Made by a program: the position numbers and the translations under genes
Shown: in pieces, positions 1-64,000 of the stretch
How the letters are laid out: every line of letters starts with the position of its first letter
How positions within the stretch are numbered: position 1 is the stretch's first letter
Assembly (NCBI GenBank): GCA_045531485.1
Contig: JAZSEC010000018.1
Location: forward strand, 3,170-67,169
Reading direction: 5' to 3'
DNA from: Eubacteriales bacterium
GTDB taxonomy: Bacteria; Bacillota; Clostridia; Oscillospirales; CAG-272
DNA: 64,000 bases
The notes under the pieces: model-generated
Seen by the model: only the letters and a program-made list of their open reading frames with translations
The model's database searches: none
What the model was told of the DNA's origin: nothing

Positions 1-7
1 CATACTC

Positions 8-1507
8 GTGGGCTTTGCGTTCTTCCTGATCAGTGCATTCTGGCAGGCCTATGACGCCATTGTTCCCCTCGCACTTACCAACCACTTTGGTCTGCCCCAG
101 ACCATCTCCGGCGTAGTAATGTCGATAGACAACGTTCTTGCGGTGTTTATGCTTCCTATCTTCGGAGCTCTCTCGGATAAGGTAATGACCAAGTTCGGCA
201 GACGTACTCCCTTCATCTTCATCGGTACTATCGCAGCCGTTCTTTCCTTTATTCTTCTCACCGTTGTAAACGGTATTCAGATCAATGCTCTCGTAGATGC
301 GGGCATCACCGATGCATATAAGAATGCATACGATACCTACACCTCTACCGTTAATGGACTTAAGGAGAGCTTTAATGCAGGATCTATCACCGAGGCTGTG
401 AAGAATGCAGGTATCGAGGAGGCTGATGCCATTCTCACAGGTGTCAAGACGACCCTCAGAGATCAGGCTCTTGAGATCACCCTTAACAACGTATGGCCCC
501 TCGTAGGCTTCGTTGCTATCCTTCTTATCGTTCTTATCGCTATGGCTACCTTCCGCTCTCCCGCGGTTGCACTTATGCCCGACGTTACGATCAAGCCCCT
601 TCGCTCCAAGGGTAACGCTATCATCAACCTTATGGGTACTGCCGGCGGCATTATCGTGCTTCTTCTCAGTAACATATTCGGCATCTCCAAGAACCTCTAT
701 ATGTCCTACACCGGCTACGTTATCGCGACCTGCGTCGTAATGCTCGTCGGACTTGCTATCTTCATCACCACCGTTAAGGAGAAGAAGTGGGCAGAGGAGA
801 TGGAGGATCAGACTAAGGCACTCGGACTTGAGGAGGCGGCTCCCGTAGATAACGGTGAGAGCAAGAGATCTCTCAGTAAGGCAGAGATGAGATCTCTCCT
901 GCTTATTCTCGCATCGGTTGCACTCTGGTACATAGGTTATAACTCCATCACCAGTAAGTACTCTGTATACTCTACCAACGTTCTTGGCGTTGACTACGGT
1001 CTTACACTTATCGTTGCACAGGCGGCTGCTATCGTGTCCTACATTCCCGTAGGTATCGTTGCATCTAAGTTCGGTAGAAGAAAGACTATCCTTGCAGGTA
1101 TTCTTATGCTTTCCACCGCCTTCCTTATCGGTAACTTTATCAGTGCCGGCACCAGCAACCTTGTAATGTATCCCATATTCGCACTTGCAGGCATTGGTTG
1201 GGCTACCATTAACGTAAACTCCTTCCCTATGGTTGTTGAGCTTGCTAAGGGTGGCGAGGTTGGTAAGTACACCGGCTACTACTACACCGCATCTATGGCT
1301 GCACAGATCGTTGCTCCCATCCTTTCGGGTGCACTCTACGACCTCTTTGACATCATCACCGGCGGCAACGGTATGAGAGTAGTATTCTTTGCCTTCGGTA
1401 CTATCTTCGTTCTTCTCTCCTTCGTTACCATGTTCTTCGTTAAGCACGGTGATGCTAAGGCTGAGAAGCAGAATGCTCTCGAGGCTCTCGGCGGAGCAGA
1501 CGATTAA
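8..1507 (+). CDS. MFS-type transporter (GPH/SLC45-like); 5' end may lie outside the window
   Basis: 499-aa ORF with many TM helices. The 'SDKVMTKFGRRTPFIFIG' loop motif is typical of MFS/GPH carriers. The ORF opens at a GTG 7 nt from the window edge. Confidence 0.7.
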   Translation: MGFAFFLISAFWQAYDAIVPLALTNHFGLPQTISGVVMSIDNVLAVFMLPIFGALSDKVMTKFGRRTPFIFIGTIAAVLSFILLTVVNGIQINALVDAGITDAYKNAYDTYTSTVNGLKESFNAGSITEAVKNAGIEEADAILTGVKTTLRDQALEITLNNVWPLVGFVAILLIVLIAMATFRSPAVALMPDVTIKPLRSKGNAIINLMGTAGGIIVLLLSNIFGISKNLYMSYTGYVIATCVVMLVGLAIFITTVKEKKWAEEMEDQTKALGLEEAAPVDNGESKRSLSKAEMRSLLLILASVALWYIGYNSITSKYSVYSTNVLGVDYGLTLIVAQAAAIVSYIPVGIVASKFGRRKTILAGILMLSTAFLIGNFISAGTSNLVMYPIFALAGIGWATINVNSFPMVVELAKGGEVGKYTGYYYTASMAAQIVAPILSGALYDLFDIITGGNGMRVVFFAFGTIFVLLSFVTMFFVKHGDAKAEKQNALEALGGADD

Positions 1508-1527
1508 TCTGACAGAGGATAAATCAA

Positions 1528-2328
1528 ATGATTGCTATTCCTATTACTATTGTAGTCCTCATTCTTCTTTATATCTTCCTCGTTGCACCGAAGAATAAAA
1601 AGGAGATGGAGAAATTCAAAACCGTGATGTACGCTCACCGCGGTCTGCATAACGGCGAGAGGGCAGAGAACTCTATGTCCGCATTTAAGGCAGCCGTTGA
1701 TGGCGGCTACGGTATTGAGCTTGATATCCGTCTTTCTAAGGACGGTAAGCTGGTCGTGTTCCACGACGACACCCTTGATCGCGTATGCGGCAGAGAGGGT
1801 AAGGTCGTTGATTTCACAGCAGACGAGCTTGCCACCTTCAGCCTTAACGGCACCGCCGACGGCGTGCCTCTCTTCTCCGACGTTCTTGCACTTGTAGATG
1901 GCAGAGTGCCTCTGCTGGTTGAGATCAAGGAGGATCCGGGCAACAGTGCGGTTTCTATCGCGGCATGCGAGATGCTTCGCAGATATAAGGGCGAGTATAT
2001 TGTGGAGTCCTTTAATCCCCTCTCGCTCGCTACGGTAAAGAAAAATATGCCCGAGGTTTCCCGCGGAATCCTCTCTCACCGTTATTACGAGTACGAGAAG
2101 TACAGAAAGCCTCTGTATTTCCTCCTCCAGTGCCTGCTGCTTAACGTTGTCTGCCGTCCTGCCTTTATCGCATACGATCACAGACACGCTAAGGCATTCT
2201 CGCTTCGCTTCGTGCGTTGGTTTTTCAGGGTGCCTACGCTGGCGTGGACGGTTCGCTCGGCAGAGGAAGAGCAGATCGCCCGTAAAAATGGCTTTGACGG
2301 TATAATTTTCGAGAGCTACATACCCTAA
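1528..2328 (+). CDS. Glycerophosphodiester phosphodiesterase family protein (membrane anchored)
   Basis: N-terminal TM helix followed by 'HRGLH..ENSMSAFKAAV..GYGIELDIRLSKDGKLVVFHDDTLDR', a GDPD signature. AGAGGA lies upstream of the ATG. Confidence 0.85.
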   Translation: MIAIPITIVVLILLYIFLVAPKNKKEMEKFKTVMYAHRGLHNGERAENSMSAFKAAVDGGYGIELDIRLSKDGKLVVFHDDTLDRVCGREGKVVDFTADELATFSLNGTADGVPLFSDVLALVDGRVPLLVEIKEDPGNSAVSIAACEMLRRYKGEYIVESFNPLSLATVKKNMPEVSRGILSHRYYEYEKYRKPLYFLLQCLLLNVVCRPAFIAYDHRHAKAFSLRFVRWFFRVPTLAWTVRSAEEEQIARKNGFDGIIFESYIP

Positions 2329-2353
2329 AATATGAATATTGAATAAAAAAACG

Positions 2354-2395
2354 ATTGCCGCAGATGATAAATCTGCGGCAATTCTGTATTTTTTG
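2354..2395 (+). terminator. Rho-independent terminator after the GDPD gene
   Basis: 12-bp stem ATTGCCGCAGAT/ATCTGCGGCAAT followed by a T-run. Confidence 0.6.
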
Positions 2396-2478
2396 AGAAT
2401 TTTTGATTGAAAAAAGGAGTATTTTCGGGAAAAATTTGAATATATTCTACAAATTTTAATATTTTTTAATGAATACTA

Positions 2479-2507
2479 TTGCAAAATTCTTAAAAATGGT
2501 GTAAAAT
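2479..2507 (+). promoter_or_regulatory. Sigma-70-like promoter candidate
   Basis: TTGCAA, 17-nt spacer, TAAAAT, about 60 nt upstream of the 2565 ORF. Confidence 0.35.
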
Positions 2508-2564
2508 AGGTTAGGGTGAGTATCTATGTCCTCTCAAACCTAATTCAGTAAAGGAGAAGCGTCG

Positions 2565-2990
2565 GTGAGTAACAAGGTAAATTTATCCTTCTTCAATGCA
2601 TATATAGCACTTGACAAGATCTGTGCGGACCGTCTTGGCGTAAAGCAAAATGGCGTTTCCTCTTATATTAACAGGCTTGTCGATCTTCGCTTTGCCCCCG
2701 GCAGAAGCGAGGTTCTCCCCAGACTTATTAAGTATAGAAATTGCAGGAACTCCATCGCTCACGAGATGAATGCTATGCGTGACTGCGACGAGCTTACCAA
2801 AGCGGACGTTAAGTGGATCAACAAATTTGCCAGAACCGTTTCCCGCAGGGCAGACCCTGTTTCCAAATATGAGCGTAAGGCCGGCTTCTATTCCATCTGG
2901 CGTAAGGTACGTGCCGCCCTTATCGGTGCTATCATTGCCATTGTCGGCGTAGCGATCTACTTCCTCCTCCAGTTCCTTCAGATAATTTGA
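2565..2990 (+). CDS. Hypothetical protein with C-terminal TM helix
   Basis: 141-aa ORF with a GTG start 8 nt after AAAGGAG. The C-terminal hydrophobic helix is ALIGAIIAIVGVAIYFLLQFL. Flanked by a promoter-like site and a terminator. No family recognised. Confidence 0.5.
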   Translation: MSNKVNLSFFNAYIALDKICADRLGVKQNGVSSYINRLVDLRFAPGRSEVLPRLIKYRNCRNSIAHEMNAMRDCDELTKADVKWINKFARTVSRRADPVSKYERKAGFYSIWRKVRAALIGAIIAIVGVAIYFLLQFLQII

Positions 2991-3001
2991 TCAATTTTAA
3001 A

Positions 3002-3034
3002 AGCACCTGTTTTCACAGGTGCTTTTTTGTTTTA
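3002..3034 (+). terminator. Rho-independent terminator
   Basis: AGCACCTGT-TTTC-ACAGGTGCT followed by TTTTTTGTTTT. Confidence 0.6.
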
Positions 3035-3076
3035 CCGTCAGTATATATTGCTTCACCCTTGAGAAAACGATTTTTG

Positions 3077-3111
3077 AATAAAAAAATAAAAACGGCGATA
3101 CGTATCGCCGT
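3077..3111. terminator. Bidirectional terminator hairpin (serves the minus-strand zinc-ribbon gene)
   Basis: ACGGCGATACGTATCGCCGT palindrome flanked by an A-run on the left and a T-run on the right. Confidence 0.55.
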
Positions 3112-3122
3112 TTTTTGTGTTA

Positions 3123-3548
3123 TCAGTGAATTTTAACGTCAAAACGATGCGTGCAGCAGGGACATACTACGGTATGCTTTCCCTTTTGCTTCGGCAGACG
3201 AAGATTGTTCTTGCAGGACGGACATTTTTTGTACACGTGGGTCTTTCTATCCCGTGCTCTGCATTTCTGAAGGTTAAAGAACTTCTTCGGCTTTTCGTAT
3301 AATTTGATAAATCTCTCGTTTTCTTGCTGCCTTTTGTAAATATTTCTTGACAAAACGCGGTAAAAAGCATATATAAACAAGGCTGTTTCGATAATATGAA
3401 TGATCCAGGAATTAGCAAAGAAATTTATCACGATAAGAACGAAGCATACGCCGAGCAGAAAATAGTACAGCTTATCAATACCGTATCTGCCTGCCATAAA
3501 GCGATAAACTCGCTCTCTGAAGGAGGGACGATGATTATAATCTCTCAT
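3123..3548 (-). CDS. Zinc-ribbon membrane protein (hypothetical)
   Basis: C-terminal CPSC..(17)..CPCC zinc ribbon with central TM helices. The start is ambiguous: ATG at 3548 or 3569, and the ORF track opens at TTG 3602. Confidence 0.5.
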   Translation of the reverse strand: MRDYNHRPSFRERVYRFMAGRYGIDKLYYFLLGVCFVLIVINFFANSWIIHIIETALFIYAFYRVLSRNIYKRQQENERFIKLYEKPKKFFNLQKCRARDRKTHVYKKCPSCKNNLRLPKQKGKHTVVCPCCTHRFDVKIH

Positions 3549-3746
3549 GCAGTTAACCGTTCCTTTCATCGGGAGCCGTTTGCCCACGGATACGGTGTAC
3601 AAACGTCGGCTTTTACGTATTCAGCCTACTCCTGTTATTTCAACTTTTCTGTTCAAATTAATTATACATAAGTATTAATCCCATGTCAACGAGAGTTATT
3701 CATTGTTTACAAGTGCTTTGGTGAAAGTTAACAGTTTATTTGTTTT

Positions 3747-4457
3747 TTAGTCCTCGCTTGCCAGTCTTTCTCTCCATTTAGGAATAAGACTGAGGATAAT
3801 GCAGGTGAGGCAGATAAGGATTATAGAGGCGAGAATAAGTATCGCACAGTTCATAAAGAAGTCCTGGGGCAATACGAGAATGATCTGGTCGGTGACCGGG
3901 TCAAACAGCCAGTTGTCCTTGCCGGGGAAGAACAGCTTATGGAATACCTCAAACGCCACGTCAAAGTTGATCGACGCAAGGCCGCCTATGATCGCAAAGC
4001 CACCGAGAGTATATGCTCCCGAGCAGAAGGCGATATTCATACCGAAGGGACGCCAAAGCTCAAATATCTTCTTTTTATTAAGGATAATCAGCGTCGCAGC
4101 ACCTACCAGAGAGATGATAAACGCTATGGCATTAAGGTCAAACAGAGCCTTACAGTCGACGAAATGTGCCTTACCCTCCTCGCTGTATTCAAGCTTTCCG
4201 GTGCCGAATTCATGACCAGGCAGGGTCAGATAGTCCATCACCTCGTTGAAGGCATCCTTGATGTCCTCTTTGCCTATCTCCTCGTGTCCCTCGATGCCGC
4301 ACCACTCCGCATAGGCGTGGTAATATTCCTCGATATCCAGCGTATCTATCTGCATATAGTAGAATGGTCTGAAATAGATGGGCAGCCCGATGGAGAAGGT
4401 TATTATAAGTATTGCTATAAAGAAGCCGAGAAGGCCCGTAAGAATCTTGTTTTTCAT
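3747..4457 (-). CDS. TIGR01906-like (DUF1461) integral membrane protein
   Basis: N-terminal TM plus C-terminal TM cluster. The 'FHKLFFPGKDNWLFDPVTDQIILVLPQDFF' motif is recalled from that family. The second ATG has AAGGA about 9 nt upstream. Confidence 0.6.
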   Translation of the reverse strand: MKNKILTGLLGFFIAILIITFSIGLPIYFRPFYYMQIDTLDIEEYYHAYAEWCGIEGHEEIGKEDIKDAFNEVMDYLTLPGHEFGTGKLEYSEEGKAHFVDCKALFDLNAIAFIISLVGAATLIILNKKKIFELWRPFGMNIAFCSGAYTLGGFAIIGGLASINFDVAFEVFHKLFFPGKDNWLFDPVTDQIILVLPQDFFMNCAILILASIILICLTCIILSLIPKWRERLASED

Positions 4458-4515
4458 AAAAAGCATCCTTAATAATTTATATAATCCATTTTATCACAAA
4501 ATCCCATATATGTCA

Positions 4516-4548
4516 ACAAAAAAGGAACGGACCAGCCGTTCCTTTTTT
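4516..4548. terminator. Terminator hairpin after uxuB (minus strand), bidirectional shape
   Basis: GGAACGG-ACCAG-CCGTTCC flanked by an A-run and a T-run. Confidence 0.6.
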
Positions 4549-4567
4549 ATAATTTAATTTACCAAAA

Positions 4568-5413
4568 TTATACTCCCGAGTATGCAGCGAAGCCGCAGTC
4601 GATGGGAAGCACAACGCCGGTGATAGCAGATGCTGCTCTGTCATCGGTGAGGAAGAACAGACCGCCGAGAAGCTCCTCGGAGTCAACGAAGCGACCCATA
4701 GGAGTTCCGTTAAGGATCTTAGCAGAACGAGCGGTGGGAGTGCCATCCTCGTTGAAGAGAAGCGCACGGTTCTGGTTGGAAACCAGGAAGCCGGGAGCGA
4801 TTGCATTGCAACGGATGCCTGTGCCTGCGAAATGAGTTGCAAGCCACTGGGTAAAGTTGGAGATACCTGCCTTAGCAGCAGAGTATGCGGGAATCTTGGT
4901 AAGGGGAATGTATGCGTTCATCGAGGAGATGTTAAGGATGTTACCGCACTTTCTCTCTACCATATCCTTTGCGAAGGTCTGGGTGGGAAGGAGAGTACCC
5001 TGGAAGTTGAGCTTGAATACGAAGTCAACACCGTTGGGATCGAGATCGAAGAAGGACTTGCCGCCCTCCTTAGCCTCGTGCTGATACTCGTTATCGGTGG
5101 TTGCTCTGGGGTTGTTACCGCCTGCACCGTTGATAAGAATATCGCAGGGACCGAGATCCTTGAGAACTGCCTGGTGTACCTCTTCGAGAGCTACGGGATC
5201 AAGCACGTTTGCCTTGTAGCCGATACATGTAAAGCCCTCGGCAGAAAGCTCGTCAGCAAGCTTCTTTACAGCCTCCTCGTTGAGGTCGAGAGCAGCAACC
5301 TTTGCACCTGCCTGAGCGTATGCACGGGCCATATCGCCGCAAAGAACGCCGCCTGCACCGGTAACTACTACTACCTTACCGGAGAAATCTACGTTAAGGG
5401 GAAGATTAATCAT
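4568..5413 (-). CDS. uxuB: SDR-family oxidoreductase, D-mannonate/fructuronate oxidoreductase type
   Basis: 'VVVVTGAGGVLCG' Rossmann motif, about 280 aa, immediately downstream of uxuA. This matches the SDR-type UxuB arrangement in Firmicutes. A GGAGG RBS is present. Confidence 0.65.
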   Translation of the reverse strand: MINLPLNVDFSGKVVVVTGAGGVLCGDMARAYAQAGAKVAALDLNEEAVKKLADELSAEGFTCIGYKANVLDPVALEEVHQAVLKDLGPCDILINGAGGNNPRATTDNEYQHEAKEGGKSFFDLDPNGVDFVFKLNFQGTLLPTQTFAKDMVERKCGNILNISSMNAYIPLTKIPAYSAAKAGISNFTQWLATHFAGTGIRCNAIAPGFLVSNQNRALLFNEDGTPTARSAKILNGTPMGRFVDSEELLGGLFFLTDDRAASAITGVVLPIDCGFAAYSGV

Positions 5414-5432
5414 TTTAATTTACCTCCAAATA

Positions 5433-6515
5433 TTATTTCTGATCAAGCTTGTCAAGCATATCCCAAACACCGAGCATATACATAATGCCGAGTGCACGGT
5501 CGTAAAGACCGTAGCCGGGACGAACGTTGCCGGGCTTCTCATCCCAGAGATGTCTGCCGTGGTCGGGACGGATATAGCCGTCAAAGCCGCAATCGTGGTA
5601 TGCCTTAAGAATGTCGAGAATGCCGGTGTCACCGTCGCAATCTCTGTGGCTCGCCTCGGAGAAGTCACCGTTTTCGAAGTGCTTTACGTTTCTGATATGA
5701 GCAAATGCGATTCTGTCGCAGTGCTTTCTTACGATCTCGGCAACGTTGTTCTCGGGATTAGCGTTAAGAGAACCGGAGCAGAGGGTCAGACAGTTGTAGG
5801 GATCGTCAACCATGGAGAGAAATCTGTCGATGCTGGGGCCGTCAACGAGAAGGCGGGGCAGACCGAAGATATCCCAGGGCGGATCGTCCATGTGAATAGC
5901 CATCTTGATATCGCACTCGCGGCAGGTGGGCATAATTGCCTCGAGGAAGTACTTAAGGTTAGCCCAAAGCTTCTCGTGGTCAACGTCTGCGTAATCCTTG
6001 AAGAGCTGGTCAAGCTTTGCCATTCTCTCAGGCTCCCAGCCGGGGAAGGACATGTTGTACTTCTCGGTAAAGTCGAGAATGTACTTAGCCATAGCGTTAT
6101 AGTCGTCCTGGATCATACCCTTCTCATAGAAGAGAGCGGTAGAGCCGTCGCCAACCTCGTGGAAGAGATTGGATCTGGTCCAGTCGAAGATAGGCATGAA
6201 GTTGTAGCAGATAACCTTTACACCGAACTTGGAGAGGTTGCGGATGCACTGCTTGTAGTTTTCAATATACTGATCGCGGGTAGGAAGACCGATCTTGATA
6301 TCGTCGTGAACGTTAACAGACTCAACAACGTCACCGTTGAAGCCGTAAGCGTGGAGCTGATCCATTACTGCACCAATCTCCTCTTCGGTCCAAATCTCAC
6401 CGGGCATCTTGCCGTGAAGTGCCCATACGATACCCTCTACGCCGGGGATCTGCTTGATGTCAGACAGCTTGATACGGTCGTTACCCTCGCCGTACCAACG
6501 GAATGTCATTTTCAT
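5433..6515 (-). CDS. uxuA: Mannonate dehydratase
   Basis: 'MKMTFRWYGEGNDRIKLSDIKQIPG' N-terminus and 360-aa length are typical of UxuA. Confidence 0.9.
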   Translation of the reverse strand: MKMTFRWYGEGNDRIKLSDIKQIPGVEGIVWALHGKMPGEIWTEEEIGAVMDQLHAYGFNGDVVESVNVHDDIKIGLPTRDQYIENYKQCIRNLSKFGVKVICYNFMPIFDWTRSNLFHEVGDGSTALFYEKGMIQDDYNAMAKYILDFTEKYNMSFPGWEPERMAKLDQLFKDYADVDHEKLWANLKYFLEAIMPTCRECDIKMAIHMDDPPWDIFGLPRLLVDGPSIDRFLSMVDDPYNCLTLCSGSLNANPENNVAEIVRKHCDRIAFAHIRNVKHFENGDFSEASHRDCDGDTGILDILKAYHDCGFDGYIRPDHGRHLWDEKPGNVRPGYGLYDRALGIMYMLGVWDMLDKLDQK

Positions 6516-6592
6516 AGTTTTTTATCCTTTCGTTTTTGATCTTTAAAGGAATATTTAGTCGAGAGGGAGAGTTTTCCCTCTCGTTTTTAAGC

Positions 6593-8854
6593 TTACTGCT
6601 TCTTTTCCTTAGGCTGCTTGATGCGGCTGAGCTTCTTATTAAGTGCGAGAAGCTCCTCCTTGGTGAACTCCTTATTCATCATACCGCCCGCCATGGTAAG
6701 CAGACGGAGAACGGTGAAGCCGTTCATCATAGACATCATATCGGGAGTAATGTCAAAGCCCATAGCCTTCGGCTTTTCGCCCTTCTTCTTGTTGCCGCCG
6801 AGCATCTTGCCCATAAGCTTCATGAAGATAAGCTTGCCGCGGAAGGTGGAGATAACCTGACCCATCTTGGAGTTAAGAGAAAGACGGCCGGGCTTTTCCT
6901 CAATGTCAAACCAGTTAAGGATCGCACCCTTCTCAACAAGGCGATATGCCTCGTTGAACTTGTCAACCTTTCTGATAACGCTCTCGTCGGTATGCTCGCC
7001 TGCCTTAGCAACGATCTTGCTCTCACCAACGTTCTTAACGTTGAAGTAGAAGAAGTGGTTGTCGCTGGTCTGCTTGCCAACCGACTCGCCGTTTACAAAC
7101 AGCTCAACCTCGGGAAGGTTGGAGTATACGGTGATCTTGGTCACATCCTCAACTCTGTCGATATATCTCTTAGAGCAGATGTGAAGCACAGGAGCCTCTG
7201 CGGGATCGCGGAGCCATGCCTTGTAAGCGTAGAAGGAGTCCTTCTTGTACTTACGGTCCATGGTCATAAGACCCTTGTGGTTCTGTCCGTTCTCGCCGCC
7301 CTCGCTACGAGCGTCGGCACCAAAGTCGAACATATTCCATACGTGGGTTGCCCACATATACTTTCTGGAGTAGAGCTGCTTGATAAGCTCCTCGTGGTAG
7401 TATGCCTGATACTCCTCGGTATAGTCGCCCTGACGGGGATCGGAGGTGTGCCAGTTAAGTGCCTCACAGCCGTACTCGGAGCATCCGATCGGAATAGAGG
7501 GATGAGTCTGGTGGAACTTGTCGAACCAGGGGCCGTTCATGGAAGTATCGCCACCGTACCAGCCGAAGTAGTGGTTATAGGAAACCACGTCGGGAATCTG
7601 GAGGTAGGGATCGTCGATCTTACACATAGAAACTGCTGCGATGGTGGTAAGACGGGTCTTGTCCATCTCGTGACAGAGGTCGTTAAGTATCTTGTGGTTC
7701 TCAAGAAGGTCGGGAGTAGATCCGCTGATGGTGATCTCGTTGGAAAGACCCCAAACTACGATAGAGGGATGGTTGGAGTTCTGGGATACAAGCTCCTTCA
7801 TCTGAGTGATGGTGTTCTCGCGGCCGGTGGGCATGTGGCGGGAGATGTAAGGAATCTCAGCCCAGATAACCATACCATACTCGTCGCAAAGATCATAGAA
7901 GTACTGATCGTGCTGATAGTGAGCAAGACGGATAGTGGTGCAGCCTACCTCGTGGATAAGCTCCATATCCTCCTTATGATGCTCGGGGAGAAGTGCGTTA
8001 CCGAAGCCGAGTCTGTCCTGGTGACGGGATACACCGCGAAGGGGATATTCCTCGCCGTTAAGGATAAAGCCGTTTACGGGATCGATCTTGAAGGTACGGC
8101 AACCGAATCTGGAGCATACGTTATCAATAACTGCGTCGCCCTCTACGATCTCTGCCTCACAGCAGTAGAGATAGGGGTCGCGGCGTCCGTGCCAGAGGTG
8201 AACGTCCTTGATCTCGAAAACAACCTTCTTGTCGGTTGTAACGATCTTCTGAAGCTCGTTTTCTTCCTTGTCGTAAAGGGTGTAGGCGATCTGCTGACCG
8301 TCCTTAAGGTCGGTGGTGTAAACCTCAACCTCAACCTTGGCATCCTTGCCTACGATCTCGGGAGTGATCTTGATGCCGGGGGCACCCCAGTAATCAAGGT
8401 CAAAGTGATTTTCTGCAACGCTTACGATATAAACGTCACGGTACAGACCGCCGTAGAAGGTAAAGTCTGCCATCTGGGGATATACGGTCTCGTTAGGTGC
8501 GTTGTCAACAACGATAGCAAGAGCGTTGTCACCGTCCTTAAGCGAGGAGGTAAGGTTAACTCTCCAGGTAGAGTAACCGCCGTCGTGGTGAGCGAGATGC
8601 TCGCCGTTTAAGTACACGTCTGCGGAGGAGTTAGCACCGCGGATCTCAAGGTAATGCAGACCCTCGCCAAGCTCGTCCTTATTAATATTCTTGGAATATA
8701 CGCAGCTGCCGCGGAAGTAAAGACCGCCGTCGTAACCGTCCTCGTTATTCCAGGTATGGGGCAGGTTAACCGAAACTGCACCCTCGCTAACAGAGGGATC
8801 CTTACAGTCCTTAACGAACTGCCAGCCCTCGTTAATCTTGAGTATTCTTCTCAT
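6593..8854 (-). CDS. GH2 beta-glucuronidase (GUS) with about 190-aa C-terminal extension
   Basis: GH2 acid/base region 'WGLSNEI' and nucleophile region 'CSEYGCE'. 'NHKG' (nt 7271-7282) matches the glucuronate-specific N-x-K motif of GUS enzymes. Located in a hexuronate gene context. Confidence 0.8.
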   Translation of the reverse strand: MRRILKINEGWQFVKDCKDPSVSEGAVSVNLPHTWNNEDGYDGGLYFRGSCVYSKNINKDELGEGLHYLEIRGANSSADVYLNGEHLAHHDGGYSTWRVNLTSSLKDGDNALAIVVDNAPNETVYPQMADFTFYGGLYRDVYIVSVAENHFDLDYWGAPGIKITPEIVGKDAKVEVEVYTTDLKDGQQIAYTLYDKEENELQKIVTTDKKVVFEIKDVHLWHGRRDPYLYCCEAEIVEGDAVIDNVCSRFGCRTFKIDPVNGFILNGEEYPLRGVSRHQDRLGFGNALLPEHHKEDMELIHEVGCTTIRLAHYQHDQYFYDLCDEYGMVIWAEIPYISRHMPTGRENTITQMKELVSQNSNHPSIVVWGLSNEITISGSTPDLLENHKILNDLCHEMDKTRLTTIAAVSMCKIDDPYLQIPDVVSYNHYFGWYGGDTSMNGPWFDKFHQTHPSIPIGCSEYGCEALNWHTSDPRQGDYTEEYQAYYHEELIKQLYSRKYMWATHVWNMFDFGADARSEGGENGQNHKGLMTMDRKYKKDSFYAYKAWLRDPAEAPVLHICSKRYIDRVEDVTKITVYSNLPEVELFVNGESVGKQTSDNHFFYFNVKNVGESKIVAKAGEHTDESVIRKVDKFNEAYRLVEKGAILNWFDIEEKPGRLSLNSKMGQVISTFRGKLIFMKLMGKMLGGNKKKGEKPKAMGFDITPDMMSMMNGFTVLRLLTMAGGMMNKEFTKEELLALNKKLSRIKQPKEKKQ

Positions 8855-8954
8855 AAGATGCTCCTTTATATGATTTTACATTTATCGCCATCTTTTATTA
8901 TATCAAAAAACCAATAGTAAAATCAATAATTATAGATAAAAAATATATAAATAT

Positions 8955-9000
8955 TATTTAAAAAATACGGCGTCCGACGCTGAACTTTGTCGGACGCCGT
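8955..9000 (-). terminator. Rho-independent terminator after the GPH symporter
   Basis: 12-bp stem ACGGCGTCCGAC/GTCGGACGCCGT followed by a T-run on the minus strand. Confidence 0.6.
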
Positions 9001-9032
9001 GAAGATTCACTCGTCTGAGTAGAACTTTTTAA

Positions 9033-10643
9033 TTATGCTTCCTCAGCAACAGCCTCAGCTGCGTGACGCTCTGCAAGCTCTGCCTTCATAGTAGCGAGAG
9101 TCTTTCTATCAATGTTATAGATAAGAGCAACGCCTACGAACTGGCAAACTGCACTGAAGGTGTAGAGAGCTGCAACGAGCCAGCAAAGCTTACCTGCGGT
9201 TTCAGCGGACTGACCGATGGTACCGAGTGCGGAATCGTAGCCGATAAGGGGAGTACCCATGATTGCGATAACAGCAGCGGGGCCAACACCCTGAGCGAGC
9301 TTTCTGAAGAAGGAGTGAAGAGAGTAAACAACGCTCTCCTCTCTCTTACCGAACTTCCACTCCTGGTAGTCGATAGCATCACCCATCATAGCCCAGGATA
9401 CGCAGTTATAGAAGCCCATACCAAGACCGAAGAAGATAAGACCGATCATGTATACGATGAGCTGAGCACCCTTGGGGCAGAGGGGGAATATGAGAAGGAT
9501 CGCACCGCCAATAAGGCCTGCGATAGAACCGATAGAAGCAACCTCCTTCTTACCGAACTTCTTAACAAGCTTGGTAGCGAAGGGCATGAAGATGAACATG
9601 GGAAGGAAGCCTACCATCATTACAAGACCGGAGAGGGATGCCTGACCGAAGTGAGTTGCGAACATGATGGTGTTAGCGGGAGATGCAGACTGCATACCGA
9701 GGAACATACCCATAGCTGCGATGGTACAACCAACTGCAGGACGGTTCTTCATGAAGGTGCCGAGAGACTTAAGGATATTAACCTTCTCGCCACCCTCCTG
9801 GTTGAGCTGTGCATACTCATTGCCACGGATGGTGATATTCTTGATCATGAGAAGGAAGAATACGAAGCCGATAACGCCCATGATGAGAGCTGCCCAGAAT
9901 ACCATGTTACCCTCGAGAACCTCGATCTGGCTACCGGTAAGGGGGCTAAGAACCTTATCGCCTTCCTTATAAAGCTCGCCTGTAATGGGATTCTTAAGGA
10001 AGTTATCAACAGAGAACTTATCCTCTGCACCCTCGGGAATCTCGATTCTGTCAAGGAACCAACCGGGATTCTTGGGATCGAAGGTAACCTTGTTCCAGAT
10101 AAGCATAGGAAGAATGATACCGGGAAGCATGCCGCCAACAGCACCACCGATGGATCTGAATACGGAGAGAGAAGCTCTTTCCTGATCGTCCTCGGTAACG
10201 ATGTTAAGCATAGTGCCGTAAGGAACGTTTGCCATAGTGTATGCTGCATCCCAAACAACGTAGCCAAGGATGAAGAGAACAGCCTTGATTACCTCGGGAG
10301 CCTTGGGGAAGGGAAGGAATACTGCCGCACCACCAACGAGAAGACCGATAGCACCGATAAGTATGTAGGTCTTATACTTACCCATCTTGTACTTTCTCTT
10401 ATCTGCATCGATGAGAGAACCGATGATGGGGTCGTTGATCGCATCCCACGCCTGAACAATGAGGAGAAGGAGCGAGAAGAGGCCGGTTTCCATCATCATG
10501 AAAACGAGCCAGAAGGTCTGAACTGTTCCCTTAAGGGAGAAGCTCATGTTACAGCCAAGATCGCCTGCAGCATAAGCAAGCTTGTCGCGAATACCAAACT
10601 TGCGATGGCCGTTAGCGTCGAGTTGAACGGGTTTCTTTGCCAT
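9033..10643 (-). CDS. Glycoside-pentoside-hexuronide (GPH) family cation symporter, likely glucuronide carrier
   Basis: 'FGIRDKLAYAAGDLGCN' GPH N-terminal signature with a polytopic layout. Lies upstream of the GUS gene. GGAGG RBS. Confidence 0.8.
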   Translation of the reverse strand: MAKKPVQLDANGHRKFGIRDKLAYAAGDLGCNMSFSLKGTVQTFWLVFMMMETGLFSLLLLIVQAWDAINDPIIGSLIDADKRKYKMGKYKTYILIGAIGLLVGGAAVFLPFPKAPEVIKAVLFILGYVVWDAAYTMANVPYGTMLNIVTEDDQERASLSVFRSIGGAVGGMLPGIILPMLIWNKVTFDPKNPGWFLDRIEIPEGAEDKFSVDNFLKNPITGELYKEGDKVLSPLTGSQIEVLEGNMVFWAALIMGVIGFVFFLLMIKNITIRGNEYAQLNQEGGEKVNILKSLGTFMKNRPAVGCTIAAMGMFLGMQSASPANTIMFATHFGQASLSGLVMMVGFLPMFIFMPFATKLVKKFGKKEVASIGSIAGLIGGAILLIFPLCPKGAQLIVYMIGLIFFGLGMGFYNCVSWAMMGDAIDYQEWKFGKREESVVYSLHSFFRKLAQGVGPAAVIAIMGTPLIGYDSALGTIGQSAETAGKLCWLVAALYTFSAVCQFVGVALIYNIDRKTLATMKAELAERHAAEAVAEEA

Positions 10644-10730
10644 TTTGATTTTCCTCCAAAAAAATATATTTATTTTGCTTTTAATTTAGCAATATTATTA
10701 TAACAGATTATTAATAATGTAAGCAAGACC

Positions 10731-10747
10731 CAAAAGTGCCACTTTTG
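10731..10747. promoter_or_regulatory. Perfect 8-1-8 palindrome, candidate TetR operator
   Basis: CAAAAGTG-C-CACTTTTG in the divergent transporter/TetR intergenic region. Confidence 0.35.
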
Positions 10748-10771
10748 TGACACCCCCATACAAAAATAATG

Positions 10772-10788
10772 AATGACTTTTAGTCATT
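10772..10788. promoter_or_regulatory. Second palindrome (7-3-7), candidate operator
   Basis: AATGACT-TTT-AGTCATT in the same intergenic region. Confidence 0.3.
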
Positions 10789-10929
10789 ATGAATAGAACA
10801 TGAACCATATTCAGTCAAAAATGGCAAAAAAATGAAAAGTGCTTGACTATTTTTTATAAATAAAGTATAATGGGAATAAAGCGTGACACTGTAAATTCGA
10901 CAGTAAATTACGGATAATTCGGAGGAAGT

Positions 10930-11520
10930 ATGTATAAGCTTTGTAAAACCGAGGAATCGAGCAAAAGACAGAGAGAGATCGAGCAGCATCTGCTGAATCT
11001 TATGAGAGAGAAAAGATATGATGATATTTCGGTCAGCGAGATCTGCGAGCGTGCCGGCGTTCCGAGAAAGTCCTTTTACCGTTACTTTGATGGCAAGGAG
11101 GGTGCGATGCAATCCTTGCTTTATCACAATATGACGGATTTTCATTCCTTCTCAGACATTCTTGAGAAAAAGGATAGGCGTACTCTTCAGGGTGAATTTG
11201 AGGAATTCTTCATGTTCTGGAAGGAAAAGCGTGATTTTCTCGAGGCCTTTGACAGAAGCAAGCTTATCGGTCTTCTGGTTGAAAATTCTACCAGCTATGC
11301 TATGAGTGAGTTTGTCAATATACGTAAATTTCTGGCCGAGGGTGACGAGAGGGAGAAGATACACGTTTTCCAGTTTACCATCTGCGGCCTTATGACGCTG
11401 ACTATTGATTGGTATCGCTCGGGCTTTGCCGAAAGCGTTCCCGAGATTGCCCGAACTGCCGCACGAATTATCAGCAAGCCTCTGTTCCCCGATCTTGATA
11501 AATTGGGCATAAAAACCTAA
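10930..11520 (+). CDS. TetR/AcrR family transcriptional regulator
   Basis: N-terminal HTH 'ISVSEICERAGVPRKSFYRYFDGKEG', 196 aa, divergent from the transporter. Confidence 0.85.
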   Translation: MYKLCKTEESSKRQREIEQHLLNLMREKRYDDISVSEICERAGVPRKSFYRYFDGKEGAMQSLLYHNMTDFHSFSDILEKKDRRTLQGEFEEFFMFWKEKRDFLEAFDRSKLIGLLVENSTSYAMSEFVNIRKFLAEGDEREKIHVFQFTICGLMTLTIDWYRSGFAESVPEIARTAARIISKPLFPDLDKLGIKT

Positions 11521-11530
11521 AAATGTAAAT

Positions 11531-11567
11531 AAAAGGTTGCAAAATCGTCGATTTTGCAACCTTTTTG
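11531..11567. terminator. Bidirectional terminator between convergent genes
   Basis: AGGTTGCAAAAT-CGTCG-ATTTTGCAACCT with flanking A-run and T-run. Confidence 0.6.
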
Positions 11568-11616
11568 TCTTATCTACCAATAAAGAAAAGCTTCCTTTGG
11601 CGGATGATTTTTTATT

Positions 11617-12735
11617 CTACTTGTTCTTGAAATACTGATATAGATAGCAGGGAAGCATGCCGTTATACAGCTTTCTCACCTTGTCTGCTCTCTTGCCGTA
11701 GAATCGCTCGAAGGCTGGGTGTGAGGTGATTATATAAACCTGCCAGGGAGATAGCGAGCGGAAATGCAGACCTATCTCACGGTAAAGCTGCTCCACCTCT
11801 CTCAGAGTGCCAAGCCTTTCGCCGTACGGTGGGTTACAGACGATAGTTCCGCGGCGTCCGTCAGCGGATATTTTTCTTGCATCCCTCTCGAACACCCTTA
11901 CAACGTCGGATACTCCCGCAAGCCTTACGTTTTTATTGGCCAGAGCAACGGCACTCGGGTCGATATCCGAGGCAAATGCCTCAAAATCGGTGCTATGCTC
12001 GGTGTCAAAGGCTTCCTCGCGGGCACATTTCCAGATTTTCTTATCAATAAAGGCAAATTCCTCTGCCGCAAAGCTACGGCTTCTGCCCGGTGCGATGCCC
12101 TTCATCATCATAGCCGCCTCGATGGCGATGGTTCCGCTTCCGCACATGGGATCCCAGAGCAGCACGTTCTCTCTTGGACGTGCGGTAGCGGCTATGGCTG
12201 CCGCCAGCGTTTCTCTTATGGGAGCACCGAGAGCATCCTTACGGTATCCTCTCTTGTGAAGAGCGATTCCCGAGGTGTCGATCATCAGCGTTGCCAGGTC
12301 GTTAAGGATAAAGAACTCTATCTGATACTTGATACCGCTCTCGGCAAATTGAGTGATGCCATACGCCTTTTCGAGCGAACGTACCACCGCTTTTTTGACA
12401 ATAGATTGGCAATCGGGTATAGAATGAAGCTTTGATTTTATGGCGTGACCCTTTACGGGGAAGGCGTCGTTTTTGCCTATATAATCCGACCAGTTAAGTG
12501 CTCTTACACCCTCGAAAAGCTGATCGAAGCTCTCGGCATTAAATGAGCCGACCTTGATAAAGATTCTCTCGGCATAGCGAAGAAATATATTAGACAGTGC
12601 AACGGCCTCCTCATCACCCGCGAAGGTGATCCTGCCGTCTATGGTGGATATTCTCTCGTATCCCAGTGCGTCTATCTCCTCGCCCAGCAGATGCTCCAGG
12701 CCGAAAAGACAGGTGGCAACAAGTTCAAATTTCAT
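11617..12735 (-). CDS. THUMP-domain class I SAM-dependent RNA methyltransferase (RlmL/YpsC-like)
   Basis: SAM motif I 'DPMCGSGTIAIEAA' and motif IV 'NPPYG'. The N-terminal region is THUMP-like. Confidence 0.85.
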   Translation of the reverse strand: MKFELVATCLFGLEHLLGEEIDALGYERISTIDGRITFAGDEEAVALSNIFLRYAERIFIKVGSFNAESFDQLFEGVRALNWSDYIGKNDAFPVKGHAIKSKLHSIPDCQSIVKKAVVRSLEKAYGITQFAESGIKYQIEFFILNDLATLMIDTSGIALHKRGYRKDALGAPIRETLAAAIAATARPRENVLLWDPMCGSGTIAIEAAMMMKGIAPGRSRSFAAEEFAFIDKKIWKCAREEAFDTEHSTDFEAFASDIDPSAVALANKNVRLAGVSDVVRVFERDARKISADGRRGTIVCNPPYGERLGTLREVEQLYREIGLHFRSLSPWQVYIITSHPAFERFYGKRADKVRKLYNGMLPCYLYQYFKNK

Positions 12736-12871
12736 CGGCTTACTCCATGTCTTATTTTGCTATATTATATCATCAAAATCCCTCTCAGTCAAGAAGAAAA
12801 AATATTGACATAAAAGGATATTTGTGCTAAAATAATTACAGAGGAAAATGACATATCAAGGAGGTGCTTTT

Positions 12872-13159
12872 ATGAAGCCTGTTTTAACCAATAATCTTAA
12901 CACCTGGGGATACGTTGGATTATTCATCCTTTTCTGCATGCCCTACGTTGGAACTCCCGCGTTAATTATCTGTGCATTATTCGTGAGAGATCACGCGGTC
13001 AAGAGCTTCGCCAGAGCAATTCTTCTTCTTTCGCTTCTGTCGGTTGTCTTTTTGGTAGTGATCGCTCTGCTGGGCCTTATCAACCTGGGTGATTTCAATT
13101 TTGACGTGGACGGCGGCGTTCAGGTATTCGATTACCTGAGAGGCGTACTCAGATTTTAA
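12872..13159 (+). CDS. Small membrane protein (hypothetical)
   Basis: 95-aa ORF from an ATG 7 nt after AGGAGG, with two or three hydrophobic helices and a terminator downstream. Confidence 0.45.
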   Translation: MKPVLTNNLNTWGYVGLFILFCMPYVGTPALIICALFVRDHAVKSFARAILLLSLLSVVFLVVIALLGLINLGDFNFDVDGGVQVFDYLRGVLRF

Positions 13160-13171
13160 AAGAATATTCAG

Positions 13172-13207
13172 ATCGCAGGCTTTTAGCCTGCGATTTTTCT
13201 TTTTTCT
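13172..13207 (+). terminator. Rho-independent terminator
   Basis: ATCGCAGGC-TTTT-AGCCTGCGAT followed by TTTTTCTTTTTT. Confidence 0.65.
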
Positions 13208-13273
13208 GTTGATTTTTATTTTAGTTATGATATAATAGGCTTGAAAAAAAGCTCAGCCGAAAGGAAAAATAAA

Positions 13274-15625
13274 ATGAGTAGATTTTATCTTAATAATGAC
13301 TGGCGTTTTGCCTTTGACTTTGACTCTGCCGACACCGTGGAGGTGAGAATTCCTCATACGGTTAAGGAAACACCTTTTAATTATTTCTCCGAGGATGAAT
13401 ACCAGACCGTTTCCCGCTATGAAAGAAGCATTTTTGCACCCGAGGAATGGGCAGGCAGCAGAGTGCTTCTTACCTTCGACGGCGTGGCTCATTATGCCCA
13501 GGTGTTCCTTAACGGTGAGAAAATAGGCGAGCATTACAGCGGATATACCGCATTTACCCTGGATATTTCGGACGCTCTCTCCTACGGTGAGGAAAATCAG
13601 CTGACCGTCAAGGTGGACTCCCGTGAGAGCCTTAATATCCCTCCCTTCGGCAACGTTATCGACTATATGACCTACGGCGGAATCTACCGCGACGTATATA
13701 TCGACGTAAAAAATGCAACCTATATTTCCGACGTTTTCGTAAGGCCTGGGGCGTGCGGCAGGATAGAATCTGATATCAGCATCCTTGGCGAGATTTCTGC
13801 CGAGATGAAGATCGTGCAGAGCCTTTTTGACGGAAAAAACGAGATACGTATACTGGAAAATGATGCAAAAAGCACTCTTTCGCTCAAAGGAAGGGTGGAA
13901 AATATTACTCCCTGGGATATTGATAATCCCATGATCTATACCCTGAAAACTCAGCTTTGGCAGGGTGATGGCCTTGTGGACACTCACGAGGTGAAGATCG
14001 GCTTCCGTGATGCCGAGTTCCGTAAGGACGGCTTTTACCTTAACGGCAAAAGGCTGAAGATCCGCGGTCTTAACCGCCATCAGTCCTACCCTTACGTTGG
14101 CTATGCTATGCCCAGATCCATGCAGGAGATGGATGCTGACGTGCTGAAATACGAGCTTGGACTTAACACCGTACGTACCTCCCACTATCCCCAGTCCCAC
14201 TATTTCCTCGATCGCTGTGATGAGATCGGTCTGCTGGTTATTACCGAGATACCCGGCTGGCAGCATATAGGCGACGAAAAATGGCAGGATCAGGCGGTAA
14301 GGAACGTGGAGGAAATGATCCTTCAGTACAGAAACCATCCTTCAATAATTCTTTGGGGCGTGAGGATAAACGAATCCCGCGATAACGAGGCACTTTACAA
14401 GAGAACCAACGCCCTCGCTCACAGCCTTGATCCCACAAGACAAACCTGCGGTGTACGTAACTTTAAGAAAAGTCAGCTTCTTGAGGACGTCTACACCTAT
14501 AACGAGTTCCTTCACGATGGCAAAAGACCGGGCTGCGATCCTAAGTCTGCCGTCACCTCGGACAAGGATAAGCCTTATATGATCACCGAGTATAACGGTC
14601 ACATGTATCCCACCAAGTCCTTTGACTGTGAGGATCATAGGGTAGAGCATGCCCTTCGCCACGCCAGAGTGCTTGATGCGGTTGCGTCCTATGATGATAT
14701 TGCGGGCAGCTGCGGTTGGTGTATGGCGGATTATAATACCCATAAGGACTTTGGCTCGGGCGACCGTATCTGCTATCACGGCGTGACGGATATGTTCCGT
14801 AACCCAAAGCTTGCCGCCTCGGTATACGCCTCTCAGGGAAGTATTCCCATGCTTGAGATCAGCTCCTCAATGGATATTGGCGAGCATCCCGCCTGCATCA
14901 AGGGTGACATCTGGGCGTTTACCAATGCCGACAGCATCAGAATGTATAAGAACGATCGGTTTATTAAGGAGTATTCGTCGGCTGATAATAGACCCTTCCA
15001 AAATCTGCATCACAGTCCTATAATGATCGACGATTTTATCGGTGACTGTATAGCGAAAAACGAAAAAATGAAGCCACGTCAGGCTAAAATTCTGACAAAG
15101 GCATTAAATTACATTGCCCGTCACGGCTACGGCAATCTGCCTCCTAAGATCCTTTGGATCGCCGCACAGTGCATGGTGCTTTACGGTATGAGGATAAACG
15201 ACATTGTTGATCTTTACACCAAGTACGCAGGCGACTGGGGCGGTGTGTCCACCGTTTATCGCTTTGATGCCATAAAAAACGGCGAGGTGGTAAAATCGGT
15301 TACCAAGGCTCCTATGAATAAGGGCAGCCTCAGAGTCAATACCTATAAATCCGTCCTCACCGAGAGGGAGAGCTATGACGTTACGGCTATTCGTGTAGGT
15401 GCGGTCGACGAGTATGGAAACACGCTGTATTTCTCGAATGAGCCCATGACCGTCACCGCCGAGGGTCCCATCGAGATAATAGGCCCAAACGTAGTATCGC
15501 TTCGCGGCGGTATGGCAGGAATCTACGTTAAGACCGTGGGCAAGGAGGGTAAAGCCTCGGTTAAGATCTCAACCCCCTCGCTCGGCGAGATCACCGTAGC
15601 ACTTACGGTAGAGTCGAAAATGTAA
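13274..15625 (+). CDS. Glycoside hydrolase family 2 (beta-galactosidase-like; no N-x-K GUS motif seen)
   Basis: 'NNDWRFAF' N-terminus, 'ILWGVRINES' acid/base region and 'ITEYNGH' nucleophile region. The ATG at 13274 is preferred over the track's TTG at 13241. Confidence 0.85.
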   Translation: MSRFYLNNDWRFAFDFDSADTVEVRIPHTVKETPFNYFSEDEYQTVSRYERSIFAPEEWAGSRVLLTFDGVAHYAQVFLNGEKIGEHYSGYTAFTLDISDALSYGEENQLTVKVDSRESLNIPPFGNVIDYMTYGGIYRDVYIDVKNATYISDVFVRPGACGRIESDISILGEISAEMKIVQSLFDGKNEIRILENDAKSTLSLKGRVENITPWDIDNPMIYTLKTQLWQGDGLVDTHEVKIGFRDAEFRKDGFYLNGKRLKIRGLNRHQSYPYVGYAMPRSMQEMDADVLKYELGLNTVRTSHYPQSHYFLDRCDEIGLLVITEIPGWQHIGDEKWQDQAVRNVEEMILQYRNHPSIILWGVRINESRDNEALYKRTNALAHSLDPTRQTCGVRNFKKSQLLEDVYTYNEFLHDGKRPGCDPKSAVTSDKDKPYMITEYNGHMYPTKSFDCEDHRVEHALRHARVLDAVASYDDIAGSCGWCMADYNTHKDFGSGDRICYHGVTDMFRNPKLAASVYASQGSIPMLEISSSMDIGEHPACIKGDIWAFTNADSIRMYKNDRFIKEYSSADNRPFQNLHHSPIMIDDFIGDCIAKNEKMKPRQAKILTKALNYIARHGYGNLPPKILWIAAQCMVLYGMRINDIVDLYTKYAGDWGGVSTVYRFDAIKNGEVVKSVTKAPMNKGSLRVNTYKSVLTERESYDVTAIRVGAVDEYGNTLYFSNEPMTVTAEGPIEIIGPNVVSLRGGMAGIYVKTVGKEGKASVKISTPSLGEITVALTVESKM

Positions 15626-15719
15626 ACAATTCCTTTGCATTTGTAATGATTTATAGAAAATCCGACGGAATTCGGGCGATCTATAAAAACAGACGCCTTG
15701 TTTTTTCCACGGTAAGCTA

Positions 15720-15749
15720 TTGACATTATTATTATTTTTGTGATATAAT
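15720..15749 (+). promoter_or_regulatory. Promoter candidate for alaS
   Basis: TTGACA, 18-nt spacer, TATAAT with an upstream TG, about 45 nt before the alaS ATG. Confidence 0.45.
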
Positions 15750-15792
15750 TAATTGTTTATTAATTTTAGTATATTTTTAGGAGAAAATTCCA

Positions 15793-18414
15793 ATGAAATG
15801 GACGTCACTTAATGATTTAAGAGAAAAATATCTCGCATTCTTCGAGAGCAAGGGACACGTAAGACTCCCTTCCTTCTCGCTTGTACCCAATAACGACAAA
15901 TCCCTCCTTCTTATAAACTCCGGTATGGCTCCCATGAAGAAGTTCTTTACCGGTGAGGAGCAGCCCCCCAAGAACAGAGTTTGTACCTGTCAGAAGTGTA
16001 TCCGTACCCCCGACCTTGAGAGAGTTGGACACACCGCACGTCACGGCACATACTTTGAGATGCTCGGTAACTTCTCCTTTGGAGATTATTTCAAGGAGGA
16101 GGCTATTCCGTGGGCGTGGGAGTTCCTTACCGAAACTCTCGAGATCCCCGCAGATCTTCTCTGGCCCTCCGTATACGAGCAGGACGACGAGGCTTACGCT
16201 ATCTGGCGTGATAAGATCGGCGTTCCCGAGGAGCATATTGTAAAGCTCGGTAAGGCTGATAACTTCTGGGAGCATGGCTCCGGTCCCTGCGGCCCCTGCT
16301 CCGAGATCTACTTTGACCGCGGCATCAAGTTTGGCTGTGGCTCTCCCGACTGTAAGCCCGGCTGTGACTGTGACAGATTCATGGAGATCTGGAACAACGT
16401 ATTCTCTCAGTTCAATAACGACGGCAAGGGCAACTACACCGAGCTTGCACAGAAGAATATCGATACAGGTATGGGTCTTGAAAGACTTGCCTGCGTAATG
16501 CAGGGTGTTGGCAACCTCTTTGAGGTTGATACCGTTCGTGCTCTTCTTGACCGCGTTTGTGAGATCTCCGGCAAGACCTACGGTGCAGAGTGGTCTGACG
16601 ACGTTTCTATCCGTGTTATCACCGACCACGTTCGTTCTGCAACCTTCATGATCAGCGACGGCGTTATCCCCTCCAACGAGGGCCGTGGCTACGTTCTTCG
16701 TAGAATCATCCGCCGTGCTTGCCGTCACGGTAAGCTTCTCGGCATTAACGGTATGTTCCTTCGCGGCCTTTGCGAGATAGTTATTTCTCAGAACGAGGGT
16801 GCATATCCCGAGCTTAAGACAAAGTACGATTATATCCTTAAGGTTATGACTCTTGAGGAGGAGAGATTTAACGCAACCATCGACGCGGGTCTTGGTATTC
16901 TTAACGGCCTTGTTGCAGATGCAAAGGCAAAGGGCGAGAGCACTCTTTCGGGTGCTGATACCTTTAAGCTTTACGATACCTTCGGCTTCCCCGTTGACCT
17001 CACCCGTGAGATCGCAGAGGAGGAAGGTCTTTCTATCGACGAGGACGCCTTCAAGGCTCTTATGGAGGAGCAGAAGCAGAGAGCAAGAGCGGCAAGAGGC
17101 AACATCTCCGGCTGGTCCGACAGCTCCAAGTCCCTTCTTGAGAATCTTCCTCAGACCGAGTTCCTCGGCTACACCGAGGTTAAGTGTGAGGGTAAGGTGC
17201 TTTCCATCTTTGTTGACAACGAGGCTGTAGAGTCGGTTTCCGAGGGCGAATGCACTATCGTTACCGATAAGACCGTATTCTACGGCGAGGGCGGTGGCCA
17301 GGTTGGTGACAGCGGTGTTATTACTCTCGGTGATACCAGACTCACCGTTGTTGATACCAAAAAGACAAACGGCGTTTACCTTCACGAATGTCAGGTGGAG
17401 AACGGATCTGTTAAGGTTGGCGATCAGCTTACCCTTGAGATCGACACCGTACGCCGTGATGCAATAAAGAGAAATCACTCTGCGGCTCATCTTCTTCAGG
17501 CGGCACTCCGTTCTGTTCTCGGCACTCACGTCGAGCAGGCAGGTTCCTACGTTGACGAGCATAGAGTTCGCTTCGACTTTACTCACCTCGCGGCTATGAC
17601 TGCAGATGAGATCAGCGAGGTTGAGGCTATTGTAAACAGAAATATTCTTCTCGCAGAAAATGCTGAAACCATCGTTACCACGCCCGATGAGGCAAAGAAG
17701 ATGGGTGCTATGGCACTCTTCGGTGAGAAGTACGGCTCTGAGGTTAGAGTTGTTAAGATCGGCTCCTCCTCCACCGAGCTTTGCGGCGGTACTCACGTAT
17801 CCAGCACCGGTAATATCGGTCTGTTCAAGGTTATATCCGAGAGCTCGGTTGCGGCAGGTGTAAGACGTATTGAGGGTACTACCGGTCTTGGCGTGCTTGC
17901 TCTCCTCGGTGAGAGAGATGCTCTTATCCGTGACACCGCAAAGGAGCTTAAATCTCCTAACGTTAACGGTATTGCCAAGAAGGCAGAGTCGCTCCAGGCA
18001 GAGATCAAGGAGCTTCGTCGTGAGCTTGAGAGTGCAAATTCTCAGATCGCTAACGCTAAGGCTGAGGCTCTCCTCTCCGGCATTAAGACCGTTGGTAAGT
18101 TCAAGCTTCTCGCTGCTAAGATTGAGATGCGTCCCGACCAGGCAAGAGGCCTTTGCGACACTGTTAAGGACAGATATTCCGACGCGGTTGCTGTGTTTGC
18201 GGCAGTATCCGACGGCAAGCTGAACTTTGCTGTTTGTGCAGGTCCCGATGCGGTTAAGGCAGGTGCTCACGCAGGTAACCTTCTCCGCGAGGTTGCGGCT
18301 ATCTGCGGCGGTAAGGGCGGCGGACGGCCTGATTCTGCAATGGGCGGCGGACGTGATATCGACAAGATTTCCGACGCACTCCTTAAGGCTGAGGAAATTC
18401 TTGCTAACATCTAA
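15793..18414 (+). CDS. alaS: Alanine--tRNA ligase
   Basis: 873 aa with 'FESKGHVRLPSFSLVP..DKSLLLINSGMAPMK' at the N-terminus and a C-terminal 'CGGKGGGRPD' DHHA1-type motif. Confidence 0.97.
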   Translation: MKWTSLNDLREKYLAFFESKGHVRLPSFSLVPNNDKSLLLINSGMAPMKKFFTGEEQPPKNRVCTCQKCIRTPDLERVGHTARHGTYFEMLGNFSFGDYFKEEAIPWAWEFLTETLEIPADLLWPSVYEQDDEAYAIWRDKIGVPEEHIVKLGKADNFWEHGSGPCGPCSEIYFDRGIKFGCGSPDCKPGCDCDRFMEIWNNVFSQFNNDGKGNYTELAQKNIDTGMGLERLACVMQGVGNLFEVDTVRALLDRVCEISGKTYGAEWSDDVSIRVITDHVRSATFMISDGVIPSNEGRGYVLRRIIRRACRHGKLLGINGMFLRGLCEIVISQNEGAYPELKTKYDYILKVMTLEEERFNATIDAGLGILNGLVADAKAKGESTLSGADTFKLYDTFGFPVDLTREIAEEEGLSIDEDAFKALMEEQKQRARAARGNISGWSDSSKSLLENLPQTEFLGYTEVKCEGKVLSIFVDNEAVESVSEGECTIVTDKTVFYGEGGGQVGDSGVITLGDTRLTVVDTKKTNGVYLHECQVENGSVKVGDQLTLEIDTVRRDAIKRNHSAAHLLQAALRSVLGTHVEQAGSYVDEHRVRFDFTHLAAMTADEISEVEAIVNRNILLAENAETIVTTPDEAKKMGAMALFGEKYGSEVRVVKIGSSSTELCGGTHVSSTGNIGLFKVISESSVAAGVRRIEGTTGLGVLALLGERDALIRDTAKELKSPNVNGIAKKAESLQAEIKELRRELESANSQIANAKAEALLSGIKTVGKFKLLAAKIEMRPDQARGLCDTVKDRYSDAVAVFAAVSDGKLNFAVCAGPDAVKAGAHAGNLLREVAAICGGKGGGRPDSAMGGGRDIDKISDALLKAEEILANI

Positions 18415-18498
18415 ACAAGCCTTTCCGCGAGGAAAAGGCTGATTAAGGCTGATAAAATCTTGCTAACATCTAAACAAGCCTTCCCCTTGAGGGGAAGG
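18383..18498 (+). repeat. Two tandem ~60-bp units, each carrying the alaS 3' end (..ILANI stop) plus a terminator-like hairpin
   Basis: TTAAGGCTGA[G/T][G/A]AAA(T)TCTTGCTAACATCTAAACAAGCC plus hairpin, starting at 18383 and 18443. Confidence 0.8.
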
Positions 18499-18942
18499 TG
18501 TCACCACAGGTGACGGATGAGGTGTATTGTATGAATAAAAATAATAACCCTTATTTAACTCGTTTTTCTCAGAAACTGCGAACGAACATGACCAAAGAAG
18601 AAAAACATCTGTGGTATGATTTTTTTAAAAAAATTCCTTATACAGTAAACAGACAAAAGGTTGTTGGAAACTATATTTTGGATTTTTACTGTGCAGAGGC
18701 TAAAATAGCAATAGAGCTTGACGGTGCACAGCATTATGAGCATTATGCTAAAGAAAAGGACGAGAAGAGAGATGAATTTCTAAATCAACAGGGAATTGAG
18801 GTTTTAAGATATTCAAATCTTGAGCTTAACAACAATTTTGAGGGCGTCTGCTTTGATATTTTAGAAAAAATAAAATTTTCGATAGAAAGTAACGCCACCT
18901 CATCCGTCAGGCAAGCCTGCCACCTTCCCCTCGAGGGGAAGG
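18479..18942 (+). mobile_element. DUF559 endonuclease cassette bounded by ~46-bp imperfect inverted repeats
   Basis: The left end (reverse complement) is CACCTCATCCGTCACCTGTGGTGACACCTTCCCCTCAAGGGGAAGG. The right end is CACCTCATCCGTCAGGCAAGCCTGCCACCTTCCCCTCGAGGGGAAGG. Confidence 0.5.
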
Positions 18943-18950
18943 CTGATTAA
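18531..18950 (+). CDS. DUF559 (Vsr-like) endonuclease domain protein
   Basis: 'LRTNMTKEEKHLWYDFFKK..VNRQKVVGNYILDFYCAEAKIAIELDGAQH..RDEFLNQQGIEVLRYSNLEL' is the typical DUF559 pattern. The ATG at 18531 is preferred over the GTG at 18498. The ORF tail reads into the right inverted repeat. Confidence 0.85.
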   Translation: MNKNNNPYLTRFSQKLRTNMTKEEKHLWYDFFKKIPYTVNRQKVVGNYILDFYCAEAKIAIELDGAQHYEHYAKEKDEKRDEFLNQQGIEVLRYSNLELNNNFEGVCFDILEKIKFSIESNATSSVRQACHLPLEGKAD

Positions 18951-19036
18951 GGCTGATAAAATCTTGCTAACATCTAAACAAGCCTTCCCGCGAGGAAAAG
19001 GCCGATTAAGGCGAGAAAATTCTTGCAAATATCTAA
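18943..19036 (+). repeat. Two further copies of the alaS 3'-end unit (third and fourth, the last degenerate)
   Basis: Units start at 18947 and 19006. The fourth reads GAG AAA ATT CTT GCA AAT ATC TAA (EKILANI stop). It differs from the live alaS end mostly at synonymous positions. Confidence 0.75.
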
Positions 19037-19137
19037 TAATTGACAACTTATATTTACAAATACTAGGCGAAAGGAGTTCTTGACGGCTGAAAATGCATCT
19101 TGAGCTCCTTTTGCGTTATTGGAGAGGAATACTTAAA

Positions 19138-20340
19138 ATGAATGTATACGAGAGATTTTTAAAATACGTTTCTTACCCCACCACCTCCGATGAGAACAAC
19201 GAGTGCTGCCCCTCCACTAAGGGACAGATGGTGCTGGCAGAGGAGCTTGTAAGGGAGCTTCTTGAAATTGGCATTGAGGATGCGAGAGTTGATGAAAACG
19301 GCTACGTTTACGCATCCATTCCCGCAAGCTGTGAGGGAATGGCCGCTATCGGCTTTATCGCCCACATGGACACTGCCTCGGATGCTCCCGGTGAGAATAT
19401 CAAGGCGAAAATGATCGACTACAAGGGCGGAGATATCACTCTTAACGAGGAGGCGGGAATCATCCTTTCGACCAAGGATTACCCATACGTAGAGGCACTT
19501 TCCGGTCAAAGACTTATCGTTACCGACGGTACGACCCTGCTTGGTGCTGACGATAAGGCCGGCGTTGCCGAGATCATGGCGGCGGCAGAAAGACTTGTTA
19601 AGGCAGATTTTCCCCATGGCAAGATCTGTATCGGATTTACTCCCGACGAGGAGATCGGCAGAGGTGCAGACCTCTTTGACGTAGACGGCTTTGGTGCGGA
19701 GTATGCCTACACACTCGACGGCGGTGGACTCGGTGATATCGAGTACGAGAACTTTAACGCCGCATCTGCTACCGTTAAGGTACACGGCAGGGCGATCCAT
19801 CCCGGCTCTGCTAAGGATAAAATGATAAACGCCGCACGCATCTGCTGTGAGTTTGATTCGCTTCTCGCTCCCGACGAGATTCCCGAAAGGACCGAGGGCT
19901 ACGAGGGCTTCCACCACCTTATCGCCATTGAGGGCGAAACCGAGGAGGCTGTATCCAGATATATTATTCGCGATCACTCTAAGGAAAAATTCAACGCTAT
20001 CAAGGCTGAGTTCGAGTCTGTGGCGTCGAGGCTTAACGAAAAATACGGTGATGGCACAGTGGAGCTTGTTCTCAGAGATTCTTATTATAATATGAAGGAA
20101 GTTCTTGAGGATAAGATGTACGTCGTAGAGCGTGCCACCGCGGCTATGAAGCGTCTTGGTATGGAGGTTACATCGGTTCCTATCCGTGGCGGTACAGACG
20201 GTGCAAGGCTTTCCTTCATGGGTCTGCCCTGTCCAAATCTTCCTACCGGCGGCGGCAACTACCACTCCCGCTTTGAGTACGTATCGGTTGACGCTATGGA
20301 AAAGTGCGTTGATATGATCGTTGAGATCGTAAAGGGCTGA
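19138..20340 (+). CDS. pepT: Peptidase T (tripeptide aminopeptidase, M20B)
   Basis: 'MNVYERFLKYV' start and metal-ligand motifs 'IAHMDT', 'GADDKAG' and 'PDEEIG'. Confidence 0.92.
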   Translation: MNVYERFLKYVSYPTTSDENNECCPSTKGQMVLAEELVRELLEIGIEDARVDENGYVYASIPASCEGMAAIGFIAHMDTASDAPGENIKAKMIDYKGGDITLNEEAGIILSTKDYPYVEALSGQRLIVTDGTTLLGADDKAGVAEIMAAAERLVKADFPHGKICIGFTPDEEIGRGADLFDVDGFGAEYAYTLDGGGLGDIEYENFNAASATVKVHGRAIHPGSAKDKMINAARICCEFDSLLAPDEIPERTEGYEGFHHLIAIEGETEEAVSRYIIRDHSKEKFNAIKAEFESVASRLNEKYGDGTVELVLRDSYYNMKEVLEDKMYVVERATAAMKRLGMEVTSVPIRGGTDGARLSFMGLPCPNLPTGGGNYHSRFEYVSVDAMEKCVDMIVEIVKG

Positions 20341-20350
20341 TAAATAATAA

Positions 20351-20385
20351 AAGCAACCCGAGAAATCGGGTTGCTTCCTTTTTTA
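20351..20385. terminator. Terminator between convergent pepT and rubredoxin
   Basis: AAGCAACCCGA-GAAA-TCGGGTTGCTT followed by CCTTTTTT. Confidence 0.6.
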
Positions 20386-20431
20386 AAATTTTTAAATGGA
20401 GAAAAGAATTGTTGTTTATATAATTTATTTA

Positions 20432-20590
20432 TTATTCAACAGAGAACATATCGGTTCCCACGCCGCAGAGGGGACACTCGAAATCCTCGGGAAGATCCTC
20501 GAACTTAGTGCCGGGGGCGATGCCCTGCTCGGGAAGACCAAGCTCCTCGTCGTATTCCCATCCACAAACGTCACATACGTATTTTGCCAT
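20432..20590 (-). CDS. Rubredoxin
   Basis: 52 aa, '[16 protein letters not shown]...CPLCG', with two CxxCG knuckles. RBS GAAAGGAAAT lies upstream of the ATG at 20590. Confidence 0.92.
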
Positions 20591-20687
20591 ATTTATATTT
20601 CCTTTCAAAAAAATCAATTTTGTTTTTGTGATTTGATTATACAATAAATATGGCTTACTTTCTGTGATTTAATCACAAAGCTGTGAT

Positions 20688-21836
20688 TTATTTTGAAAAT
20701 TCCTCTGCGAGAAGGCGGATTTTTTTTCTGCTCTCCTCATTAAGTGCCGAAATGATCTTAACCTCGGTGTCTGCAAGGCTTAGATTTTTGCTCTTCTCAA
20801 GCATGCCCTTCATGATCCTGGTTGCCATAGGTGCCCAGGAGCCGTTCTCGATAAAGGCAACGCGTCTGTTCTGATAATTTCTCTCGGTCAAATGGTTTAT
20901 AAATTCCTTCATGAAGGGGAAGATATCTGCGTTGTAGGTGGTTGTGGCGAGGACAAGTCTGTCGTATCTGAAGGCGTCCTCGATAGCCTCGTGCATATCG
21001 CATCTGGCAAGGTCGCTTACCGCCACCTTAACGCCTCTGCTTTTCAGCTCTTCTGCCAGCAGCTCCACCGCCGCAGCCGTATTGCCATACACCGAGGTGT
21101 AGGCTATGCACACGCCCTCGCTCTCGGGACGGTAACTTGACCAGGTGTCGTAAAGACCGATATAGTATCCGAGATTTTCATCAAGCACAGGGCCGTGGAG
21201 AGGGCATATTTTCTCGATATCCAGAGCCGCCGCCTTCTTAAGCAGTGCCTGAACCTGCATACCGTACTTGCCGACTATACCGAAATAATATCTTCTTGCC
21301 TCGCACGCCCAGTCCTCCTCGGTATCCAGGGCACCGAACTTGCCGAAGCTATCGGCGGAGAACAGCACCTTGTCGAGAGGATCATAGCTGACGATAACCT
21401 CAGGCCAATGTACCATAGGTGCGGTGATAAAGCTAAGCTCGTGGCGTCCAAGACTAAGCTTATCTCCATCTCCTACAACAATGCGTCCGTCGGCAAATTC
21501 GGTTCCGAAGAAGCCCTTCATCATAGCAAAGGCCTTTGCCGAAGCAACGAGAGTAACCGTGGGAAACGCCTCCTTGAATCTCATAATACTGGAGGAGTGG
21601 TCGGGCTCCATGTGCTGAATGATGAGATAATCGGGCATTCTTTCACCGATTGCCTTCTTGACGTTTGCTATCCACTCGTCAGCGAAGCGAATGTCCACGC
21701 TGTCCATTATGGCAATTTTTTCATCAATTATCGCATAGGAATTATACGCCATTCCCTCGGGAATGACGTACTGGCCCTCAAAAAGATCCAGCTTTCGGTC
21801 GTTTACACCGACGTATTTAATATCATTAGTGATCAT
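20688..21836 (-). CDS. Flavodiiron protein (FprA-type A-type flavoprotein)
   Basis: Metallo-beta-lactamase-like diiron motif 'HMEPDHSS' plus a C-terminal flavodoxin-like 'IAYTSVYGNT'. A rubredoxin gene lies immediately downstream. Confidence 0.9.
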   Translation of the reverse strand: MITNDIKYVGVNDRKLDLFEGQYVIPEGMAYNSYAIIDEKIAIMDSVDIRFADEWIANVKKAIGERMPDYLIIQHMEPDHSSSIMRFKEAFPTVTLVASAKAFAMMKGFFGTEFADGRIVVGDGDKLSLGRHELSFITAPMVHWPEVIVSYDPLDKVLFSADSFGKFGALDTEEDWACEARRYYFGIVGKYGMQVQALLKKAAALDIEKICPLHGPVLDENLGYYIGLYDTWSSYRPESEGVCIAYTSVYGNTAAAVELLAEELKSRGVKVAVSDLARCDMHEAIEDAFRYDRLVLATTTYNADIFPFMKEFINHLTERNYQNRRVAFIENGSWAPMATRIMKGMLEKSKNLSLADTEVKIISALNEESRKKIRLLAEEFSK

Positions 21837-21898
21837 ATATTTACCTCTTTATTAATTATATCCAAGAGATTATAACATAAAACAAACAAAAAATCAAT

Positions 21899-21933
21899 AA
21901 AGAAAAAGAAAAGCACCCGATTCTGTCGGGTGC
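21899..21933 (-). terminator. Terminator after apbE
   Basis: AGCACCCGA-TTCT-GTCGGGTGCT with a T-run on the minus strand. Confidence 0.6.
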
Positions 21934-21951
21934 TTTTTGTAGCCTGAAAAA

Positions 21952-23007
21952 TTAGTCCTCAAGGATATAGCCGTTAAATCCGCTTGAATAGTGCTTGGCC
22001 TGATCCTCTGTTACCCAGAGTACCTCAACGTCCTCCATCGATTCGACGAACGCCATACCGTCCTCAAGGCTCATGCAGAACAGTGCGGTGGAAAGTCCGT
22101 CACCCAGGGCAGAATCCTTACAGATTACCGAAACCATAAGGTAGCCCTGTGCAGGCATAAGGGTTTCGCTGTCAATGATGTGGTGGTATCTTTTACCTGC
22201 CACGGTGTAAAATCTCTGATAGGATCCGCTGGTAACGATCGACTCGCCTGCAAGACCGATATACTCGATATACGGAAGCTCCTCGTCACCTGTGGGATTC
22301 TCTATACCCGTAATCCATTTTTCTCCATTTGCTCTGGGGCCTACGGTACGGATGTTGCCGCCAACGTTTACAACGTAGCCGGTCTTGCCCATGTCGATAA
22401 GCATTTTTGCTACCATCTCTACGGCGTATCCCTTTGCAAATGCACCTACGTCAAGGCTCATCTCGGGATCTCTCAGCCATACGGTAGAGTTCTCCTCGTC
22501 GATGATAACGTCGTTTATATCGGTGTGCTGCGACGCTCTCTCAAGCATATCCATAGGCGGCAGCTCTGCCTCCCAGGGATTATCACTGCCTGCCGAGCGA
22601 TAGTCGTGCCAGATAGAAAGCACGCCGCCCATAGCAACGTTCATTTTTCCGTCGGTCAGGGTATACATCTCCTTTGCGTAAAGGAGCATATCTATAATCC
22701 TTCGGTCAACCTTAACCACCTGGTGCTCGCCGTTTACCAGCTTGTTGATTGTGCAGAGGTTGTTGATTCCCTCGTATTCGTTATAGATGTCGAAAAGCTT
22801 GTGATATTCGCTAAGCAGAGTCATAGCGGCGGTGTTCGCCTCGGCAAATTTTTTCTCCCTCGCCTCGTATCCCATGATGGTGGTTATGGTATCAAAGTAA
22901 GCGAAGGAATATGATTTATACTGCTGCTTCTCACCCTCACAGCCTACGAGAGCGTAGGGAAGCATAAGCGAAATCAGAAGAATAAATATTATAATTTTAT
23001 TTTTCAT
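21952..23007 (-). CDS. apbE: FAD:protein FMN transferase (ApbE family) lipoprotein
   Basis: Lipobox 'ALVGC'. 'DVGAFAKGYAVE' and 'TSGSYQRFY..YHHIIDSETLMPA' are typical ApbE motifs. The ATG at 23007 follows a GAGG RBS. Confidence 0.88.
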   Translation of the reverse strand: MKNKIIIFILLISLMLPYALVGCEGEKQQYKSYSFAYFDTITTIMGYEAREKKFAEANTAAMTLLSEYHKLFDIYNEYEGINNLCTINKLVNGEHQVVKVDRRIIDMLLYAKEMYTLTDGKMNVAMGGVLSIWHDYRSAGSDNPWEAELPPMDMLERASQHTDINDVIIDEENSTVWLRDPEMSLDVGAFAKGYAVEMVAKMLIDMGKTGYVVNVGGNIRTVGPRANGEKWITGIENPTGDEELPYIEYIGLAGESIVTSGSYQRFYTVAGKRYHHIIDSETLMPAQGYLMVSVICKDSALGDGLSTALFCMSLEDGMAFVESMEDVEVLWVTEDQAKHYSSGFNGYILED

Positions 23008-23083
23008 TTTTACCTCGTGAGCCATAGTTTGACTAGCCGGGAAGGACAAGGGCGTCTTTAATTTCTCGGTCCCTCTCGGCTAA

Positions 23084-23106
23084 TCAAAAAGGGAGGATGT
23101 CCTCCC
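23084..23106 (-). terminator. Weak terminator after the lipoprotein gene
   Basis: GGGAGG-ATGT-CCTCCC with a T-run on the minus strand. Confidence 0.4.
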
Positions 23107-23131
23107 TTTTGATTATGCGTTGTTAATTAAA

Positions 23132-24166
23132 TTAACGAGCGTAGCTGATAGCCTCAACAACAACTGCGATAATGCCGTCGATGGACATAGTGCAGCCTGC
23201 ACCGAGAAGTGCCTGGTCGTTAGAGATCTTGTAGCCGTTATCCATGGTCTGAAGCTCAAGGTTCTTAACCTGGTCAGCAGTCTTACCTACAACGTGTGCA
23301 GAGAATGCTGCGGACTGGAGATACCACTCAGCAACGGATGCGTTACCTACGAGAGAGGTACCGTATGCAGCCATCTTATAGTCTTCCTTAAGCTCTCTCT
23401 TGGTCTTGAGAACGCCCTCACCCTTACCAACGGAGGTAGAGGTTACAACGCCGTCAGCACCGATAACAACCTGGGGCTGGATAGCGTCGTTGAGAGTAGC
23501 AAGGATCTTGCCGTCAGCAACTACAACTGCAGCGATGTCAGAGTTCATCTTTACGGTAGCAACACCGTCAGCAACAGTGGAGCCGTTATCAGCGTTGTTA
23601 GCTGCTACACCGAGAGTGAAGCTCTCAGCGGTCTTGAAGGTAACCTTCTGATCGTCGTTGCAAGCCTTAACTACAGCTGCGATGAAGTCGGTGATCTGGA
23701 TGGTGCAGCCTGCGTTAAGAAGGCTCTCATCAACTGCGATCTGGTGACCGTTTACTTCCTGAAGCTGAATGCCCTGAACCTCTGCTGCGGTCTTACCTAC
23801 AACATAGTTCTCGAAAGCCTTAGCCTGATCGTACCACTCCTTAACGGTGCCGCCCTCAACGTTGGGGGTACCGAAAGCAGCCATCTTATAGTTGTCACCG
23901 AGCTCCATCTTGGTGTCAAGAACAGAGAAGGTAACAGCACCGTCAGCTACTGCATACTTGTTCTGGATAGCGTCGATACGGCAGAGAACGATCTTGCCGT
24001 CCTTGTCAAGAACAACGGTAGCAACGGTAGCGTTGGTCTGGGAAGCACTTACTTCACCGAACTGAACGCCGAGACCGAGAGTGTACTCCTTTTCCTTATC
24101 GCCACAAGCAACGAAAGCGGTAAGGCAAAGAACTACTACGAGTGCAAGACAAATAATTCTTTTCAT
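23132..24166 (-). CDS. Lipoprotein made of two homologous halves; possible FMN-binding (PplA-like) flavinylation substrate
   Basis: Lipobox 'FVACG'. Each half contains 'DYKMAA(F/Y)G..EWY.Q(A/S).AF..(Y/H)VVGKTA..V' and ends in 'LL(N/G)AGCT(I/M)'. Adjacent to apbE. Confidence 0.55.
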   Translation of the reverse strand: MKRIICLALVVVLCLTAFVACGDKEKEYTLGLGVQFGEVSASQTNATVATVVLDKDGKIVLCRIDAIQNKYAVADGAVTFSVLDTKMELGDNYKMAAFGTPNVEGGTVKEWYDQAKAFENYVVGKTAAEVQGIQLQEVNGHQIAVDESLLNAGCTIQITDFIAAVVKACNDDQKVTFKTAESFTLGVAANNADNGSTVADGVATVKMNSDIAAVVVADGKILATLNDAIQPQVVIGADGVVTSTSVGKGEGVLKTKRELKEDYKMAAYGTSLVGNASVAEWYLQSAAFSAHVVGKTADQVKNLELQTMDNGYKISNDQALLGAGCTMSIDGIIAVVVEAISYAR

Positions 24167-24376
24167 TTTCTTTTCTCCTTTAGAAAAAATATTTTTTGAG
24201 TTTTACTCCATCCGCTATTATAACATAGAAATATTTAAATGTCAAGAATTTACATTTATTATTTAATTAGATATATTTTTAACAATATAAAACCGTATAA
24301 AAGGTTTTAAACAACTTGACATAAAAGAAGAAAAATGTTAAAATAATTTGTTAAGGAATAATTTTTGGAGTAAAAA

Positions 24377-25360
24377 ATGGACGTAGCAATTAAATTAATA
24401 TACAACGTAGCCCTGTTATTTATTATGATGATTCCGGGATTTATTATGAAAAAGTGCAGGCTTTGCTCGGATGTCTTTGGCAAGGGTCTTTCCAATCTTG
24501 TGCTTTACATAGCCCAGCCGGCACTGACCTTCGTTGCATATCTTCGCCCCTATGACGGCAAAATTATGATAAACGCACTTCGGGTGCTGGGCTTTTCTAT
24601 CATTCTGCATATTCTCTTCTCGGTGGTGGCTATGATGTTCTTTAAGAAATCGCCCGATTCCATGAAGCGTATGCTGAGATTTGCTACTATCTTCTCTAAC
24701 GTTGCCTTTATGGGTATACCTCTTATTGCCGCAGTGCTTGAGGACACCTATCCCGGTGCTACCGTATACGCCCTGCTTTACAGTGTTACCTATAACATTT
24801 TCCTCTGGTCGCTGGGTGCCAGGATCTGTACCGAGGGCAGGGACGTTAATGACAATGACGTTGACGATCACGTAGAGCATAGGCAGACGGTTTCTCCCTG
24901 GACGGCTTTCGTTCATCCCACCACTATTGCATCTGCGATAGGTCTTATCTTCTTTATTTTCCCTATTCATACTTACGTTAACGGAACGATAATTGAGGAA
25001 TCCTTCGTTATGCTGAAGAATCTCGTTGCTCCGCTCTCTATGGTGGTTATCGGACTCAGACTTGCGGATATGAGCTTCAAGGGAATGCTGAAGGATAAGG
25101 GAATGTATATCTTTATTGCACTCCGCCATTTTGCACTTCCTCTTCTCACGCTCGGTATCGTAAAGCTGGTTGGACTTGTAGTAGAGCTTGATCCCGCGGT
25201 GGAGATGGTTACTGTGATTCTTGCGGCGGCACCTGCGGCAACCTCGGCAACCATGTTTGCTGAAAAGTTTGACTGTGACGCGATCTACGTGTCAAGGTTG
25301 GTCACCGTATCCACGCTGCTTTCCATCGTCACTATTCCACTGATACTTCTTTTAGTTTAA
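24377..25360 (+). CDS. AEC (auxin efflux carrier) family transporter
   Basis: 327 aa with about 10 TM helices in a 5+5 layout and a central hydrophilic loop. N-terminus 'NVALLFIMMIPGFIMKK'. Confidence 0.8.
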   Translation: MDVAIKLIYNVALLFIMMIPGFIMKKCRLCSDVFGKGLSNLVLYIAQPALTFVAYLRPYDGKIMINALRVLGFSIILHILFSVVAMMFFKKSPDSMKRMLRFATIFSNVAFMGIPLIAAVLEDTYPGATVYALLYSVTYNIFLWSLGARICTEGRDVNDNDVDDHVEHRQTVSPWTAFVHPTTIASAIGLIFFIFPIHTYVNGTIIEESFVMLKNLVAPLSMVVIGLRLADMSFKGMLKDKGMYIFIALRHFALPLLTLGIVKLVGLVVELDPAVEMVTVILAAAPAATSATMFAEKFDCDAIYVSRLVTVSTLLSIVTIPLILLLV

Positions 25361-25389
25361 CCTAAAAGGTTAATAAAACGAGGAAAATA

Positions 25390-26505
25390 ATGAATTTTAG
25401 TAAAAATATTTCGGAAATTGAAAAGAAAATAGGCTACACCTTCAAGGATAAAAGCCTTTTGACCCAGGCCTTCACCAGATCCAGCTACTGTAACGAGCAT
25501 AGAGGTGCGGGCAGGGAATATATCTCCAACGAGGTGCTGGAGTTCTTCGGCGACAGCGTGCTTTCCACGGCTATTATCACCATGATGCTAAAGGAAAAGA
25601 CCGAGAGATACGAGCATGGTATTTACACCGGACTGGACGAGGGAGATTTCTCCAATATACGTTCAAAGCTCAGCGACAAGCGTAATCTTTCTAAGAGCAT
25701 GGCGGCACTCGGTCTGCAGAAGCATCTTCGCATGGGCGAGGGTGATGCAAAGCTTGGTATTGAAAACGAGCCATCGGTTATGGAGGATCTGTTCGAGAGC
25801 ATAATCGGTGCGGTATATATTGACTGCGGCATGGATATGGCGAGGGTTATTCCCGTCGTGTCTGGTATGCTGGACGTATCGGTGTATTTCTCTGGCGAGG
25901 CGGCTCCTATTCAGAGCTATAAGAATGCCCTGCAGGAGTGGTGTGCTGATAAAAAGCATCGACTTCCCGCACCCGTTTATAAAACTATATCCCAGACCGG
26001 TCCTGATCATAAGAGGGTGTACGAGAGGGCGGTTATTATCGGTGACCGTCTGGTTGCTACCGGAAAGGGAAAAAACCAGAAGCTTGCCGACAGTGCCGCA
26101 GCCGAGGCCGCACTCGAAGTGCTGAAAAAAGAGTGCGTAAATAACAATAATGTAAATATAAGTTCACTTTCTGAGCTAAAAAACCACGCAATCAAGAATA
26201 AGCAACCCTCTCCGGAGTTCAGGGATCTTGGCGAAACTGCCAACTCCAGCGTAAGCTCCAGGGAGTATATGATTGAGTGTCGCTGTATGGGTAAATCGGC
26301 GGTCGGCGTTGGTAAGAGTAAGCAGGAGGCGAGAGCCCTGGCTGCCGAAAAGGTGCTTGCCTCGCTCACCGTAAGGGAGGAGCAAAGGGAAACACACAGG
26401 ACTGCAAAGCCTGTGGCAAGGGCTACCTCGAAAAAGCCTGCTTCCAAGAAAATTGTCAAAAAAACGGCACCACGTACTCGCAAAAACGTGAAAACTACGA
26501 AATAA
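25390..26505 (+). CDS. rnc: Ribonuclease III with an extra C-terminal dsRBD-like module and a Lys-rich tail
   Basis: RNase III signature 'NEVLEFFGDSVL'. The first dsRBD is at about aa 172-247, a second dsRBD-like segment at about aa 258-326, and a basic tail follows. Total length 371 aa. Confidence 0.9.
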   Translation: MNFSKNISEIEKKIGYTFKDKSLLTQAFTRSSYCNEHRGAGREYISNEVLEFFGDSVLSTAIITMMLKEKTERYEHGIYTGLDEGDFSNIRSKLSDKRNLSKSMAALGLQKHLRMGEGDAKLGIENEPSVMEDLFESIIGAVYIDCGMDMARVIPVVSGMLDVSVYFSGEAAPIQSYKNALQEWCADKKHRLPAPVYKTISQTGPDHKRVYERAVIIGDRLVATGKGKNQKLADSAAAEAALEVLKKECVNNNNVNISSLSELKNHAIKNKQPSPEFRDLGETANSSVSSREYMIECRCMGKSAVGVGKSKQEARALAAEKVLASLTVREEQRETHRTAKPVARATSKKPASKKIVKKTAPRTRKNVKTTK

Positions 26506-26528
26506 TATCTCAAAACGGGGTAATCAAA

Positions 26529-27053
26529 ATGAAGAATACCTATCTTGAGGGCGGCAGGATCTGCACCTCTCACGGCGTAAAGGGACTTCTTAAGGTGGAG
26601 CATCTCTGCGACTCCCCAAAGGTTCTGTTAGGCATAAAGAAAATATATCTTAAGGAGCGTGACGGCTCCTTTACCGAGAAAAAAGTTACAAGCTGCTCCT
26701 CTATGGGTCAGTTTCTGGCTCTCGGCATTGATGGGATCACCACTCGTGAGGAGGCGATAGCCTACCGTGGCAGGATCTTCTATCTCCACCGTGACGATAT
26801 TCCTCTTCCCAAGGGTGCTATGTTTATTGCCGATATGATCGGTCTGCCGGTTTACCATGCCGAAAGCGGCGAGTCCCTTGGCGAAATATCCGACGTCAGC
26901 GACGTTGCGGGACGAAGAATTTATACAGTGAAATACCAATGTCGCGAGGTTATGATTCCCGACGTGACTGAATTTATAAAGGAGATTAGTGAGGAGCGTG
27001 GCATGGCAGTACTGCCCATACCCGGTCTTTTTGATGCAGCAGATGAGGTTTGA
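26529..27053 (+). CDS. rimM: 16S rRNA processing protein RimM
   Basis: 'GRICTSHGVKGLLKV' N-domain, PRC-barrel-like C-terminus, and the rimM-trmD gene order. Confidence 0.9.
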   Translation: MKNTYLEGGRICTSHGVKGLLKVEHLCDSPKVLLGIKKIYLKERDGSFTEKKVTSCSSMGQFLALGIDGITTREEAIAYRGRIFYLHRDDIPLPKGAMFIADMIGLPVYHAESGESLGEISDVSDVAGRRIYTVKYQCREVMIPDVTEFIKEISEERGMAVLPIPGLFDAADEV

Positions 27054-27795
27054 CGTAATGACACTCTTCCCGGATATGGTGCAGGGCGTTCTCTCCGAGA
27101 GTATAATCGGCAGGGCACAGAGTGGCGGTCTTATAGAGGTCGCATGCCATAATATCCGAGATTTTTCTAATGACAAGCACAGAAAGACCGACGATACCCC
27201 CTACGGTGGCGGTGTCGGTATGGTTATGACCTGTCAGCCTATATACGATTGCTACGAGAATATCGTTAAAGATATCCCCGAGGGCAATAAAAAGAGGGTC
27301 ATCTATATGTCCCCGAAGGGCAGGATGTTCTCTCACTCGGTGGCAAGGGAGCTTGCCGAATATGATAATCTTATATTCCTTTGCGGTCACTACGAGGGCG
27401 TGGATCAGCGTATCCTCGATGAGATCGTTGATGAGGAAATATCCATCGGTGACTACGTGGTTACCGGTGGCGAGATCCCTGCTTGTATTGTTATCGACGC
27501 GGTATCAAGGCTCATTGACGGAGTCCTCGCATCCAGCGAATGCTACGAGGGTGAGTCGGTGGCATCAGGAATACTGGAATATCCTCAGTATACCAAGCCC
27601 CGTGAGTTCCGCGGAAGAGAGGTTCCCCCGATACTTCTATCGGGCGACCATGCGAAAATTGACAGATGGAGGCTTGAAGAGGCGGTGAAGATCACTAGAG
27701 AACGCCGTCCCGATATGCTGCTTCTCCATCCGGAAATAGAGGAATCCCTGAAGCCAAAAAAATCCAAGAGAAAGGAGAGAGTAAAGAATGTCTAA
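27043..27795 (+). CDS. trmD: tRNA (guanine37-N1)-methyltransferase
   Basis: 'MRFDVMTLFPDM', 'LCGHYEGVDQR' and 'SIGDYVVTGGE'. The start overlaps the rimM stop, and an alternative ATG lies at 27034. Confidence 0.92.
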   Translation: MRFDVMTLFPDMVQGVLSESIIGRAQSGGLIEVACHNIRDFSNDKHRKTDDTPYGGGVGMVMTCQPIYDCYENIVKDIPEGNKKRVIYMSPKGRMFSHSVARELAEYDNLIFLCGHYEGVDQRILDEIVDEEISIGDYVVTGGEIPACIVIDAVSRLIDGVLASSECYEGESVASGILEYPQYTKPREFRGREVPPILLSGDHAKIDRWRLEEAVKITRERRPDMLLLHPEIEESLKPKKSKRKERVKNV

Positions 27796-29572
27796 ACCGT
27801 CCGTATGGGAAATATTTTTTGATAAGGACGAGCTTGATGAGGCGAAGAAAAAAAGAAAATTCTTCACAAAGGAATTTTCCGGCTCCGTAACTCAAAGGCT
27901 AAAAAGAATACTCTCCGGTAGATTTTTCAGGTTTACAAGGGCGGCATCCGATCTGCTTGCTCACATTTCCACAAGGGTTTACGGTACGGCTCTGCTTTGC
28001 TTTGGCATTCTGGGTGCTTTGCTTCATTTTCTCGGCTTCGGTGCTGATGAAAGCATTGCAAATCCCATAATCGGCATTATATCTGCTCTGCTTGCAATAC
28101 CCTTTATGCTGGTGGATAAGCCGCTTCCCATCTTCCTTCAGGACTTTAAGCCCACCGATTATATCTTCTTCGATTTCTTCTGTATGAAAAGGCATACGGT
28201 CATGGAGAATGAGAGGCGTTTTCCCATCTCTGTGGCAATTATTATCGGCTGTGTCCCAGCTCTTCTGTCGGCCGTGATGCCCTTATGGCAGATAGCACTT
28301 ATTATCGGAGTGATCATCTGCGTATATATCTGTATGGAGTCGCCTGAGTTTATCTACTTTGCGTCGCTCTTCACCCTTCCTTATCTCAGATATATTCCCT
28401 ATTACGACATCGTTTTGTCGATTGCAGTAGTCCTTGCCATCTTCTCCTTTGCGGTGAAGGTGTTCCACGGAAAGAGAGTTTTGTATATAGAGCAGTATGA
28501 CATCTGTCTGGGTGTGATGCTGGTGTTCATTCTTATAAGCGGTATCTTCGTTAAGGGCATTGAGTCCTTCTCGGGATCGGTCAGAATGATAGTTCTTGCT
28601 CTCGGCTACCTACTTGCAAGTAATATAATCACCAACCGCCGTCTTGCCGAGCTTTCGGCAAACTCAATAATCATCTCGGGCAGCATCGCATCGGGGATAT
28701 CCATTATTCAGCTTCTGATCATTGCCATCGGCAGTCGCGAGATAACCCTTGAAACGCTTTCCTCAATTCTTTCAAGAGGTGACGGAGTTGCCGTATTTTT
28801 AATGATCGCGGTAATATTTGCCGTGGGAATGATAGGACAGTCCAGCCGACGCGTCAGCACAAGATATCTTATCGCGGGCTTCCTTTGTATCCTGGCACTT
28901 ATCATTTCCGGTGAGATGCTGGCACTTATCTCCCTGCTTATCGGAATTGCCGCCTACGCCGTTATTAAGCACAATAAGCTTCCCGGCGTATTTATTCCTC
29001 TGTTGCTTTTAGCTTCGGTGCTATTTCTTCTTCTCCCATCGGGAGTGCTTGACTTTATCTTTGAATACAGTCCCTCGATAGTTTCTGCAAAGGAGCTGTT
29101 CGATCTCTGGAACGCCAGCATGAGTGCGTTTGCCAAGAATATGCTGGTGGGTATCGGTATAGGTAAGGAGAGCTTTGCTCAGGAGATGGCAGCTCTCGGA
29201 ATATTCGGCCATCCCGATTCCTCGAATCTCTTTATAGAGCTTGGTCTTGAGGCGGGAATGTTCGCACTAATATGCTTCATCTTCATGATCGTAACAAGAC
29301 TAAAGCACAGATCTCTTCAGTACCCTTACGTTAAAGGCTCGCAGATCGGATTTATGTCTAATCTCAGCGGCGTGTGTCTGTTCTCTCTTCTCGCCTTCGG
29401 TATGGTAAACTATATCTGGTCGGACAGCTCGGCATACTACCTCTTCTGGTGTATATTCGGTATAGGCAGTGCGACTCTCCGCGTGGCTAAGAAGGAATAC
29501 GACGATAAGGTGATATACTATGAGGAGAGCTCTGCCTTCGATTCCTCGGTGATAGACGTGGAGATCGGCTGA
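27788..29572 (+). CDS. O-antigen ligase (Wzy_C)-like polytopic membrane protein
   Basis: 594 aa with more than 10 TM helices. 'GHPDSSNLFIELGLEAGMFAL' resembles the O-antigen ligase loop/helix motif. Confidence 0.65.
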   Translation: MSKPSVWEIFFDKDELDEAKKKRKFFTKEFSGSVTQRLKRILSGRFFRFTRAASDLLAHISTRVYGTALLCFGILGALLHFLGFGADESIANPIIGIISALLAIPFMLVDKPLPIFLQDFKPTDYIFFDFFCMKRHTVMENERRFPISVAIIIGCVPALLSAVMPLWQIALIIGVIICVYICMESPEFIYFASLFTLPYLRYIPYYDIVLSIAVVLAIFSFAVKVFHGKRVLYIEQYDICLGVMLVFILISGIFVKGIESFSGSVRMIVLALGYLLASNIITNRRLAELSANSIIISGSIASGISIIQLLIIAIGSREITLETLSSILSRGDGVAVFLMIAVIFAVGMIGQSSRRVSTRYLIAGFLCILALIISGEMLALISLLIGIAAYAVIKHNKLPGVFIPLLLLASVLFLLLPSGVLDFIFEYSPSIVSAKELFDLWNASMSAFAKNMLVGIGIGKESFAQEMAALGIFGHPDSSNLFIELGLEAGMFALICFIFMIVTRLKHRSLQYPYVKGSQIGFMSNLSGVCLFSLLAFGMVNYIWSDSSAYYLFWCIFGIGSATLRVAKKEYDDKVIYYEESSAFDSSVIDVEIG

Positions 29573-29652
29573 AAAAACGGTTAATTATTGACCCTTTTAT
29601 CATAATTATTCAAAAAAATTGGCAAAATAATTTTTATTATTCTAAAAAGGTA

Positions 29653-29681
29653 TTGATTTTTTGTTAAATATTTGATATACT
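29653..29681 (+). promoter_or_regulatory. Promoter candidate for ptsH
   Basis: TTGATT, 17-nt spacer, TATACT. Confidence 0.4.
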
Positions 29682-29715
29682 TGATTAGAATTAAGAAATT
29701 CTAAGGAGAAAAAAT

Positions 29716-29982
29716 ATGATTTCTCGTAGCGTAACTATACGCAACAGCGTTGGTCTTCACGCAAGACCCGCAACCTTCTTCGTACAGAAGGCAAATTCCT
29801 TCAAGAGCTCTATCTGGGTTGAGAAGGAGGATTGCCGCGTTAATGCGAAGAGCCTTCTCGGTGTTCTTTCGCTTGGTATCACCAAGGGAACTAATATCAC
29901 CTTGATCGCTGACGGTGCTGATGAGAACTCTGCGGTTGACGGACTTGCAGAGCTTGTTGACAGCGAGTTCGGCGAAAAGTAA
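29716..29982 (+). CDS. ptsH: Phosphocarrier protein HPr
   Basis: His15 site 'GLHARPA' and Ser46 region 'AKSLLGVLSLG'. Length 88 aa. Confidence 0.9.
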   Translation: MISRSVTIRNSVGLHARPATFFVQKANSFKSSIWVEKEDCRVNAKSLLGVLSLGITKGTNITLIADGADENSAVDGLAELVDSEFGEK

Positions 29983-30023
29983 TTGAGTTACCCTAAGACG
30001 TTTTCGTCGGGTTAGCTCCAAAA

Positions 30024-30072
30024 GGGTAACGGTTTAATTGCCAACGGCTTTGGATCGTTACCCTTTTTATTT
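30024..30072 (+). terminator. Terminator-like long hairpin after ptsH
   Basis: GGGTAACG...CGTTACCC stem followed by TTTTTATTTT. Confidence 0.5.
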
Positions 30073-30095
30073 TCAAATTTACTCGGAGGTGCGGT

Positions 30096-31931
30096 ATGTC
30101 CGGATTGCAGCGACTTCGGGACAAGGCTAATTCTCTGCCTACCGTTCCCGGAGTATATATAATGAAGGACTCGGCGGGCGAGGTTATCTACGTCGGCAAG
30201 TCCAAAAAACTGAAGAATAGAGTAACTACCTACTTTACCGGCAATAATCATACTCTCAAGACGGCAAAAATGGTTTCGCTCGTGGCAGATTTTGACTATA
30301 TCGTCTGCAAGACCGAGATCGAGGCACTAACCCTTGAGAACGTGCTTATCAAAAAGCACATGCCGAAGTATAATATTCGTCTTAAGGACTCTAAGTCCTA
30401 TCCTTATATCAAGGTAACAAACGAGGAATATCCAAGACTGCTTGTGACTCGCGACAGAAAAAGCGACAGAGCAAGGTATTTTGGCCCCTATCAGGGTGCC
30501 TCCTCGGCTTATGCCGCACTTGAGGCGGTGATGAAGGTGTTTGCTCTACCCACCTGTAAGCGTTCCTTCCCCAAGGATATCGGCCGCGAGCGACCCTGCA
30601 TTTATCGCGATATGGGCAGATGCATAGCACCCTGTGCGGGAAATATCTCCTCCGAGGAATATAAAGAGCGTGTCCGCTCGGCAGAGCGTGTGCTTGACGG
30701 AAATACATCCGAGGCAAGAGAGCTTCTCCGTGCTGATATGGAGCGTGCAGCCGAGATGCTGGAGTTTGAGCGTGCGGCAGCCATCCGTGACCAGCTTATT
30801 GCTCTGGAGCGACTGTCAGAGAAGCAGAAGGTCGTTGCCGATGCTAAGGTAAATCGGGACGTTTTTGCACTTTGCTTTATTGAGGGAGTGGGTGTTATGT
30901 CCATGCTGTCCGTCAGGGGCGGTGCTCTCGTAAATAAAAACGTCTTTATGCTTTCGGCAGCAGATCCCGTATCCGCCGAGGAGGCTGTATCGCTTATTGC
31001 CGCCCACTATGACACCGGTGGCAGTATACCGAAGGAGATCATGCTGGCGTTTTCAGTCGGCGAGGAGGATATCTCGCTTCTTTCGGAGTATATGACTCTC
31101 CTGGCAGGCAAGAGGGTTGCCGTAAGGATTCCCGAGCGTGGTGACGGCCGTGCCTTGTGCGATATGGCTATTGAAAATGCCAAGGAGGCAGCCAGACAGT
31201 ATCGTCTTGAGGGCGAGAGGGAGGATAAATCTATTCGCCGCCTTGCGACTCTACTCGGTCTGCACGAGCCGCCAAGACGTATCGAGGCGTACGATATATC
31301 CAATATCGGTAACGAGAATATAGTTGCATCAATGGTCGTGTGGTCGGGAGGCAAGCTTAAGAAGAGTGATTACAGGCTTTTCTCTATAAAAACCACCGAC
31401 GGTGCAGACGATTACGGCTCTATGCGTGAGGCTCTTACCCGACGCCTCGGTCATATCGGTGACGGCAGTGCATCGCTTGGTGATGAGCCGGATCTTATTC
31501 TCGTCGACGGCGGTGACGCCCACGTGGGAGTGGCGAAGGGTGTGCTTGAGGCACTGTCGCTTGAGATCCCCGTCTTTGGAATGGTAAAGGATGATTTTCA
31601 TAAAACACGTGCGTTGACCGATGGAAAAAATGAGATTTCCATAGCAAAAGAGTTTGATATGTACGCTTTTATTTACAATTTGCAGGAGGAAGCCCATAGA
31701 TTTGCGGTAAAATCCTCTCAGAAGGGTAAAATAAAAACTATGACACATTCCTCTCTTGAGAAAATAGAGGGCATTGGTCCTGCCAAGGCAAGAGCCTTGC
31801 TCTCTGCCATGCCGCTTTCGAAAATAAGGGTGTCATCTGTAGACGAGCTTGCCTCCGTTAAGGGCATCGGCAGATCGGATGCCGAAAGAATAGCAAGGTA
31901 CTTTGAAGAAAAAAGAGGTAAAAGAAAATGA
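30096..31931 (+). CDS. uvrC: Excinuclease ABC subunit C
   Basis: GIY-YIG 'GVYIMKDSAGEVIYVGKSKKLKNRV', a UVR domain and a C-terminal HhH 'LEKIEGIGPAKARALL'. Confidence 0.95.
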   Translation: MSGLQRLRDKANSLPTVPGVYIMKDSAGEVIYVGKSKKLKNRVTTYFTGNNHTLKTAKMVSLVADFDYIVCKTEIEALTLENVLIKKHMPKYNIRLKDSKSYPYIKVTNEEYPRLLVTRDRKSDRARYFGPYQGASSAYAALEAVMKVFALPTCKRSFPKDIGRERPCIYRDMGRCIAPCAGNISSEEYKERVRSAERVLDGNTSEARELLRADMERAAEMLEFERAAAIRDQLIALERLSEKQKVVADAKVNRDVFALCFIEGVGVMSMLSVRGGALVNKNVFMLSAADPVSAEEAVSLIAAHYDTGGSIPKEIMLAFSVGEEDISLLSEYMTLLAGKRVAVRIPERGDGRALCDMAIENAKEAARQYRLEGEREDKSIRRLATLLGLHEPPRRIEAYDISNIGNENIVASMVVWSGGKLKKSDYRLFSIKTTDGADDYGSMREALTRRLGHIGDGSASLGDEPDLILVDGGDAHVGVAKGVLEALSLEIPVFGMVKDDFHKTRALTDGKNEISIAKEFDMYAFIYNLQEEAHRFAVKSSQKGKIKTMTHSSLEKIEGIGPAKARALLSAMPLSKIRVSSVDELASVKGIGRSDAERIARYFEEKRGKRK

Positions 31932-32503
31932 TGAGAATAATTACCGGAAGTGCGAAGGGCAAAAAGCTTGTCAGCCTTGAGGGCGAGGCTACCAGACCCA
32001 CCTCCGAGAGAATAAAGGAGGCGATCTTCTCCTCCATACAGTTTGACGTAGAGGGCAGACGTGTGCTTGATCTTTTTGCAGGCTCGGGTCAGATGGGCTT
32101 TGAGGCTCTTTCCCGCGGTGCAGACAGAGCCACCTTCATCGATCTCTCCCGCGAGGCGATGGATATAGTGAAGCAAAATGCCAGGATCACCGGCTTCTTT
32201 GACGTTAGCCACTTCCTCGTAAGCGATTGGCGTAACTATATCAGAAAGGCGTCGGGCAGGGAGCAGTACGATCTTGTTTTCGTAGATCCACCCTATGCTA
32301 TGGAGTGCTGTGCCGACGTGGCGGCATATCTTGCAGAAAAGGAGCTTATTATCCCCGGTGCCATTGTCGTGCTTGAGTCGGGCGAGGAGGAGATAAGCAT
32401 GGATGATCCCCGTCTTGGCGGATACAGATCCATAAAATCCACCCACTACGGCAAGAAAACCTTCGTAAACATTCTCTTCTACGAGGGCAGGGAGGCAAAA
32501 TAA
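31928..32503 (+). CDS. rsmD: 16S rRNA (guanine966-N2)-methyltransferase
   Basis: 'RPTSERIKEAIFS', 'DLFAGSGQMGFEALSRGA' and 'DPPY'. An ATGA overlap links it to uvrC. Confidence 0.9.
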   Translation: MMRIITGSAKGKKLVSLEGEATRPTSERIKEAIFSSIQFDVEGRRVLDLFAGSGQMGFEALSRGADRATFIDLSREAMDIVKQNARITGFFDVSHFLVSDWRNYIRKASGREQYDLVFVDPPYAMECCADVAAYLAEKELIIPGAIVVLESGEEEISMDDPRLGGYRSIKSTHYGKKTFVNILFYEGREAK

Positions 32504-32970
32504 TGAGCGTAATTATTCCCGGCAGCTATGATCCGGTTACCAAGGGTCATTTAGACATAATTCGCCGTGCGGCAGAAGCCTATGACGAGGTCTACGTGGT
32601 TGCCTTTACAAATCCAAAAAAGAGCTATACCTTCTCGGTAGAGGACAGAGTCCGTATGCTGATGATCGCTACCGACGATCTTGATAACGTGCTGGTCAGC
32701 TACTCCAACGGCCTTGTTATCGACTATATGACCGACCACGAGATCAGCAAGATCATCAAGGGCTATCGCACCGAGGAGGATCTTAAATGGGAGAAGGAGC
32801 AGGCAGAATGGAACTTCAAGCACGGCAGCTATGAAACAGAGCTTTGGAAATGCCGTGAGGGACTTGAGGACGTAAGCTCCACCGCCGCCCGCCGTGCCAT
32901 CGAAAACGGCGAGCCTCTCGATATGCTTCCCGAAAAGGTAGCCGAATACATTAAAGAGATTAGAAAATAA
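32503..32970 (+). CDS. coaD: Pantetheine-phosphate adenylyltransferase
   Basis: 'IPGSYDPVTKGHLDII' nucleotidyltransferase motif. Length 155 aa. Confidence 0.93.
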   Translation: MSVIIPGSYDPVTKGHLDIIRRAAEAYDEVYVVAFTNPKKSYTFSVEDRVRMLMIATDDLDNVLVSYSNGLVIDYMTDHEISKIIKGYRTEEDLKWEKEQAEWNFKHGSYETELWKCREGLEDVSSTAARRAIENGEPLDMLPEKVAEYIKEIRK

Positions 32971-32973
32971 AGA

Positions 32974-33026
32974 AAACACCACGCCCCGCGTACCGTTTTT
33001 TAAGTACGTAAGACGTGGTGTTTTTC
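32974..33026 (+). terminator. Terminator-like compound hairpin after coaD
   Basis: AACACCACG...CGTGGTGTT outer stem with an inner CGTAC/GTACG stem, followed by TTTTT. Confidence 0.5.
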
Positions 33027-33036
33027 ATCTTTATTT

Positions 33037-33096
33037 ATACGTATGTCCGATTTTCAAACATATTTTCCTTCATACGTATGTCCGATTTTTAAACAT
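33037..33096. repeat. Two 25-bp direct repeats
   Basis: ATACGTATGTCCGATTTT(C/T)AAACAT occurs at 33037-33061 and 33072-33096. Confidence 0.7.
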
Positions 33097-33098
33097 TC

Positions 33099-33917
33099 CT
33101 ACCTTATCTCGTCCCAGAAATCCTTCGTTTCGGCAGATGCACCCATAATAAACAGGCTGTATCCGTCGTTTATGGAATAGTAGACGTGACAGGCATTATC
33201 GACTATGGGAAAGCTGTCAAACAGTGCCAGCATCGTGGTGTAGCAAAGACCGTTTGCGTGCTTACCGCTCATCATATACAGATAGTAAACTGAGCTGTAA
33301 TCCTCGGAGGCAATGGCGTAATATGCCGACTCGACAGGATCTGTGCCGATGTTCTCCCTTAGCTTTTCCTGATACAGTACGGTATATCCCTCGCTCTCGA
33401 CCGATTCCATTATCTCTAAGGGTAATTTATCGGTATCCCTGCGGGCGATACGCCAGGTGCGGTTGCCCTTCTGCAGATGTATCTGATCCTCGGGAATACC
33501 TATATCCCTTGCAAAGCTGATCACGGCCTTATTCTGCTCTGTGCCCACACCCAGAGCCACCGTGTTGTTTACGCGGATCATAATGATATTCGGGTCATAT
33601 GCAATTACTATCGCATAGTCCGCTATTTTATTTCTCTGGTATTCCTTCGCGTCATCTGTGCTACTGAATTTGCTGAGAAAGAAGGATGAGCCGTCGGCAT
33701 ATCTGATAAAATTTTTCTGCCTTTCGCCCTCTATATAAACGTTCGTGGGCGTAACCTCACCGCCGCTCTCCTTTACTGAGGATAAATATTTATCGTGATC
33801 GAAATCGGCAATGTCAAATTCAGCAGAGCCGGACCAGGCCTCACTCTCCCTGCGGCCGCAGCCCGTAAGAGAAAGACAGATCATTAATGACAGTATTAAG
33901 CATATTACTTTTTTCAT
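33099..33917 (-). CDS. Hypothetical lipoprotein
   Basis: Signal peptide plus lipobox 'LSLTGC'. Length 272 aa. No family recognised. Confidence 0.6.
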   Translation of the reverse strand: MKKVICLILSLMICLSLTGCGRRESEAWSGSAEFDIADFDHDKYLSSVKESGGEVTPTNVYIEGERQKNFIRYADGSSFFLSKFSSTDDAKEYQRNKIADYAIVIAYDPNIIMIRVNNTVALGVGTEQNKAVISFARDIGIPEDQIHLQKGNRTWRIARRDTDKLPLEIMESVESEGYTVLYQEKLRENIGTDPVESAYYAIASEDYSSVYYLYMMSGKHANGLCYTTMLALFDSFPIVDNACHVYYSINDGYSLFIMGASAETKDFWDEIR

Positions 33918-33947
33918 ATTGGCTCTCCCCTTTTTTCTTCTGATTTA

Positions 33948-33976
33948 ATTATACAGCATCCTTTTCCCTTTGTCAA
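33948..33976 (-). promoter_or_regulatory. Consensus sigma-70-type promoter for the lipoprotein gene
   Basis: On the minus strand: TTGACA, 17-nt spacer, TATAAT. Confidence 0.55.
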
Positions 33977-34006
33977 CAAAAAAAGACCGAGCATTTCGCT
34001 CGGTCT
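33976..34006 (-). terminator. Terminator after the acyl-CoA ligase gene
   Basis: AGACCGAGC-ATTTC-GCTCGGTCT with a T-run on the minus strand. Confidence 0.6.
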
Positions 34007-34019
34007 TTTTATCTTTATA

Positions 34020-35732
34020 TTAGTCGATGGTCATATCCATCTTTCTTCTGAGGATCTTACGAAGGGTGTTCTTGGGGAACTCTTCCTCACGAACCTTAAG
34101 CAGACCTACCTTCTTGTAGGGAACTGCGGTCTTGTTGTACTCGTTTACAAACTTCTGGAAATATGCCTTAGCATCGGTGATGCCCTTTTCCTCAAGCACG
34201 GTCTTGTCGGGATAGATCTCGGCAACAATGGTGTTGAAGGCGATGCCGCGGCGGGACTTACCCTCGTAAACTACTATATCAACAAGGCCGGGAGTTGCAC
34301 TGAGTGCATCCTCGATCTCCTCGGGATATACGTTCTTACCGTTAGAGAGAATGATGATGTTCTTGAATCTACCGGTGATATAGAGGATACGGTCACCCTC
34401 CTTGGTGATCTCCATACGGCCTGCGTCGCCGGTACGGAAGTAGCCGTCCTCGGTGAATGCCTCGGCGTTTGCCTCGTCATTCTTATAGTAGCCGATCATA
34501 ACGTTGGGACCCTTAACCTGGATCTCACCCTCGCCGTTTTCGTCTGCGTCTGCAATACGGCAATCAACGATGGGAAGAACGGGACCTACGCTCTTTGGAA
34601 CGATATAGTTGTTGTGGTTTACTGCAAGGATGGGAGCACACTCGGTAATGCCGTAGCCGTTAAGAACCTTTACGCCAAGACCGTCGAAGAGGTCTGCCAT
34701 CTCCTGATTAAGAGGAGCACCGCCGGAGATGATCATATTAAGCTCGCCGCCGAAGGAGGAGAGGATCATCTTCTTGAAAAGACCGTCGAAGGGCTTAAGG
34801 CCGATCTTGTGGAATGCGGTGTTTACCTTGATAAGAGCCTTAACTAGACCTGCAACGAACTTACCCTTTGCATCAATGCCCTTGAGTATTCTTCTGTAGA
34901 AGGTCTCAACGTAGAGGGGAACTGCTACAAGGTGACCGGGCTTATGCTCCTGAAGCTCCTTTAAGATGTACTTAACACCCGAGGAGATATATACGTCACA
35001 TCCGATGGAGTTCTGTCCGTAGATGGAAACCGACGAGCCGTAGGTGTGATGGGGAGGAAGCACGTTCATACATCTGGTAGAGAATGCGATGAAGGGAATA
35101 ACGTCGGCAAGGTCGGACATAAAGTTACGCTGGGAGAGCATAACGCCCTTACCCTGACCGGTAGTACCCGAGGTGAACACAAGCTCTGCAAGTGCATCGG
35201 GATCAATGGGTGCGTCGTAGTAGAGAGAAGGATTCTCAGCAAACTTCTTCTCACCCTCTCTACGCCATGCAATAAGGCTGTTCTCGCCCTCACCGTTAAG
35301 GTAAAGAGGAGCGGGCATACCAAGCTCGGAGGTAATATACTCACACTTCTCGCTGATATCGGTGTCACACATAAGATAGTCGCATTCGCCTTTTCTTACG
35401 GTGTCAAGCAGATCCTCCTTTGTCCAATCTCTGTCAAGGGGAACCCATACCGAGCCAACCGCAAGGGTCGCGTAGTAGCTCTGAATAAGCTGATAGGTAT
35501 GCTTACCGATAACGCAGATCTTCTTGCCCTGGAGTCCTCTTGCTACGATCTCGGTAGCAAACGCTCTTACGTGGTCACGCATCTCGTCATAGGTAACCTT
35601 AACCTGCTCCTTGTCATGGGGTTTTACGCGATAGCGATATGCCACCCTGCCGTTAAAGCGGTCGCCGATGTCCTCAATCATTTCACGAATGTTGAGATAC
35701 TCTCTTTTTTCTCTTAATGCTTTTGCCTTCAT
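34020..35732 (-). CDS. AMP-dependent synthetase/ligase (long-chain fatty acid--CoA ligase-like)
   Basis: AMP-binding motif 'FTSGTTGQGKGVM' plus 'GYGITE' and 'YFRTGD'. Confidence 0.85.
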   Translation of the reverse strand: MKAKALREKREYLNIREMIEDIGDRFNGRVAYRYRVKPHDKEQVKVTYDEMRDHVRAFATEIVARGLQGKKICVIGKHTYQLIQSYYATLAVGSVWVPLDRDWTKEDLLDTVRKGECDYLMCDTDISEKCEYITSELGMPAPLYLNGEGENSLIAWRREGEKKFAENPSLYYDAPIDPDALAELVFTSGTTGQGKGVMLSQRNFMSDLADVIPFIAFSTRCMNVLPPHHTYGSSVSIYGQNSIGCDVYISSGVKYILKELQEHKPGHLVAVPLYVETFYRRILKGIDAKGKFVAGLVKALIKVNTAFHKIGLKPFDGLFKKMILSSFGGELNMIISGGAPLNQEMADLFDGLGVKVLNGYGITECAPILAVNHNNYIVPKSVGPVLPIVDCRIADADENGEGEIQVKGPNVMIGYYKNDEANAEAFTEDGYFRTGDAGRMEITKEGDRILYITGRFKNIIILSNGKNVYPEEIEDALSATPGLVDIVVYEGKSRRGIAFNTIVAEIYPDKTVLEEKGITDAKAYFQKFVNEYNKTAVPYKKVGLLKVREEEFPKNTLRKILRRKMDMTID

Positions 35733-35882
35733 ATTAAAAAGTACCTTTCGATAATCAATTTCTAAGCCTTATACCGAATTCAGCATAGCAGCCCGCCAGG
35801 ATCGGGGGATGTCGGGAAGTGCTACGTCAGCTCTTGAATAAAGCCTCGAAAAATATTTTTTGGGCTAAGCCCAATCACAGTA

Positions 35883-35911
35883 ATAATAGCACATATAGAG
35901 TATTTTGTCAA
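35883..35911 (-). promoter_or_regulatory. Promoter candidate upstream of the acyl-CoA ligase leader
   Basis: On the minus strand: TTGACA, 17-nt spacer, TATTAT. Confidence 0.45.
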
Positions 35912-35967
35912 GCAAATGAGGTTTTATTATACGGTTGTATGACATTTTTAACCATTTTGTCCACCAA

Positions 35968-36447
35968 TTAGGCGTCCTGATGCTTCTTTCTTTTGTTCTT
36001 AAAATATGTAGAAAGTATTTCTGCACACCTCTCGCCAAGGACTCCGCCAACCACCTGTGGACGATGATTTAAGCCTGCCTCGTTTACGTCGATAGCCGAG
36101 CCAAAGGCACCGAAGCGGTGATCCCTTGCTCCGAATACGACTCTTTCTATTCTCGAATTTATTATAGCTCCCGCACACATAACGCAGGGCTCCATGGTCA
36201 CGTACAGGGTTACTCCGGGCAATCTCCAGCCACCGAGAGTGCGGCATGCCTCCTCGATTGCCAGTATTTCAGCGTGATGAGTGGCACATTTTGATTCTTC
36301 ACGGGTGTTGAAGGCACTTGCGATAATTTTACCGTCACGAACGGCGATCGCCCCTACGGGAACCTCGTCACGCTCTGCGGCGAGAAGAGCCAGTCTTATG
36401 GCCTCTTCCATGAATTTTTCGTCCTCTGTAAGATTTATATTTTCCAT
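35968..36447 (-). CDS. tadA: tRNA adenosine(34) deaminase
   Basis: Zinc motifs 'HAEILAI' and 'PCVMCAGA'. The ATG at 36447 follows AAGAGGAA. Confidence 0.92.
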   Translation of the reverse strand: MENINLTEDEKFMEEAIRLALLAAERDEVPVGAIAVRDGKIIASAFNTREESKCATHHAEILAIEEACRTLGGWRLPGVTLYVTMEPCVMCAGAIINSRIERVVFGARDHRFGAFGSAIDVNEAGLNHRPQVVGGVLGERCAEILSTYFKNKRKKHQDA

Positions 36448-36458
36448 TTTTGTTCCTC

Positions 36459-37271
36459 TTACATTAAAAGATTGAATAGTGCGATCACCAGCGTAAAGAA
36501 TGCAAAGCACAGCATATCCAGTGTGATCCTGTACCTTACACCCTCCTCAAAGGCATCGAGAAGCATAGCCTTATAGGTCTTTCTCCTGACTACGATTACG
36601 ATAAGGGAAATCAGCGTCAGAATACCGATAATTGCATATACGGTAGGTGAAAATGCCTTATTATCCGAGTAAATCATCATTCCCACCGAAAGTGCGTTGT
36701 TGATAAAGTGGATAAGCACCGAGGGTATGACGCTGTCGGTGGCAATATCTATCGCCATCAGTATTACTCCTGCTGTAAAGGCGTAGGGGATCTGGAACAG
36801 ATCGCGGTGAACGAAGGCAAAGAAGAATGCCGAGATTAGCACCGCACCGCGTCTTGATCTGGGTGCCAGCAGACGAAGGGGAAGATATCTGAACAGTGCC
36901 TCCTCCAGTATTGCAGGCAGAAGTGCGTGAGAAAACAGTGCGGGAATAAGACTGTCACCAACGTCAACGCTATTCAGCCTGCCGGTGAATATGAATATCA
37001 GCAGTGAGGTAACGTAGGAGATGATGATGGTAAGGGTGACCGTGGGTGCGATGATGGGAAGGGCTCTTTTAACGTTCTCACTGTCTATGGTGAGAAATGC
37101 CGTGGGCGACTCTCCGTCCCCTCGGACGAGGTAGAGTCCGATCGCCACAGGCAGAGCAAAGGCGAGAAAATATACTATCAGCGAAAGTATTCCGCTAAAA
37201 AATCCCGAAATGAAAAGCAATATTAAAAACAACACGTAAAGCATTGATAAATAGGTGATTCTCGACTGCAT
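36459..37271 (-). CDS. CPBP family intramembrane glutamic endopeptidase
   Basis: 'EEALFRYL', 'FAFVHRD' and 'HFINNA' motifs. Polytopic. Confidence 0.85.
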   Translation of the reverse strand: MQSRITYLSMLYVLFLILLFISGFFSGILSLIVYFLAFALPVAIGLYLVRGDGESPTAFLTIDSENVKRALPIIAPTVTLTIIISYVTSLLIFIFTGRLNSVDVGDSLIPALFSHALLPAILEEALFRYLPLRLLAPRSRRGAVLISAFFFAFVHRDLFQIPYAFTAGVILMAIDIATDSVIPSVLIHFINNALSVGMMIYSDNKAFSPTVYAIIGILTLISLIVIVVRRKTYKAMLLDAFEEGVRYRITLDMLCFAFFTLVIALFNLLM

Positions 37272-37313
37272 ATTTTCTTCCTTTCCTTATATTTTGTAAA
37301 GTATAGTTGTCAA

Positions 37314-39416
37314 TTATTTAGTTTCAAGCGAAAAACGAAGCTTTCCACGGGTAATATTTGCCTCCTCAAGACGAACGCTTACCTTATCTGCGATGCGGTA
37401 TATTCTGTTCGAAGAGCGAAGGGTGAGATTTCTCTCGTCGAAGGTAAATACTCCGGGCATCTCGCTGATGGGCACCAGTCCCTCGCAGGTGTTGTCAAGG
37501 GTGCAGAACATACCGAAGGAGGTGATAGAGTTTACGGTTGCCTCAAAGACTCTGCCAACCTGCTCCGACATATAGATCACCTTATACAGATCCTCGATCC
37601 TTCTTTCTGCCGAAACCGCACGAAGCTCGCCCTCGGTGGCGGCGGTAGCCGCTCTGCGTGCATAGGATGCGTAGCTCTCGGGTCGCTTGCCCTCGAAAAG
37701 AACCCTTCTTATGATTCTGTGAGTAGCAAGGTCGGAAAGACGCCTGATCGGTGAGGTGAAATGACAGTAGCTCTCGATTCCAAGACCGAAATGTGCAACC
37801 CTCTCCTCCGAATATTTCGCCTTGGACATGGCACGGAGCATGGTGTAGGATACAGGCTCTAAAAGTCCCTTTTTCTCGGCGATGGAGAGTATATCCGCAA
37901 GATCTGCCGAGGTAGGCTCATGCTTTTTCAGCCTTCTTATATCAAAGCCCAGGCTCTCAAGGTAGGAGAGAAAGCCTTCGAAATGATCGGGAAGGGGAGG
38001 CTCGTGGATTCGGTAAACGCAGGGGATCGCTCTGTCGTGAAGATAGGTGGCGACCGCCTCGTTGGCGGTAAGCATAAATTGCTCTATGATCCTCTCGGAT
38101 ATTCCACGCTCACGGCGTTCGATTCCTATGGGAGAGCCGTCCTCTGCCAGAGTGATAACAGCCTCGTCGGCATCAAAATCTATATAGCCGCGGGCGTCAC
38201 TTTTTTTAACCAGGATCTCGTACAGCTCACGCATTTTTATCAGCGTGGGAAGCACGGATGTGTACTTTTTCTTGATAACGGGTGTGGATTTTCCCGACAA
38301 AAGCTGATTTACCTCGGAATAAACGCCACGTACACGGCTGCGTATCACCGACGGTGTAAGCTTCAGGCCAGATATATTTCCATCGGGGTCGAGAGTGATA
38401 AAGGCACTGATGGCGTACTTGTCCTCATCGGCATTCAGCGAGCAGGCTCCGTTTGAAAGTGAGGTGGGCAGCATAGGCACTACCTTGTCGGTAAAATACA
38501 CGCTGGTGCCTCTCTGCATAACGCATCTGTCGAGTGCGGTTCGCTCGGTAACGTAGTGAGAAACGTCGGCAATATGAACGCCCAGCCTCCAGCCGCCCTT
38601 AGGCAGTCTGCGAAGCGAGATGGCGTCATCAAGATCCTTCGCTCCCTCGCCGTCGATGGTGAATATCACGTCGCCGGTAAGATCCTCGCGTCCCTCGTAG
38701 GAGATAGGCTCGGCGGCTACCCTTTCAGCCTGCTCAAGCTGGTCGGGAGTAAATTCGGTGATAATATCGCATTCGGCAAGGATCGCCTCATAGCTTGCCT
38801 CCTTGGTGCCGTCCTTACCGAAGATGCGGATAATATCGCACTCCGGCTGATCGCTGCCGTCGCGGCGAAGCAGAGCCTCTACCTTGTCACCAAGTCTTGC
38901 ACCGCCAAGATCGTTTACTCTGGGCGTAAGCGAAAGCCTTGGGTCGTCCGGCAGGATAAAGAAAACGCGGAAATACCTTCTACCGTGGCGTCTTATGTCC
39001 TCGGTGAGCGTGCCGATAACCGTTCTTCTGCCGATTTGTGCGATCCTGGTAACTCTGCCCTCGGTCTTTTCCTCACCGTCAAAGCTTTTGTATTTTTTAT
39101 ATACTATATCAACGTAGTCGCCGTCTATAGCACCGCGGGAGTTGCCCGATGGAATAAAAATATCCCTGGACTCGCCCTCCAGCGACACGAAGCCATAGCC
39201 GTTTTTAGAGCCGCAATAGATGCCCGATGCAGAGATGCTGCCCCTGTGTCCTGCCGACTCGGAGAAGCTCATAACAGCACCATCGCTGATTTTAGCAACC
39301 GAAGGGTCCAGTCCGACCTCTCTTACCGCCTTCATCAGCTCGCGTCTTGCCGCTTCCTTAGACCGTCTTTTGTGAGTATTTCTTTTTGTAAATTTAGTAA
39401 AATCTTTTTTCTTCAT
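37314..39416 (-). CDS. rnr: Ribonuclease R
   Basis: 700 aa with a cold-shock-like N-terminal region, an RNB motif 'GAKDLDDAISL' and a C-terminal S1 domain. Confidence 0.95.
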   Translation of the reverse strand: MKKKDFTKFTKRNTHKRRSKEAARRELMKAVREVGLDPSVAKISDGAVMSFSESAGHRGSISASGIYCGSKNGYGFVSLEGESRDIFIPSGNSRGAIDGDYVDIVYKKYKSFDGEEKTEGRVTRIAQIGRRTVIGTLTEDIRRHGRRYFRVFFILPDDPRLSLTPRVNDLGGARLGDKVEALLRRDGSDQPECDIIRIFGKDGTKEASYEAILAECDIITEFTPDQLEQAERVAAEPISYEGREDLTGDVIFTIDGEGAKDLDDAISLRRLPKGGWRLGVHIADVSHYVTERTALDRCVMQRGTSVYFTDKVVPMLPTSLSNGACSLNADEDKYAISAFITLDPDGNISGLKLTPSVIRSRVRGVYSEVNQLLSGKSTPVIKKKYTSVLPTLIKMRELYEILVKKSDARGYIDFDADEAVITLAEDGSPIGIERRERGISERIIEQFMLTANEAVATYLHDRAIPCVYRIHEPPLPDHFEGFLSYLESLGFDIRRLKKHEPTSADLADILSIAEKKGLLEPVSYTMLRAMSKAKYSEERVAHFGLGIESYCHFTSPIRRLSDLATHRIIRRVLFEGKRPESYASYARRAATAATEGELRAVSAERRIEDLYKVIYMSEQVGRVFEATVNSITSFGMFCTLDNTCEGLVPISEMPGVFTFDERNLTLRSSNRIYRIADKVSVRLEEANITRGKLRFSLETK

Positions 39417-39533
39417 TCTTCTATTTACCTCTTAACAATGCTATTCTATGCAAGAGGTGTAAATTATAAACTTGGCGGGGTGCTTTTGGTGTTTGAAAGA
39501 TAATGTGACGGTTATAGCCAAATCAAGCCCTTA

Positions 39534-39563
39534 AGAAAACAAAAGGTGCCGTATTGCGGCACC
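39534..39563 (-). terminator. Terminator after secG
   Basis: GGTGCCG-loop-CGGCACC followed by TTTTGTTTTC on the minus strand. Confidence 0.6.
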
Positions 39564-39570
39564 CTTAGTT

Positions 39571-39879
39571 TTACTTAAACAAATGAGAGTAGTTGGTAAG
39601 TTCCTTCCAAGCGTCAAGAGAGTGAGTCTCAGCGTAGTCAGGCTGAATAATGAACACTACAAGAACTGCAACTGCGAAAACGATAGCAGCAACGAGAGTC
39701 CATCTGTAAAGAGCTCTGTCTGCACCGGCGGATTTATCCTTACCGTAGAAGGTCTCGGAGCCGCCAGCGATAGTACCGGAGAGTCCGTCCTCATTACTTT
39801 TCTGAAGAACTACTGCAACAACGATGAATGCAGCGGAAATGAGAAGCAGTACGAGAAGTACGATTTCAAGAATTTCCAT
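39571..39879 (-). CDS. secG: Preprotein translocase subunit SecG
   Basis: Two TM helices. 'VVLQKSNEDGLSGTIAGGSETFYG' is the typical SecG loop. Lies upstream of rnr, as in many Firmicutes. Confidence 0.88.
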   Translation of the reverse strand: MEILEIVLLVLLLISAAFIVVAVVLQKSNEDGLSGTIAGGSETFYGKDKSAGADRALYRWTLVAAIVFAVAVLVVFIIQPDYAETHSLDAWKELTNYSHLFK

Positions 39880-40045
39880 TTTTTGCTTCCTTTCATAATT
39901 TTTCTCGCTAGGCGAGTATGATTAACAAAGGTATTTTACCATAAAGATTTTAAAAATGCAATAGTTTTTTTATCTTTTTTGAATTTTTTCATATTTTCAC
40001 CGAAAAAAGCCATACTAACATTACTTTCAGAAAGGTTTTTTTGCG

Positions 40046-41455
40046 ATGAAGATAAATAATCAGACCCGTCCCTTCGGAATCAGGGACAAAATCGGCTACC
40101 TGTTCGGCGACTTTGGAAACGACTTTACTTTTATTCTTTCCTCCAGCTTTCTTTTGAAATTCTACACCGACGTGATGAGGCTGAATGCAGGCGTGGTGGG
40201 TATTGTTATGATGCTGGCGAGATTCGTCGACGCATTTACCGACGTGACTATGGGTCGCATCTGCGACAGATCAAGGGTGACGAAAAACGGTAAATTCAAG
40301 CCATGGATACTTCGTATGTGTGCCCCGGTCGCCCTGGCATCCTTTCTGATCTATCAGTCGGCCTTTGCCTCCTATCCCGAATGGTTTCGCATCACCTGGC
40401 TGGTGGTGACGTATATTCTCTGGGGCTCGGTGTTCTACACGTCTATAAACATTCCATACGGCTCTATGGCGTCAACCATATCCAGAGAGCCGGGCGACAG
40501 ACAGTCGCTGTCCACCTTCCGAACCATGGGCAGCACGCTTGCAGGTGTTATCGTCGGTGCTGGAGTGCCTCTCGTTGCCTATGACACCAGAGTTGTAGAC
40601 GGCGTGGAGATCGCCGAGATGAACGGCGGCAGGTTTACGCTTATCGCGGGAGTATTTTCGGCTCTGGCAATAGTTGCATATCTGCTTTGCTACGTAATGG
40701 TAAGCGAGAGAGTGATACCCGAAAACAGCGAGCGGGTTAGGAGAAGTAGCGTAAAGGGGCTGCTTATCGGTGCGGTGACCAACCGTGCGTTGATATCAAT
40801 AATCGTGGCGTCGGTTCTGATGCTTCTGTCGCAGTTTACTCTACAGCAAATGGCGAACTACGTTTTCCCCGATTATTACGCCAATACGGCGGCACAGTCG
40901 GCGTCAACCATAGCTATGATGCTTGGAATGGTGGTTGCGGCGGCGTTGGCAAGGCCTCTTGCCCAGCGTTTCGGTAAGGCGGAAATCAGCGTTTTTTCAA
41001 ACGTCCTGGCGGCTATCGTTTGCCTTGTGCTGTTTTTCGTAAGACCGCAAAGCGTGTGGGTGTACGTGGCGGTTAACGTTTTCTCCTGGCTGGGACTGGG
41101 CATTTTTGCGATGGTGTCCTGGGCACTTATCACCGACGTCATAGATTATTCGGAAATAAAGAACGGCATCAGGGAGGACGGTTCTATCTATGCACTCTAC
41201 TCCTTTGCGAGAAAGTTGGGTCAGGCCGCGGCGGCGGGACTTACCGGACTGTTTCTGACGCTGATCGGATATGAAAAGCTGGATGGCGTACCATTGCCCG
41301 ACGGTGTAAAGGAGGGTATCTTTGATATTTCCACTATAGTACCCGCGATAGGCTTCATTCTCTTGTCCCTTGTGCTGTGGTTCTGGTATCCACTGCATAA
41401 AAAAGAGGTAGATAAAAACGTAGAAATCCTTAAAAGAAAGCACGCATCCGAATAA
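40046..41455 (+). CDS. GPH-family MFS transporter
   Basis: 'FGIRDKIGYLFGDFGND' N-terminal GPH signature. 469 aa, polytopic. Confidence 0.85.
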   Translation: MKINNQTRPFGIRDKIGYLFGDFGNDFTFILSSSFLLKFYTDVMRLNAGVVGIVMMLARFVDAFTDVTMGRICDRSRVTKNGKFKPWILRMCAPVALASFLIYQSAFASYPEWFRITWLVVTYILWGSVFYTSINIPYGSMASTISREPGDRQSLSTFRTMGSTLAGVIVGAGVPLVAYDTRVVDGVEIAEMNGGRFTLIAGVFSALAIVAYLLCYVMVSERVIPENSERVRRSSVKGLLIGAVTNRALISIIVASVLMLLSQFTLQQMANYVFPDYYANTAAQSASTIAMMLGMVVAAALARPLAQRFGKAEISVFSNVLAAIVCLVLFFVRPQSVWVYVAVNVFSWLGLGIFAMVSWALITDVIDYSEIKNGIREDGSIYALYSFARKLGQAAAAGLTGLFLTLIGYEKLDGVPLPDGVKEGIFDISTIVPAIGFILLSLVLWFWYPLHKKEVDKNVEILKRKHASE

Positions 41456-41486
41456 AAGAAAAAGCAGGTTAAACACCTGCTTTTTC
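41456..41486. terminator. Bidirectional terminator between convergent genes
   Basis: AGCAGGT-TAAAC-ACCTGCT flanked by an A-run and a T-run. Confidence 0.6.
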
Positions 41487-41503
41487 TAATTATAGTTTAC
41501 ATT

Positions 41504-42931
41504 TTAGCTATTTTTCTCCTCTTTTTTATTAAAATCACGCTTTCTGTGACGGATGATCAAATGCATAAAATCCTTAAGATTAAAGGGGATAAGAGGATAG
41601 AGATAATGATGCTTTGCCGACAGAGTTCTGTTGGTGGCGACGAAGAATAAAAAGAGCAGAATACCCGCCACAAAGCCCCATATTCCCAGCAGATATACTA
41701 AGGCAAGTATCATCATTCGCATAAATTTGAAGGCGTAGCCCAGCTCGTGGTTCTGCTGAGCGAAATTTGCTATGGCAACGAATGCCATATAAAGTATCAC
41801 GTCGGCACACAACCACCCCACCTCTACGGCGAAATCGCCAAGTATCAACGCACCCACCACCGACAGTGAGTTTGAAAGTATATCGGGGGTGTTCATTGAT
41901 GCGATCTTCAGTCCGTCGATAGCCAGCTCAACCAGGAAAAGCTGCAAAATTATGGGTAACGCCCCCGGGTTTTCCGGTACGAGAAAGCTTAATTCCTCGG
42001 GCAGACGGTCGGCATATTCGATTACCAGATACCATAGGGGAGTTATGATAACCGACAGAAGCAGTATTGCCGTTCTTACAAGTCTGAGATAGGTTCCGGT
42101 AAGGGGAGGGAAGCAGAAATCGTCGGTTTCCTCAAGATAATCAAAAATTGAGGTCGGTAGTATCATGGCCTGGGGCGATGTGTCACAGATGACGATTACT
42201 GAGCCCTCAAGGAGCTGGGCGGATGCGGTATCGGGTCGCTCGGTGGTGCGGATCTTCGGGAATGGGTTGTACCACCCTGATCTTATCAGCGTTTCGGCAA
42301 GGCTCTGATAACCCAGTGTCAGCGATTTTGGTCTTACGGTAGCGATCCTTCGCTTGATCTCATCCACGGTCGACCTGTCAGCTACACCCTTTACGTAGCA
42401 GACGACCACGTCCGTACCCGACGAGCCACCCATAGAAAAATGCTCCATAGTCAGCCTCGGATCTCGTATTCTGCGGCGTATAAGTGCCGTATTGACAACT
42501 AAAGTTTCCACAAAGCCATCTCTTGCCCCCTGCATAACCCTATCACTCTCCGGCTCGGAGGTTGGTCTTGCGGGGTAGGTACGCAGATCGAGGAGTATGG
42601 CGGTATCCTCAAAGCTTTCGGTGAGAATAGCCGTCTGTCCCGATAGGACTGCACGGATGATTTTTTCTACGTCCTTGGTCAATTCCACCTCAACGTAGGG
42701 CAGCTTTTTCTCAAAATCCTCTGCACGTCCCACCGTTTTTTGTGACAAAAGATACTGCATAATGCGTAGCATCTCCCCATCCTTTACAAAGCCGTCTACG
42801 TAGTAAAAGCACATATCTCTGTCTGCCACCGTCAGATGACGCTCAATTATGTCGAAGCTTTCCTCCACCCGTAAAAGCCTGCTGATCATAGAAATATTCT
42901 GTTTATAATCTAAAAAAAGCTTATCCTTCAC
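41504..42931 (-). CDS. GerA-family spore germination protein (A-subunit/SpoVAF-like), orphan
   Basis: 475 aa with a soluble N-domain and a C-terminal cluster of about 5 TM helices. 'FYYVDGFVKDGEM' and 'RRIRDPRL' are typical of GerA-family A subunits. GTG start after GAGAGGA. No B or C subunit gene is adjacent. Confidence 0.78.
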   Translation of the reverse strand: MKDKLFLDYKQNISMISRLLRVEESFDIIERHLTVADRDMCFYYVDGFVKDGEMLRIMQYLLSQKTVGRAEDFEKKLPYVEVELTKDVEKIIRAVLSGQTAILTESFEDTAILLDLRTYPARPTSEPESDRVMQGARDGFVETLVVNTALIRRRIRDPRLTMEHFSMGGSSGTDVVVCYVKGVADRSTVDEIKRRIATVRPKSLTLGYQSLAETLIRSGWYNPFPKIRTTERPDTASAQLLEGSVIVICDTSPQAMILPTSIFDYLEETDDFCFPPLTGTYLRLVRTAILLLSVIITPLWYLVIEYADRLPEELSFLVPENPGALPIILQLFLVELAIDGLKIASMNTPDILSNSLSVVGALILGDFAVEVGWLCADVILYMAFVAIANFAQQNHELGYAFKFMRMMILALVYLLGIWGFVAGILLFLFFVATNRTLSAKHHYLYPLIPFNLKDFMHLIIRHRKRDFNKKEEKNS

Positions 42932-42987
42932 CTTGTCCTCTCACACTTGTTTTTTAGGGATTATAGACCAAGGGGCGTTGGAATATT

Positions 42988-43017
42988 CAAAAAGACCCGC
43001 AGATAGATTTCTGCGGA
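42988..43017 (-). terminator. Terminator after the metallophosphoesterase gene
   Basis: CCGCAG-loop-CTGCGG followed by GTCTTTTT on the minus strand. Confidence 0.5.
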
Positions 43018-43084
43018 TCTTTTCTACATAATACATCATAAAAAATAAAGAAGTCTTAAGCTTTGGCTGGGAAATCCCGAGGTT

Positions 43085-44392
43085 TTATCTGTCGATCACT
43101 ATGCCGTGCTGATTTTTTAAAGGCACCTCAAGGATGGTTTTTACATAGGAATTATCGTAATTCGGCGTATTTTTTATTATCAGCCATATAAGTCGCGGAT
43201 GCTGAAGCTTTAGTCTGTGAATTTCAAGGTAATTACCGTCGAAATAATGTGCATTTATATCGGCAAGGAGCCTTGTGGCAGGCTGACCGTCCTCGTAGCC
43301 GAGAGGATTCTGGTATTGCCAAAGGGTCTTGTAGTAGTATTTGTCGCTGAACGCACCGAAGGCATACTCGTTTATATCAACCTCGCCGACAGAGAAATTA
43401 AGCGACCTTGACTCGTATGAATAACAGCTGTCGTAAAGCTCAAGCACACCGTAGCGGTTGCCGTAATCAAGAAGCGAAACACCCGAAATATCGCATACCG
43501 TATCGCCGTTTATCTCTTTTTCTTTAATGCTTTGGATGTGAAGATGTCCCGACATATTGATCCTTACACCGTATTTTGCAAACAGGGTGGCTATTTCATC
43601 GCCGTTGACCATGGTATAGCTGTCGCGGAACATCTCGTTATGTACCAGCAAATTGTGATGTGAAAAGGACACCACGGTGATGTTATTTTCCTTGGCGTAG
43701 GCAAGCTTTTCCTCAAGCCACTCGTAAGTCGGTGCCTCAATTCCGCCGTAGGTAATGCTGTATCCGTCCTCGTTATAGCGTGAGAAGGTGGTATCCAGCA
43801 TCAACGCCCATTTTCCCTCGTCTATCTCGTAGATATAGCTAAGCGAGCTTTCGTCGTAAAAAAGACCACCCGTATAGCCGAAATCGGCGTAAATCTCCTT
43901 AAAATCCTCACCCGTAACGCCTTCCGTCGGTGTGATCTGATCGTCAAGAACGGCAACCGGAGTGGGTGAGTAGGTATCGTGATTACCGGAAATGACCAGC
44001 ACCTTGGTATGATCTCCCACGCCCGAAAGCAGCCTTGCCATCTCAAGATGTGAGTCACGCTCACCGTTGAAGGTAAGGTCGCCCGTAAGGACTAAAAGCT
44101 TCGGCTTTTCCAGGTTTACCAGGTCGATAAGAGCCTCCACCAGCTCATAATCGTACTCCTGGATACGACCGTCGCTGACGAATCTGTTTTTGGTATAGAT
44201 CTTGTTATCCTCGCTCATCAGATTTTTTGAGAACAGATGGGTGTCGGTGGCAACGAATATGCTTGCTTCCTTGCTTCCCACTCTAATTTTTAAGTAAGAG
44301 CAAAGCGGCTGATAGCAGATCGCCACAATCATCGAAAGGGTAAGTAAAAGTGCAAAAATAATCAGAAATTTAGCCGTTTTTTTCTTTTTCAT
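43085..44392 (-). CDS. Membrane-anchored metallophosphoesterase
   Basis: N-terminal TM helix and calcineurin-like motifs 'TDTH', 'GDLTFNGE', 'GNHD' and 'GHLH'. Confidence 0.8.
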   Translation of the reverse strand: MKKKKTAKFLIIFALLLTLSMIVAICYQPLCSYLKIRVGSKEASIFVATDTHLFSKNLMSEDNKIYTKNRFVSDGRIQEYDYELVEALIDLVNLEKPKLLVLTGDLTFNGERDSHLEMARLLSGVGDHTKVLVISGNHDTYSPTPVAVLDDQITPTEGVTGEDFKEIYADFGYTGGLFYDESSLSYIYEIDEGKWALMLDTTFSRYNEDGYSITYGGIEAPTYEWLEEKLAYAKENNITVVSFSHHNLLVHNEMFRDSYTMVNGDEIATLFAKYGVRINMSGHLHIQSIKEKEINGDTVCDISGVSLLDYGNRYGVLELYDSCYSYESRSLNFSVGEVDINEYAFGAFSDKYYYKTLWQYQNPLGYEDGQPATRLLADINAHYFDGNYLEIHRLKLQHPRLIWLIIKNTPNYDNSYVKTILEVPLKNQHGIVIDR

Positions 44393-44600
44393 GGCCTCTC
44401 TCCTGTGATCGTGTTTTACTTAATTATAGCATCCTTGTCGGGAAAACGCAACCACGTACCGTTATTTTTGTTATTTCATCCCATTTTTTGAAATGAAGGG
44501 CATTGGTAATAAAAAATTTACAATTTAACCATGTTTACTAAAAGTGTTATGAATTTTTGTCTAAAATGCGTACTAATTTAAAATAAATTATTAAAATATA

Positions 44601-44629
44601 TTGACTTTAGGTAGTTTTCAAGTTATAAT
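44601..44629 (+). promoter_or_regulatory. Near-consensus promoter at the head of the SipW/TasA-type locus
   Basis: TTGACT, 17-nt spacer, TATAAT, 65 nt upstream of the 44694 ATG. Confidence 0.55.
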
Positions 44630-44693
44630 AAGGCGAATAAGTATCTTTTTATATATTATATATTTAAAATTTACGAAAGGAGGCAGCAAGAAA

Positions 44694-45191
44694 ATGAAAA
44701 ACAAAAGCATAAACATGTTAATAGCCTCGGTGCTTGTTTTAACAGCTATGTCCATCATGCTTTTATTCTTTCTCATCGATGCGGACAGAAAATTCGAGGG
44801 TGAGATCACCGTTGAAGAGAACGGAATCACCGAGACCGTTATTCCCATCAGAGATCTTGTGCTGACCCCCGGAGCAGAAAAGGATTATGACGTTAATCTA
44901 TATTGCCGAGCGACCGGATCATATCACGTTATGATTGAATATACGGAGGACGTCGACGGAGGCATGAAGCACTTCGTTGATACCACCGTTGAATTTGATG
45001 GCGAGGTCATCTACCACGGACCTCTGACAGAGCTTATAGACGAGGGTCTGACCATTGAATTTGACACCATACTTGACGACGCAGTACCCGCAACACTCGT
45101 ATTCAGATACGTAATGCCCCTCGAAACCGGAAATGAGGCCCAGGGTGCCTTTTCCGACTTCGATATAACCATCACCGTTGAGAAGAATTAA
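44694..45191 (+). CDS. Small membrane-anchored TasA-fold-like protein in a tapA-like position
   Basis: 165 aa, AAAGGAGG RBS and an N-terminal TM anchor. It ends in 'GNEAQGAFSDFDITITVE', the C-terminal strand motif shared with the other paralogues. It lacks the A[WL]F[TS] cleavage motif. Confidence 0.55.
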   Translation: MKNKSINMLIASVLVLTAMSIMLLFFLIDADRKFEGEITVEENGITETVIPIRDLVLTPGAEKDYDVNLYCRATGSYHVMIEYTEDVDGGMKHFVDTTVEFDGEVIYHGPLTELIDEGLTIEFDTILDDAVPATLVFRYVMPLETGNEAQGAFSDFDITITVEKN

Positions 45192-45211
45192 CGGTTAAAG
45201 GAGCTATTTGT

Positions 45212-46000
45212 ATGGAAAATAAAACAAAAGTTAAAAAAATACTGACCATAGTCGGTGACGTGCTGCTGTATCTGTTTATCGCGATTTGCCTTGTGGGCGT
45301 TATCATCACCATCACCTCAAAGAAGGATGAGGACGGCACCGCAAACATCTTCGGTATGCAGATGCGACTGGTAATCTCTCCCTCAATGGAGAAGTGTGAG
45401 CATACCGACGTAAGTAAGTTTGAGATAAAGGATATACCCGTTAACTCCATGGTATTCATTGAGGTTGTTCCCGAGGATGATGCCGAGGCGGATGAGTGGT
45501 ACAAGGCACTCAGGGTCGGTGACGTTCTTACCTTCAAGTACGTTTACACCAGACAGGAGACCATAACCCACCGTATCACCTCCATCGAGCCTAAGGATGA
45601 CGGCAGCGGATATATTATTGAGCTTGAGGGTGACAACAAGAACGATGCATCGGGTGTTCTTACTCAGGTGATCGATACCTCAAAGCGTAACAGCCCCGAG
45701 TACGTAATAGGTAAGGTCGTCGGACAGAATTACATTTTCGGTCTGTTTATGGCTCTGCTCAGGTCCCCCATCGGACTGATATTCGTGGTTATAGTACCTT
45801 CTCTCGTTATAATCGCCTTTGAGATCGTTAAGCTGGTAAAGCTTGCAAACGAGGATAAAAAGAAGAAGGAGCAGCAGGAGAAGGAGGAGCAGCAGAATGA
45901 GCTTGATATGCTCAGACGCAAGCTTGCCGAGCTTGAAAAACTGAAGGAAGAAGGCTCCGATACCGCCGCTGCGGAAGGCACCTCGGAAGAGGAAAATTAA
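45212..46000 (+). CDS. sipW: SipW-type (ER/archaeal-type, S26B) signal peptidase I, copy 1, with a long charged C-terminal tail
   Basis: 'IFGMQMRLVISPSME' (Ser box), 'ETITHRI' (His box), 'EGDNKND' (GDN box), a second TM helix and then a tail of about 55 aa rich in K/E/Q. Confidence 0.88.
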   Translation: MENKTKVKKILTIVGDVLLYLFIAICLVGVIITITSKKDEDGTANIFGMQMRLVISPSMEKCEHTDVSKFEIKDIPVNSMVFIEVVPEDDAEADEWYKALRVGDVLTFKYVYTRQETITHRITSIEPKDDGSGYIIELEGDNKNDASGVLTQVIDTSKRNSPEYVIGKVVGQNYIFGLFMALLRSPIGLIFVVIVPSLVIIAFEIVKLVKLANEDKKKKEQQEKEEQQNELDMLRRKLAELEKLKEEGSDTAAAEGTSEEEN

Positions 46001-46050
46001 TTTTGATTTCGCAAAGATTTTAATAAAAATTTATATAAAGGAGAACCAAA

Positions 46051-46788
46051 ATGGGAACCAGTATGGAAATTTTGTTTATGGTGTTCATGGTTGTAGTTTC
46101 CGTTATTGCACTGTTTGCAGTAATGGTAGTACTCAGGGATATCATAAAAGAGATCCTCGACGCTCGCAAGAAGGAAAAAAATTGCAAGTGTGACGAAGAG
46201 CCCGCTGCACCCGCACCCGCTCCCGCTGCACCCGCACCCGCTCCTGTTGCACCTACTCCCGTAGTAGAGCCTGTAGCAGAGCCCAAACCTGTAGAGCCCG
46301 CCGAGGAGACCGCTGCACCTGCAGAAGAGTCCGCGACAGAAGAAGATGGTAAAATCAGCTTTGCAGCAGGACAGCAGCAGACCATTGATGAGAAGTATCT
46401 CGAGCTTTCTCCCGAGGCAAAGGGCTGGTATGATGAGATCATCAAGCACGCCGCTATCGTTGAGGGCAGCAGACGCTTCAAGAACGCACGCTATGAGGAA
46501 TACAAGGTTGGTAACAACCGTCTTGTACGTATGCTCATTAAGCGTGGTGTAGTTCACTGTGAGTTTATTTTACACAACTCCGATTTCAAGAACTACGTAA
46601 ACGAGAATAAGATCTCTGTAAGACAGGCAGCGACCACCATGCGTATCGACAGCAAGGATACCGTTGACGCAGCTAAGAACAGCATTGACATCGTCGTAGC
46701 GGCTATTGCTGAGGAGCGTGAGTACAAGAAGCAGCTTGCAAGAGAAAAGCGTAAGGCAGCAAGAGAGCTTGCCGCAGCAGGTAAGTAA
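46051..46788 (+). CDS. Single-pass membrane protein with a Pro/Ala-rich linker and a basic C-terminal domain (unknown function)
   Basis: AGGAG RBS. An N-terminal TM helix is followed by positive charges, suggesting the C-terminus is cytoplasmic. 'PAAPAPAPAAPAPAPVAPTPVVEP' is encoded partly by a perfect 21-bp x2 tandem (46201-46242). No family recognised. Confidence 0.55.
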   Translation: MGTSMEILFMVFMVVVSVIALFAVMVVLRDIIKEILDARKKEKNCKCDEEPAAPAPAPAAPAPAPVAPTPVVEPVAEPKPVEPAEETAAPAEESATEEDGKISFAAGQQQTIDEKYLELSPEAKGWYDEIIKHAAIVEGSRRFKNARYEEYKVGNNRLVRMLIKRGVVHCEFILHNSDFKNYVNENKISVRQAATTMRIDSKDTVDAAKNSIDIVVAAIAEEREYKKQLAREKRKAARELAAAGK

Positions 46789-46914
46789 TCTATTTCTTTA
46801 TTATTTACTTTTATTATTTACTTTACAGATGTTGTTCGTAATTACATTACGTTTACATAATCAATTTTATTTAGCAAATACAATCAAAATCTGATAATAA
46901 GGAGGTAGATAGTC

Positions 46915-47550
46915 TTGACAAAAAGAAAAAGAAGCGTGCTGCTATCCTTCGTGACGCTGATGCTTTGCTCGGCACTCGTTGTGGGTGGTTCGTATGCACT
47001 CTTCTCCGATCAGGTAGCTCTTACAACACATCTGAAGGCAGGCACACTCGATATCACTCTCGAGCGTACCGATCTTACGTCAAGGACCTTGGATTACAGC
47101 ACCGGTTTCCTTACCGATAAAAATAATCCTGAGATAGTTGATTTCTCCGGTCCCACCGATAGAAACGTGTTTGACCTTGGTATCGACGATAAGATCGTTC
47201 CCGGTTGCAGCTATGCGGCAACTATGAAGCTTACCAACAGGACCGACGTGGCGTTTGCTTATTGGATCCAGGTTGTAAACAGAGATGGCGACGTGGTTGA
47301 TCTTGCAGATCAGCTTCTCGTTACCGTAACCACTAAGGACGGTATCGTAGTTGACGGTATGGTCAGCGACGGTCTTCGGGTTGGCAGCTCCGTAAATCCT
47401 ATTGGAGTAATGGCAATCGGCGATGCCGAAAGCTTTGTGGTAACCCTTGAGTTCCTTGATCTTCCCAACAACAATCTCGCAAAATCCCAGAGCCTTAACT
47501 TCGACGTCGTGGTTCACGCCGTTCAGGTTACAGAGGCACCCCAGCAATAA
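46915..47550 (+). CDS. TasA/camelysin-family protein with SipW-cognate signal (class 'ALF[ST]')
   Basis: TTG start 9 nt after AGGAGG. 'GGSYALFSDQVALTTHLKAGTLDITL' resembles the CalY/TasA N-terminus. C-terminus '..SQSLNFDVVVHAVQ'. Confidence 0.8.
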   Translation: MTKRKRSVLLSFVTLMLCSALVVGGSYALFSDQVALTTHLKAGTLDITLERTDLTSRTLDYSTGFLTDKNNPEIVDFSGPTDRNVFDLGIDDKIVPGCSYAATMKLTNRTDVAFAYWIQVVNRDGDVVDLADQLLVTVTTKDGIVVDGMVSDGLRVGSSVNPIGVMAIGDAESFVVTLEFLDLPNNNLAKSQSLNFDVVVHAVQVTEAPQQ

Positions 47551-47656
47551 CTCCTAGCAAAAAAGTAACTTACAGAATTTAAGCACGCACATACCCTTAC
47601 TTGGGTTCTGAGTTAAATAAAAACAAAAAAATAAAAAATAAAAAGGAGAAACACAA

Positions 47657-48340
47657 ATGCAAAACAAAAAGAAAATTTTGTTTTCCTCAATCGTGACAAT
47701 CGCTATCTGCTTTTGTCTGATCACCGGTTCTACGTTCGCACTTTTCACAAGTGAGAGCGACCTGAACATTGCAATCACCTCCGGTAACGTTGAGCTTACT
47801 GCATCCATCAGTGCAGTTGATCTCTACTCTATCAGAGCACTTCGCGATGGCGAGACCGCCGAGACCTACGATGAGTACAATCACGGCTACGTTTTCGAGC
47901 AGCAGCAGAACGGCACCTTCGCAAACGGTGGCTCCGCAGCTCTCGCTAACGGCAACGAGCTTACTCTCAGCAGAGTAACTCCCGGTGACAAGGTTCGCCT
48001 TACCGTTGCTACCGCTAACACCAGCGACGTTATCATCAAGGCTCGCTACACCGTTTCCTGCGAAGCAGGCGATGCTCTTGCACAGGTTCTCGTTATCAGA
48101 GTTCTTGACGCTCAGGGCAACGTTGTTGAAGAGTTCCAGGGCATCGACGAGTACGTTTCCGCTTGGGAGACCCTTCAGGTTGGTGCTAATATGACCAACG
48201 CTTACCTCGAGATCGAGCTTCCCGCAACCACCGGTAACTCCTATCAGCACAACCAGCTTGTAGCTGCTGATCCTAACTACACCGGCGTTGAGCTTCTCAT
48301 CCACGTAGAGGCAGTTCAGGGCAACGGCACTATCGACTAA
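47657..48340 (+). CDS. TasA/camelysin-family protein (class 'ALF[ST]')
   Basis: 'TGSTFALFTSESDLNIAITSGNVELT' N-terminus, 'GNSYQ....HVEAVQ' C-terminus, 227 aa. Confidence 0.8.
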   Translation: MQNKKKILFSSIVTIAICFCLITGSTFALFTSESDLNIAITSGNVELTASISAVDLYSIRALRDGETAETYDEYNHGYVFEQQQNGTFANGGSAALANGNELTLSRVTPGDKVRLTVATANTSDVIIKARYTVSCEAGDALAQVLVIRVLDAQGNVVEEFQGIDEYVSAWETLQVGANMTNAYLEIELPATTGNSYQHNQLVAADPNYTGVELLIHVEAVQGNGTID

Positions 48341-48451
48341 TTTATTAGCCGAAATTACACTATAAGGTTCTATCGGATCGGGAGTGACCCTATCCGACAG
48401 AGTTAAATGACTCACTTTGATTTTTACTAAAAAAATGGCAAGGAGGTAGCG

Positions 48452-49042
48452 ATGTTCCGTTCTAAAAATATTAATAGCACGTTTATCATGGCGGGATTAG
48501 TTATACTGATTTGCCTGGTTTCGCTAACGGGTGCAACTCTTGCACTCTTTACATCCAATCCCGATGACGGAAAAATCGGTGTTATTGCCACCACCGGTAA
48601 CGTTAAGATCGACATCGTAGATGCAAAGACTGAGGATACGCTTATTGACGATGTTCTTCAGTTCAAGGCTGCAGACGGTGAGGCGGGTATCCTGTTTGAA
48701 CCCGGTGCAACCTTCTATACAGTCGGCTTTAAGGCTAAAAACGTTGGTGACATTCCCGTCAACTTCCGTATGTACATCAGCGAGGACGAAAGTCTTGATA
48801 TGGATGAATTTGAAAAGGCCTTTGAATTTTACATAACCACCGATCCCGAGAATCCTACCGATGCAGAGAAGCTTCTTAACTTCACCGGCAGGCTTGAGGT
48901 TGGTCAGAGTAGCGATACCTACTATCTTGTTATCAGGATGAAGGAGGATGCTACCAATGATTTTCAGGGCAAGGTATACACGGGTATCGGCATCACCGTA
49001 TGTGCGGTACAGGGCAACGTGAATATAGAAGGATTAGACTAA
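48452..49042 (+). CDS. TasA/camelysin-family protein (class 'ALF[ST]')
   Basis: 'TGATLALFTSNPDDGKIGVIATTGNVKIDI' N-terminus, 'TNDFQGKVYTGIGITVCAVQ' C-terminus, 196 aa. Confidence 0.8.
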   Translation: MFRSKNINSTFIMAGLVILICLVSLTGATLALFTSNPDDGKIGVIATTGNVKIDIVDAKTEDTLIDDVLQFKAADGEAGILFEPGATFYTVGFKAKNVGDIPVNFRMYISEDESLDMDEFEKAFEFYITTDPENPTDAEKLLNFTGRLEVGQSSDTYYLVIRMKEDATNDFQGKVYTGIGITVCAVQGNVNIEGLD

Positions 49043-49043
49043 A

Positions 49044-49862
49044 ATGAAAGAAAAGGTTAAAAAGATAATCAACATTTCAACAAAGGTACTGACCTGGCTG
49101 CTCGTTGTCTTTACCGTCTTTATGATGATATTTACAATAGTTACGGTTTTAACCGTTAACAAGAACGAGCGAAGCATCTTCGGCTATAAGTTCTACATTG
49201 TACAGACCGACTCAATGAGCGAGTCTGAAAACAATGCCGATATGGAAGTACACTTTAACGCAGGTGATATTATTATCATCAAAAACCTTAAGGATCCTAC
49301 CACACTCCAGGCTGGCGACATAATCGCGTTTATGTCTGCCAATAAGGAGAGCTGGGGCGAGACCATCACCCATATGATCCACGAGGTTAAAAAGGATGAA
49401 AACGGCAAGACTGTTGGCTACGTTACCTTCGGTACCAACACGGGTGCTATTGACGATGCTGTCGTAACTCCCGAAACGGTGCTTGGTAAGTACACAGGTA
49501 AGCTTCCCATAGTCGGAAGATTCTTTGCCTTTGTTAAATCCACTCCCGGCTACATTGTATGTATCCTCGTACCCTTCCTTCTGCTTATCCTTTACAACGG
49601 TGCGAACGTAATCATTCTGTTCCGTAAGTATAAGAAGGAGCAGACCGACGCGATCGCCGCTGAGAGAAAGCAGATCGAGGATGAACGTGCCGAGGCACAG
49701 CGTATGATGGCCGAGCTGCTTGAGCTTAAGGCTCAGCTTATGAAAAACGGCGGCGGGGAATCAGCCCCGAATGCCGAGGCTACTGCCGAGACCGAAAAGG
49801 CCGACGCAGACGAATCGGAGTCTGACTCCGATGACACAGAGTCCCACAAGGACGATAATTGA
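49044..49862 (+). CDS. sipW: SipW-type signal peptidase I, copy 2 (divergent boxes, long acidic tail)
   Basis: 'IFGYKFYIVQTDSMS' (Ser box), 'ETITHMI' (His box), 'FGTNTGAIDD' in place of GDN, a second TM helix and then a coiled-coil/acidic tail of about 85 aa. The ATG lies 1 nt after the preceding stop. Confidence 0.78.
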   Translation: MKEKVKKIINISTKVLTWLLVVFTVFMMIFTIVTVLTVNKNERSIFGYKFYIVQTDSMSESENNADMEVHFNAGDIIIIKNLKDPTTLQAGDIIAFMSANKESWGETITHMIHEVKKDENGKTVGYVTFGTNTGAIDDAVVTPETVLGKYTGKLPIVGRFFAFVKSTPGYIVCILVPFLLLILYNGANVIILFRKYKKEQTDAIAAERKQIEDERAEAQRMMAELLELKAQLMKNGGGESAPNAEATAETEKADADESESDSDDTESHKDDN

Positions 49863-49910
49863 AAAAACACTGTTAGTTCATAAAAAATAATACAAGGAGG
49901 AAAAACTCAC

Positions 49911-51593
49911 ATGACTAACACTTCTACAAAGCGTGCACTGTTTTCCAGTGTTGTTTCGCTCTTCCTCTGCTTTGTAATGCTCATGGGTACAACCTTCGCA
50001 TGGTTCACCGACGTTGCGACCAGTGAGGGCAACGTAATCCAGGCAGGTACCCTTGACGTTCAGCTCTTCAAGCACGATGCTACAGGTAGCACCGAGATTA
50101 CCGATTCCAGCGATCCCATCTTCGGCAAGGCTGATTCTGCTAATGCAAATGCAAACACCGCAGACACCCTTTGGGAGCCCGGTAAGACTCAGACCGTTTA
50201 CCTTTCTATCAAGAACAACGGTTCTCTTGATCTCAAGTACACCGTTGCTATCGAGGTTACTAACATCGAGAATAATCTTAACGAGGTTCTCTACTACGTT
50301 ATCACTCCCGATGCAACCGTTGCAAGCCCTGTAACCAAGGATACTCTTCCCAGCAACTGGGATACCTGCAACAAGGTAGAGGCTGGTATCAACTTCGCTT
50401 CTGATGGCGACACCGCTCTTCAGGCAGGTGGCGAGCACTTCTTCGCTCTCTCCGTACATATGGATGAGGATGCAGGCAACGAGTATCAGGAAGGCAACGT
50501 TACCTTCAACATCAAGGTTCTTGCAGGCCAGCTTTCTTCTGAGGAAGACAGCTTCGGTGCTGACTATGACCTGGATGCTATCTATCCCGAAGGATTTGTA
50601 ACTCTTCCCGCTGACGACGAGTTCCCCGTAGCAGGTTATGAGATTCCTTACTACCTTGACGGCGAGAAGATCGGTACCATCACCGTTCCTGCTGCAGCTC
50701 TTCCCGAGGGCTCCAGAAACCTTGTTTACACAGTTACTCCTACCCAGGTAGATTCTAACTTCTCTGTAACCGCTGCTCAGACTTATGCATTCGACATTGA
50801 GGTTATCGGTCTTGTAGAGAACAACACCGCTCCCATCCTTACCGAGGTTCGTATCGACAAGGATATCGAGGGCGAAATCGCTGTTTACCACAACAACACC
50901 GAGCGTATTGAGATCGACTCTTACAACCCCAATACCGGTATGGTTAAGTTCTACACCACCTCCTACAGCCCCTTCGTTGTTGTTGTTGACGAAGAGGTTG
51001 AGATCACCGATTTCACCGTTCCTCAGGCAGTAGTTACCTACCTTCCCGAGTATGTTAACAACGCTAACATCGAGTGGGGTCAGTATGACAACTGGTCTCC
51101 TGTTTCCGGTGTTGAGGCTAACCTTGACGTTTGCTTCAGCTTCACCTCTCTTCATGACACCGACACTGTTACTCAGTGCCTCTACAAGGATTGGTACGTA
51201 GATTTCGTAGTATCTCTTGATTCTCCTCTTGGCGAGAACCAGATCTTCCTTGGCGGTAACTACGGTTCCTTCGGTTGGGTAGGCTTCCATAACAGAGACC
51301 TCACCCTCGATGCTAACTATGAGGTTCCCCTTCTTGGTTCTGTTACCGGTGGTGACGAGAGAGTCAGCGGTTGGAGATATGAGGATATCGTAAACTACGT
51401 TGGCGGCTTTATCTGCGGCGTAGGTAACGTTGGTGATAACCTTGACGGTGCAACTGTTACTGTTGTTCTTCGCCTTACCAACCCCGAGAACCTTAATGAT
51501 CAGATCGACGTTAGCACAATTACTTACACCTTCGATGGCGATACTTACACCATCAACGGCGAAGAGTTCACCAAGACCACTGTTAACGAGTAA
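49911..51593 (+). CDS. 560-aa secreted protein: N-terminal TasA-like domain (class 'FAWF[TS]') plus C-terminal extension
   Basis: 'GTTFAWFTDVATSEGNVIQAGTLDVQL' ... 'DAGNEYQEGNVTFNIKVLAGQ' ... 'SFGADYD'. GGAGG RBS. Confidence 0.82.
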   Translation: MTNTSTKRALFSSVVSLFLCFVMLMGTTFAWFTDVATSEGNVIQAGTLDVQLFKHDATGSTEITDSSDPIFGKADSANANANTADTLWEPGKTQTVYLSIKNNGSLDLKYTVAIEVTNIENNLNEVLYYVITPDATVASPVTKDTLPSNWDTCNKVEAGINFASDGDTALQAGGEHFFALSVHMDEDAGNEYQEGNVTFNIKVLAGQLSSEEDSFGADYDLDAIYPEGFVTLPADDEFPVAGYEIPYYLDGEKIGTITVPAAALPEGSRNLVYTVTPTQVDSNFSVTAAQTYAFDIEVIGLVENNTAPILTEVRIDKDIEGEIAVYHNNTERIEIDSYNPNTGMVKFYTTSYSPFVVVVDEEVEITDFTVPQAVVTYLPEYVNNANIEWGQYDNWSPVSGVEANLDVCFSFTSLHDTDTVTQCLYKDWYVDFVVSLDSPLGENQIFLGGNYGSFGWVGFHNRDLTLDANYEVPLLGSVTGGDERVSGWRYEDIVNYVGGFICGVGNVGDNLDGATVTVVLRLTNPENLNDQIDVSTITYTFDGDTYTINGEEFTKTTVNE

Positions 51594-51629
51594 TTCTTAG
51601 TAAGTAGTTTTTAATTACTAACTAAAAAC

Positions 51630-51655
51630 GCCACCCGACCTTCGGGTCGGGCGGC
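51630..51655 (+). other. GC-rich hairpin with TTCG loop after the 560-aa gene
   Basis: GCCACCCGACC-TTCG-GGTCGGGCGGC. No 3' T-run on the + strand; the T-run is on the minus strand. Confidence 0.7.
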
Positions 51656-51726
51656 AATAAAAGGGCATAAGGCTTATATTATATATAATAATTAATATGT
51701 AGTTTTTTTGTGCGTTTTTATTGCCG
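51652..51726. repeat. 11-bp inverted repeat CGGCAATAAAA / TTTTATTGCCG bracketing a 52-bp AT-rich core
   Basis: Arms at 51652-51663 and 51716-51726. The same arms recur at 55222-55233 and 55386-55397. Confidence 0.75.
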
Positions 51727-51794
51727 ATAGGCAACGGGGTCTTACCCCGCAGCGAAATATCCCTATTGAAAAAATACATATAGGAGTTTTCATC

Positions 51795-54700
51795 ATGAAA
51801 AACACAAAGCACTCTATCCGCACAAGCTTAACAGCGTTGCTTTTATGCTTCGCTATGCTTCTCGGAACGACATTCGCGTGGTTTACCGATGTAGCTGTAA
51901 GCTCGGATAACCTTATTCAGGCAGGTAGCCTTGATATCGCTCTTATGAAGGGTACGCCCAACGGTGACGGAACCTGGACTTGGGTAGAAAATAACGGCGA
52001 GGCTATCTTCGATTATGACAAATGGGAGCCCGGCTATACCACCTGGGCTGCACTTGCTGTTGAGAACCACGGCACCCTTGCTGCAAAGTGGCAGGCAATG
52101 CTTACTCTCGACGGTACACCCTCTATTCTTGCAGACGTGATCGAGGTTTATTCTACTTACGATCATATCTTCGATCCCGATACCCGTCCCGATTTTACCG
52201 ACGGTACTTGGAGAAAGATGGGTACAGTTCGCGAGCTTCTTGACAATGACGGTATGCTTCTCAGCGGCGACTTTATCGAGCCTGAACACCGTCAGCCTAT
52301 CGTTATCGCTCTCCACATGGTAGAGGATGCAGGTAACGAGTATCAGGGACTTAACCTCGGTGCAAACTTTAACATCAAGGTTATGGCAACTCAGGCAAGC
52401 TTTGAAAACGACTCCTTTGGCGACGACTACGACGCAGATGCAGAATGGCCTGATGATTTCAAGTTCGAGACATCTACCGGTGTTGATCAGCTTCAGATCC
52501 TTAATAACGAGCTTGTAAATCCCTTTATCATCAGATATAACGACTCGATCTATGCCGAGCTTTCCGCAGGCACAAAGCTTGCAGCAGGCGTAACCGAGAT
52601 CAAGTTCTCCGGTAGAACTGCCGATGGCGAGAACAATCTTACTCTTGGTGAGGGCGACAGTGCTAAGGATTACGATATTCACATCGAGGGTATCGCAGAG
52701 GATAACACCCAGCCTATCAAGGTCTACCTTGGCAAGCTTCTTCAGCCCGGCCTTGACAAGACCTCTCTTAAGCTCTACCACGAGGACACCCAGATGACCA
52801 GAGTTGACAGCGTTGCTGATTTCCTTACCAACAACCAGTTCTTCTATGACGTTCAGACCGGTGAGGTTGTTATCTACGTAGATAATTTCTCTGTATTCAC
52901 CAGTGTTACTACTTCTGCTGTGGCATGGAGTGGCGATGCTGCTAATGCATTTGCTTCGGGTGCAGGCACAGAGGATAATCCTTATGTAATTAAAACTCCC
53001 GAACAGTTTGCATATTTCAGAAATCAGGTTGACGCCGGTAACTCCTTCAAGGGTAAGTATGTTAAGCTTGATGCAGATATCAATCTTAATAGAATTCCCT
53101 TCGATCCCATCGGATTTGGTTACTGGAATGAATCTAAAGTTGATGCAAACGGTAATGATACAAACACCGTATTCATGGGTACCTTCGACGGTGGAAATCA
53201 CACCATCTATAACCTTTACGAGAACTGCTGGGAGCTTGATACCGCCCAAAACAATTACAGCACCTATACATACAGCACCGCGGGTGCAGGTCTTTTCGCT
53301 TCTATTAAGAATGCTACTATTAAGAACCTTATGATTAACGGTGCAGAGATCGTTTTCGAGTGCGTTGATATGGGTATTGTTGTTGGCTATGCTCAGGGAG
53401 AATGTCACTTCGAGAACATCGTTGTTGCTAATGCAAATATTGCAAACTACAACCGTTATACCGGTGGCGTAGTTGGTGAGGTTAGCTACGGTGTAGATAA
53501 TAACGGTGATGGCTTCAGCCACACCTTCAAGAATATTACCGTTGACTCTACCGTTACCGTTTCCGGCCTTTGGGGATCCTTTGGCTGCGGTATGGGCGGT
53601 GTAATCGGTGGTAAGTGGGGCGATGCAACCGTTAAGATGGAAAACGTTGTTTCCGCTCCTGTAATGGACGTATATAATGACGTTGTTTCCGCTTACCAGT
53701 GGTACGCATTCCGTGGTTGCGGTATGCTTATCGGCCACACCGAGGAGCCTTACTCCGACGGCAGAACATCCGGCAAGGCAACTGCAGACTTCCTTACTTG
53801 TGAGAGCGTTACCGTTTACTATGGCGATTGGGTAAATCAGACATATTATCAGTTTGCAAAACAGACCGATAAGGACGGCAACAGACTTTGGTACAGTGAT
53901 TATCCTTGGGTAAGAGTTGAGCCCGGTAATTATTGCGATGCTTACTCTAATATCAGATACGGTATTCCCCAGGTTAACGGTGTTAAGGTTACCGAACTCA
54001 GTCCCGAAGAGTTCGAGAAGGCTGTTACAGACAAGGTTTCCATTCCCTTCGATCAGCTTTACGGTGCAGACCGCGGTATGTATGGTCAGTCAGAACACCC
54101 CGGTGTAACCGTATTAAGAGCTGCGTACACTACCAAGACTGTATACTTTGAGAACAACCAGAATTGGGAAAACGTTTACATCTACTATTGGTGCCAGAAC
54201 GGTAACGATGAGTGGGATAACAACGCATTCCCCGGTCAGCCTATGACCCTCGTTCAGTCTTCTACTGAAGGTGCTCATGATGTCTACTCCTTTAAGGTTC
54301 CTAGCTTTGCTAAGGGCTTCATCTTCTCTGATGGTAAGGAAGTAAACCTCGAACACAAGCATTACCAGACTATTGATATTGATGTAGCTGGAGATGTTGA
54401 TAATGTAATCTTTTGTCTTAATGAAATTGACTACGAACAGGTTGTAGAAGGAAACAAGGTAGATTATAAGTATTCTGTCAAGTCTTCTCAGTATAAAGAT
54501 GGTTATTCGACCGTTTATTTCAAGAACGGATTCCTGTGGGATAAGGTTGAAATGTATTATAACATAGGTGATGACACAAGTGGTAGTTGGTCTAAAGGAA
54601 CAGTAAATCTTCTTGGATATGATGGATCTTACGAATACTATAGCATCATTGTTCCTAATTATGCTACAACATTTAATATTAGCGGTGAAAAGAATACCGG

Positions 54701-55166
54701 TACTGGAGAACGCGAGTCGACAGTTGATATTAGTGTTAGCGGATTGACAGAAAACGTGATGTATGCACCCAGTGGTACAAGTAACAGCGGCGTAACAATA
54801 ACTACATCTTCCTTTAATGCAAGTGTAATTAAAGACGGATACAAGTTGCTCTATTATAAGCCTTCGTCTGATTGGTACAATGACAATGCTAGATTTGCAG
54901 CTTATGTTTTTAAAGGATCGAAAAACGAATGGTATAACGTCAATAAGTATTCAGATGGCATTTGTAAGGTTTGGGTGTCTACTTCTTACAGTAATATCAT
55001 TTTCTGTCGTATGAATCCCGCTTATACAACAAACAGTTGGGATGAAAACAATAAGGATTATGTTTGGAATCAAACGGCGGACCTTACAATACCTACAGAC
55101 AGCAATAATATGTTTAAACAAAATTCAGGATGGGATGGCGTAAGCGGCACTTGGTCCACAAAATAA
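51795..55166 (+). CDS. 1123-aa secreted protein: TasA-like N-domain + Ig-like + beta-helix/GLUG-like core + three CBM-like C-terminal modules
   Basis: 'GTTFAWFTDVAVSSDNLIQAGSLDI' ... 'DAGNEYQGLNLGANFNIKVMATQASFENDSFGDDYD' ... 'GTEDNPYVIKTPEQFAYF' ... 'GTFDGGNHTIYNL'. The C-terminal modules resemble 'TVYFENNQNWENVYIYYW'. The ATG at 51795 follows AGGAG. Confidence 0.85.
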   Translation: MKNTKHSIRTSLTALLLCFAMLLGTTFAWFTDVAVSSDNLIQAGSLDIALMKGTPNGDGTWTWVENNGEAIFDYDKWEPGYTTWAALAVENHGTLAAKWQAMLTLDGTPSILADVIEVYSTYDHIFDPDTRPDFTDGTWRKMGTVRELLDNDGMLLSGDFIEPEHRQPIVIALHMVEDAGNEYQGLNLGANFNIKVMATQASFENDSFGDDYDADAEWPDDFKFETSTGVDQLQILNNELVNPFIIRYNDSIYAELSAGTKLAAGVTEIKFSGRTADGENNLTLGEGDSAKDYDIHIEGIAEDNTQPIKVYLGKLLQPGLDKTSLKLYHEDTQMTRVDSVADFLTNNQFFYDVQTGEVVIYVDNFSVFTSVTTSAVAWSGDAANAFASGAGTEDNPYVIKTPEQFAYFRNQVDAGNSFKGKYVKLDADINLNRIPFDPIGFGYWNESKVDANGNDTNTVFMGTFDGGNHTIYNLYENCWELDTAQNNYSTYTYSTAGAGLFASIKNATIKNLMINGAEIVFECVDMGIVVGYAQGECHFENIVVANANIANYNRYTGGVVGEVSYGVDNNGDGFSHTFKNITVDSTVTVSGLWGSFGCGMGGVIGGKWGDATVKMENVVSAPVMDVYNDVVSAYQWYAFRGCGMLIGHTEEPYSDGRTSGKATADFLTCESVTVYYGDWVNQTYYQFAKQTDKDGNRLWYSDYPWVRVEPGNYCDAYSNIRYGIPQVNGVKVTELSPEEFEKAVTDKVSIPFDQLYGADRGMYGQSEHPGVTVLRAAYTTKTVYFENNQNWENVYIYYWCQNGNDEWDNNAFPGQPMTLVQSSTEGAHDVYSFKVPSFAKGFIFSDGKEVNLEHKHYQTIDIDVAGDVDNVIFCLNEIDYEQVVEGNKVDYKYSVKSSQYKDGYSTVYFKNGFLWDKVEMYYNIGDDTSGSWSKGTVNLLGYDGSYEYYSIIVPNYATTFNISGEKNTGTGERESTVDISVSGLTENVMYAPSGTSNSGVTITTSSFNASVIKDGYKLLYYKPSSDWYNDNARFAAYVFKGSKNEWYNVNKYSDGICKVWVSTSYSNIIFCRMNPAYTTNSWDENNKDYVWNQTADLTIPTDSNNMFKQNSGWDGVSGTWSTK

Positions 55167-55203
55167 CCCCTAGCTATTTAAAAAGTTAAACAAATTAAAA
55201 GCC

Positions 55204-55221
55204 CCCGACCTTCGGGTCGGG
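55204..55221 (+). other. Hairpin with TTCG loop after the 1123-aa gene
   Basis: CCCGACC-TTCG-GGTCGGG. It sits within a 30-nt stretch identical to the one at 51633-51663. Confidence 0.7.
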
Positions 55222-55397
55222 CGGCAATAAAAGTACATAAAAATGACGTGCAATGCTCGTTTCTGCAAAACCTCATCCACCGCGATGCGGTCCCCCTTCT
55301 CCAACAGAGAAGGCTTGCAGATCATACCTCTCCGATAAGGCGAGGATTCAGGGTGTTTTACTGCAATATTGTAAACATTTGTGTGCTTTTATTGCCG
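55222..55397. repeat. 12-bp inverted repeat CGGCAATAAAAG / CTTTTATTGCCG bracketing a 152-bp core
   Basis: Arms at 55222-55233 and 55386-55397. The core contains an ACCTCATCC-type repeat copy. Confidence 0.75.
55270..55314 (+). repeat. ACCTCATCC + two-hairpin repeat unit (diverged copy)
   Basis: ACCTCATCC, then ACCGC-GAT-GCGGT, then CCTTCTC-CAACA-GAGAAGG. Confidence 0.6.
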
Positions 55398-55446
55398 AAT
55401 ATGGCAAGAAATCGGGTTATTATTAAAAAATTACATAAAGGAAAAA

Positions 55447-58400
55447 ATGCTAATGAAAGACACAAGACGTTCATTGCTCACAAGCACTATTTCATTGCTG
55501 CTCTGCTTTGTTATGCTGCTTGGAACAACCTTCGCTTGGTTTACCGACATCGCTGTCAGCGAGGGTAACGTAATCCAGGCGGGTAAGCTTGACATCGAGC
55601 TGATGCAGGCGACAAAAACCGCTTCCGGTTGGGATTGGCAGTCCGCTTCGGGCAAGGCAATCTTCGACTATGATAAGTGGGAGCCCGGCTATACCACAAC
55701 CGCAGTTCTCGGCGTGCAGAACAACGGCACCCTCTCTGCAAATTGGACCGCTAAGCTTGTTCTTAACGGCACACCCACTATTCTTGCAGACGTTATCGAG
55801 ATTTACGTAACCAGCTATAAGAATTATCCCGATGCCCGCCCCGACTTTAATGACGGAAATTGGCAGAAGCTCGGTACCGTTCGCGACATTCTTGACAATG
55901 ACGGTCTTATTCTTCCCGGCGGTCAGATCGATCCCGGCCGTCGTCAGCCTATCCTTGTTGCTCTCCACATGAGAGAGGATGCAGGCAACGAGTATCAGGG
56001 ACTTAACCTCGGTGCTAACTTTGATATCGTAATCATGGCGACCCAGGCATCTGCAGAGTCCGACTCCTTCGGCAGCGACTATGACACCGATGCTAAGTGG
56101 CCCGAGATTCCTTCCGTTGGCAACAGTGCCAGTGCGAACGTTACTCTCGATGAGAATAACCTCCTCACCGAAGAGGTTACAATGACCAGTGCGGATGGCA
56201 AGATCTCTGCCACCCTTCCCGCAGGCACAAAGCTGCTCCCCGGCACAACAACCGTAAAGCTTGTTATAGCCGACAAGGAGAACAGCGAGGCTAACCTTAC
56301 CCTTGACGATAACCAGGCGAGTCTTTCTCTCGACGTACACGTCACCGGCATCGCTGATGATAACGACAAGGCAATCAAGGTTGAGCTTGGCGAGGTGCTT
56401 CCTACCGGTCTTAATATGGGTAACTATAACCTCTATCACGTAGAGGACGGTCAGACCAACATTATGACCCTTCTTGATGACACCGTAGGCATCGGCCACA
56501 ACACCTATGCATACGATCCCTCTAACGGTAAGGTTGTCGTATATATGGCATCCTTCTCGGAGGTTACTCTTGTAGCCGAGCCCGCTAAGTGGGAGGGTAA
56601 TTTTGATTACTCCTGGTATACAAACGCGGTTGCTCCTGTTGATGGTGAGTCCACAGCAGATTATGTAATCGCAAATGCTGACCAGCTTGCAGCCTTTGGT
56701 GCAATCGTTGGCGGTATGAACGGTCAGACTCAGGATTCCTTCTCGGGCAAGACCGTAAAGCTTATTTCCGATATCAACCTTGGTGACAAGGAGTCGGAGA
56801 ACAACCCCGACATCATCTTCTATCCCATCGGTTACTACAATTCCGAGGGAACCTATGAGAGAACTAACACCGCTATCACCTCCGGACTTAAAAACTTCGA
56901 GGGTACCTTCGACGGTAACGGTCACACAGTTTCTAACTTCTACCAGAACACCTGGGAAATGAAGGGCGATCATAACTGGTACAGCCCTGAGGAGCAGTAT
57001 TACCGCGACGGTATGGGTCTGTTCGGTAGAGTTTACGGCGGTACAGTTAAAAACCTTACTGTAAAGAACTTCTCCTCCGACGGTGAGATCGCTACTACCG
57101 GTGTTATCGCTGCTTACGCAGACGGTGCCACCTTTGAAAATATCGCGATCTTTAACTGTAATCCCAGAGTATATAACATCGGCAACGGCGGTATCGTTGG
57201 TTGCGTTGGTTGGTACGCTAAGGAAGCGAACCTTAAGACCACATTCACTAACATCACCGTTGATAACTCTAACAAGATCTCCGCACTTTGGGGCTCTTAT
57301 GACGTAGCATGCGGCGGTATCGTTGGTCAGTATTATCCCACCAGCGGCCAGACCTCTGCAGGCACTCCCAAGAACGCAGGTATTGAGTTTACCAACTGCC
57401 ACGTTTCCGCGGTTATGGACGTTTACAACGACGTTTGTGCGAACTATCAGTACTACGCTTACCGTTACACCGGTATGCTTATCGGCTCCGTTCGTGAGAA
57501 CGTTGAACAGAACGGTCACGTATATCCCGATATGACCGGCATCACCGCTGAGAACTGTACAGTTCACTTTGGTGACTGGAACGACTATTACTATTGCGAG
57601 ATCGTTGCAAACTCTCTCGCATCTTATACACACGATCATCAGTTCAGCCGTCTTACTCAGGTGGCATCTGTTGACGTTGAGAATATGAAAGTTACCGACC
57701 TTAAGGGTAACGAAACTGATATTCCTACTTCTGGTTGGGTTCACTACGTTGTAGTTAAAAATAAGGATAACACAACAGGCAAGTGGATCCACGGTGACGG
57801 TTCTAACTATGCAACCTGCTATCACTTTAAGGATGGCGAGGTTTGGACTCACGATAAAGCAGGAACAGAAACCGTCAACGGTGTTGAGGGTGTTCTTAAG
57901 GAAGATAAGCAACTTGTTTACCTCGAGTTCAACAACCTCGTAACCGGCTACGGCTGGGGTGTAACCTCTAAGGGCGTTGGCGATCTCACAGGTGTTACTA
58001 TTCTTGATAGAGCAGAAGGTAATTCTGTTGAAAAGTTTGAAAGCGATGTAACCGAGCTTTCGAACAATAGAGAATATAAGCTTAGTGAAATCTTCACTCT
58101 AATTGAAAACACAGGCGTTGAACTTGTTCCCGGTGCTCTTGCAGTAAGTGTTACTAACCTTGAAGAAAATAATCTCGTTTCTGCGACTATCGTTTATGAT
58201 AGAAACAACTGGGAAAACAGCACAATCACACTTACCGGTGATGGTAAGGTTAAGATCACCATTCAGGACTACTACTTCTGTACTCCTACTACCATTGAGG
58301 TAACTGTTACAGATCGTCAGCCTGAAGAAAAGTTTGAACTTGTATTCCAGAATACTGAAAAATATCTTTATAAGATTGGTAATGTAAATACCGTAAAGCT

Positions 58401-61400
58401 TGGTCAGTTGTTCAAGGCTAAGGATGGTGCAGAAATCGGCACTGTTTCTGTAAAAGTTGCGGCGGTTGAAGGATCCGGTGCAAGCGGTGTATACACAAGC
58501 AACGCAACTTGGACCAATGGAACAATCCAGTTCTCCGGCACAGGCGTTGTAAAGGTTACCATTACCGATAACGATTACTGCACACCTACTGTGCTTTACC
58601 TCGAGGTTGTTGATGCAGTAAATGCAACCACAGCAACAAGTGCAACAGCTAATAACGTTGTACTTCTTAATGACATTTCAAGCGGCTTTACCGTATCCGG
58701 CAGATATGCAGTATATGGCAACGGCTTCACACTGAACTACACCGGCAACGGTCAGTATCTCAACAACGGTCTTAAGCAGGGTATTGTTACCGTTTCTGGA
58801 AACGGCACACTTGACAACCTTAGAATTAAGGCAAGCATTTATCCCACTTCTTATCTGTATTATGAACAGGTAAAGAAGGGTCCTTCTTCTGTAGAAGGAG
58901 ATAAGACCAGATACCACTATCAGCTTTCTGCAGTAGCGGCGTCTGAAAATGCAACAATTTCTAACTGCTATATTTACGGCGGAAGAAATAATATCTATAT
59001 TGGAACAGGTAACGTAACCGTTAAGGATACGGTTCTTGAATGCGGTACTGTTTCTAATATCCAAATTATTAGCAATGATAGTCACACCATAACCTTTGAA
59101 AATCTTACTACCATCCAGTACCTTGTAAGTCCTACTGTATTTGACGATGAAGAAACACAGAAAGACTTTAAGATGATTGGCTTTGGTATCTTTGTTGGTG
59201 ACGGTGACGCTGATATAATTCCCACTAACCCCAAGCTTGTCTTTAACGGCGACTTGAAGCAGTATAACTGGGTAAGCGAAACCGAAGTAAACGGTGTTAA
59301 TAGCAACAACTCCGGATACATTGAGAATGCTCTTAATGCAGCTATTGGAAACGAAACATATAAGCGTGATGACGGTACTGCAAATATGGGCGTTGTATTC
59401 CTGAATAACCAGACTACTAACATCGAAAATAATACAGGAATAGATTATCAGCTTGGTGAAATTTCGATTATGAATGTTACGGGTCAGGTTTACTCTATTC
59501 CTAAGACCGAAACCGAAATTTATACCGATTATGCAAACGCTGACAGATCTACTGTAAACGGACTCTACGTTCCTCAGTTTAAGTATCCTGCAGACCTTGG
59601 TGGTCAATACATCGAAAAGACCGATGATGGTGACGAATTTGTTTATCGTGAGGGTGATGTAATTTATGTAATGTTCCCCTCCGGTGATAGTAAGGAACTT
59701 GATCTTGCGGCTCTTGTAAATATTGTAAAATATACCGGTCAGGATCTTGGTCTTGTTATTACAGTTAAGGATGGTAATGGAAATGCTGTCGCTGTAAATA
59801 ATGGAAAGATTACACTTTCCGCAGCAGAAGAATACACTATAACTTACACTGTAACCGATACTCTGTTCTATGATAAGGGTGGAAACACTGTTGATGGTAC
59901 AGAAATGTATTCTTGGGATGTAACTGTATCTGTTTCCCTCAAGGACACAGCAGTTCCCAACGCATACTTTACATACGATACCACAAAGCAGACTATGGGA
60001 TATGCGAAGAAGAGTGTCTTTTCTGGTGGTCAAACTCAGTATCTTCCCTTCCTTGCAGGTCTTAAGATTTATGACTATGTTGGACAGAATGCATATCTCA
60101 GATTTGACGGTGATAGCGACTTTAGTAAGATTGCTTCTGCTGAAATCACCGGATATACAAGTGCAAATCACGTTCTTATCAAAGTAACGCTTACCGACGG
60201 CGGTGTTATTAACATCGATACAACCGCAAGAGCGGCGTCGGGTGGTTCTACATATACAGGAAAGCTTCAGACAAGCGGCAACACTCTGTACTATGTAAAC
60301 GACGGTACTACAAGTGCAACAACTACAACTTGGGTAATTTCCAGTTACAAGTTTGTAGGTAACAACGGTGTTGAAATTGACTCTGGTGCTGTTACCTTCT
60401 CAAACTGCGAGAATGGAAGTGTTCCTACCGGTTCCTTCAGCACTACAATTAAGTACACTGTAACCTATGATGCAAATGGTGGTGACTGCGGTCAGACCGT
60501 TGGTTATGCTACATCTGCTGCAACAGCAGTGACCCTTCCCACACCCACTCGTAGCGGTTACACCTTCACAGGTTGGTATACAGCAGCGAGCGGTGGTGAA
60601 AGAGTTGGTGGTGCAGACGACAGCTACACACCTTCTGCAAACATCACTCTCTATGCACAGTGGGGCACGCCTTCTACTGTAACCTATGATGCAAATGGTG
60701 GTTCTTGTGGTACTGCAAGCGAAAAATTTGACGGTAAGACCCTCATTCTTCCCGAGGCTACAAGAGATGGTTACACCTTCCTTGGTTGGTATACGGCAGC
60801 TACAGGCGGTGAAAGAATAGGACCTGCTGGTATGAGCTATAATCCTACAGGAGATATTACCCTCTATGCACAGTGGCAGTTGCCTATCACCGTAACCTAT
60901 GAGGTAAATGGCGGTTCTTGTGGAACTGAAAATGAAGTTTATGATGGTGATTTGACTCTTCCTACCCCCACTCGTACAGGTTACGACTTCCTTGGTTGGT
61001 ATACAGCAGAAACCAATGGTACGAGAGTTGGTGGTGCAGGCGAAAGCTACACACCTTCTGCAGATATCACTCTCTATGCTCAGTGGGAACAGATTAGTTA
61101 CACAATTACTACTGATGAGAATAAAGCAACTGTAACCGTTGATAAGACTTCAGCACATTATGGCGATACTGTTACCGTAACAGTTTCATTCTCAGAAAAC
61201 AATGACAAATCTCTTACAGTAACGGACGCAAGTGGAAATGAAGTTCTTAGTAAGTCTGCTGCGGGTACTTATACATTTACAATGCCTGCAAGTAATGTAA
61301 CCATTAAAGCAAGTAGTTCTGGCACATGCTTCACTCCCGACACTCTTATCACTCTTGCAGATGGTACTCAGGTACGCGTTGATTCGCTGACCGGTGAAGA

Positions 61401-62028
61401 GATGCTTCTCGTTTGGAACCATCAGACCGGTGCATTTGAGAGCGTTCCTGTGGCTTACATCGTAAACCACGGTGGAGAAAAGTCTGAGCAGGAGATTACT
61501 CACCTCTACTTCTCCGACGGAAATGAAATTAAGATTATTGGAGAGCACGTATTCTTTGACGTAACACAGAATAAGTACGTATCCATTACAAGCGAAAATG
61601 CAGAAGAGTATATCGGTCACCTGTTCACAGGTATAAACGGCACCAATGATGCTCTTACTACCATTGAGCTTACAAAGGTTGAAAGATACGTTGAGGAAAC
61701 CGAGGTTTACGAGGTTGTTTCCTATGAGCATCTTACATGCTTCACCAACAATATTCTTTCCACCTCCGCATATCTTGACAAGCTGTTAAATATCTTTGAC
61801 ATCAATCCTGACACTATGGCATACTCTGCTGAGCTTGTGCAGAAGGATATTGAAACCTATGGCTTGTACACTTATGCAGACTTCGAGGGATTGATTTCCG
61901 AAGAAGCATTTGAAATGTATAACGCGTCTTACCTCAAGATTGCGGTAGGCAAGGGATACATAACATGGGATGATATTCTTGATTTGATTGACATCTACTT
62001 TGCAGCAGAGGTTAATCCTATTCAGTAA
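55447..62028 (+). CDS. 2193-aa secreted protein: TasA-like N-domain + Ig-like + beta-helix regions + 3 Listeria-Bacteroides repeats + C-terminal Hint domain and 86-aa tail
   Basis: 'GTTFAWFTDIAVSEGNVIQAGKLDI' ... 'DAGNEYQGLNLGANFDIVIMATQ' ... 'GTFDGNGHTVSNF' ... 'NATISNCYIYGGRNNIYIGTGNVTV'. Three 'VTYDANGG..GY.F.GWYTA..GG.R.G....Y.P..DITLYAQW' repeats follow. The Hint domain starts at 'CFTPDTLITLADGTQVRV'. Confidence 0.85.
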   Translation: MLMKDTRRSLLTSTISLLLCFVMLLGTTFAWFTDIAVSEGNVIQAGKLDIELMQATKTASGWDWQSASGKAIFDYDKWEPGYTTTAVLGVQNNGTLSANWTAKLVLNGTPTILADVIEIYVTSYKNYPDARPDFNDGNWQKLGTVRDILDNDGLILPGGQIDPGRRQPILVALHMREDAGNEYQGLNLGANFDIVIMATQASAESDSFGSDYDTDAKWPEIPSVGNSASANVTLDENNLLTEEVTMTSADGKISATLPAGTKLLPGTTTVKLVIADKENSEANLTLDDNQASLSLDVHVTGIADDNDKAIKVELGEVLPTGLNMGNYNLYHVEDGQTNIMTLLDDTVGIGHNTYAYDPSNGKVVVYMASFSEVTLVAEPAKWEGNFDYSWYTNAVAPVDGESTADYVIANADQLAAFGAIVGGMNGQTQDSFSGKTVKLISDINLGDKESENNPDIIFYPIGYYNSEGTYERTNTAITSGLKNFEGTFDGNGHTVSNFYQNTWEMKGDHNWYSPEEQYYRDGMGLFGRVYGGTVKNLTVKNFSSDGEIATTGVIAAYADGATFENIAIFNCNPRVYNIGNGGIVGCVGWYAKEANLKTTFTNITVDNSNKISALWGSYDVACGGIVGQYYPTSGQTSAGTPKNAGIEFTNCHVSAVMDVYNDVCANYQYYAYRYTGMLIGSVRENVEQNGHVYPDMTGITAENCTVHFGDWNDYYYCEIVANSLASYTHDHQFSRLTQVASVDVENMKVTDLKGNETDIPTSGWVHYVVVKNKDNTTGKWIHGDGSNYATCYHFKDGEVWTHDKAGTETVNGVEGVLKEDKQLVYLEFNNLVTGYGWGVTSKGVGDLTGVTILDRAEGNSVEKFESDVTELSNNREYKLSEIFTLIENTGVELVPGALAVSVTNLEENNLVSATIVYDRNNWENSTITLTGDGKVKITIQDYYFCTPTTIEVTVTDRQPEEKFELVFQNTEKYLYKIGNVNTVKLGQLFKAKDGAEIGTVSVKVAAVEGSGASGVYTSNATWTNGTIQFSGTGVVKVTITDNDYCTPTVLYLEVVDAVNATTATSATANNVVLLNDISSGFTVSGRYAVYGNGFTLNYTGNGQYLNNGLKQGIVTVSGNGTLDNLRIKASIYPTSYLYYEQVKKGPSSVEGDKTRYHYQLSAVAASENATISNCYIYGGRNNIYIGTGNVTVKDTVLECGTVSNIQIISNDSHTITFENLTTIQYLVSPTVFDDEETQKDFKMIGFGIFVGDGDADIIPTNPKLVFNGDLKQYNWVSETEVNGVNSNNSGYIENALNAAIGNETYKRDDGTANMGVVFLNNQTTNIENNTGIDYQLGEISIMNVTGQVYSIPKTETEIYTDYANADRSTVNGLYVPQFKYPADLGGQYIEKTDDGDEFVYREGDVIYVMFPSGDSKELDLAALVNIVKYTGQDLGLVITVKDGNGNAVAVNNGKITLSAAEEYTITYTVTDTLFYDKGGNTVDGTEMYSWDVTVSVSLKDTAVPNAYFTYDTTKQTMGYAKKSVFSGGQTQYLPFLAGLKIYDYVGQNAYLRFDGDSDFSKIASAEITGYTSANHVLIKVTLTDGGVINIDTTARAASGGSTYTGKLQTSGNTLYYVNDGTTSATTTTWVISSYKFVGNNGVEIDSGAVTFSNCENGSVPTGSFSTTIKYTVTYDANGGDCGQTVGYATSAATAVTLPTPTRSGYTFTGWYTAASGGERVGGADDSYTPSANITLYAQWGTPSTVTYDANGGSCGTASEKFDGKTLILPEATRDGYTFLGWYTAATGGERIGPAGMSYNPTGDITLYAQWQLPITVTYEVNGGSCGTENEVYDGDLTLPTPTRTGYDFLGWYTAETNGTRVGGAGESYTPSADITLYAQWEQISYTITTDENKATVTVDKTSAHYGDTVTVTVSFSENNDKSLTVTDASGNEVLSKSAAGTYTFTMPASNVTIKASSSGTCFTPDTLITLADGTQVRVDSLTGEEMLLVWNHQTGAFESVPVAYIVNHGGEKSEQEITHLYFSDGNEIKIIGEHVFFDVTQNKYVSITSENAEEYIGHLFTGINGTNDALTTIELTKVERYVEETEVYEVVSYEHLTCFTNNILSTSAYLDKLLNIFDINPDTMAYSAELVQKDIETYGLYTYADFEGLISEEAFEMYNASYLKIAVGKGYITWDDILDLIDIYFAAEVNPIQ

Positions 62029-62040
62029 TCACCCACAACC

Positions 62041-62062
62041 CCCAAGCCCTTCGGGGCTTGGG
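62041..62062 (+). other. Hairpin with TTCG loop after the 2193-aa gene
   Basis: CCCAAGCCC-TTCG-GGGCTTGGG with no T-run. Confidence 0.7.
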
Positions 62063-62099
62063 TGGTACCTAAAGGGCGGGAAAGACCGAGGCGGTCTAC

Positions 62100-62152
62100 A
62101 CCTCATCCGGCTTGTTGCACAAGCCACCTTCCCCTCCGATCAAAGGGGAAGG
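62100..62152 (+). repeat. ACCTCATCC + two-hairpin repeat unit
   Basis: ACCTCATCC, then GGCTTGT-TGC-ACAAGCC, then CCTTCCCCT-CCGATCAA-AGGGGAAGG. 'GCCACCTTCCCCTC' is shared with the right end of the DUF559 cassette. Confidence 0.7.
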
Positions 62153-62216
62153 CGATAGGTCCGCTGAGCTTTCCGGCAGGGCGAGGCTGATACGGACGAC
62201 CAATGGTCGCCCCTAC

Positions 62217-62250
62217 GGTCTACACCTAATCAGGACAAAGGAAAAGGCTA
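62217..62250 (+). repeat. Degenerate copy of the same repeat
   Basis: GGTCTACACCTAATCAGG..., compared with GGTCTACACCTCATCCGG at 62093. Confidence 0.45.
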
Positions 62251-62269
62251 TCACGCCTTTTGGGTACCA

Positions 62270-62510
62270 AAGCCAAAAATAATTTTGGCATCGGAACAAA
62301 TTAATTTCCAAAGCAAATTAAATCAAAATTCCAAAGCACAAGCAACGCATATTTTAAACCAAAGCACGAGCAAATCAAAGGCTCGAAAAAGCAAAGCAAA
62401 TTCCCCAAAAACAACGCAAAATTCAACCAAAAGCAAAACGCAAAGCAAATTAACCAACCCCGCAAAGCATTTTATTTGCAAAAACAAAAAACGAAAAATA
62501 AAGCTAGGCT
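62270..62510 (+). other. CA-rich, G-poor low-complexity tract (CAAAG/AAAGCA reiterations)
   Basis: About 240 nt dominated by CAAAGCA-like units. Its only ORF (62285-62524, TTG start, no SD) encodes a K/S/Q low-complexity peptide. Confidence 0.6.
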
Positions 62511-62572
62511 TGACAGTCAAATGAGTCATTTTAAGAAATTCATTCACCAAATTCAGAAAGGAGGTTGCCACG

Positions 62573-63139
62573 ATGGGCCTTTTCGATCTCTTCAAAAAGA
62601 AGCAGTCTGACGAGAACAATGGCGTTAACGCGGATAAAATTTTCATTCGTAACGTCGGCGTGTCTTTCGTAGGAATAATCATCTGCATCGTGATGCTGTC
62701 CGCATCAAGCTATGCCTGGTTCAGCACCACCATCGAGTCCAACAACTCCATAACCTCCTCTGTTTATAAGCTGGATATCGGCGTCGTTGAAGAGGATGGC
62801 GGGGTTACTCCGCTGACCGCTACGGTTACCGAGAACGGCGACTACGTTTACAGCCTCGAGGCAGGGAAGACCTATACGGTCACCATCACCGCCCTGGCAG
62901 AAAACACCACCGGCAAGACAGGTTACATAAAGCTCCGTACGAGCAAGATGGCAGAGGACGACCGTGCCCTCTACTCCGAGCAGATCGACCGCGGTGATAC
63001 CATCAGCTTCAACCTCCATTACACCGACTCCACCGACGTTACCATCATCGAGGGCTGGGGAATGTCCAGCGTCCCCGAGGACGAAAGAGATATTCTGAAC
63101 GGTGGCTCCTACGGCGATTCTACCGCAAATGGAAGCTGA
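62573..63139 (+). CDS. 188-aa protein with a SipW-cognate-type signal (divergent)
   Basis: GGAGG RBS and a long n-region, then 'MLSASSYAWFSTTIESNNSITSSVYKLDI'. It lacks the C-terminal NxYQG...Q strand motif. Confidence 0.65.
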   Translation: MGLFDLFKKKQSDENNGVNADKIFIRNVGVSFVGIIICIVMLSASSYAWFSTTIESNNSITSSVYKLDIGVVEEDGGVTPLTATVTENGDYVYSLEAGKTYTVTITALAENTTGKTGYIKLRTSKMAEDDRALYSEQIDRGDTISFNLHYTDSTDVTIIEGWGMSSVPEDERDILNGGSYGDSTANGS

Positions 63140-63194
63140 TTTTTAACTGAGATTATTAATTGAATTTTTTATATAACGAAAGGAAAAATAAACT

Positions 63195-64000: not shown

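Follow-up and report, generated by a model that had tools for sequence, protein, structure and literature searches.

TasA-like N-terminal modules on large exported proteins of a clostridial SipW operon and their likely role in attachment

Three co-directional genes on the + strand of the 64,000-nucleotide window (the whole stretch of DNA that was analysed) encode proteins of 560, 1123 and 2193 amino acids that share a TasA-like N-terminal module. The module is most likely an attachment device, as judged by comparison with related sequences. The best explanation overall, in which we place slightly more confidence than doubt, is that it would tie these giants through its N-terminal strand to a heteropolymeric TasA-type filament. 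A conserved operon for a TasA/SipW-type filament would extend from about 44.6 to beyond 64.0 kb, with these genes in its distal half; the host is presumably an uncultured, spore-forming gut Clostridia bacterium, probably from the Acutalibacteraceae or elsewhere in the Oscillospirales. The data suggest, without proving it, that tethering by TasA-like modules is a widespread and undescribed way of attaching proteins to Gram-positive cells. A literature search found no published description of bacterial giants with a TasA-type N-module. Bacterial TapA and the haloarchaeal tip adhesin TafC come closest as precedents; together with C-terminal fusions they make the novelty that the initial annotation claimed for this display mode only partly true, and its overall interpretation is likewise supported in part.

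The TasA-like module and its junction

A SipW-type signal was recognized in the 560-, 1123- and 2193-aa proteins by the NCBIfam model TIGR04088 (25.9, 21.4 and 23.9 bits, respectively; cut-off 19 bits). The Pfam model Peptidase_M73 (TasA/camelysin) scored 25.2, 23.0 and 19.8 bits, the last value being under the gathering score of 22.5, and its matches span only residues ~7–99. A structural check of the TasA fold was needed. In an AlphaFold2 model of residues 1–420 of the 1123-aa protein (122 sequences) the jellyroll has a pLDDT above 90, and Foldseek ranks two PDB entries first for the N-domain, 8AUR (TasA fibre, E 7e-5) and 7UEG (archaeal bundling pilus, E 8e-4). The TM-scores are low (0.22 and 0.36), the model representing the monomer state and including the signal helix and a second domain; weak matches include carbohydrate-binding modules (CBMs). 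The sequence identity shared with TasA is so low that neither phmmer nor profile searches gave a match in the PDB. The initial annotation had proposed a TasA-like domain on all three proteins, and the N-domain of the large proteins is, according to this model, a TasA fold.

Conservation among 59 divergent family members is highest in the first 20 residues of the mature protein (3.40 bits per column), followed by the junction (2.74) and the jellyroll (2.57), and is 1.48 past the junction. This N-terminal stretch, the best conserved of the whole family, has the consensus WFTD.A.S..N.IQAG.LD in the large proteins and aligns with the TasA donor strand (residues 28–38; PMC9674648). It is low-confidence and unstructured in the monomer model, and four large paralogs share one near-identical version of it. 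The shared junction described initially, SFG.DYD.DA.WP, is present in all three proteins, and the strings quoted with it were found as well (SFGADYDLDAIYP at residue 214, SFGDDYDADAEWP at residue 207, SFGSDYDTDAKWP at residue 205; also GTFDGGNHTIYNL, GTFDGNGHTVSNF and NATISNCYIYGGRNNIYIGTGNVTV). The junction is a moderate-confidence coil in the monomer model and sits at the place of the TasA C-terminal segment, which is disordered outside the fibre and forms an interface within it (PMC9674648).

With an E-value limit of 1e-3 the N-module matches 5792 protein clusters, and with one of 1e-30 still 844, numbers that show the architecture not to be due to chance. It is very common on large proteins: the best 142 matches have a median length of 686 aa, and TasA-N proteins elsewhere reach 2937 aa.

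The large proteins and the exchange of their N-terminus

The 560-aa protein is encoded by an intact ORF (49911–51593, +; Pfam, NCBIfam and alignment) that comprises the SipW signal, TasA-like domain and junction (49911–50588) and, after a spacer, a C-terminal "domain X" (51051–51590). Its family is uniform, with a median length of 548 aa and a TasA-type N-terminus in 112 of 114 members, and domain X has homologs in the N-terminal domains of giant orthologs that lack the TasA-like module (hhalign 98.2%, E 6e-14). The protein is best explained as a dedicated, uniform component bearing domain X. The intact ORF of the 1123-aa protein (51795–55166, +; Pfam, NCBIfam and AlphaFold2 model) starts with the N-module and junction (51795–52451), continues through a beta-rich spacer into a conserved core without assigned function (52980–54074), and carries a CBM26 (54141–54338; aa 784–849, 6e-9). 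The third intact ORF (55447–62028, +) encodes 2193 aa, or 2191 aa when started at 55453. Its N-module and junction (55447–56103) and a spacer precede a core (56728–57597), Flg_new (Listeria-Bacteroides) repeats (about 60298–61137; three repeats, 8e-42 in Pfam), a Hint domain and a tail. A fourth large paralog (63195–64000, +), with N-module and junction SFDEKYDVDSEWP, continues past the end of the window and matches the N-module of the 2193-aa protein (phmmer 3e-88). No HMM or PDB profile bore out the labels "Ig-like", "GLUG-like" and "beta-helix" originally given to parts of these proteins.

The large proteins had been described as lacking any other anchor. Pfam, NCBIfam, regular-expression and hydropathy searches indeed identified no LPXTG plus TM, C-terminal TM, SLH, cell-wall-binding repeat or dockerin on the three proteins (an internal LPTGL is found at residue 316, as noted before), although that description omitted the CBM26 and a C-terminal Hint autoprocessing module. 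A C-terminal sorting signal or TM was found in none of 147 complete large ORFs and in none of 135 family representatives, and classical anchors were found by Pfam in none of 59 family members.

The strongest new evidence on the function of the module comes from orthologs of the 2193-aa protein. In the best 120 orthologs homology begins at residue ~218–228, just past the junction, and the whole body is kept while the N-module is exchanged exactly there. The N-terminus is TasA-like in 72, a lipobox with linker in 14, a dockerin in four, SLH in one, and TM/Pro-rich or other in 23. The N-region of these 23 has no assigned function, so the swap site is not exclusive to known anchors. Orthologs with SLH, dockerin or lipoprotein anchors have bodies 55–63% identical, and the dockerin and lipobox variants are stand-alone genes without SipW or TasA-like neighbours. 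The replacement of the TasA-like module by SLH, dockerin, lipobox or TM at the junction suggests that the module does the job of an anchor, probably through donor-strand complementation into a heteropolymeric TasA-type filament.

Gene organization and a model for attachment

These genes are part of an operon conserved among MAGs of Clostridia from gut and rumen, which also encodes a membrane-tethered TasA-like protein, two SipW peptidases and three or four small subunits of TasA type. A promoter-like site (TTGACT-17-TATAAT, 11 of 12 matches; 44601–44629, +) lies ahead of the first gene in the cluster; it is no more than a consensus match, and such sites are in total not commoner than in shuffled sequence. 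The 165-aa protein (44694–45191, +) has an N-terminal TM helix and a truncated TasA-like core that aligns weakly with the N-module (hhalign probability 51%, E 1.5e-4 over 110 columns). It lacks the [FYL]A[LW]F cleavage motif, which is missing in all its orthologs from five loci, and it might serve as an acceptor embedded in the membrane or as the base anchor. It is followed by a SipW-like signal peptidase with a long charged C-terminal tail (45212–46000, +; NCBIfam SipW 2.5e-15 and sigpep_I_arch 1.3e-9, both under the curated cut-offs) and by a 245-aa protein (46051–46788, +) made of an N-terminal TM helix, a Pro/Ala-rich linker and a C-terminal domain without assigned function; the latter protein has no credible Pfam match and, among the fetched loci, an ortholog only in L022. 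Three small TasA-like subunits come next: the 211-aa one (46915–47550, +; alignment and Peptidase_M73, 30.9 bits), whose orthologs have their own conserved N-terminal strand; the 227-aa one (47657–48340, +; alignment and Peptidase_M73, 20.1 bits, under the gathering score), for which orthologs were found; and the 196-aa one (48452–49042, +), assigned by alignment, with 19 relatives in the fetched loci and no Pfam or NCBIfam HMM match. The second SipW-like signal peptidase (49044–49862, +; NCBIfam SipW 2.2e-26, sigpep_I_arch 63.9 bits against a cut-off of 51.85) precedes the large genes. Downstream of them, a 188-aa protein (62573–63139, +), counted as a small subunit, has a SipW-type motif, SSYAWFST, and no Pfam match.

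The order 165-aa protein, sipW, 211-, 227- and 196-aa subunits, sipW, ~560-aa protein and giants is also found in loci L007, L019 and L022, and in part in L051 and L067–L069. A SipW gene is present in 27 of the 44 loci of at least 15 kb, and 31 of the 44 encode at least two large TasA-N proteins. Around the closest orthologs of the 1123-aa protein (L001–L005), neither a SipW nor a TasA-like gene lies within 10 kb. This speaks against the attachment model favoured below; either assembly in trans would be needed or these proteins act alone. Each ortholog group of small subunits retains a distinct N-terminal strand; this, together with the strand common to the large paralogs, is as expected for an ordered hetero-assembly with interchangeable tips.

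In the model that we favour, the large proteins would be exported by Sec and cut by a dedicated SipW peptidase after ..TTFA. The conserved N-terminal strand exposed in this way would enter the jellyroll groove of a neighbouring TasA-like subunit (donor-strand complementation), the ~220-residue N-module acting as a non-covalent and very stable attachment device. Passengers on the filament would include the starch-binding CBM26, the Listeria-Bacteroides repeats and large uncharacterised cores. By analogy with haloarchaeal tafi, the large protein would be the strand donor at the distal end, small subunits with distinct, orthologously conserved strands would form adaptors and shaft, and the 165-aa protein, its N-terminus kept in the membrane, would be the final acceptor and anchor.

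Other arrangements have to be weighed. The large proteins might instead use their complete TasA-like domains to polymerise among themselves into fibres or a matrix bristling with passengers, and not cap a shaft of small subunits. Every N-module has a full jellyroll that provides a groove as well as a donor strand, the four paralogs have near-identical strands, loci L033 and L039 encode four or five TasA-N proteins of 440–640 aa with few small ones, and TasA-mCherry still builds matrix (PMC4982213). We nevertheless regard this as unlikely, because steric demands would be high with a 900–2000-residue passenger on each ~5-nm subunit, because the operon also keeps three small subunits whose strands differ, which suggests a separate shaft, and because the two-domain subunit of tafi is sub-stoichiometric (PMC11821415).

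TasA-family proteins are often released matrix components and not cell-bound. The N-module could then serve only in SipW-dependent export and processing, or in matrix formation, the proteins being soluble or matrix-embedded and untethered. TasA itself belongs largely to the extracellular matrix, and in C. perfringens BsaC, with a SipW signal and a vWA domain, was recovered from culture supernatants (PMC11580942), which is counter-evidence to tethering. Orphan 1123-aa orthologs far from any SipW gene and a Pfam match mainly over the signal region fit release too. Its probability is as low as that of self-polymerisation, given that jellyroll and junction are strongly conserved past the signal peptide, that SLH, dockerin, lipobox and TM anchors, all of them tethers, take the place of the module in orthologs, and that the operon is headed by a membrane-tethered TasA-like protein. 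Less probable still is a lectin-like jellyroll that binds a cell-wall polymer or glycan and anchors directly, without donor-strand polymerisation. It would account for the interchange with SLH and for the orphan loci, and jellyrolls are common in CBMs, which appear among the weak Foldseek matches. However, the closest folds are those of filament subunits in particular (TasA and ABP), conservation peaks in an N-terminal strand that is unstructured in the monomer model, and in 27 of 44 long loci the genes are tightly linked to those for SipW and the small TasA-like proteins.

Related systems and the Hint domain

The B. subtilis TapA-SipW-TasA system (8AUR; PF12389) shares with the present one the SipW-type signal peptide, the adjacent SipW peptidase, the jellyroll fold and the conserved mature N-terminal strand that aligns with the TasA donor strand. 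Its accessory protein TapA joins the fibre by a strand alone, donating a TasA-type first strand (PMC9674648, PMC10151520). Whereas TasA is a single domain of ~230 residues, here the domain is the N-terminal module of 560–2193-aa proteins, accompanied by several distinct small subunits, two SipW genes and a conserved acidic junction motif. Engineered C-terminal fusions remain functional in TasA-mCherry (PMC4982213) and BsaA-FAST (PMC11580942). The latter belongs to the clostridial sipW-bsaA-bsaB-bsaC operon of C. perfringens, which also combines TasA-like subunits with a larger SipW-signal protein, the vWA protein BsaC, and whose oligomers are membrane-anchored (PMC11580942); the paper does not state the presence of a TasA-like domain in BsaC. 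BsaA subunits are locked by an Asn-Lys isopeptide, whereas the TasA-N large-protein family has no invariant Lys.

Haloarchaeal tafi (TafC tip adhesin, TafE adapter, TafA shaft, TafF membrane anchor; PMC11821415, PMC12337348) are donor-strand filaments of the TasA superfamily. TafC combines an N-terminal pilin-like domain and donor strand with a C-terminal adhesin domain, and purified tafi contain about one TafC per 100 TafA (PMC11821415). Adapter-type minor subunits, a membrane-anchored terminal acceptor and a dedicated signal peptidase would be further shared traits. In contrast to tafi, which are archaeal, Tat-exported and small (TafC has 38 kDa and one laminin-G domain), the present system is bacterial and of Sec/SipW type, with several alternative large subunits in an operon and passengers that reach ~2000 residues, and its candidate anchor has the TM helix at the N-terminus and not at the C-terminus. 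Chaperone-usher tip adhesins (FimH, PapG) likewise fuse an adhesin to a pilin domain, use donor-strand exchange and have their order set by distinct strands. They differ in the reversed domain order (lectin N-terminal, pilin C-terminal), in the absence of a donor strand from FimH itself, and in the need for a periplasmic chaperone and outer-membrane usher; they are diderm and evolutionarily unrelated. The SLH, dockerin and lipoprotein anchors of Clostridia (cellulosome, amylosome) occupy the same N-terminal position on orthologous giants and are, by the module swap, implied functional equivalents of the TasA-like module, but their chemistry (secondary cell-wall polymer binding, cohesin-dockerin pairing, lipid anchoring) is unrelated to the presumed beta-strand complementation.

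The Hint domain of the 2193-aa protein (61327–61758, +) starts at the Cys codon at 61327. It has an invariant first Cys and invariant His residues, as do bacterial intein-like (BIL) and Hedgehog-type Hint domains (PDB 6Y75, 6TMM, 1AT0); profiles match 6Y75/6TMM (E 6e-7) and, weakly, Hedgehog, and the Pfam Hint score of 20.3 is below the gathering score of 29.7. In contrast to those domains it lacks a C-terminal His-Asn plus nucleophile, which makes splicing unlikely, and it is followed by a conserved tail of ~90 aa (61759–62025, +) and not by a variable toxin. It probably cleaves at the invariant Cys, a function separate from anchoring. The Hint domain and tail had escaped the initial annotation, as had the CBM26, the Flg_new repeats, the small subunit at 62573–63139 and the fourth paralog at 63195.

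The gene cluster and its TasA-like N-terminal module

The genes coding for the three large proteins (560, 1123 and 2193 aa) are intact and co-directional, and form the distal portion of a larger + strand cluster that starts with a promoter-like site (44601-44629). Downstream of this site the + strand codes for a 165-aa protein with an N-terminal TM helix (44694-45191), a first SipW-like signal peptidase (45212-46000), a 245-aa protein (46051-46788), three small TasA-like proteins (46915-47550, 47657-48340 and 48452-49042) and a second SipW-like peptidase (49044-49862). The genes of the 560-aa (49911-51593), 1123-aa (51795-55166) and 2193-aa (55447-62028; 2191 aa from an alternative start at 55453) proteins come next. 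They are followed by the genes of a further small subunit of 188 aa with a SipW-type signal and a cytoplasmic N-terminal extension (62573-63139), and of a fourth large paralog, cut by the window end (63195-64000), that has the same N-terminal module and the same junction, the conserved SFG.DYD.DA.WP motif that closes the module. The surrounding chromosomal genes serve housekeeping and sporulation functions (alaS, uvrC, RNase R, GerA, GH2 enzymes).

Some features of the cluster deserve mention in their own right. An identical GC-rich hairpin (CCCGACCTTCGGGTCGGGCGGCAATAAAAG) is found 3′ of the 560-aa (51633-51662) and 1123-aa (55204-55233) protein genes, in both cases without a T-tract on the + strand, and similar leaders (GTGCGTTTTTATTGCCGATAGGCAA and GTGTGCTTTTATTGCCGAATATGGCAA) precede the 1123-aa (~51700-51745) and 2193-aa (~55381-55420) protein genes. 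These shared pairs may adjust subunit ratios through attenuation or mRNA processing. A hairpin followed by an A-rich spacer separates the 2193-aa protein gene from that of the 188-aa subunit. Both SipW paralogs have, after their last TM segment, a long, highly charged, coiled-coil-like C-terminal tail that terminates in acidic Ser/Glu/Asp-rich sequence; two or three sipW genes are present in many related loci as well. The 245-aa protein, encoded between sipW and the small-subunit genes, has an N-terminal TM helix, a Pro/Ala-rich (AP)n linker and a C-terminal domain without an assigned role; its conservation was seen only in locus L022 among those fetched from other genomes.

The large proteins begin with a SipW-type signal, detected by the NCBIfam model TIGR04088 with 25.9, 21.4 and 23.9 bits in the 560-, 1123- and 2193-aa proteins (cut-off 19). 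Their N-termini are Lys-rich, of the Sec/SipW type, and lack a Tat twin-arginine (RR) motif. Pfam PF12389 (Peptidase_M73, the TasA/camelysin family) scores 25.2, 23.0 and 19.8 bits, respectively, for a gathering score of 22.5, with matches limited to about the first 50-100 residues (~7-99); it is matched by 55 of 59 family representatives (best E 4e-12). A search of PDB sequences and profiles with an alignment of 122 N-terminal modules gave no match, so that the likeness to TasA needed a test at the level of fold, the one comparison that gave the link. With that alignment as input, the AlphaFold2 model for residues 1-420 of the 1123-aa protein shows a jellyroll with pLDDT >90 across aa 48-200, a junction in coil of moderate confidence and an N-terminal strand (residues 30-40) that in the monomer is low-confidence coil (pLDDT 42). 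Among PDB matches to the model, Foldseek ranks the TasA fibre 8AUR first (E 7e-5, probability 1.0) and the archaeal bundling pilus 7UEG second (E 8e-4); the TM-scores are low (0.22 and 0.36), for a query that includes the signal helix as well as a second domain and has the monomer conformation. This fold match agrees with the TasA-like domain proposed in the initial annotation, and the junction motif and every other string quoted there were found in the proteins.

Information content per column over 59 divergent family members is highest in the 20 mature N-terminal residues (3.40 bits), followed by the signal peptide (3.11 bits), the junction (2.74 bits) and the jellyroll (2.57 bits), and drops to 1.48 bits beyond the junction. 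The strand exposed after cleavage is nearly identical in the four large paralogs of the window (WFTD[VI]A[VTI]S[SE][GD]N[VL]IQAG.LD[IV]). In B. subtilis TasA the donor strand comprises mature residues 28-38, and the C-terminal residues 239-261, disordered in the monomer, become an inter-subunit interface of the fibre (PMC9674648); in Bacillaceae TasA-like proteins the protomer interface includes the most conserved residues (PMC10151520). The conservation pattern of the module appears to parallel this donor strand and interface pattern. A BsaA-type Asn-Lys-Glu isopeptide lock is not supported: the family has an invariant strand Asn and an invariant Glu, yet no invariant Lys.

Distribution and exchange of the N-terminal module

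In an exhaustive phmmer search with a 256-residue module query, 5792 clusters at the 50% identity level pass E≤1e-3, and 844 of these pass E≤1e-30; the match lies at target residues 1 to ~225 throughout the best 150. Among the 142 proteins that the search newly brought up, lengths reach 2937 aa, with a median of 686 aa. Across 59 of them, the domains that Pfam recognises in the regions beyond the junction, hereafter passengers, include BspA-type LRRs, pectate-lyase-like adhesive domains, beta-helices, CBM77, a pectate lyase, CBM26, Flg_new and Hint. GTDB species genomes hold at least 535 confirmed loci with the module. The best 79 are almost all from gut or rumen Clostridia MAGs (Acutalibacteraceae, Oscillospiraceae, Eubacteriales, Lachnospiraceae), the best related one being from an Acutalibacteraceae MAG (69% identity).

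Classification by phmmer of the ORFs in fetched loci defined a conserved order: 165-aa protein, sipW, three small subunits (small211, small227, small196), sipW, a ~530-750-aa protein and one to three giants. This order is full in loci L007, L019 and L022 and partial in L051 and L067-L069. A SipW gene is present in 27 of the 44 loci of at least 15 kb, and 31 of the 44 encode two or more large proteins with the TasA-like N-terminus. In loci L001-L005 (at about 10001-14500 of each), the closest orthologs of the 1123-aa protein, ~1500 aa long and with up to 69% identity over the first 420 residues, are orphans: no gene for a SipW or TasA-like protein lies within 10 kb. Seven other loci (L015, L020, L024, L026-L028 and L030) have a TasA-like gene of ~215-230 aa ~1.3 kb downstream of the giant, an arrangement like that of the giant and the 188-aa gene in the window.

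Pfam, NCBIfam and sequence checks agree with the initial annotation that the three large proteins have no LPXTG with TM, C-terminal TM segment, SLH domain, cell-wall-binding repeat or dockerin. The sortase signal (C-terminal LPXTG, hydrophobic stretch and charged tail) is absent from all three, and neither a C-terminal LPXTG with TM nor a C-terminal TM segment occurs in 147 complete large ORFs of related loci or in 135 representatives. Pfam SLH, Dockerin_1 and CW_binding likewise have no match in the window proteins or in the 59 family representatives. SLH and dockerin domains are present, instead, in orthologs without the TasA module.

The full-length 2191-aa query has 1108 homologs at E≤1e-10. 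BLASTP homology to P0266, a giant with SLH, begins at query residue 228 and that to P0286, with dockerin, at residue 218, right after the junction in both cases, and the bodies past this point are 61-63% identical to the 2191-aa protein. The Pfam matches of the replacing modules, at residues ~32-87, all exceed gathering scores (SLH 44.9 bits, dockerins 28.8-34.2 bits). Among the best 120 of the 1108 homologs the N-terminal module is TasA-like in 72, a lipobox-type signal followed by a Gly/Asn/Ser-rich linker in 14, a dockerin in four and SLH in one; 23 have another signal or TM segment with another region (including TM plus a Pro-rich linker) and six are fragments. The C-terminal tail motif is retained across nearly all of these classes. 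Genes for the dockerin and lipobox variants stand alone, and no SipW or TasA-like neighbour lies within 10 kb of them. The swap at the junction is the chief piece of new evidence: it means that the TasA-like module occupies a position where evolution repeatedly puts surface tethers. This is the best argument at hand for the module being itself a surface tether.

Passenger domains of the large proteins

The C-terminal region of the 560-aa protein has 380 homologs. The best 120 of these are almost all 500-590 aa long, and a TasA-type N-terminus is found in 112 of the 114 that are full-length. The 560-aa protein is a dedicated, uniform component, and its gene immediately precedes those of the giants. 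Domain X, the final ~160 residues (51051-51590), matches neither Pfam nor PDB, and a single-sequence AlphaFold2 model of the whole protein (pLDDT 43) was too low for use. Domain X is homologous to the N-terminal domain of giant orthologs devoid of the TasA module (hhalign 98.2%, E 6e-14), with one copy in P0302, P0309, P0310 and P0312, two in P0366 and six, in tandem, in P0291. Its role could be that of an anchor that binds the wall, of a docking partner or of a mere stalk.

The initial annotation had assigned GLUG-like and beta-helix folds to the larger proteins. These labels were not confirmed, neither the core (the conserved body segment) nor the NATISNCYIYGG region having a Pfam match at E≤1. 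In the core alignment Peptidase_M26_N is matched by only 2 of 24 members, and weakly (0.002), no PDB profile matches, and PDB sequence and profile searches were empty for both the core and the C-terminal domain of the 560-aa protein. Other domains had been missed, namely a CBM26 in the 1123-aa protein and, in the 2193-aa protein, three Listeria-Bacteroides (Flg_new) repeats and a Hint domain with a tail. The CBM26 (Pfam PF16738; aa 784-849, window 54141-54338) scores 36.3-40.2 bits (gathering score 28.1); two segments downstream resemble it by eye and had no match in an HMM search. Amylosome components hold starch granules in related Ruminococcaceae, and the CBM26 hints that the present system does the same.

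At the C-terminus of the 2193-aa protein lie a Hint (intein-like/Hedgehog-like) domain and a ~90-aa tail (61327-62025), similar to those of about 20 giants elsewhere. The first Cys and two His residues are invariant across 20 giants. The Hint profile matches the PDB Hint-fold chains 6Y75 and 6TMM (E 6e-7) and, weakly, Hedgehog; Pfam Hint matches 14 of the 20 members below its gathering score (20.3 vs 29.7 bits). Splicing needs a C-terminal Asn and a nucleophile downstream of it; among the 20 no terminal His-Asn is conserved, which fits a Hint domain that would cleave at its N-terminal side only. Such a module might provide self-cleavage or a reactive thioester at the distal end of the giant. 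The tail is acidic and helical (DIE.YGLYTYEDF...KV.VGKG) and is conserved over 21 loci (E 1e-14 to 1e-41) rather than hypervariable, so that a polymorphic toxin is unlikely. Nor is the Hint module with its tail the missing anchor, since it persists in orthologs having SLH, dockerin or lipobox.

Proposed tethering to a filament and its alternatives

The large proteins would be exported by Sec and cut by SipW after ..TTFA, and the freed N-terminal strand would then enter the groove of an adjacent TasA-like subunit. This would tie the giant passengers to a heteropolymeric filament, at the end of which the membrane-held 165-aa protein might serve as last acceptor. The fold, the signals, the gene order, the abundance of the architecture, the lack of classical anchors and the module swap are shown here, whereas we infer strand insertion, the polarity and stoichiometry of the filament and what the 165-aa and 560-aa proteins do. 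Members of the 165-aa family are hydrophobic at the N-terminus, though none of the six carries the [FYL]A[LW]F cleavage motif, and the match of the family to the jellyroll is weak and covers the distal two thirds (hhalign probability 51%, E 1.5e-4). With an apparently uncleaved N-terminal TM and a TasA-like core, the 165-aa protein (44694-45191) is a candidate for a membrane-embedded terminal donor-strand acceptor. The proposed mechanism mirrors that of TapA, which donates a strand to the TasA fibre (PMC9674648), and is in line with the C-terminal cargo that TasA and BsaA tolerate (PMC4982213, PMC11580942).

The passengers might also decorate homopolymeric fibres; the small subunits, for their part, fall into ortholog groups that each keep a characteristic post-cleavage strand. 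The large proteins might instead be released, in soluble form or into the matrix, and it is here that the exchange with SLH, dockerin and lipobox modules points to a tether. The jellyroll could alternatively be a lectin-like wall binder, a role to be set beside its fold match to a fibre subunit and the strong conservation of the strand that precedes it. Strand insertion into a filament is the reading preferred here. A more far-reaching version of it is speculative and rather doubtful as a whole: the TasA-type module would be a general, interchangeable anchor in Clostridia of gut and rumen that have escaped culture, on a par with SLH, dockerin and lipid anchors and serving thousands of giants (adhesins and carbohydrate-binding proteins), which would join, tip first, a heteropolymeric TasA-like pilus with a membrane-embedded acceptor at its end, and a thioester made by a distal Hedgehog-like Hint domain would allow self-release or covalent target capture on the largest proteins.

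Textbook display in Gram-positive bacteria relies on sortase and LPXTG, SLH, LysM or choline-binding repeats, lipoproteins, or cohesin-dockerin pairs, and Oscillospirales and Lachnospiraceae are the least cultured and most abundant gut Firmicutes. If tethering by strand complementation is true, it would add an apparently very common display route in gut Firmicutes and widen the TasA superfamily from matrix fibre to modular display scaffold. The scheme suggests how the carriers hold starch (through CBM26) and other ligands. TasA fusions already serve filament-display engineering, for which the giants would thus be a natural template, and the TasA, SLH, dockerin and lipobox series on one conserved body offers ready controls for experiments.

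The initial annotation regarded this display mode as undescribed. This stands for bacterial giants, of which no account was found, and falls for the principle, which has precedents in TapA and in TafC, the tip adhesin of the haloarchaeal Tat-fimbriae (tafi). Like TafC, the large proteins combine an N-terminal pilin-like domain and a predicted donor strand with C-terminal adhesin-like passengers (CBM26, Flg_new). The taf gene set, however, is haloarchaeal with a Tat signal, whereas the window genes are bacterial and of Sec/SipW type with no Tat signal, and are therefore an analogue of tafi and not a member. What appears to be new, on comparative evidence for an anchoring role, is the large-scale, modular use in bacteria. 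A full-text literature search, partly poorly targeted, found no description of large bacterial proteins with a TasA-like N-terminal module, and full-text searches for PF12389 or TIGR04088 found none on multidomain proteins. The only names given to them in public annotations are 'hypothetical', 'leucine-rich repeat protein', 'InlB B-repeat-containing protein' or 'peptide with SipW-like signal peptide'.

Follow-up and report, generated by a model that had tools for sequence, protein, structure and literature searches.

Within the window, by which we mean the whole 64,000-nucleotide stretch of contig JAZSEC010000018.1 analyzed here, a SipW/TasA-type operon runs along the plus strand (45212..63139), marked by two SipW-like signal peptidases (45212-46000 and 49044-49862) and by six further proteins with SipW-type signals (at 46915, 47657, 48452, 49911, 51708 and 62573). 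The operon surrounds an intact gene (55447..62028, plus strand, stop codon included) for a large secreted surface protein, the host protein, that joins a passenger to a C-terminal cassette. The uninterrupted open reading frame spans 55381..62028 on the plus strand, and its ATG at 55447 gives 2193 aa, the length stated in an earlier sequence-only reading of this DNA. The protein opens with a SipW-dependent signal peptide and the start of a camelysin/TasA-like domain ('LLGTTFAWFTD'; 55447..55590, plus strand), matched above cutoff by TIGR04088 (cognate_SipW, aa 23-48, E 3.4e-5) and weakly by PF12389. Directly before the cassette stands a stalk of Listeria-Bacteroides repeats of the InlB B-repeat type (aa 1670-1956; 60454..61314, plus strand), in which PF09479 (Flg_new) matches three stretches (E 8e-42), PF18998 matches aa 1886-1956, and InlB chains are found as PDB matches. 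A Gly/Ser-rich linker, 'SSSGT' (61312..61326, plus strand), ends the passenger at the -1 residue, Thr1960; a set of 83 relatives has Ser, Gly, Thr or Asn here, with Gly and Ser abundant at positions -2 and -3. The host protein has matches at at least 60% coverage in 47 related loci; the SipW genes are seen again in 12 such loci and the small downstream protein in 15.

The 147 residues that follow (aa 1961-2107; 61327..61767, plus strand) form a Hint (Hedgehog/intein) autoprocessing domain, an assignment firmly supported by an AlphaFold2 model, Foldseek and a family profile. The model of the 244-aa Hint-plus-tail segment has a pLDDT of 92 and a pTM of 0.88, and a Foldseek search of the PDB returned 63 matches at E<=1e-3, the best 50 of which are all Hint domains. 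Target-normalised TM-scores lie between 0.76 and 0.83 for BIL2, the DnaB and RecA mini-inteins and Hedgehog 1AT0 (for example, BIL2 6y75, E 3.5e-9; NpuDnaB and 1AT0, both TM 0.82), and the C. thermocellum BIL 2lwy is also among the Hint matches. BIL2 is the best match in structure and in sequence, covered by the family profile from Cys1 to block G at an E-value of 0.008. The C-terminal Hint domain proposed from sequence is thus upheld by structure prediction, but not by HMM searches with the single sequence, in which the Pfam and NCBIfam Hint models scored below threshold (PF01079, E 0.007-0.0005; PF14890, E 0.001; TIGR01445, E 0.004). Across 70 family members, the Hedgehog-type model PF01079 matches 37 and Intein_splicing 9, while PT-HINT (PF07591), Hint_2 (PF13403) and Vint match none.

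Conservation within the domain centers on the residues expected of a working Hint. Cys1961 (61327..61329, plus strand), the position-1 nucleophile of block A, lies within 'SSSGT|CFTPDTLITLADG', aligns with Cys1 of both Hedgehog and BIL2, and is a Cys in 81 of the 83 relatives. The block-B histidine, His2034 (61546..61548, plus strand; 'IGEH' within 'IKIIGEHVFF'), aligns with Hedgehog His329, is invariant in alignment A1 and is kept in 82/83. Retention of both in relatives otherwise about 50% identical points to selection on the catalytic residues. The sequence-only reading had named this Cys as the start of the Hint domain and this His as its block-B residue, and had placed blocks F and G in 'VYEVVSYEHLTCFTNNILSTS'; all three hold, the last by alignment with the solved BIL2 Hint ('FFANGVLAH[N]'). 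It was also right that the terminal His-Asn of intein block G is replaced, although the residues found there are Thr2106-Ser2107 (61762..61767, plus strand) and not Ser-Thr. The terminal Asn occurs in none of the 83 relatives, of which about 56 have Met-Pro at this place and the others Thr/Ser. At +1, 77 of them carry Gly or Ala, and the window protein has Ala. Because terminal Asn and +1 nucleophile are both absent, splicing and C-terminal cleavage are excluded, and an N-S acyl shift leading to N-terminal cleavage or transfer, as predicted earlier, would be the sole chemistry open to the domain, acting at a predicted scissile bond Thr1960|Cys1961.

Two positions depart from the canonical pattern. 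The Thr of the block-B TxxH motif is Gly in the window protein and Tyr, Ser or Gly across the family. In Hedgehog, Asp46 is the sterol-activating base; the window protein has Asn2007-His2008 (61465..61470, plus strand) at this position, as placed by HMMER and hhalign, and its subfamily carries '[DN]H', while 56 of the 83 relatives have Asp. The alignments, which are weak (HMMER E 0.07; hhalign probability 37%), set the family consensus 'ilFiD' on Hedgehog 'ILFMD', the family Asp on Asp46/Asp303 and the family 'xEH' on Hedgehog 'TPAH'. The missing Thr, the Asn-His pair and the weakness of these alignments count against the explanation favored below.

Joined directly to the Hint domain is an 86-aa C-terminal tail (aa 2108-2193; 61768..62025, plus strand), a small helical domain not described before. 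Models and composition bear out its earlier description as helical and acidic: it is helical in two AlphaFold2 models, the two-domain one giving it a pLDDT above 90, and the sequence ('AYLDKLL...NPIQ') holds 16 Asp/Glu against 4 Lys/Arg (pI 4.05). Conserved positions include Asn2115, Phe2117, Asp2134, 'IETYGLYTY', Lys2164 and 'GK2169G', with Lys, Asn and Asp residues that are invariant. Searches of Pfam, toxin families included, the PDB and BFVD gave zero matches to the tail. It is not hydrophobic, and no likeness in sequence or fold was detected between it and the sterol-recognition region (SRR) of Hedgehog.

Hint and tail are conserved together, and the model suggests that they fold as a single body. 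A tail-only profile matches 2225 proteins, each representing a cluster at 50% identity; of the best 146, 141 have a Hint domain 1-4 residues upstream, and in 136 of those 141 no more than 11 residues remain after the tail. Mean pairwise identity is 16% upstream of Cys1, rises exactly there to 54% for the Hint domain, stays at 53% through the tail and drops to 18% over the last 8 residues, so that the passenger is the variable part and the tail a conserved one. In gut Clostridia, large surface proteins that end in the cassette number in the thousands; their median length is near 1770 aa, and nearly all have signal, pilin-like or transmembrane N-termini. The passengers are secreted SipW-dependent and pilin-like proteins, S8 subtilases, and proteins with BspA-LRR and Flg_new repeats. 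Because 80 neighborhoods hold no conserved partner enzyme, the cassette is self-sufficient. The module is also present in records titled Acholeplasma, Mollicutes and Methanomethylophilaceae, organisms without peptidoglycan; one envelope acceptor therefore cannot fit all hosts, which favors water or a generic nucleophile and weighs against the explanation preferred below.

Overall, we believe that aa 1961-2193 are probably a self-contained C-terminal autoprocessing cassette resolved through a thioester, with the tail as counterpart of the Hedgehog SRR/ARR (sterol/adduct recognition region). Consider the host protein after Sec export and removal of its signal by SipW. Cys1961, assisted by His2034, would attack the carbonyl of Thr1960, and the resulting N-S acyl shift would leave a passenger of about 1930 aa held on a thioester. 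With neither terminal Asn nor +1 nucleophile, the protein would undergo neither splicing nor a cut between Hint and tail; instead, an outside nucleophile would resolve the thioester, free an intact 26-kDa Hint-tail fragment, and leave the passenger with a free C-terminus or as an ester- or amide-linked adduct. The tail would select the nucleophile that gets to the thioester, or set the time at which it does. We infer this role from its obligate fusion to Hint, its Hint-level conservation and the Lys, Asn and Asp residues that do not vary in it; the single-body model, the Hedgehog-type model being the Hint model matched most often, and the Asp at the Asp46 position in most members would also fit adduct recognition. 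That the acceptor is something other than water is speculative, and we would put it at somewhat less than an even chance.

The closest parallel is the Hedgehog 'Hog' module (Hint plus SRR/ARR; PF01079; PDB 1AT0, 6TD6), likewise C-terminal in a secreted protein, with Cys1 after a small residue ('GT|CFTPDT' in the window protein, 'HG|CFTPES' in Hedgehog), a block-B His, neither terminal Asn nor splicing, and an extra region of about 90 aa directly after Hint. Hedgehog cholesterolysis requires the SRR, a membrane-associated helix-loop-helix (PMC7906309). The cassette, unlike Hedgehog, is bacterial, its adduct is only hypothetical, and its tail is a soluble, compact domain of 5-6 helices, a difference that also tells against the SRR/ARR comparison. 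Bacterial intein-like domains offer a second parallel (Tetrahymena BUBL BIL2, PDB 6Y75/6TMM; C. thermocellum A-type BIL, PDB 2LWY): they too place Hint in a non-intein context without a +1 nucleophile, and the BIL2 'IVKH' resembles the cassette 'IVNH'. BIL2 forms an isopeptide bond to Lys without ATP, a precedent for a Hint domain that hands N-terminal cargo to an amine (PMC8616854). Nonetheless, BIL2 and the A-type BILs keep the terminal His-Asn, and BILs usually lie internal to variable regions with no conserved domain behind them.

Two other explanations have little to recommend them. The sequence-only reading had raised a polymorphic-toxin 'pretoxin-Hint' protein with the tail as released effector, and the placement of Hint just before the C-terminal domain of a large Sec-exported protein does recall that architecture (PMC3482391). 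We consider it very improbable: one conserved tail domain serves all 2225 clusters while the passengers vary; the tail is small, acidic and all-helical, with no toxin-family match; PT-HINT matches none of the 70 members; and, lacking the Asn, the Hint/tail junction would be uncuttable and the tail not releasable alone. Nor does an immunity gene follow, the kind of neighbor that the earlier reading had advised looking for in relatives, the product of the conserved downstream gene being a secreted protein with a SipW-type signal. A catalytically silent Hint, with a tail that keeps the uncleaved protein on the envelope through non-covalent contacts, could explain the missing block-B Thr and the sub-threshold HMM scores, but the near-invariance of Cys1 and the block-B His in such divergent relatives makes it unlikely as well.

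The remaining choice is between hydrolysis and transfer, and each on its own is less likely than not. If the thioester is just hydrolyzed, as Hint domains do when an acceptor is absent, Hint and tail are a removable C-terminal cap, which might help folding, hold back assembly or adhesion, or work as a timer, and in which the tail only stabilizes Hint or slows hydrolysis. The 80 neighborhoods, which lack a conserved acceptor-making enzyme as well, the difficulty of naming an acceptor common to an archaeon and to lineages without peptidoglycan, and an acidic, soluble tail that is not lipid-binding are all consistent with such a pro-domain, but the constraint on the tail (its conservation, its invariant residues and its retention in 141/146 architectures) exceeds what a passive cap would need, and the Asp46-like residue kept in most members also speaks against it. 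A covalent attachment device, Hedgehog- or sortase-like, in which the tail binds an acceptor and the passenger's C-terminal carboxyl is moved onto it, anchoring or fixing the passenger to its target, would account for the Hedgehog type of the Hint and that Asp, for the resemblance to a Lys-ligating BIL2, for the predicted single Hint-tail body and for the C-terminal, anchor-like placement of the cassette on subtilases, LRR/Flg_new proteins and SipW-dependent proteins that have no other recognizable anchor. The acceptor might be an envelope component (glycolipid or polymer), an amine on a peptidoglycan stem peptide, a subunit Lys in a TasA-like fiber, or a glycan of host or dietary origin; these are candidates only, however, the envelopes of the hosts are very different, the acidic tail is unlike an SRR, and some passengers already have N-terminal pilin-like or transmembrane anchors.

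Most likely, the cassette serves to mature large surface proteins at their C-terminus or to attach them there, because it takes the place that LPXTG, SLH or GW anchors have in comparable Gram-positive surface proteins. Sorting modules (LPXTG/sortase; the T9SS C-terminal domain/PorU) are an analogy only: the cassette is predicted to catalyze its own removal with no separate transpeptidase, it has no membrane-spanning segment, and attachment is hypothetical for it. They nonetheless share with it a short terminal module behind a repeat stalk, predicted removal during maturation through an acyl intermediate, and similar hosts, namely subtilases, LRR proteins and adhesins.

The Hint-tail cassette lies at the 3' end of a long, uninterrupted open reading frame on the plus strand (55381..62028), in which 2193 aa are encoded from the ATG at 55447. 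The N-terminus of this protein (MLMKDTRRSLLTSTISLLLCFVMLLGTTFAWFTD) scores above cutoff against TIGR04088, the model of SipW-dependent signal peptides, and weakly matches the camelysin/TasA family, and residues 1670-1956, just ahead of the cassette, are Listeria-Bacteroides/InlB B-type repeats (PF09479, E 8e-42). The codon for Cys1961, the first residue of the Hint domain (aa 1961-2107, 61327-61767), sits at 61327-61329, exactly where the sequence-only reading had put it, and the peptides quoted in that reading are all found in the translation. The gene is part of a SipW/TasA-type operon on the plus strand (45212-63139) that includes two SipW-like signal peptidases (45212-46000 and 49044-49862, both plus strand). 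Seven of the operon's proteins, of 211, 227, 196, 560, 1152, 2193 and 188 aa, carry SipW-type signals, and the cassette is present on the largest of them only. The 1152-aa protein (51708-55166) bears a CBM26 starch-binding module, a hint at a starch-adherence fibre. A 545-nt ORF-free gap (62029-62572) separates the giant gene from the next SipW-signal gene; a scan of this gap gave no more than chance would, with a single terminator-like site and a single promoter-like site, both minus-strand.

With single sequences as queries, curated HMMs stay below threshold for the Hint domain and give nothing for the tail, so structural and family evidence was needed. PF01079 (Hint) reaches 16-20 bits against a cutoff of 29.7, PF14890 (Intein_splicing) 19 against 35.8 and TIGR01445 (intein_Nterm) 18 against 24.5, with matches that start at Cys1 and span only the first ~85 residues of the domain. 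An AlphaFold2 model of the last 244 aa of the host protein, built from an alignment of 69 homologues, has a mean pLDDT of 92 and a pTM of 0.88. Foldseek returned 63 PDB matches to it at E<=1e-3, and all 50 of the 50 matches listed are Hint domains. TM-scores of 0.76-0.83 were obtained with the Tetrahymena bacterial intein-like (BIL) domain BIL2 (6y75, E 3.5e-9), with the DnaB and RecA mini-inteins (0.82-0.83) and with Hedgehog (1AT0, 0.82); the A-type BIL of C. thermocellum (2lwy) ranks 37th with a TM-score of 0.74, below inteins or Hedgehog. The family profile, too, can be aligned with BIL2 all the way from Cys1 to block G, where 'fvngmLsm' falls on 'FANGVLAH' (E 0.008). The Hint domain proposed from the sequence alone is therefore borne out by AlphaFold2 and Foldseek, even as the curated profiles remain below threshold. 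We conclude that the Hint fold, the position-1 cysteine and the block-B histidine are real, with the structural evidence decisive, and that the domain belongs to the Hint superfamily by fold and catalytic residues. Given the curated HMM scores under threshold, we take the family to be a divergent branch.

The chemistry open to this branch can be read from 83 C-terminal regions, drawn from a scan of species-representative genomes together with the window and two metagenome loci. Cys1 is kept in 81 of the 83 (Cys1961 in the window) and the block-B His in 82 (His2034, in 'IGEH'), and the Thr position of the block-B TxxH motif is Gly in the window and Tyr, Ser or Gly across the family. The terminal Asn of intein block G occurs in none of the 83; Met-Pro stands there in about 56, and Thr2106-Ser2107 in the window. 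The +1 residue is Gly or Ala in 77 of 83 (Ala2108 in the window). Without a terminal Asn, succinimide formation is impossible, and without a +1 Cys, Ser or Thr, so is transesterification; judged by these residues, splicing and cleavage between Hint and tail are both excluded for the whole family. An N-S acyl shift with N-terminal cleavage or transfer only, as first proposed, fits an inventory that has neither the Asn nor the +1 nucleophile. That proposal had missed one consequence, which is that the unit would be released whole: the freed fragment would have to be the entire 233-aa Hint-tail unit, never the tail alone.

With 16 acidic (Asp/Glu) and 4 basic (Lys/Arg) residues, the 86-aa tail (aa 2108-2193, 61768-62025) has pI 4.05, and predicted structures give it five to six helices, in keeping with its earlier description as helical and acidic. 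Its pLDDT exceeds 90 in the two-domain model, where the Hint sheet gains bridges from the tail's first 20 residues, and is 85, and less confident, when the tail is modelled alone. The tail has no Pfam match, and a fold search with the tail alone found no structural neighbour (best E 6 in the PDB and 2.9 in BFVD). When a tail-only profile built on 24 tails was run against 1.84 billion representative proteins (clusters at 50% identity), it matched 2225 of them at E<=1e-3, of which 1877 also pass E<=1e-10. Among the 150 matches listed, a Hint domain lies 1-4 residues upstream of the tail in 141 of 146 new proteins, and the tail ends no more than 11 residues from the C-terminus in 136 of those 141; the five listed proteins that have no Hint are all fragments, 81-206 aa long. 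Measured as mean pairwise identity, conservation climbs from 16% immediately upstream of Cys1 to 54% across the Hint, is 53% over the tail and falls to 18% in the last eight residues. Asn8, Phe10, Asp27, Lys57 and Lys62-Gly63 (tail numbering) are among the near-invariant tail residues; positions 28-37 are conserved too, in part an ascertainment effect, because they served to pick the loci. On these comparisons we regard the tail as a conserved domain of its own and not as the remainder of the host protein. Neither the Hint-tail cassette, a widespread terminal module of Clostridial surface proteins, nor its fused helical domain is present in Pfam, NCBIfam, the PDB or the literature searched, in which Bürglin 2008 treats a different, proteobacterial Hint subgroup (PMC2362128).

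The genome scan yielded 392 stretches with the cassette. The best 80 of these are almost all from metagenome-assembled gut Clostridia (Oscillospiraceae, Christensenellaceae and 'Eubacteriales'), the sources being mostly uncultured gut Clostridia of humans, ruminants and birds; other record titles name Acholeplasma laidlawii, uncultured Mollicutes and a Methanomethylophilaceae archaeon. Host ORFs in the representative set are large (median near 1770 aa, maximum about 4900 aa); SipW-type signals open 21 of them and type IV pilin-like leaders 3, and others start with hydrophobic leaders of a different kind; one complete pilin-like protein with the cassette has 417 aa. Passengers sampled with Pfam comprise an S8 subtilase, BspA-type LRR with Flg_new repeats, and Flg_new-only proteins, and it is by these passenger domains only that the host proteins, of 700 to nearly 5000 residues, are annotated. 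Such Gram-positive surface proteins elsewhere terminate in LPXTG, SLH or GW anchors. Passenger and cassette similarity are uncoupled, with 61% versus 47% identity at one locus and 41% versus 76% at another, which suggests from sequence comparison that the cassette has been shuffled as a module. Clustering of 887 ORFs from 80 neighbourhoods revealed no recurrent enzyme partner and no acyltransferase, sortase or immunity-like gene; the recurrent neighbours in these 80 are SipW and TasA-type genes only, and only in the window's subfamily. A putatively archaeal 1.17-Mb contig, titled as a Methanomethylophilaceae archaeon MAG, holds an ORF of >3578 aa with this cassette at its end; the gene is adhesin-like and was probably acquired by transfer. 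At another locus (L071), adjacent genes of 2019 and 1374 aa (1481-7537 and 7870-11991) each end in a cassette and are tandem paralogues in one genome.

Set beside known systems, the cassette is not an intein, as it has neither of the two defining features tested, the terminal His-Asn and the +1 Cys/Ser/Thr with its C-extein. Nor does it fit the A-type BILs, a class that keeps the terminal Asn found in 0 of 83 relatives. For the B-type BIL motif set, PF13403 (Hint_2) served as a proxy and matches 0 of 70 members. The pretoxin-Hint architecture with a released effector, also offered in the sequence-only reading, has to be abandoned: the tail is conserved and constant and the passenger varies, the pretoxin Hint model PT-HINT (PF07591) matches 0 of 70 members, and there is no match to a toxin family. 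The adjacent immunity-like gene expected in relatives is found in none of the 80 neighbourhoods, and the gene downstream in the window encodes a secreted SipW-signal protein. A polymorphic toxin is rejected additionally because the tail cannot be freed from the Hint. In its predicted working and in its scores, the cassette comes nearest to the Hog arrangement of Hedgehog, a likeness and not an established family membership. Both take the C-terminal place in a protein that bears a signal peptide. The family position aligned with the Hedgehog general base Asp46 is Asp in 56 of 83 relatives, in alignments that are weak (E 0.07; probability 37%), and is Asn2007-His2008 in the window. In Hedgehog the sterol or adduct recognition region (SRR/ARR) follows the Hint directly; in the cassette, a conserved acidic 86-aa region with no similarity to anything solved lies there.

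Overall, we envisage a pathway in which the host protein is exported, a thioester forms at Thr1960|Cys1961 by an N-S acyl shift with His2034 assisting, an outside nucleophile attacks this thioester, and the intact Hint-tail fragment is set free. As predictions, export, thioester formation and release of the intact fragment appear well founded. A catalytically silent, purely structural Hint is unlikely in view of the conserved Cys1 and block-B His. What would become of the passenger is more evenly balanced, and we consider Hedgehog-like transfer to an acceptor about as likely as simple hydrolysis, in which the cassette would be a removable pro-domain. Transfer draws on the obligate and equally conserved tail in the position of the SRR/ARR, on matches to the Hedgehog-type PF01079 in 37 of 70 members versus 9 of 70 for intein models (and 0 of 70 for PT-HINT, Hint_2 and Vint), and on HMMER and hhalign alignments that place the family Asp ('ilFiD') on Hedgehog Asp46/Asp303 ('ILFMD') and 'xEH' on 'TPAH'. 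It draws as well on precedent, in that BIL2, the closest solved relative, is known to transfer its cargo onto the amine of a Lys with no need of ATP (PMC8616854), and sterol transfer in Hedgehog requires the SRR (PMC7906309). Against this, those Hedgehog alignments are weak, Asn-His takes the place of Asp46 in the window protein, the tail is an acidic, soluble domain with no relation to the SRR, envelope types differ greatly among hosts, and no acceptor can be named; it is because of these points that hydrolysis is rated level with transfer.

We would go further only tentatively, to the doubtful proposition that bacteria have in this cassette their counterpart of Hedgehog's Hog domain, forming its thioester outside the cell and using the helical domain to present a specific acceptor, such that passengers become covalently attached by their C-terminus without enzyme or ATP. 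Candidate acceptors for such a counterpart would be a lipid or polymer of the envelope, a lysine on a fibre subunit, or a glycan of host or dietary origin. The case for peptidoglycan as the acceptor in all hosts is weakened by the Acholeplasma, Mollicutes and Methanomethylophilaceae records, yet the Acholeplasma copy is interrupted by a TAA codon.

Regardless of the fate of the passenger, the value of the cassette lies in the size of its family (2225 clusters at 50% identity and 392 genome stretches), in an annotation gap that leaves the tail with no Pfam family, structural relative or description in the papers searched, and in its testability, since a single construct with a few mutants would be enough to tell cleavage from transfer. 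Should the Hint do no more than cleave, a maturation step shared by a large class of gut-bacterial surface proteins would be defined. Should it transfer, Gram-positive surface proteins would have a new means of being anchored or cross-linked, and the cassette would be the first bacterial module of Hint plus recognition domain comparable to Hedgehog, with a bearing on the origin of Hedgehog autoprocessing. Were the cassette a true Hog counterpart, thousands of large Clostridial surface proteins would be anchored by self-catalysis in place of sortase, and Hedgehog autoprocessing would have a plausible relative among prokaryotes. Protein engineering, too, could make use of such a compact tag of 26 kDa that cleaves itself or ligates.

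When the tail profile was searched a second time, by word index, many apparently free-standing 'tail-only' proteins came up, 80-150 aa in length. Three were checked on long contigs: the first has an in-frame stop inside the Hint, the second has a 5'-truncated Hint remnant, and the third is a relic ('NVNGMLSMPGG...') directly after a V-ATPase operon. All three are decayed or miscalled genes and are rejected as evidence for an independent tail protein. The relic, 87 aa holding only the Hint end and the tail (7935-8264 in the related loci L084-L086), sits 14 nt after the gene for V-type ATPase subunit D; the identical protein appears in 64 indexed blocks of the collection, and its downstream context varies from contig to contig, which suggests a rearrangement hotspot. 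Decayed cassette genes at the loci L087 (7650-8261), L088 (5763-8270) and L001 (10001-11053) show, between them, a 5'-truncated Hint, a nonsense codon within the Hint and a 350-aa fragment that lacks a signal peptide, and suggest rapid turnover of these surface-protein genes. Within the window's own giant gene, long antisense ORFs of 806 and 497 aa on the minus strand (55492-57912 and 58678-60171) are most likely non-coding shadows of the coding frame. Finally, in Acholeplasma laidlawii 8195 (NZ_CP126461.2), an in-frame TAA at 9854-9856 of the locus ('...FSGEGK*FGSSTL...') splits a 1725-aa passenger ORF from the Hint-tail, so that in this wall-less host the copy is either a pseudogene or a switchable gene, or else the stop is a sequencing error.
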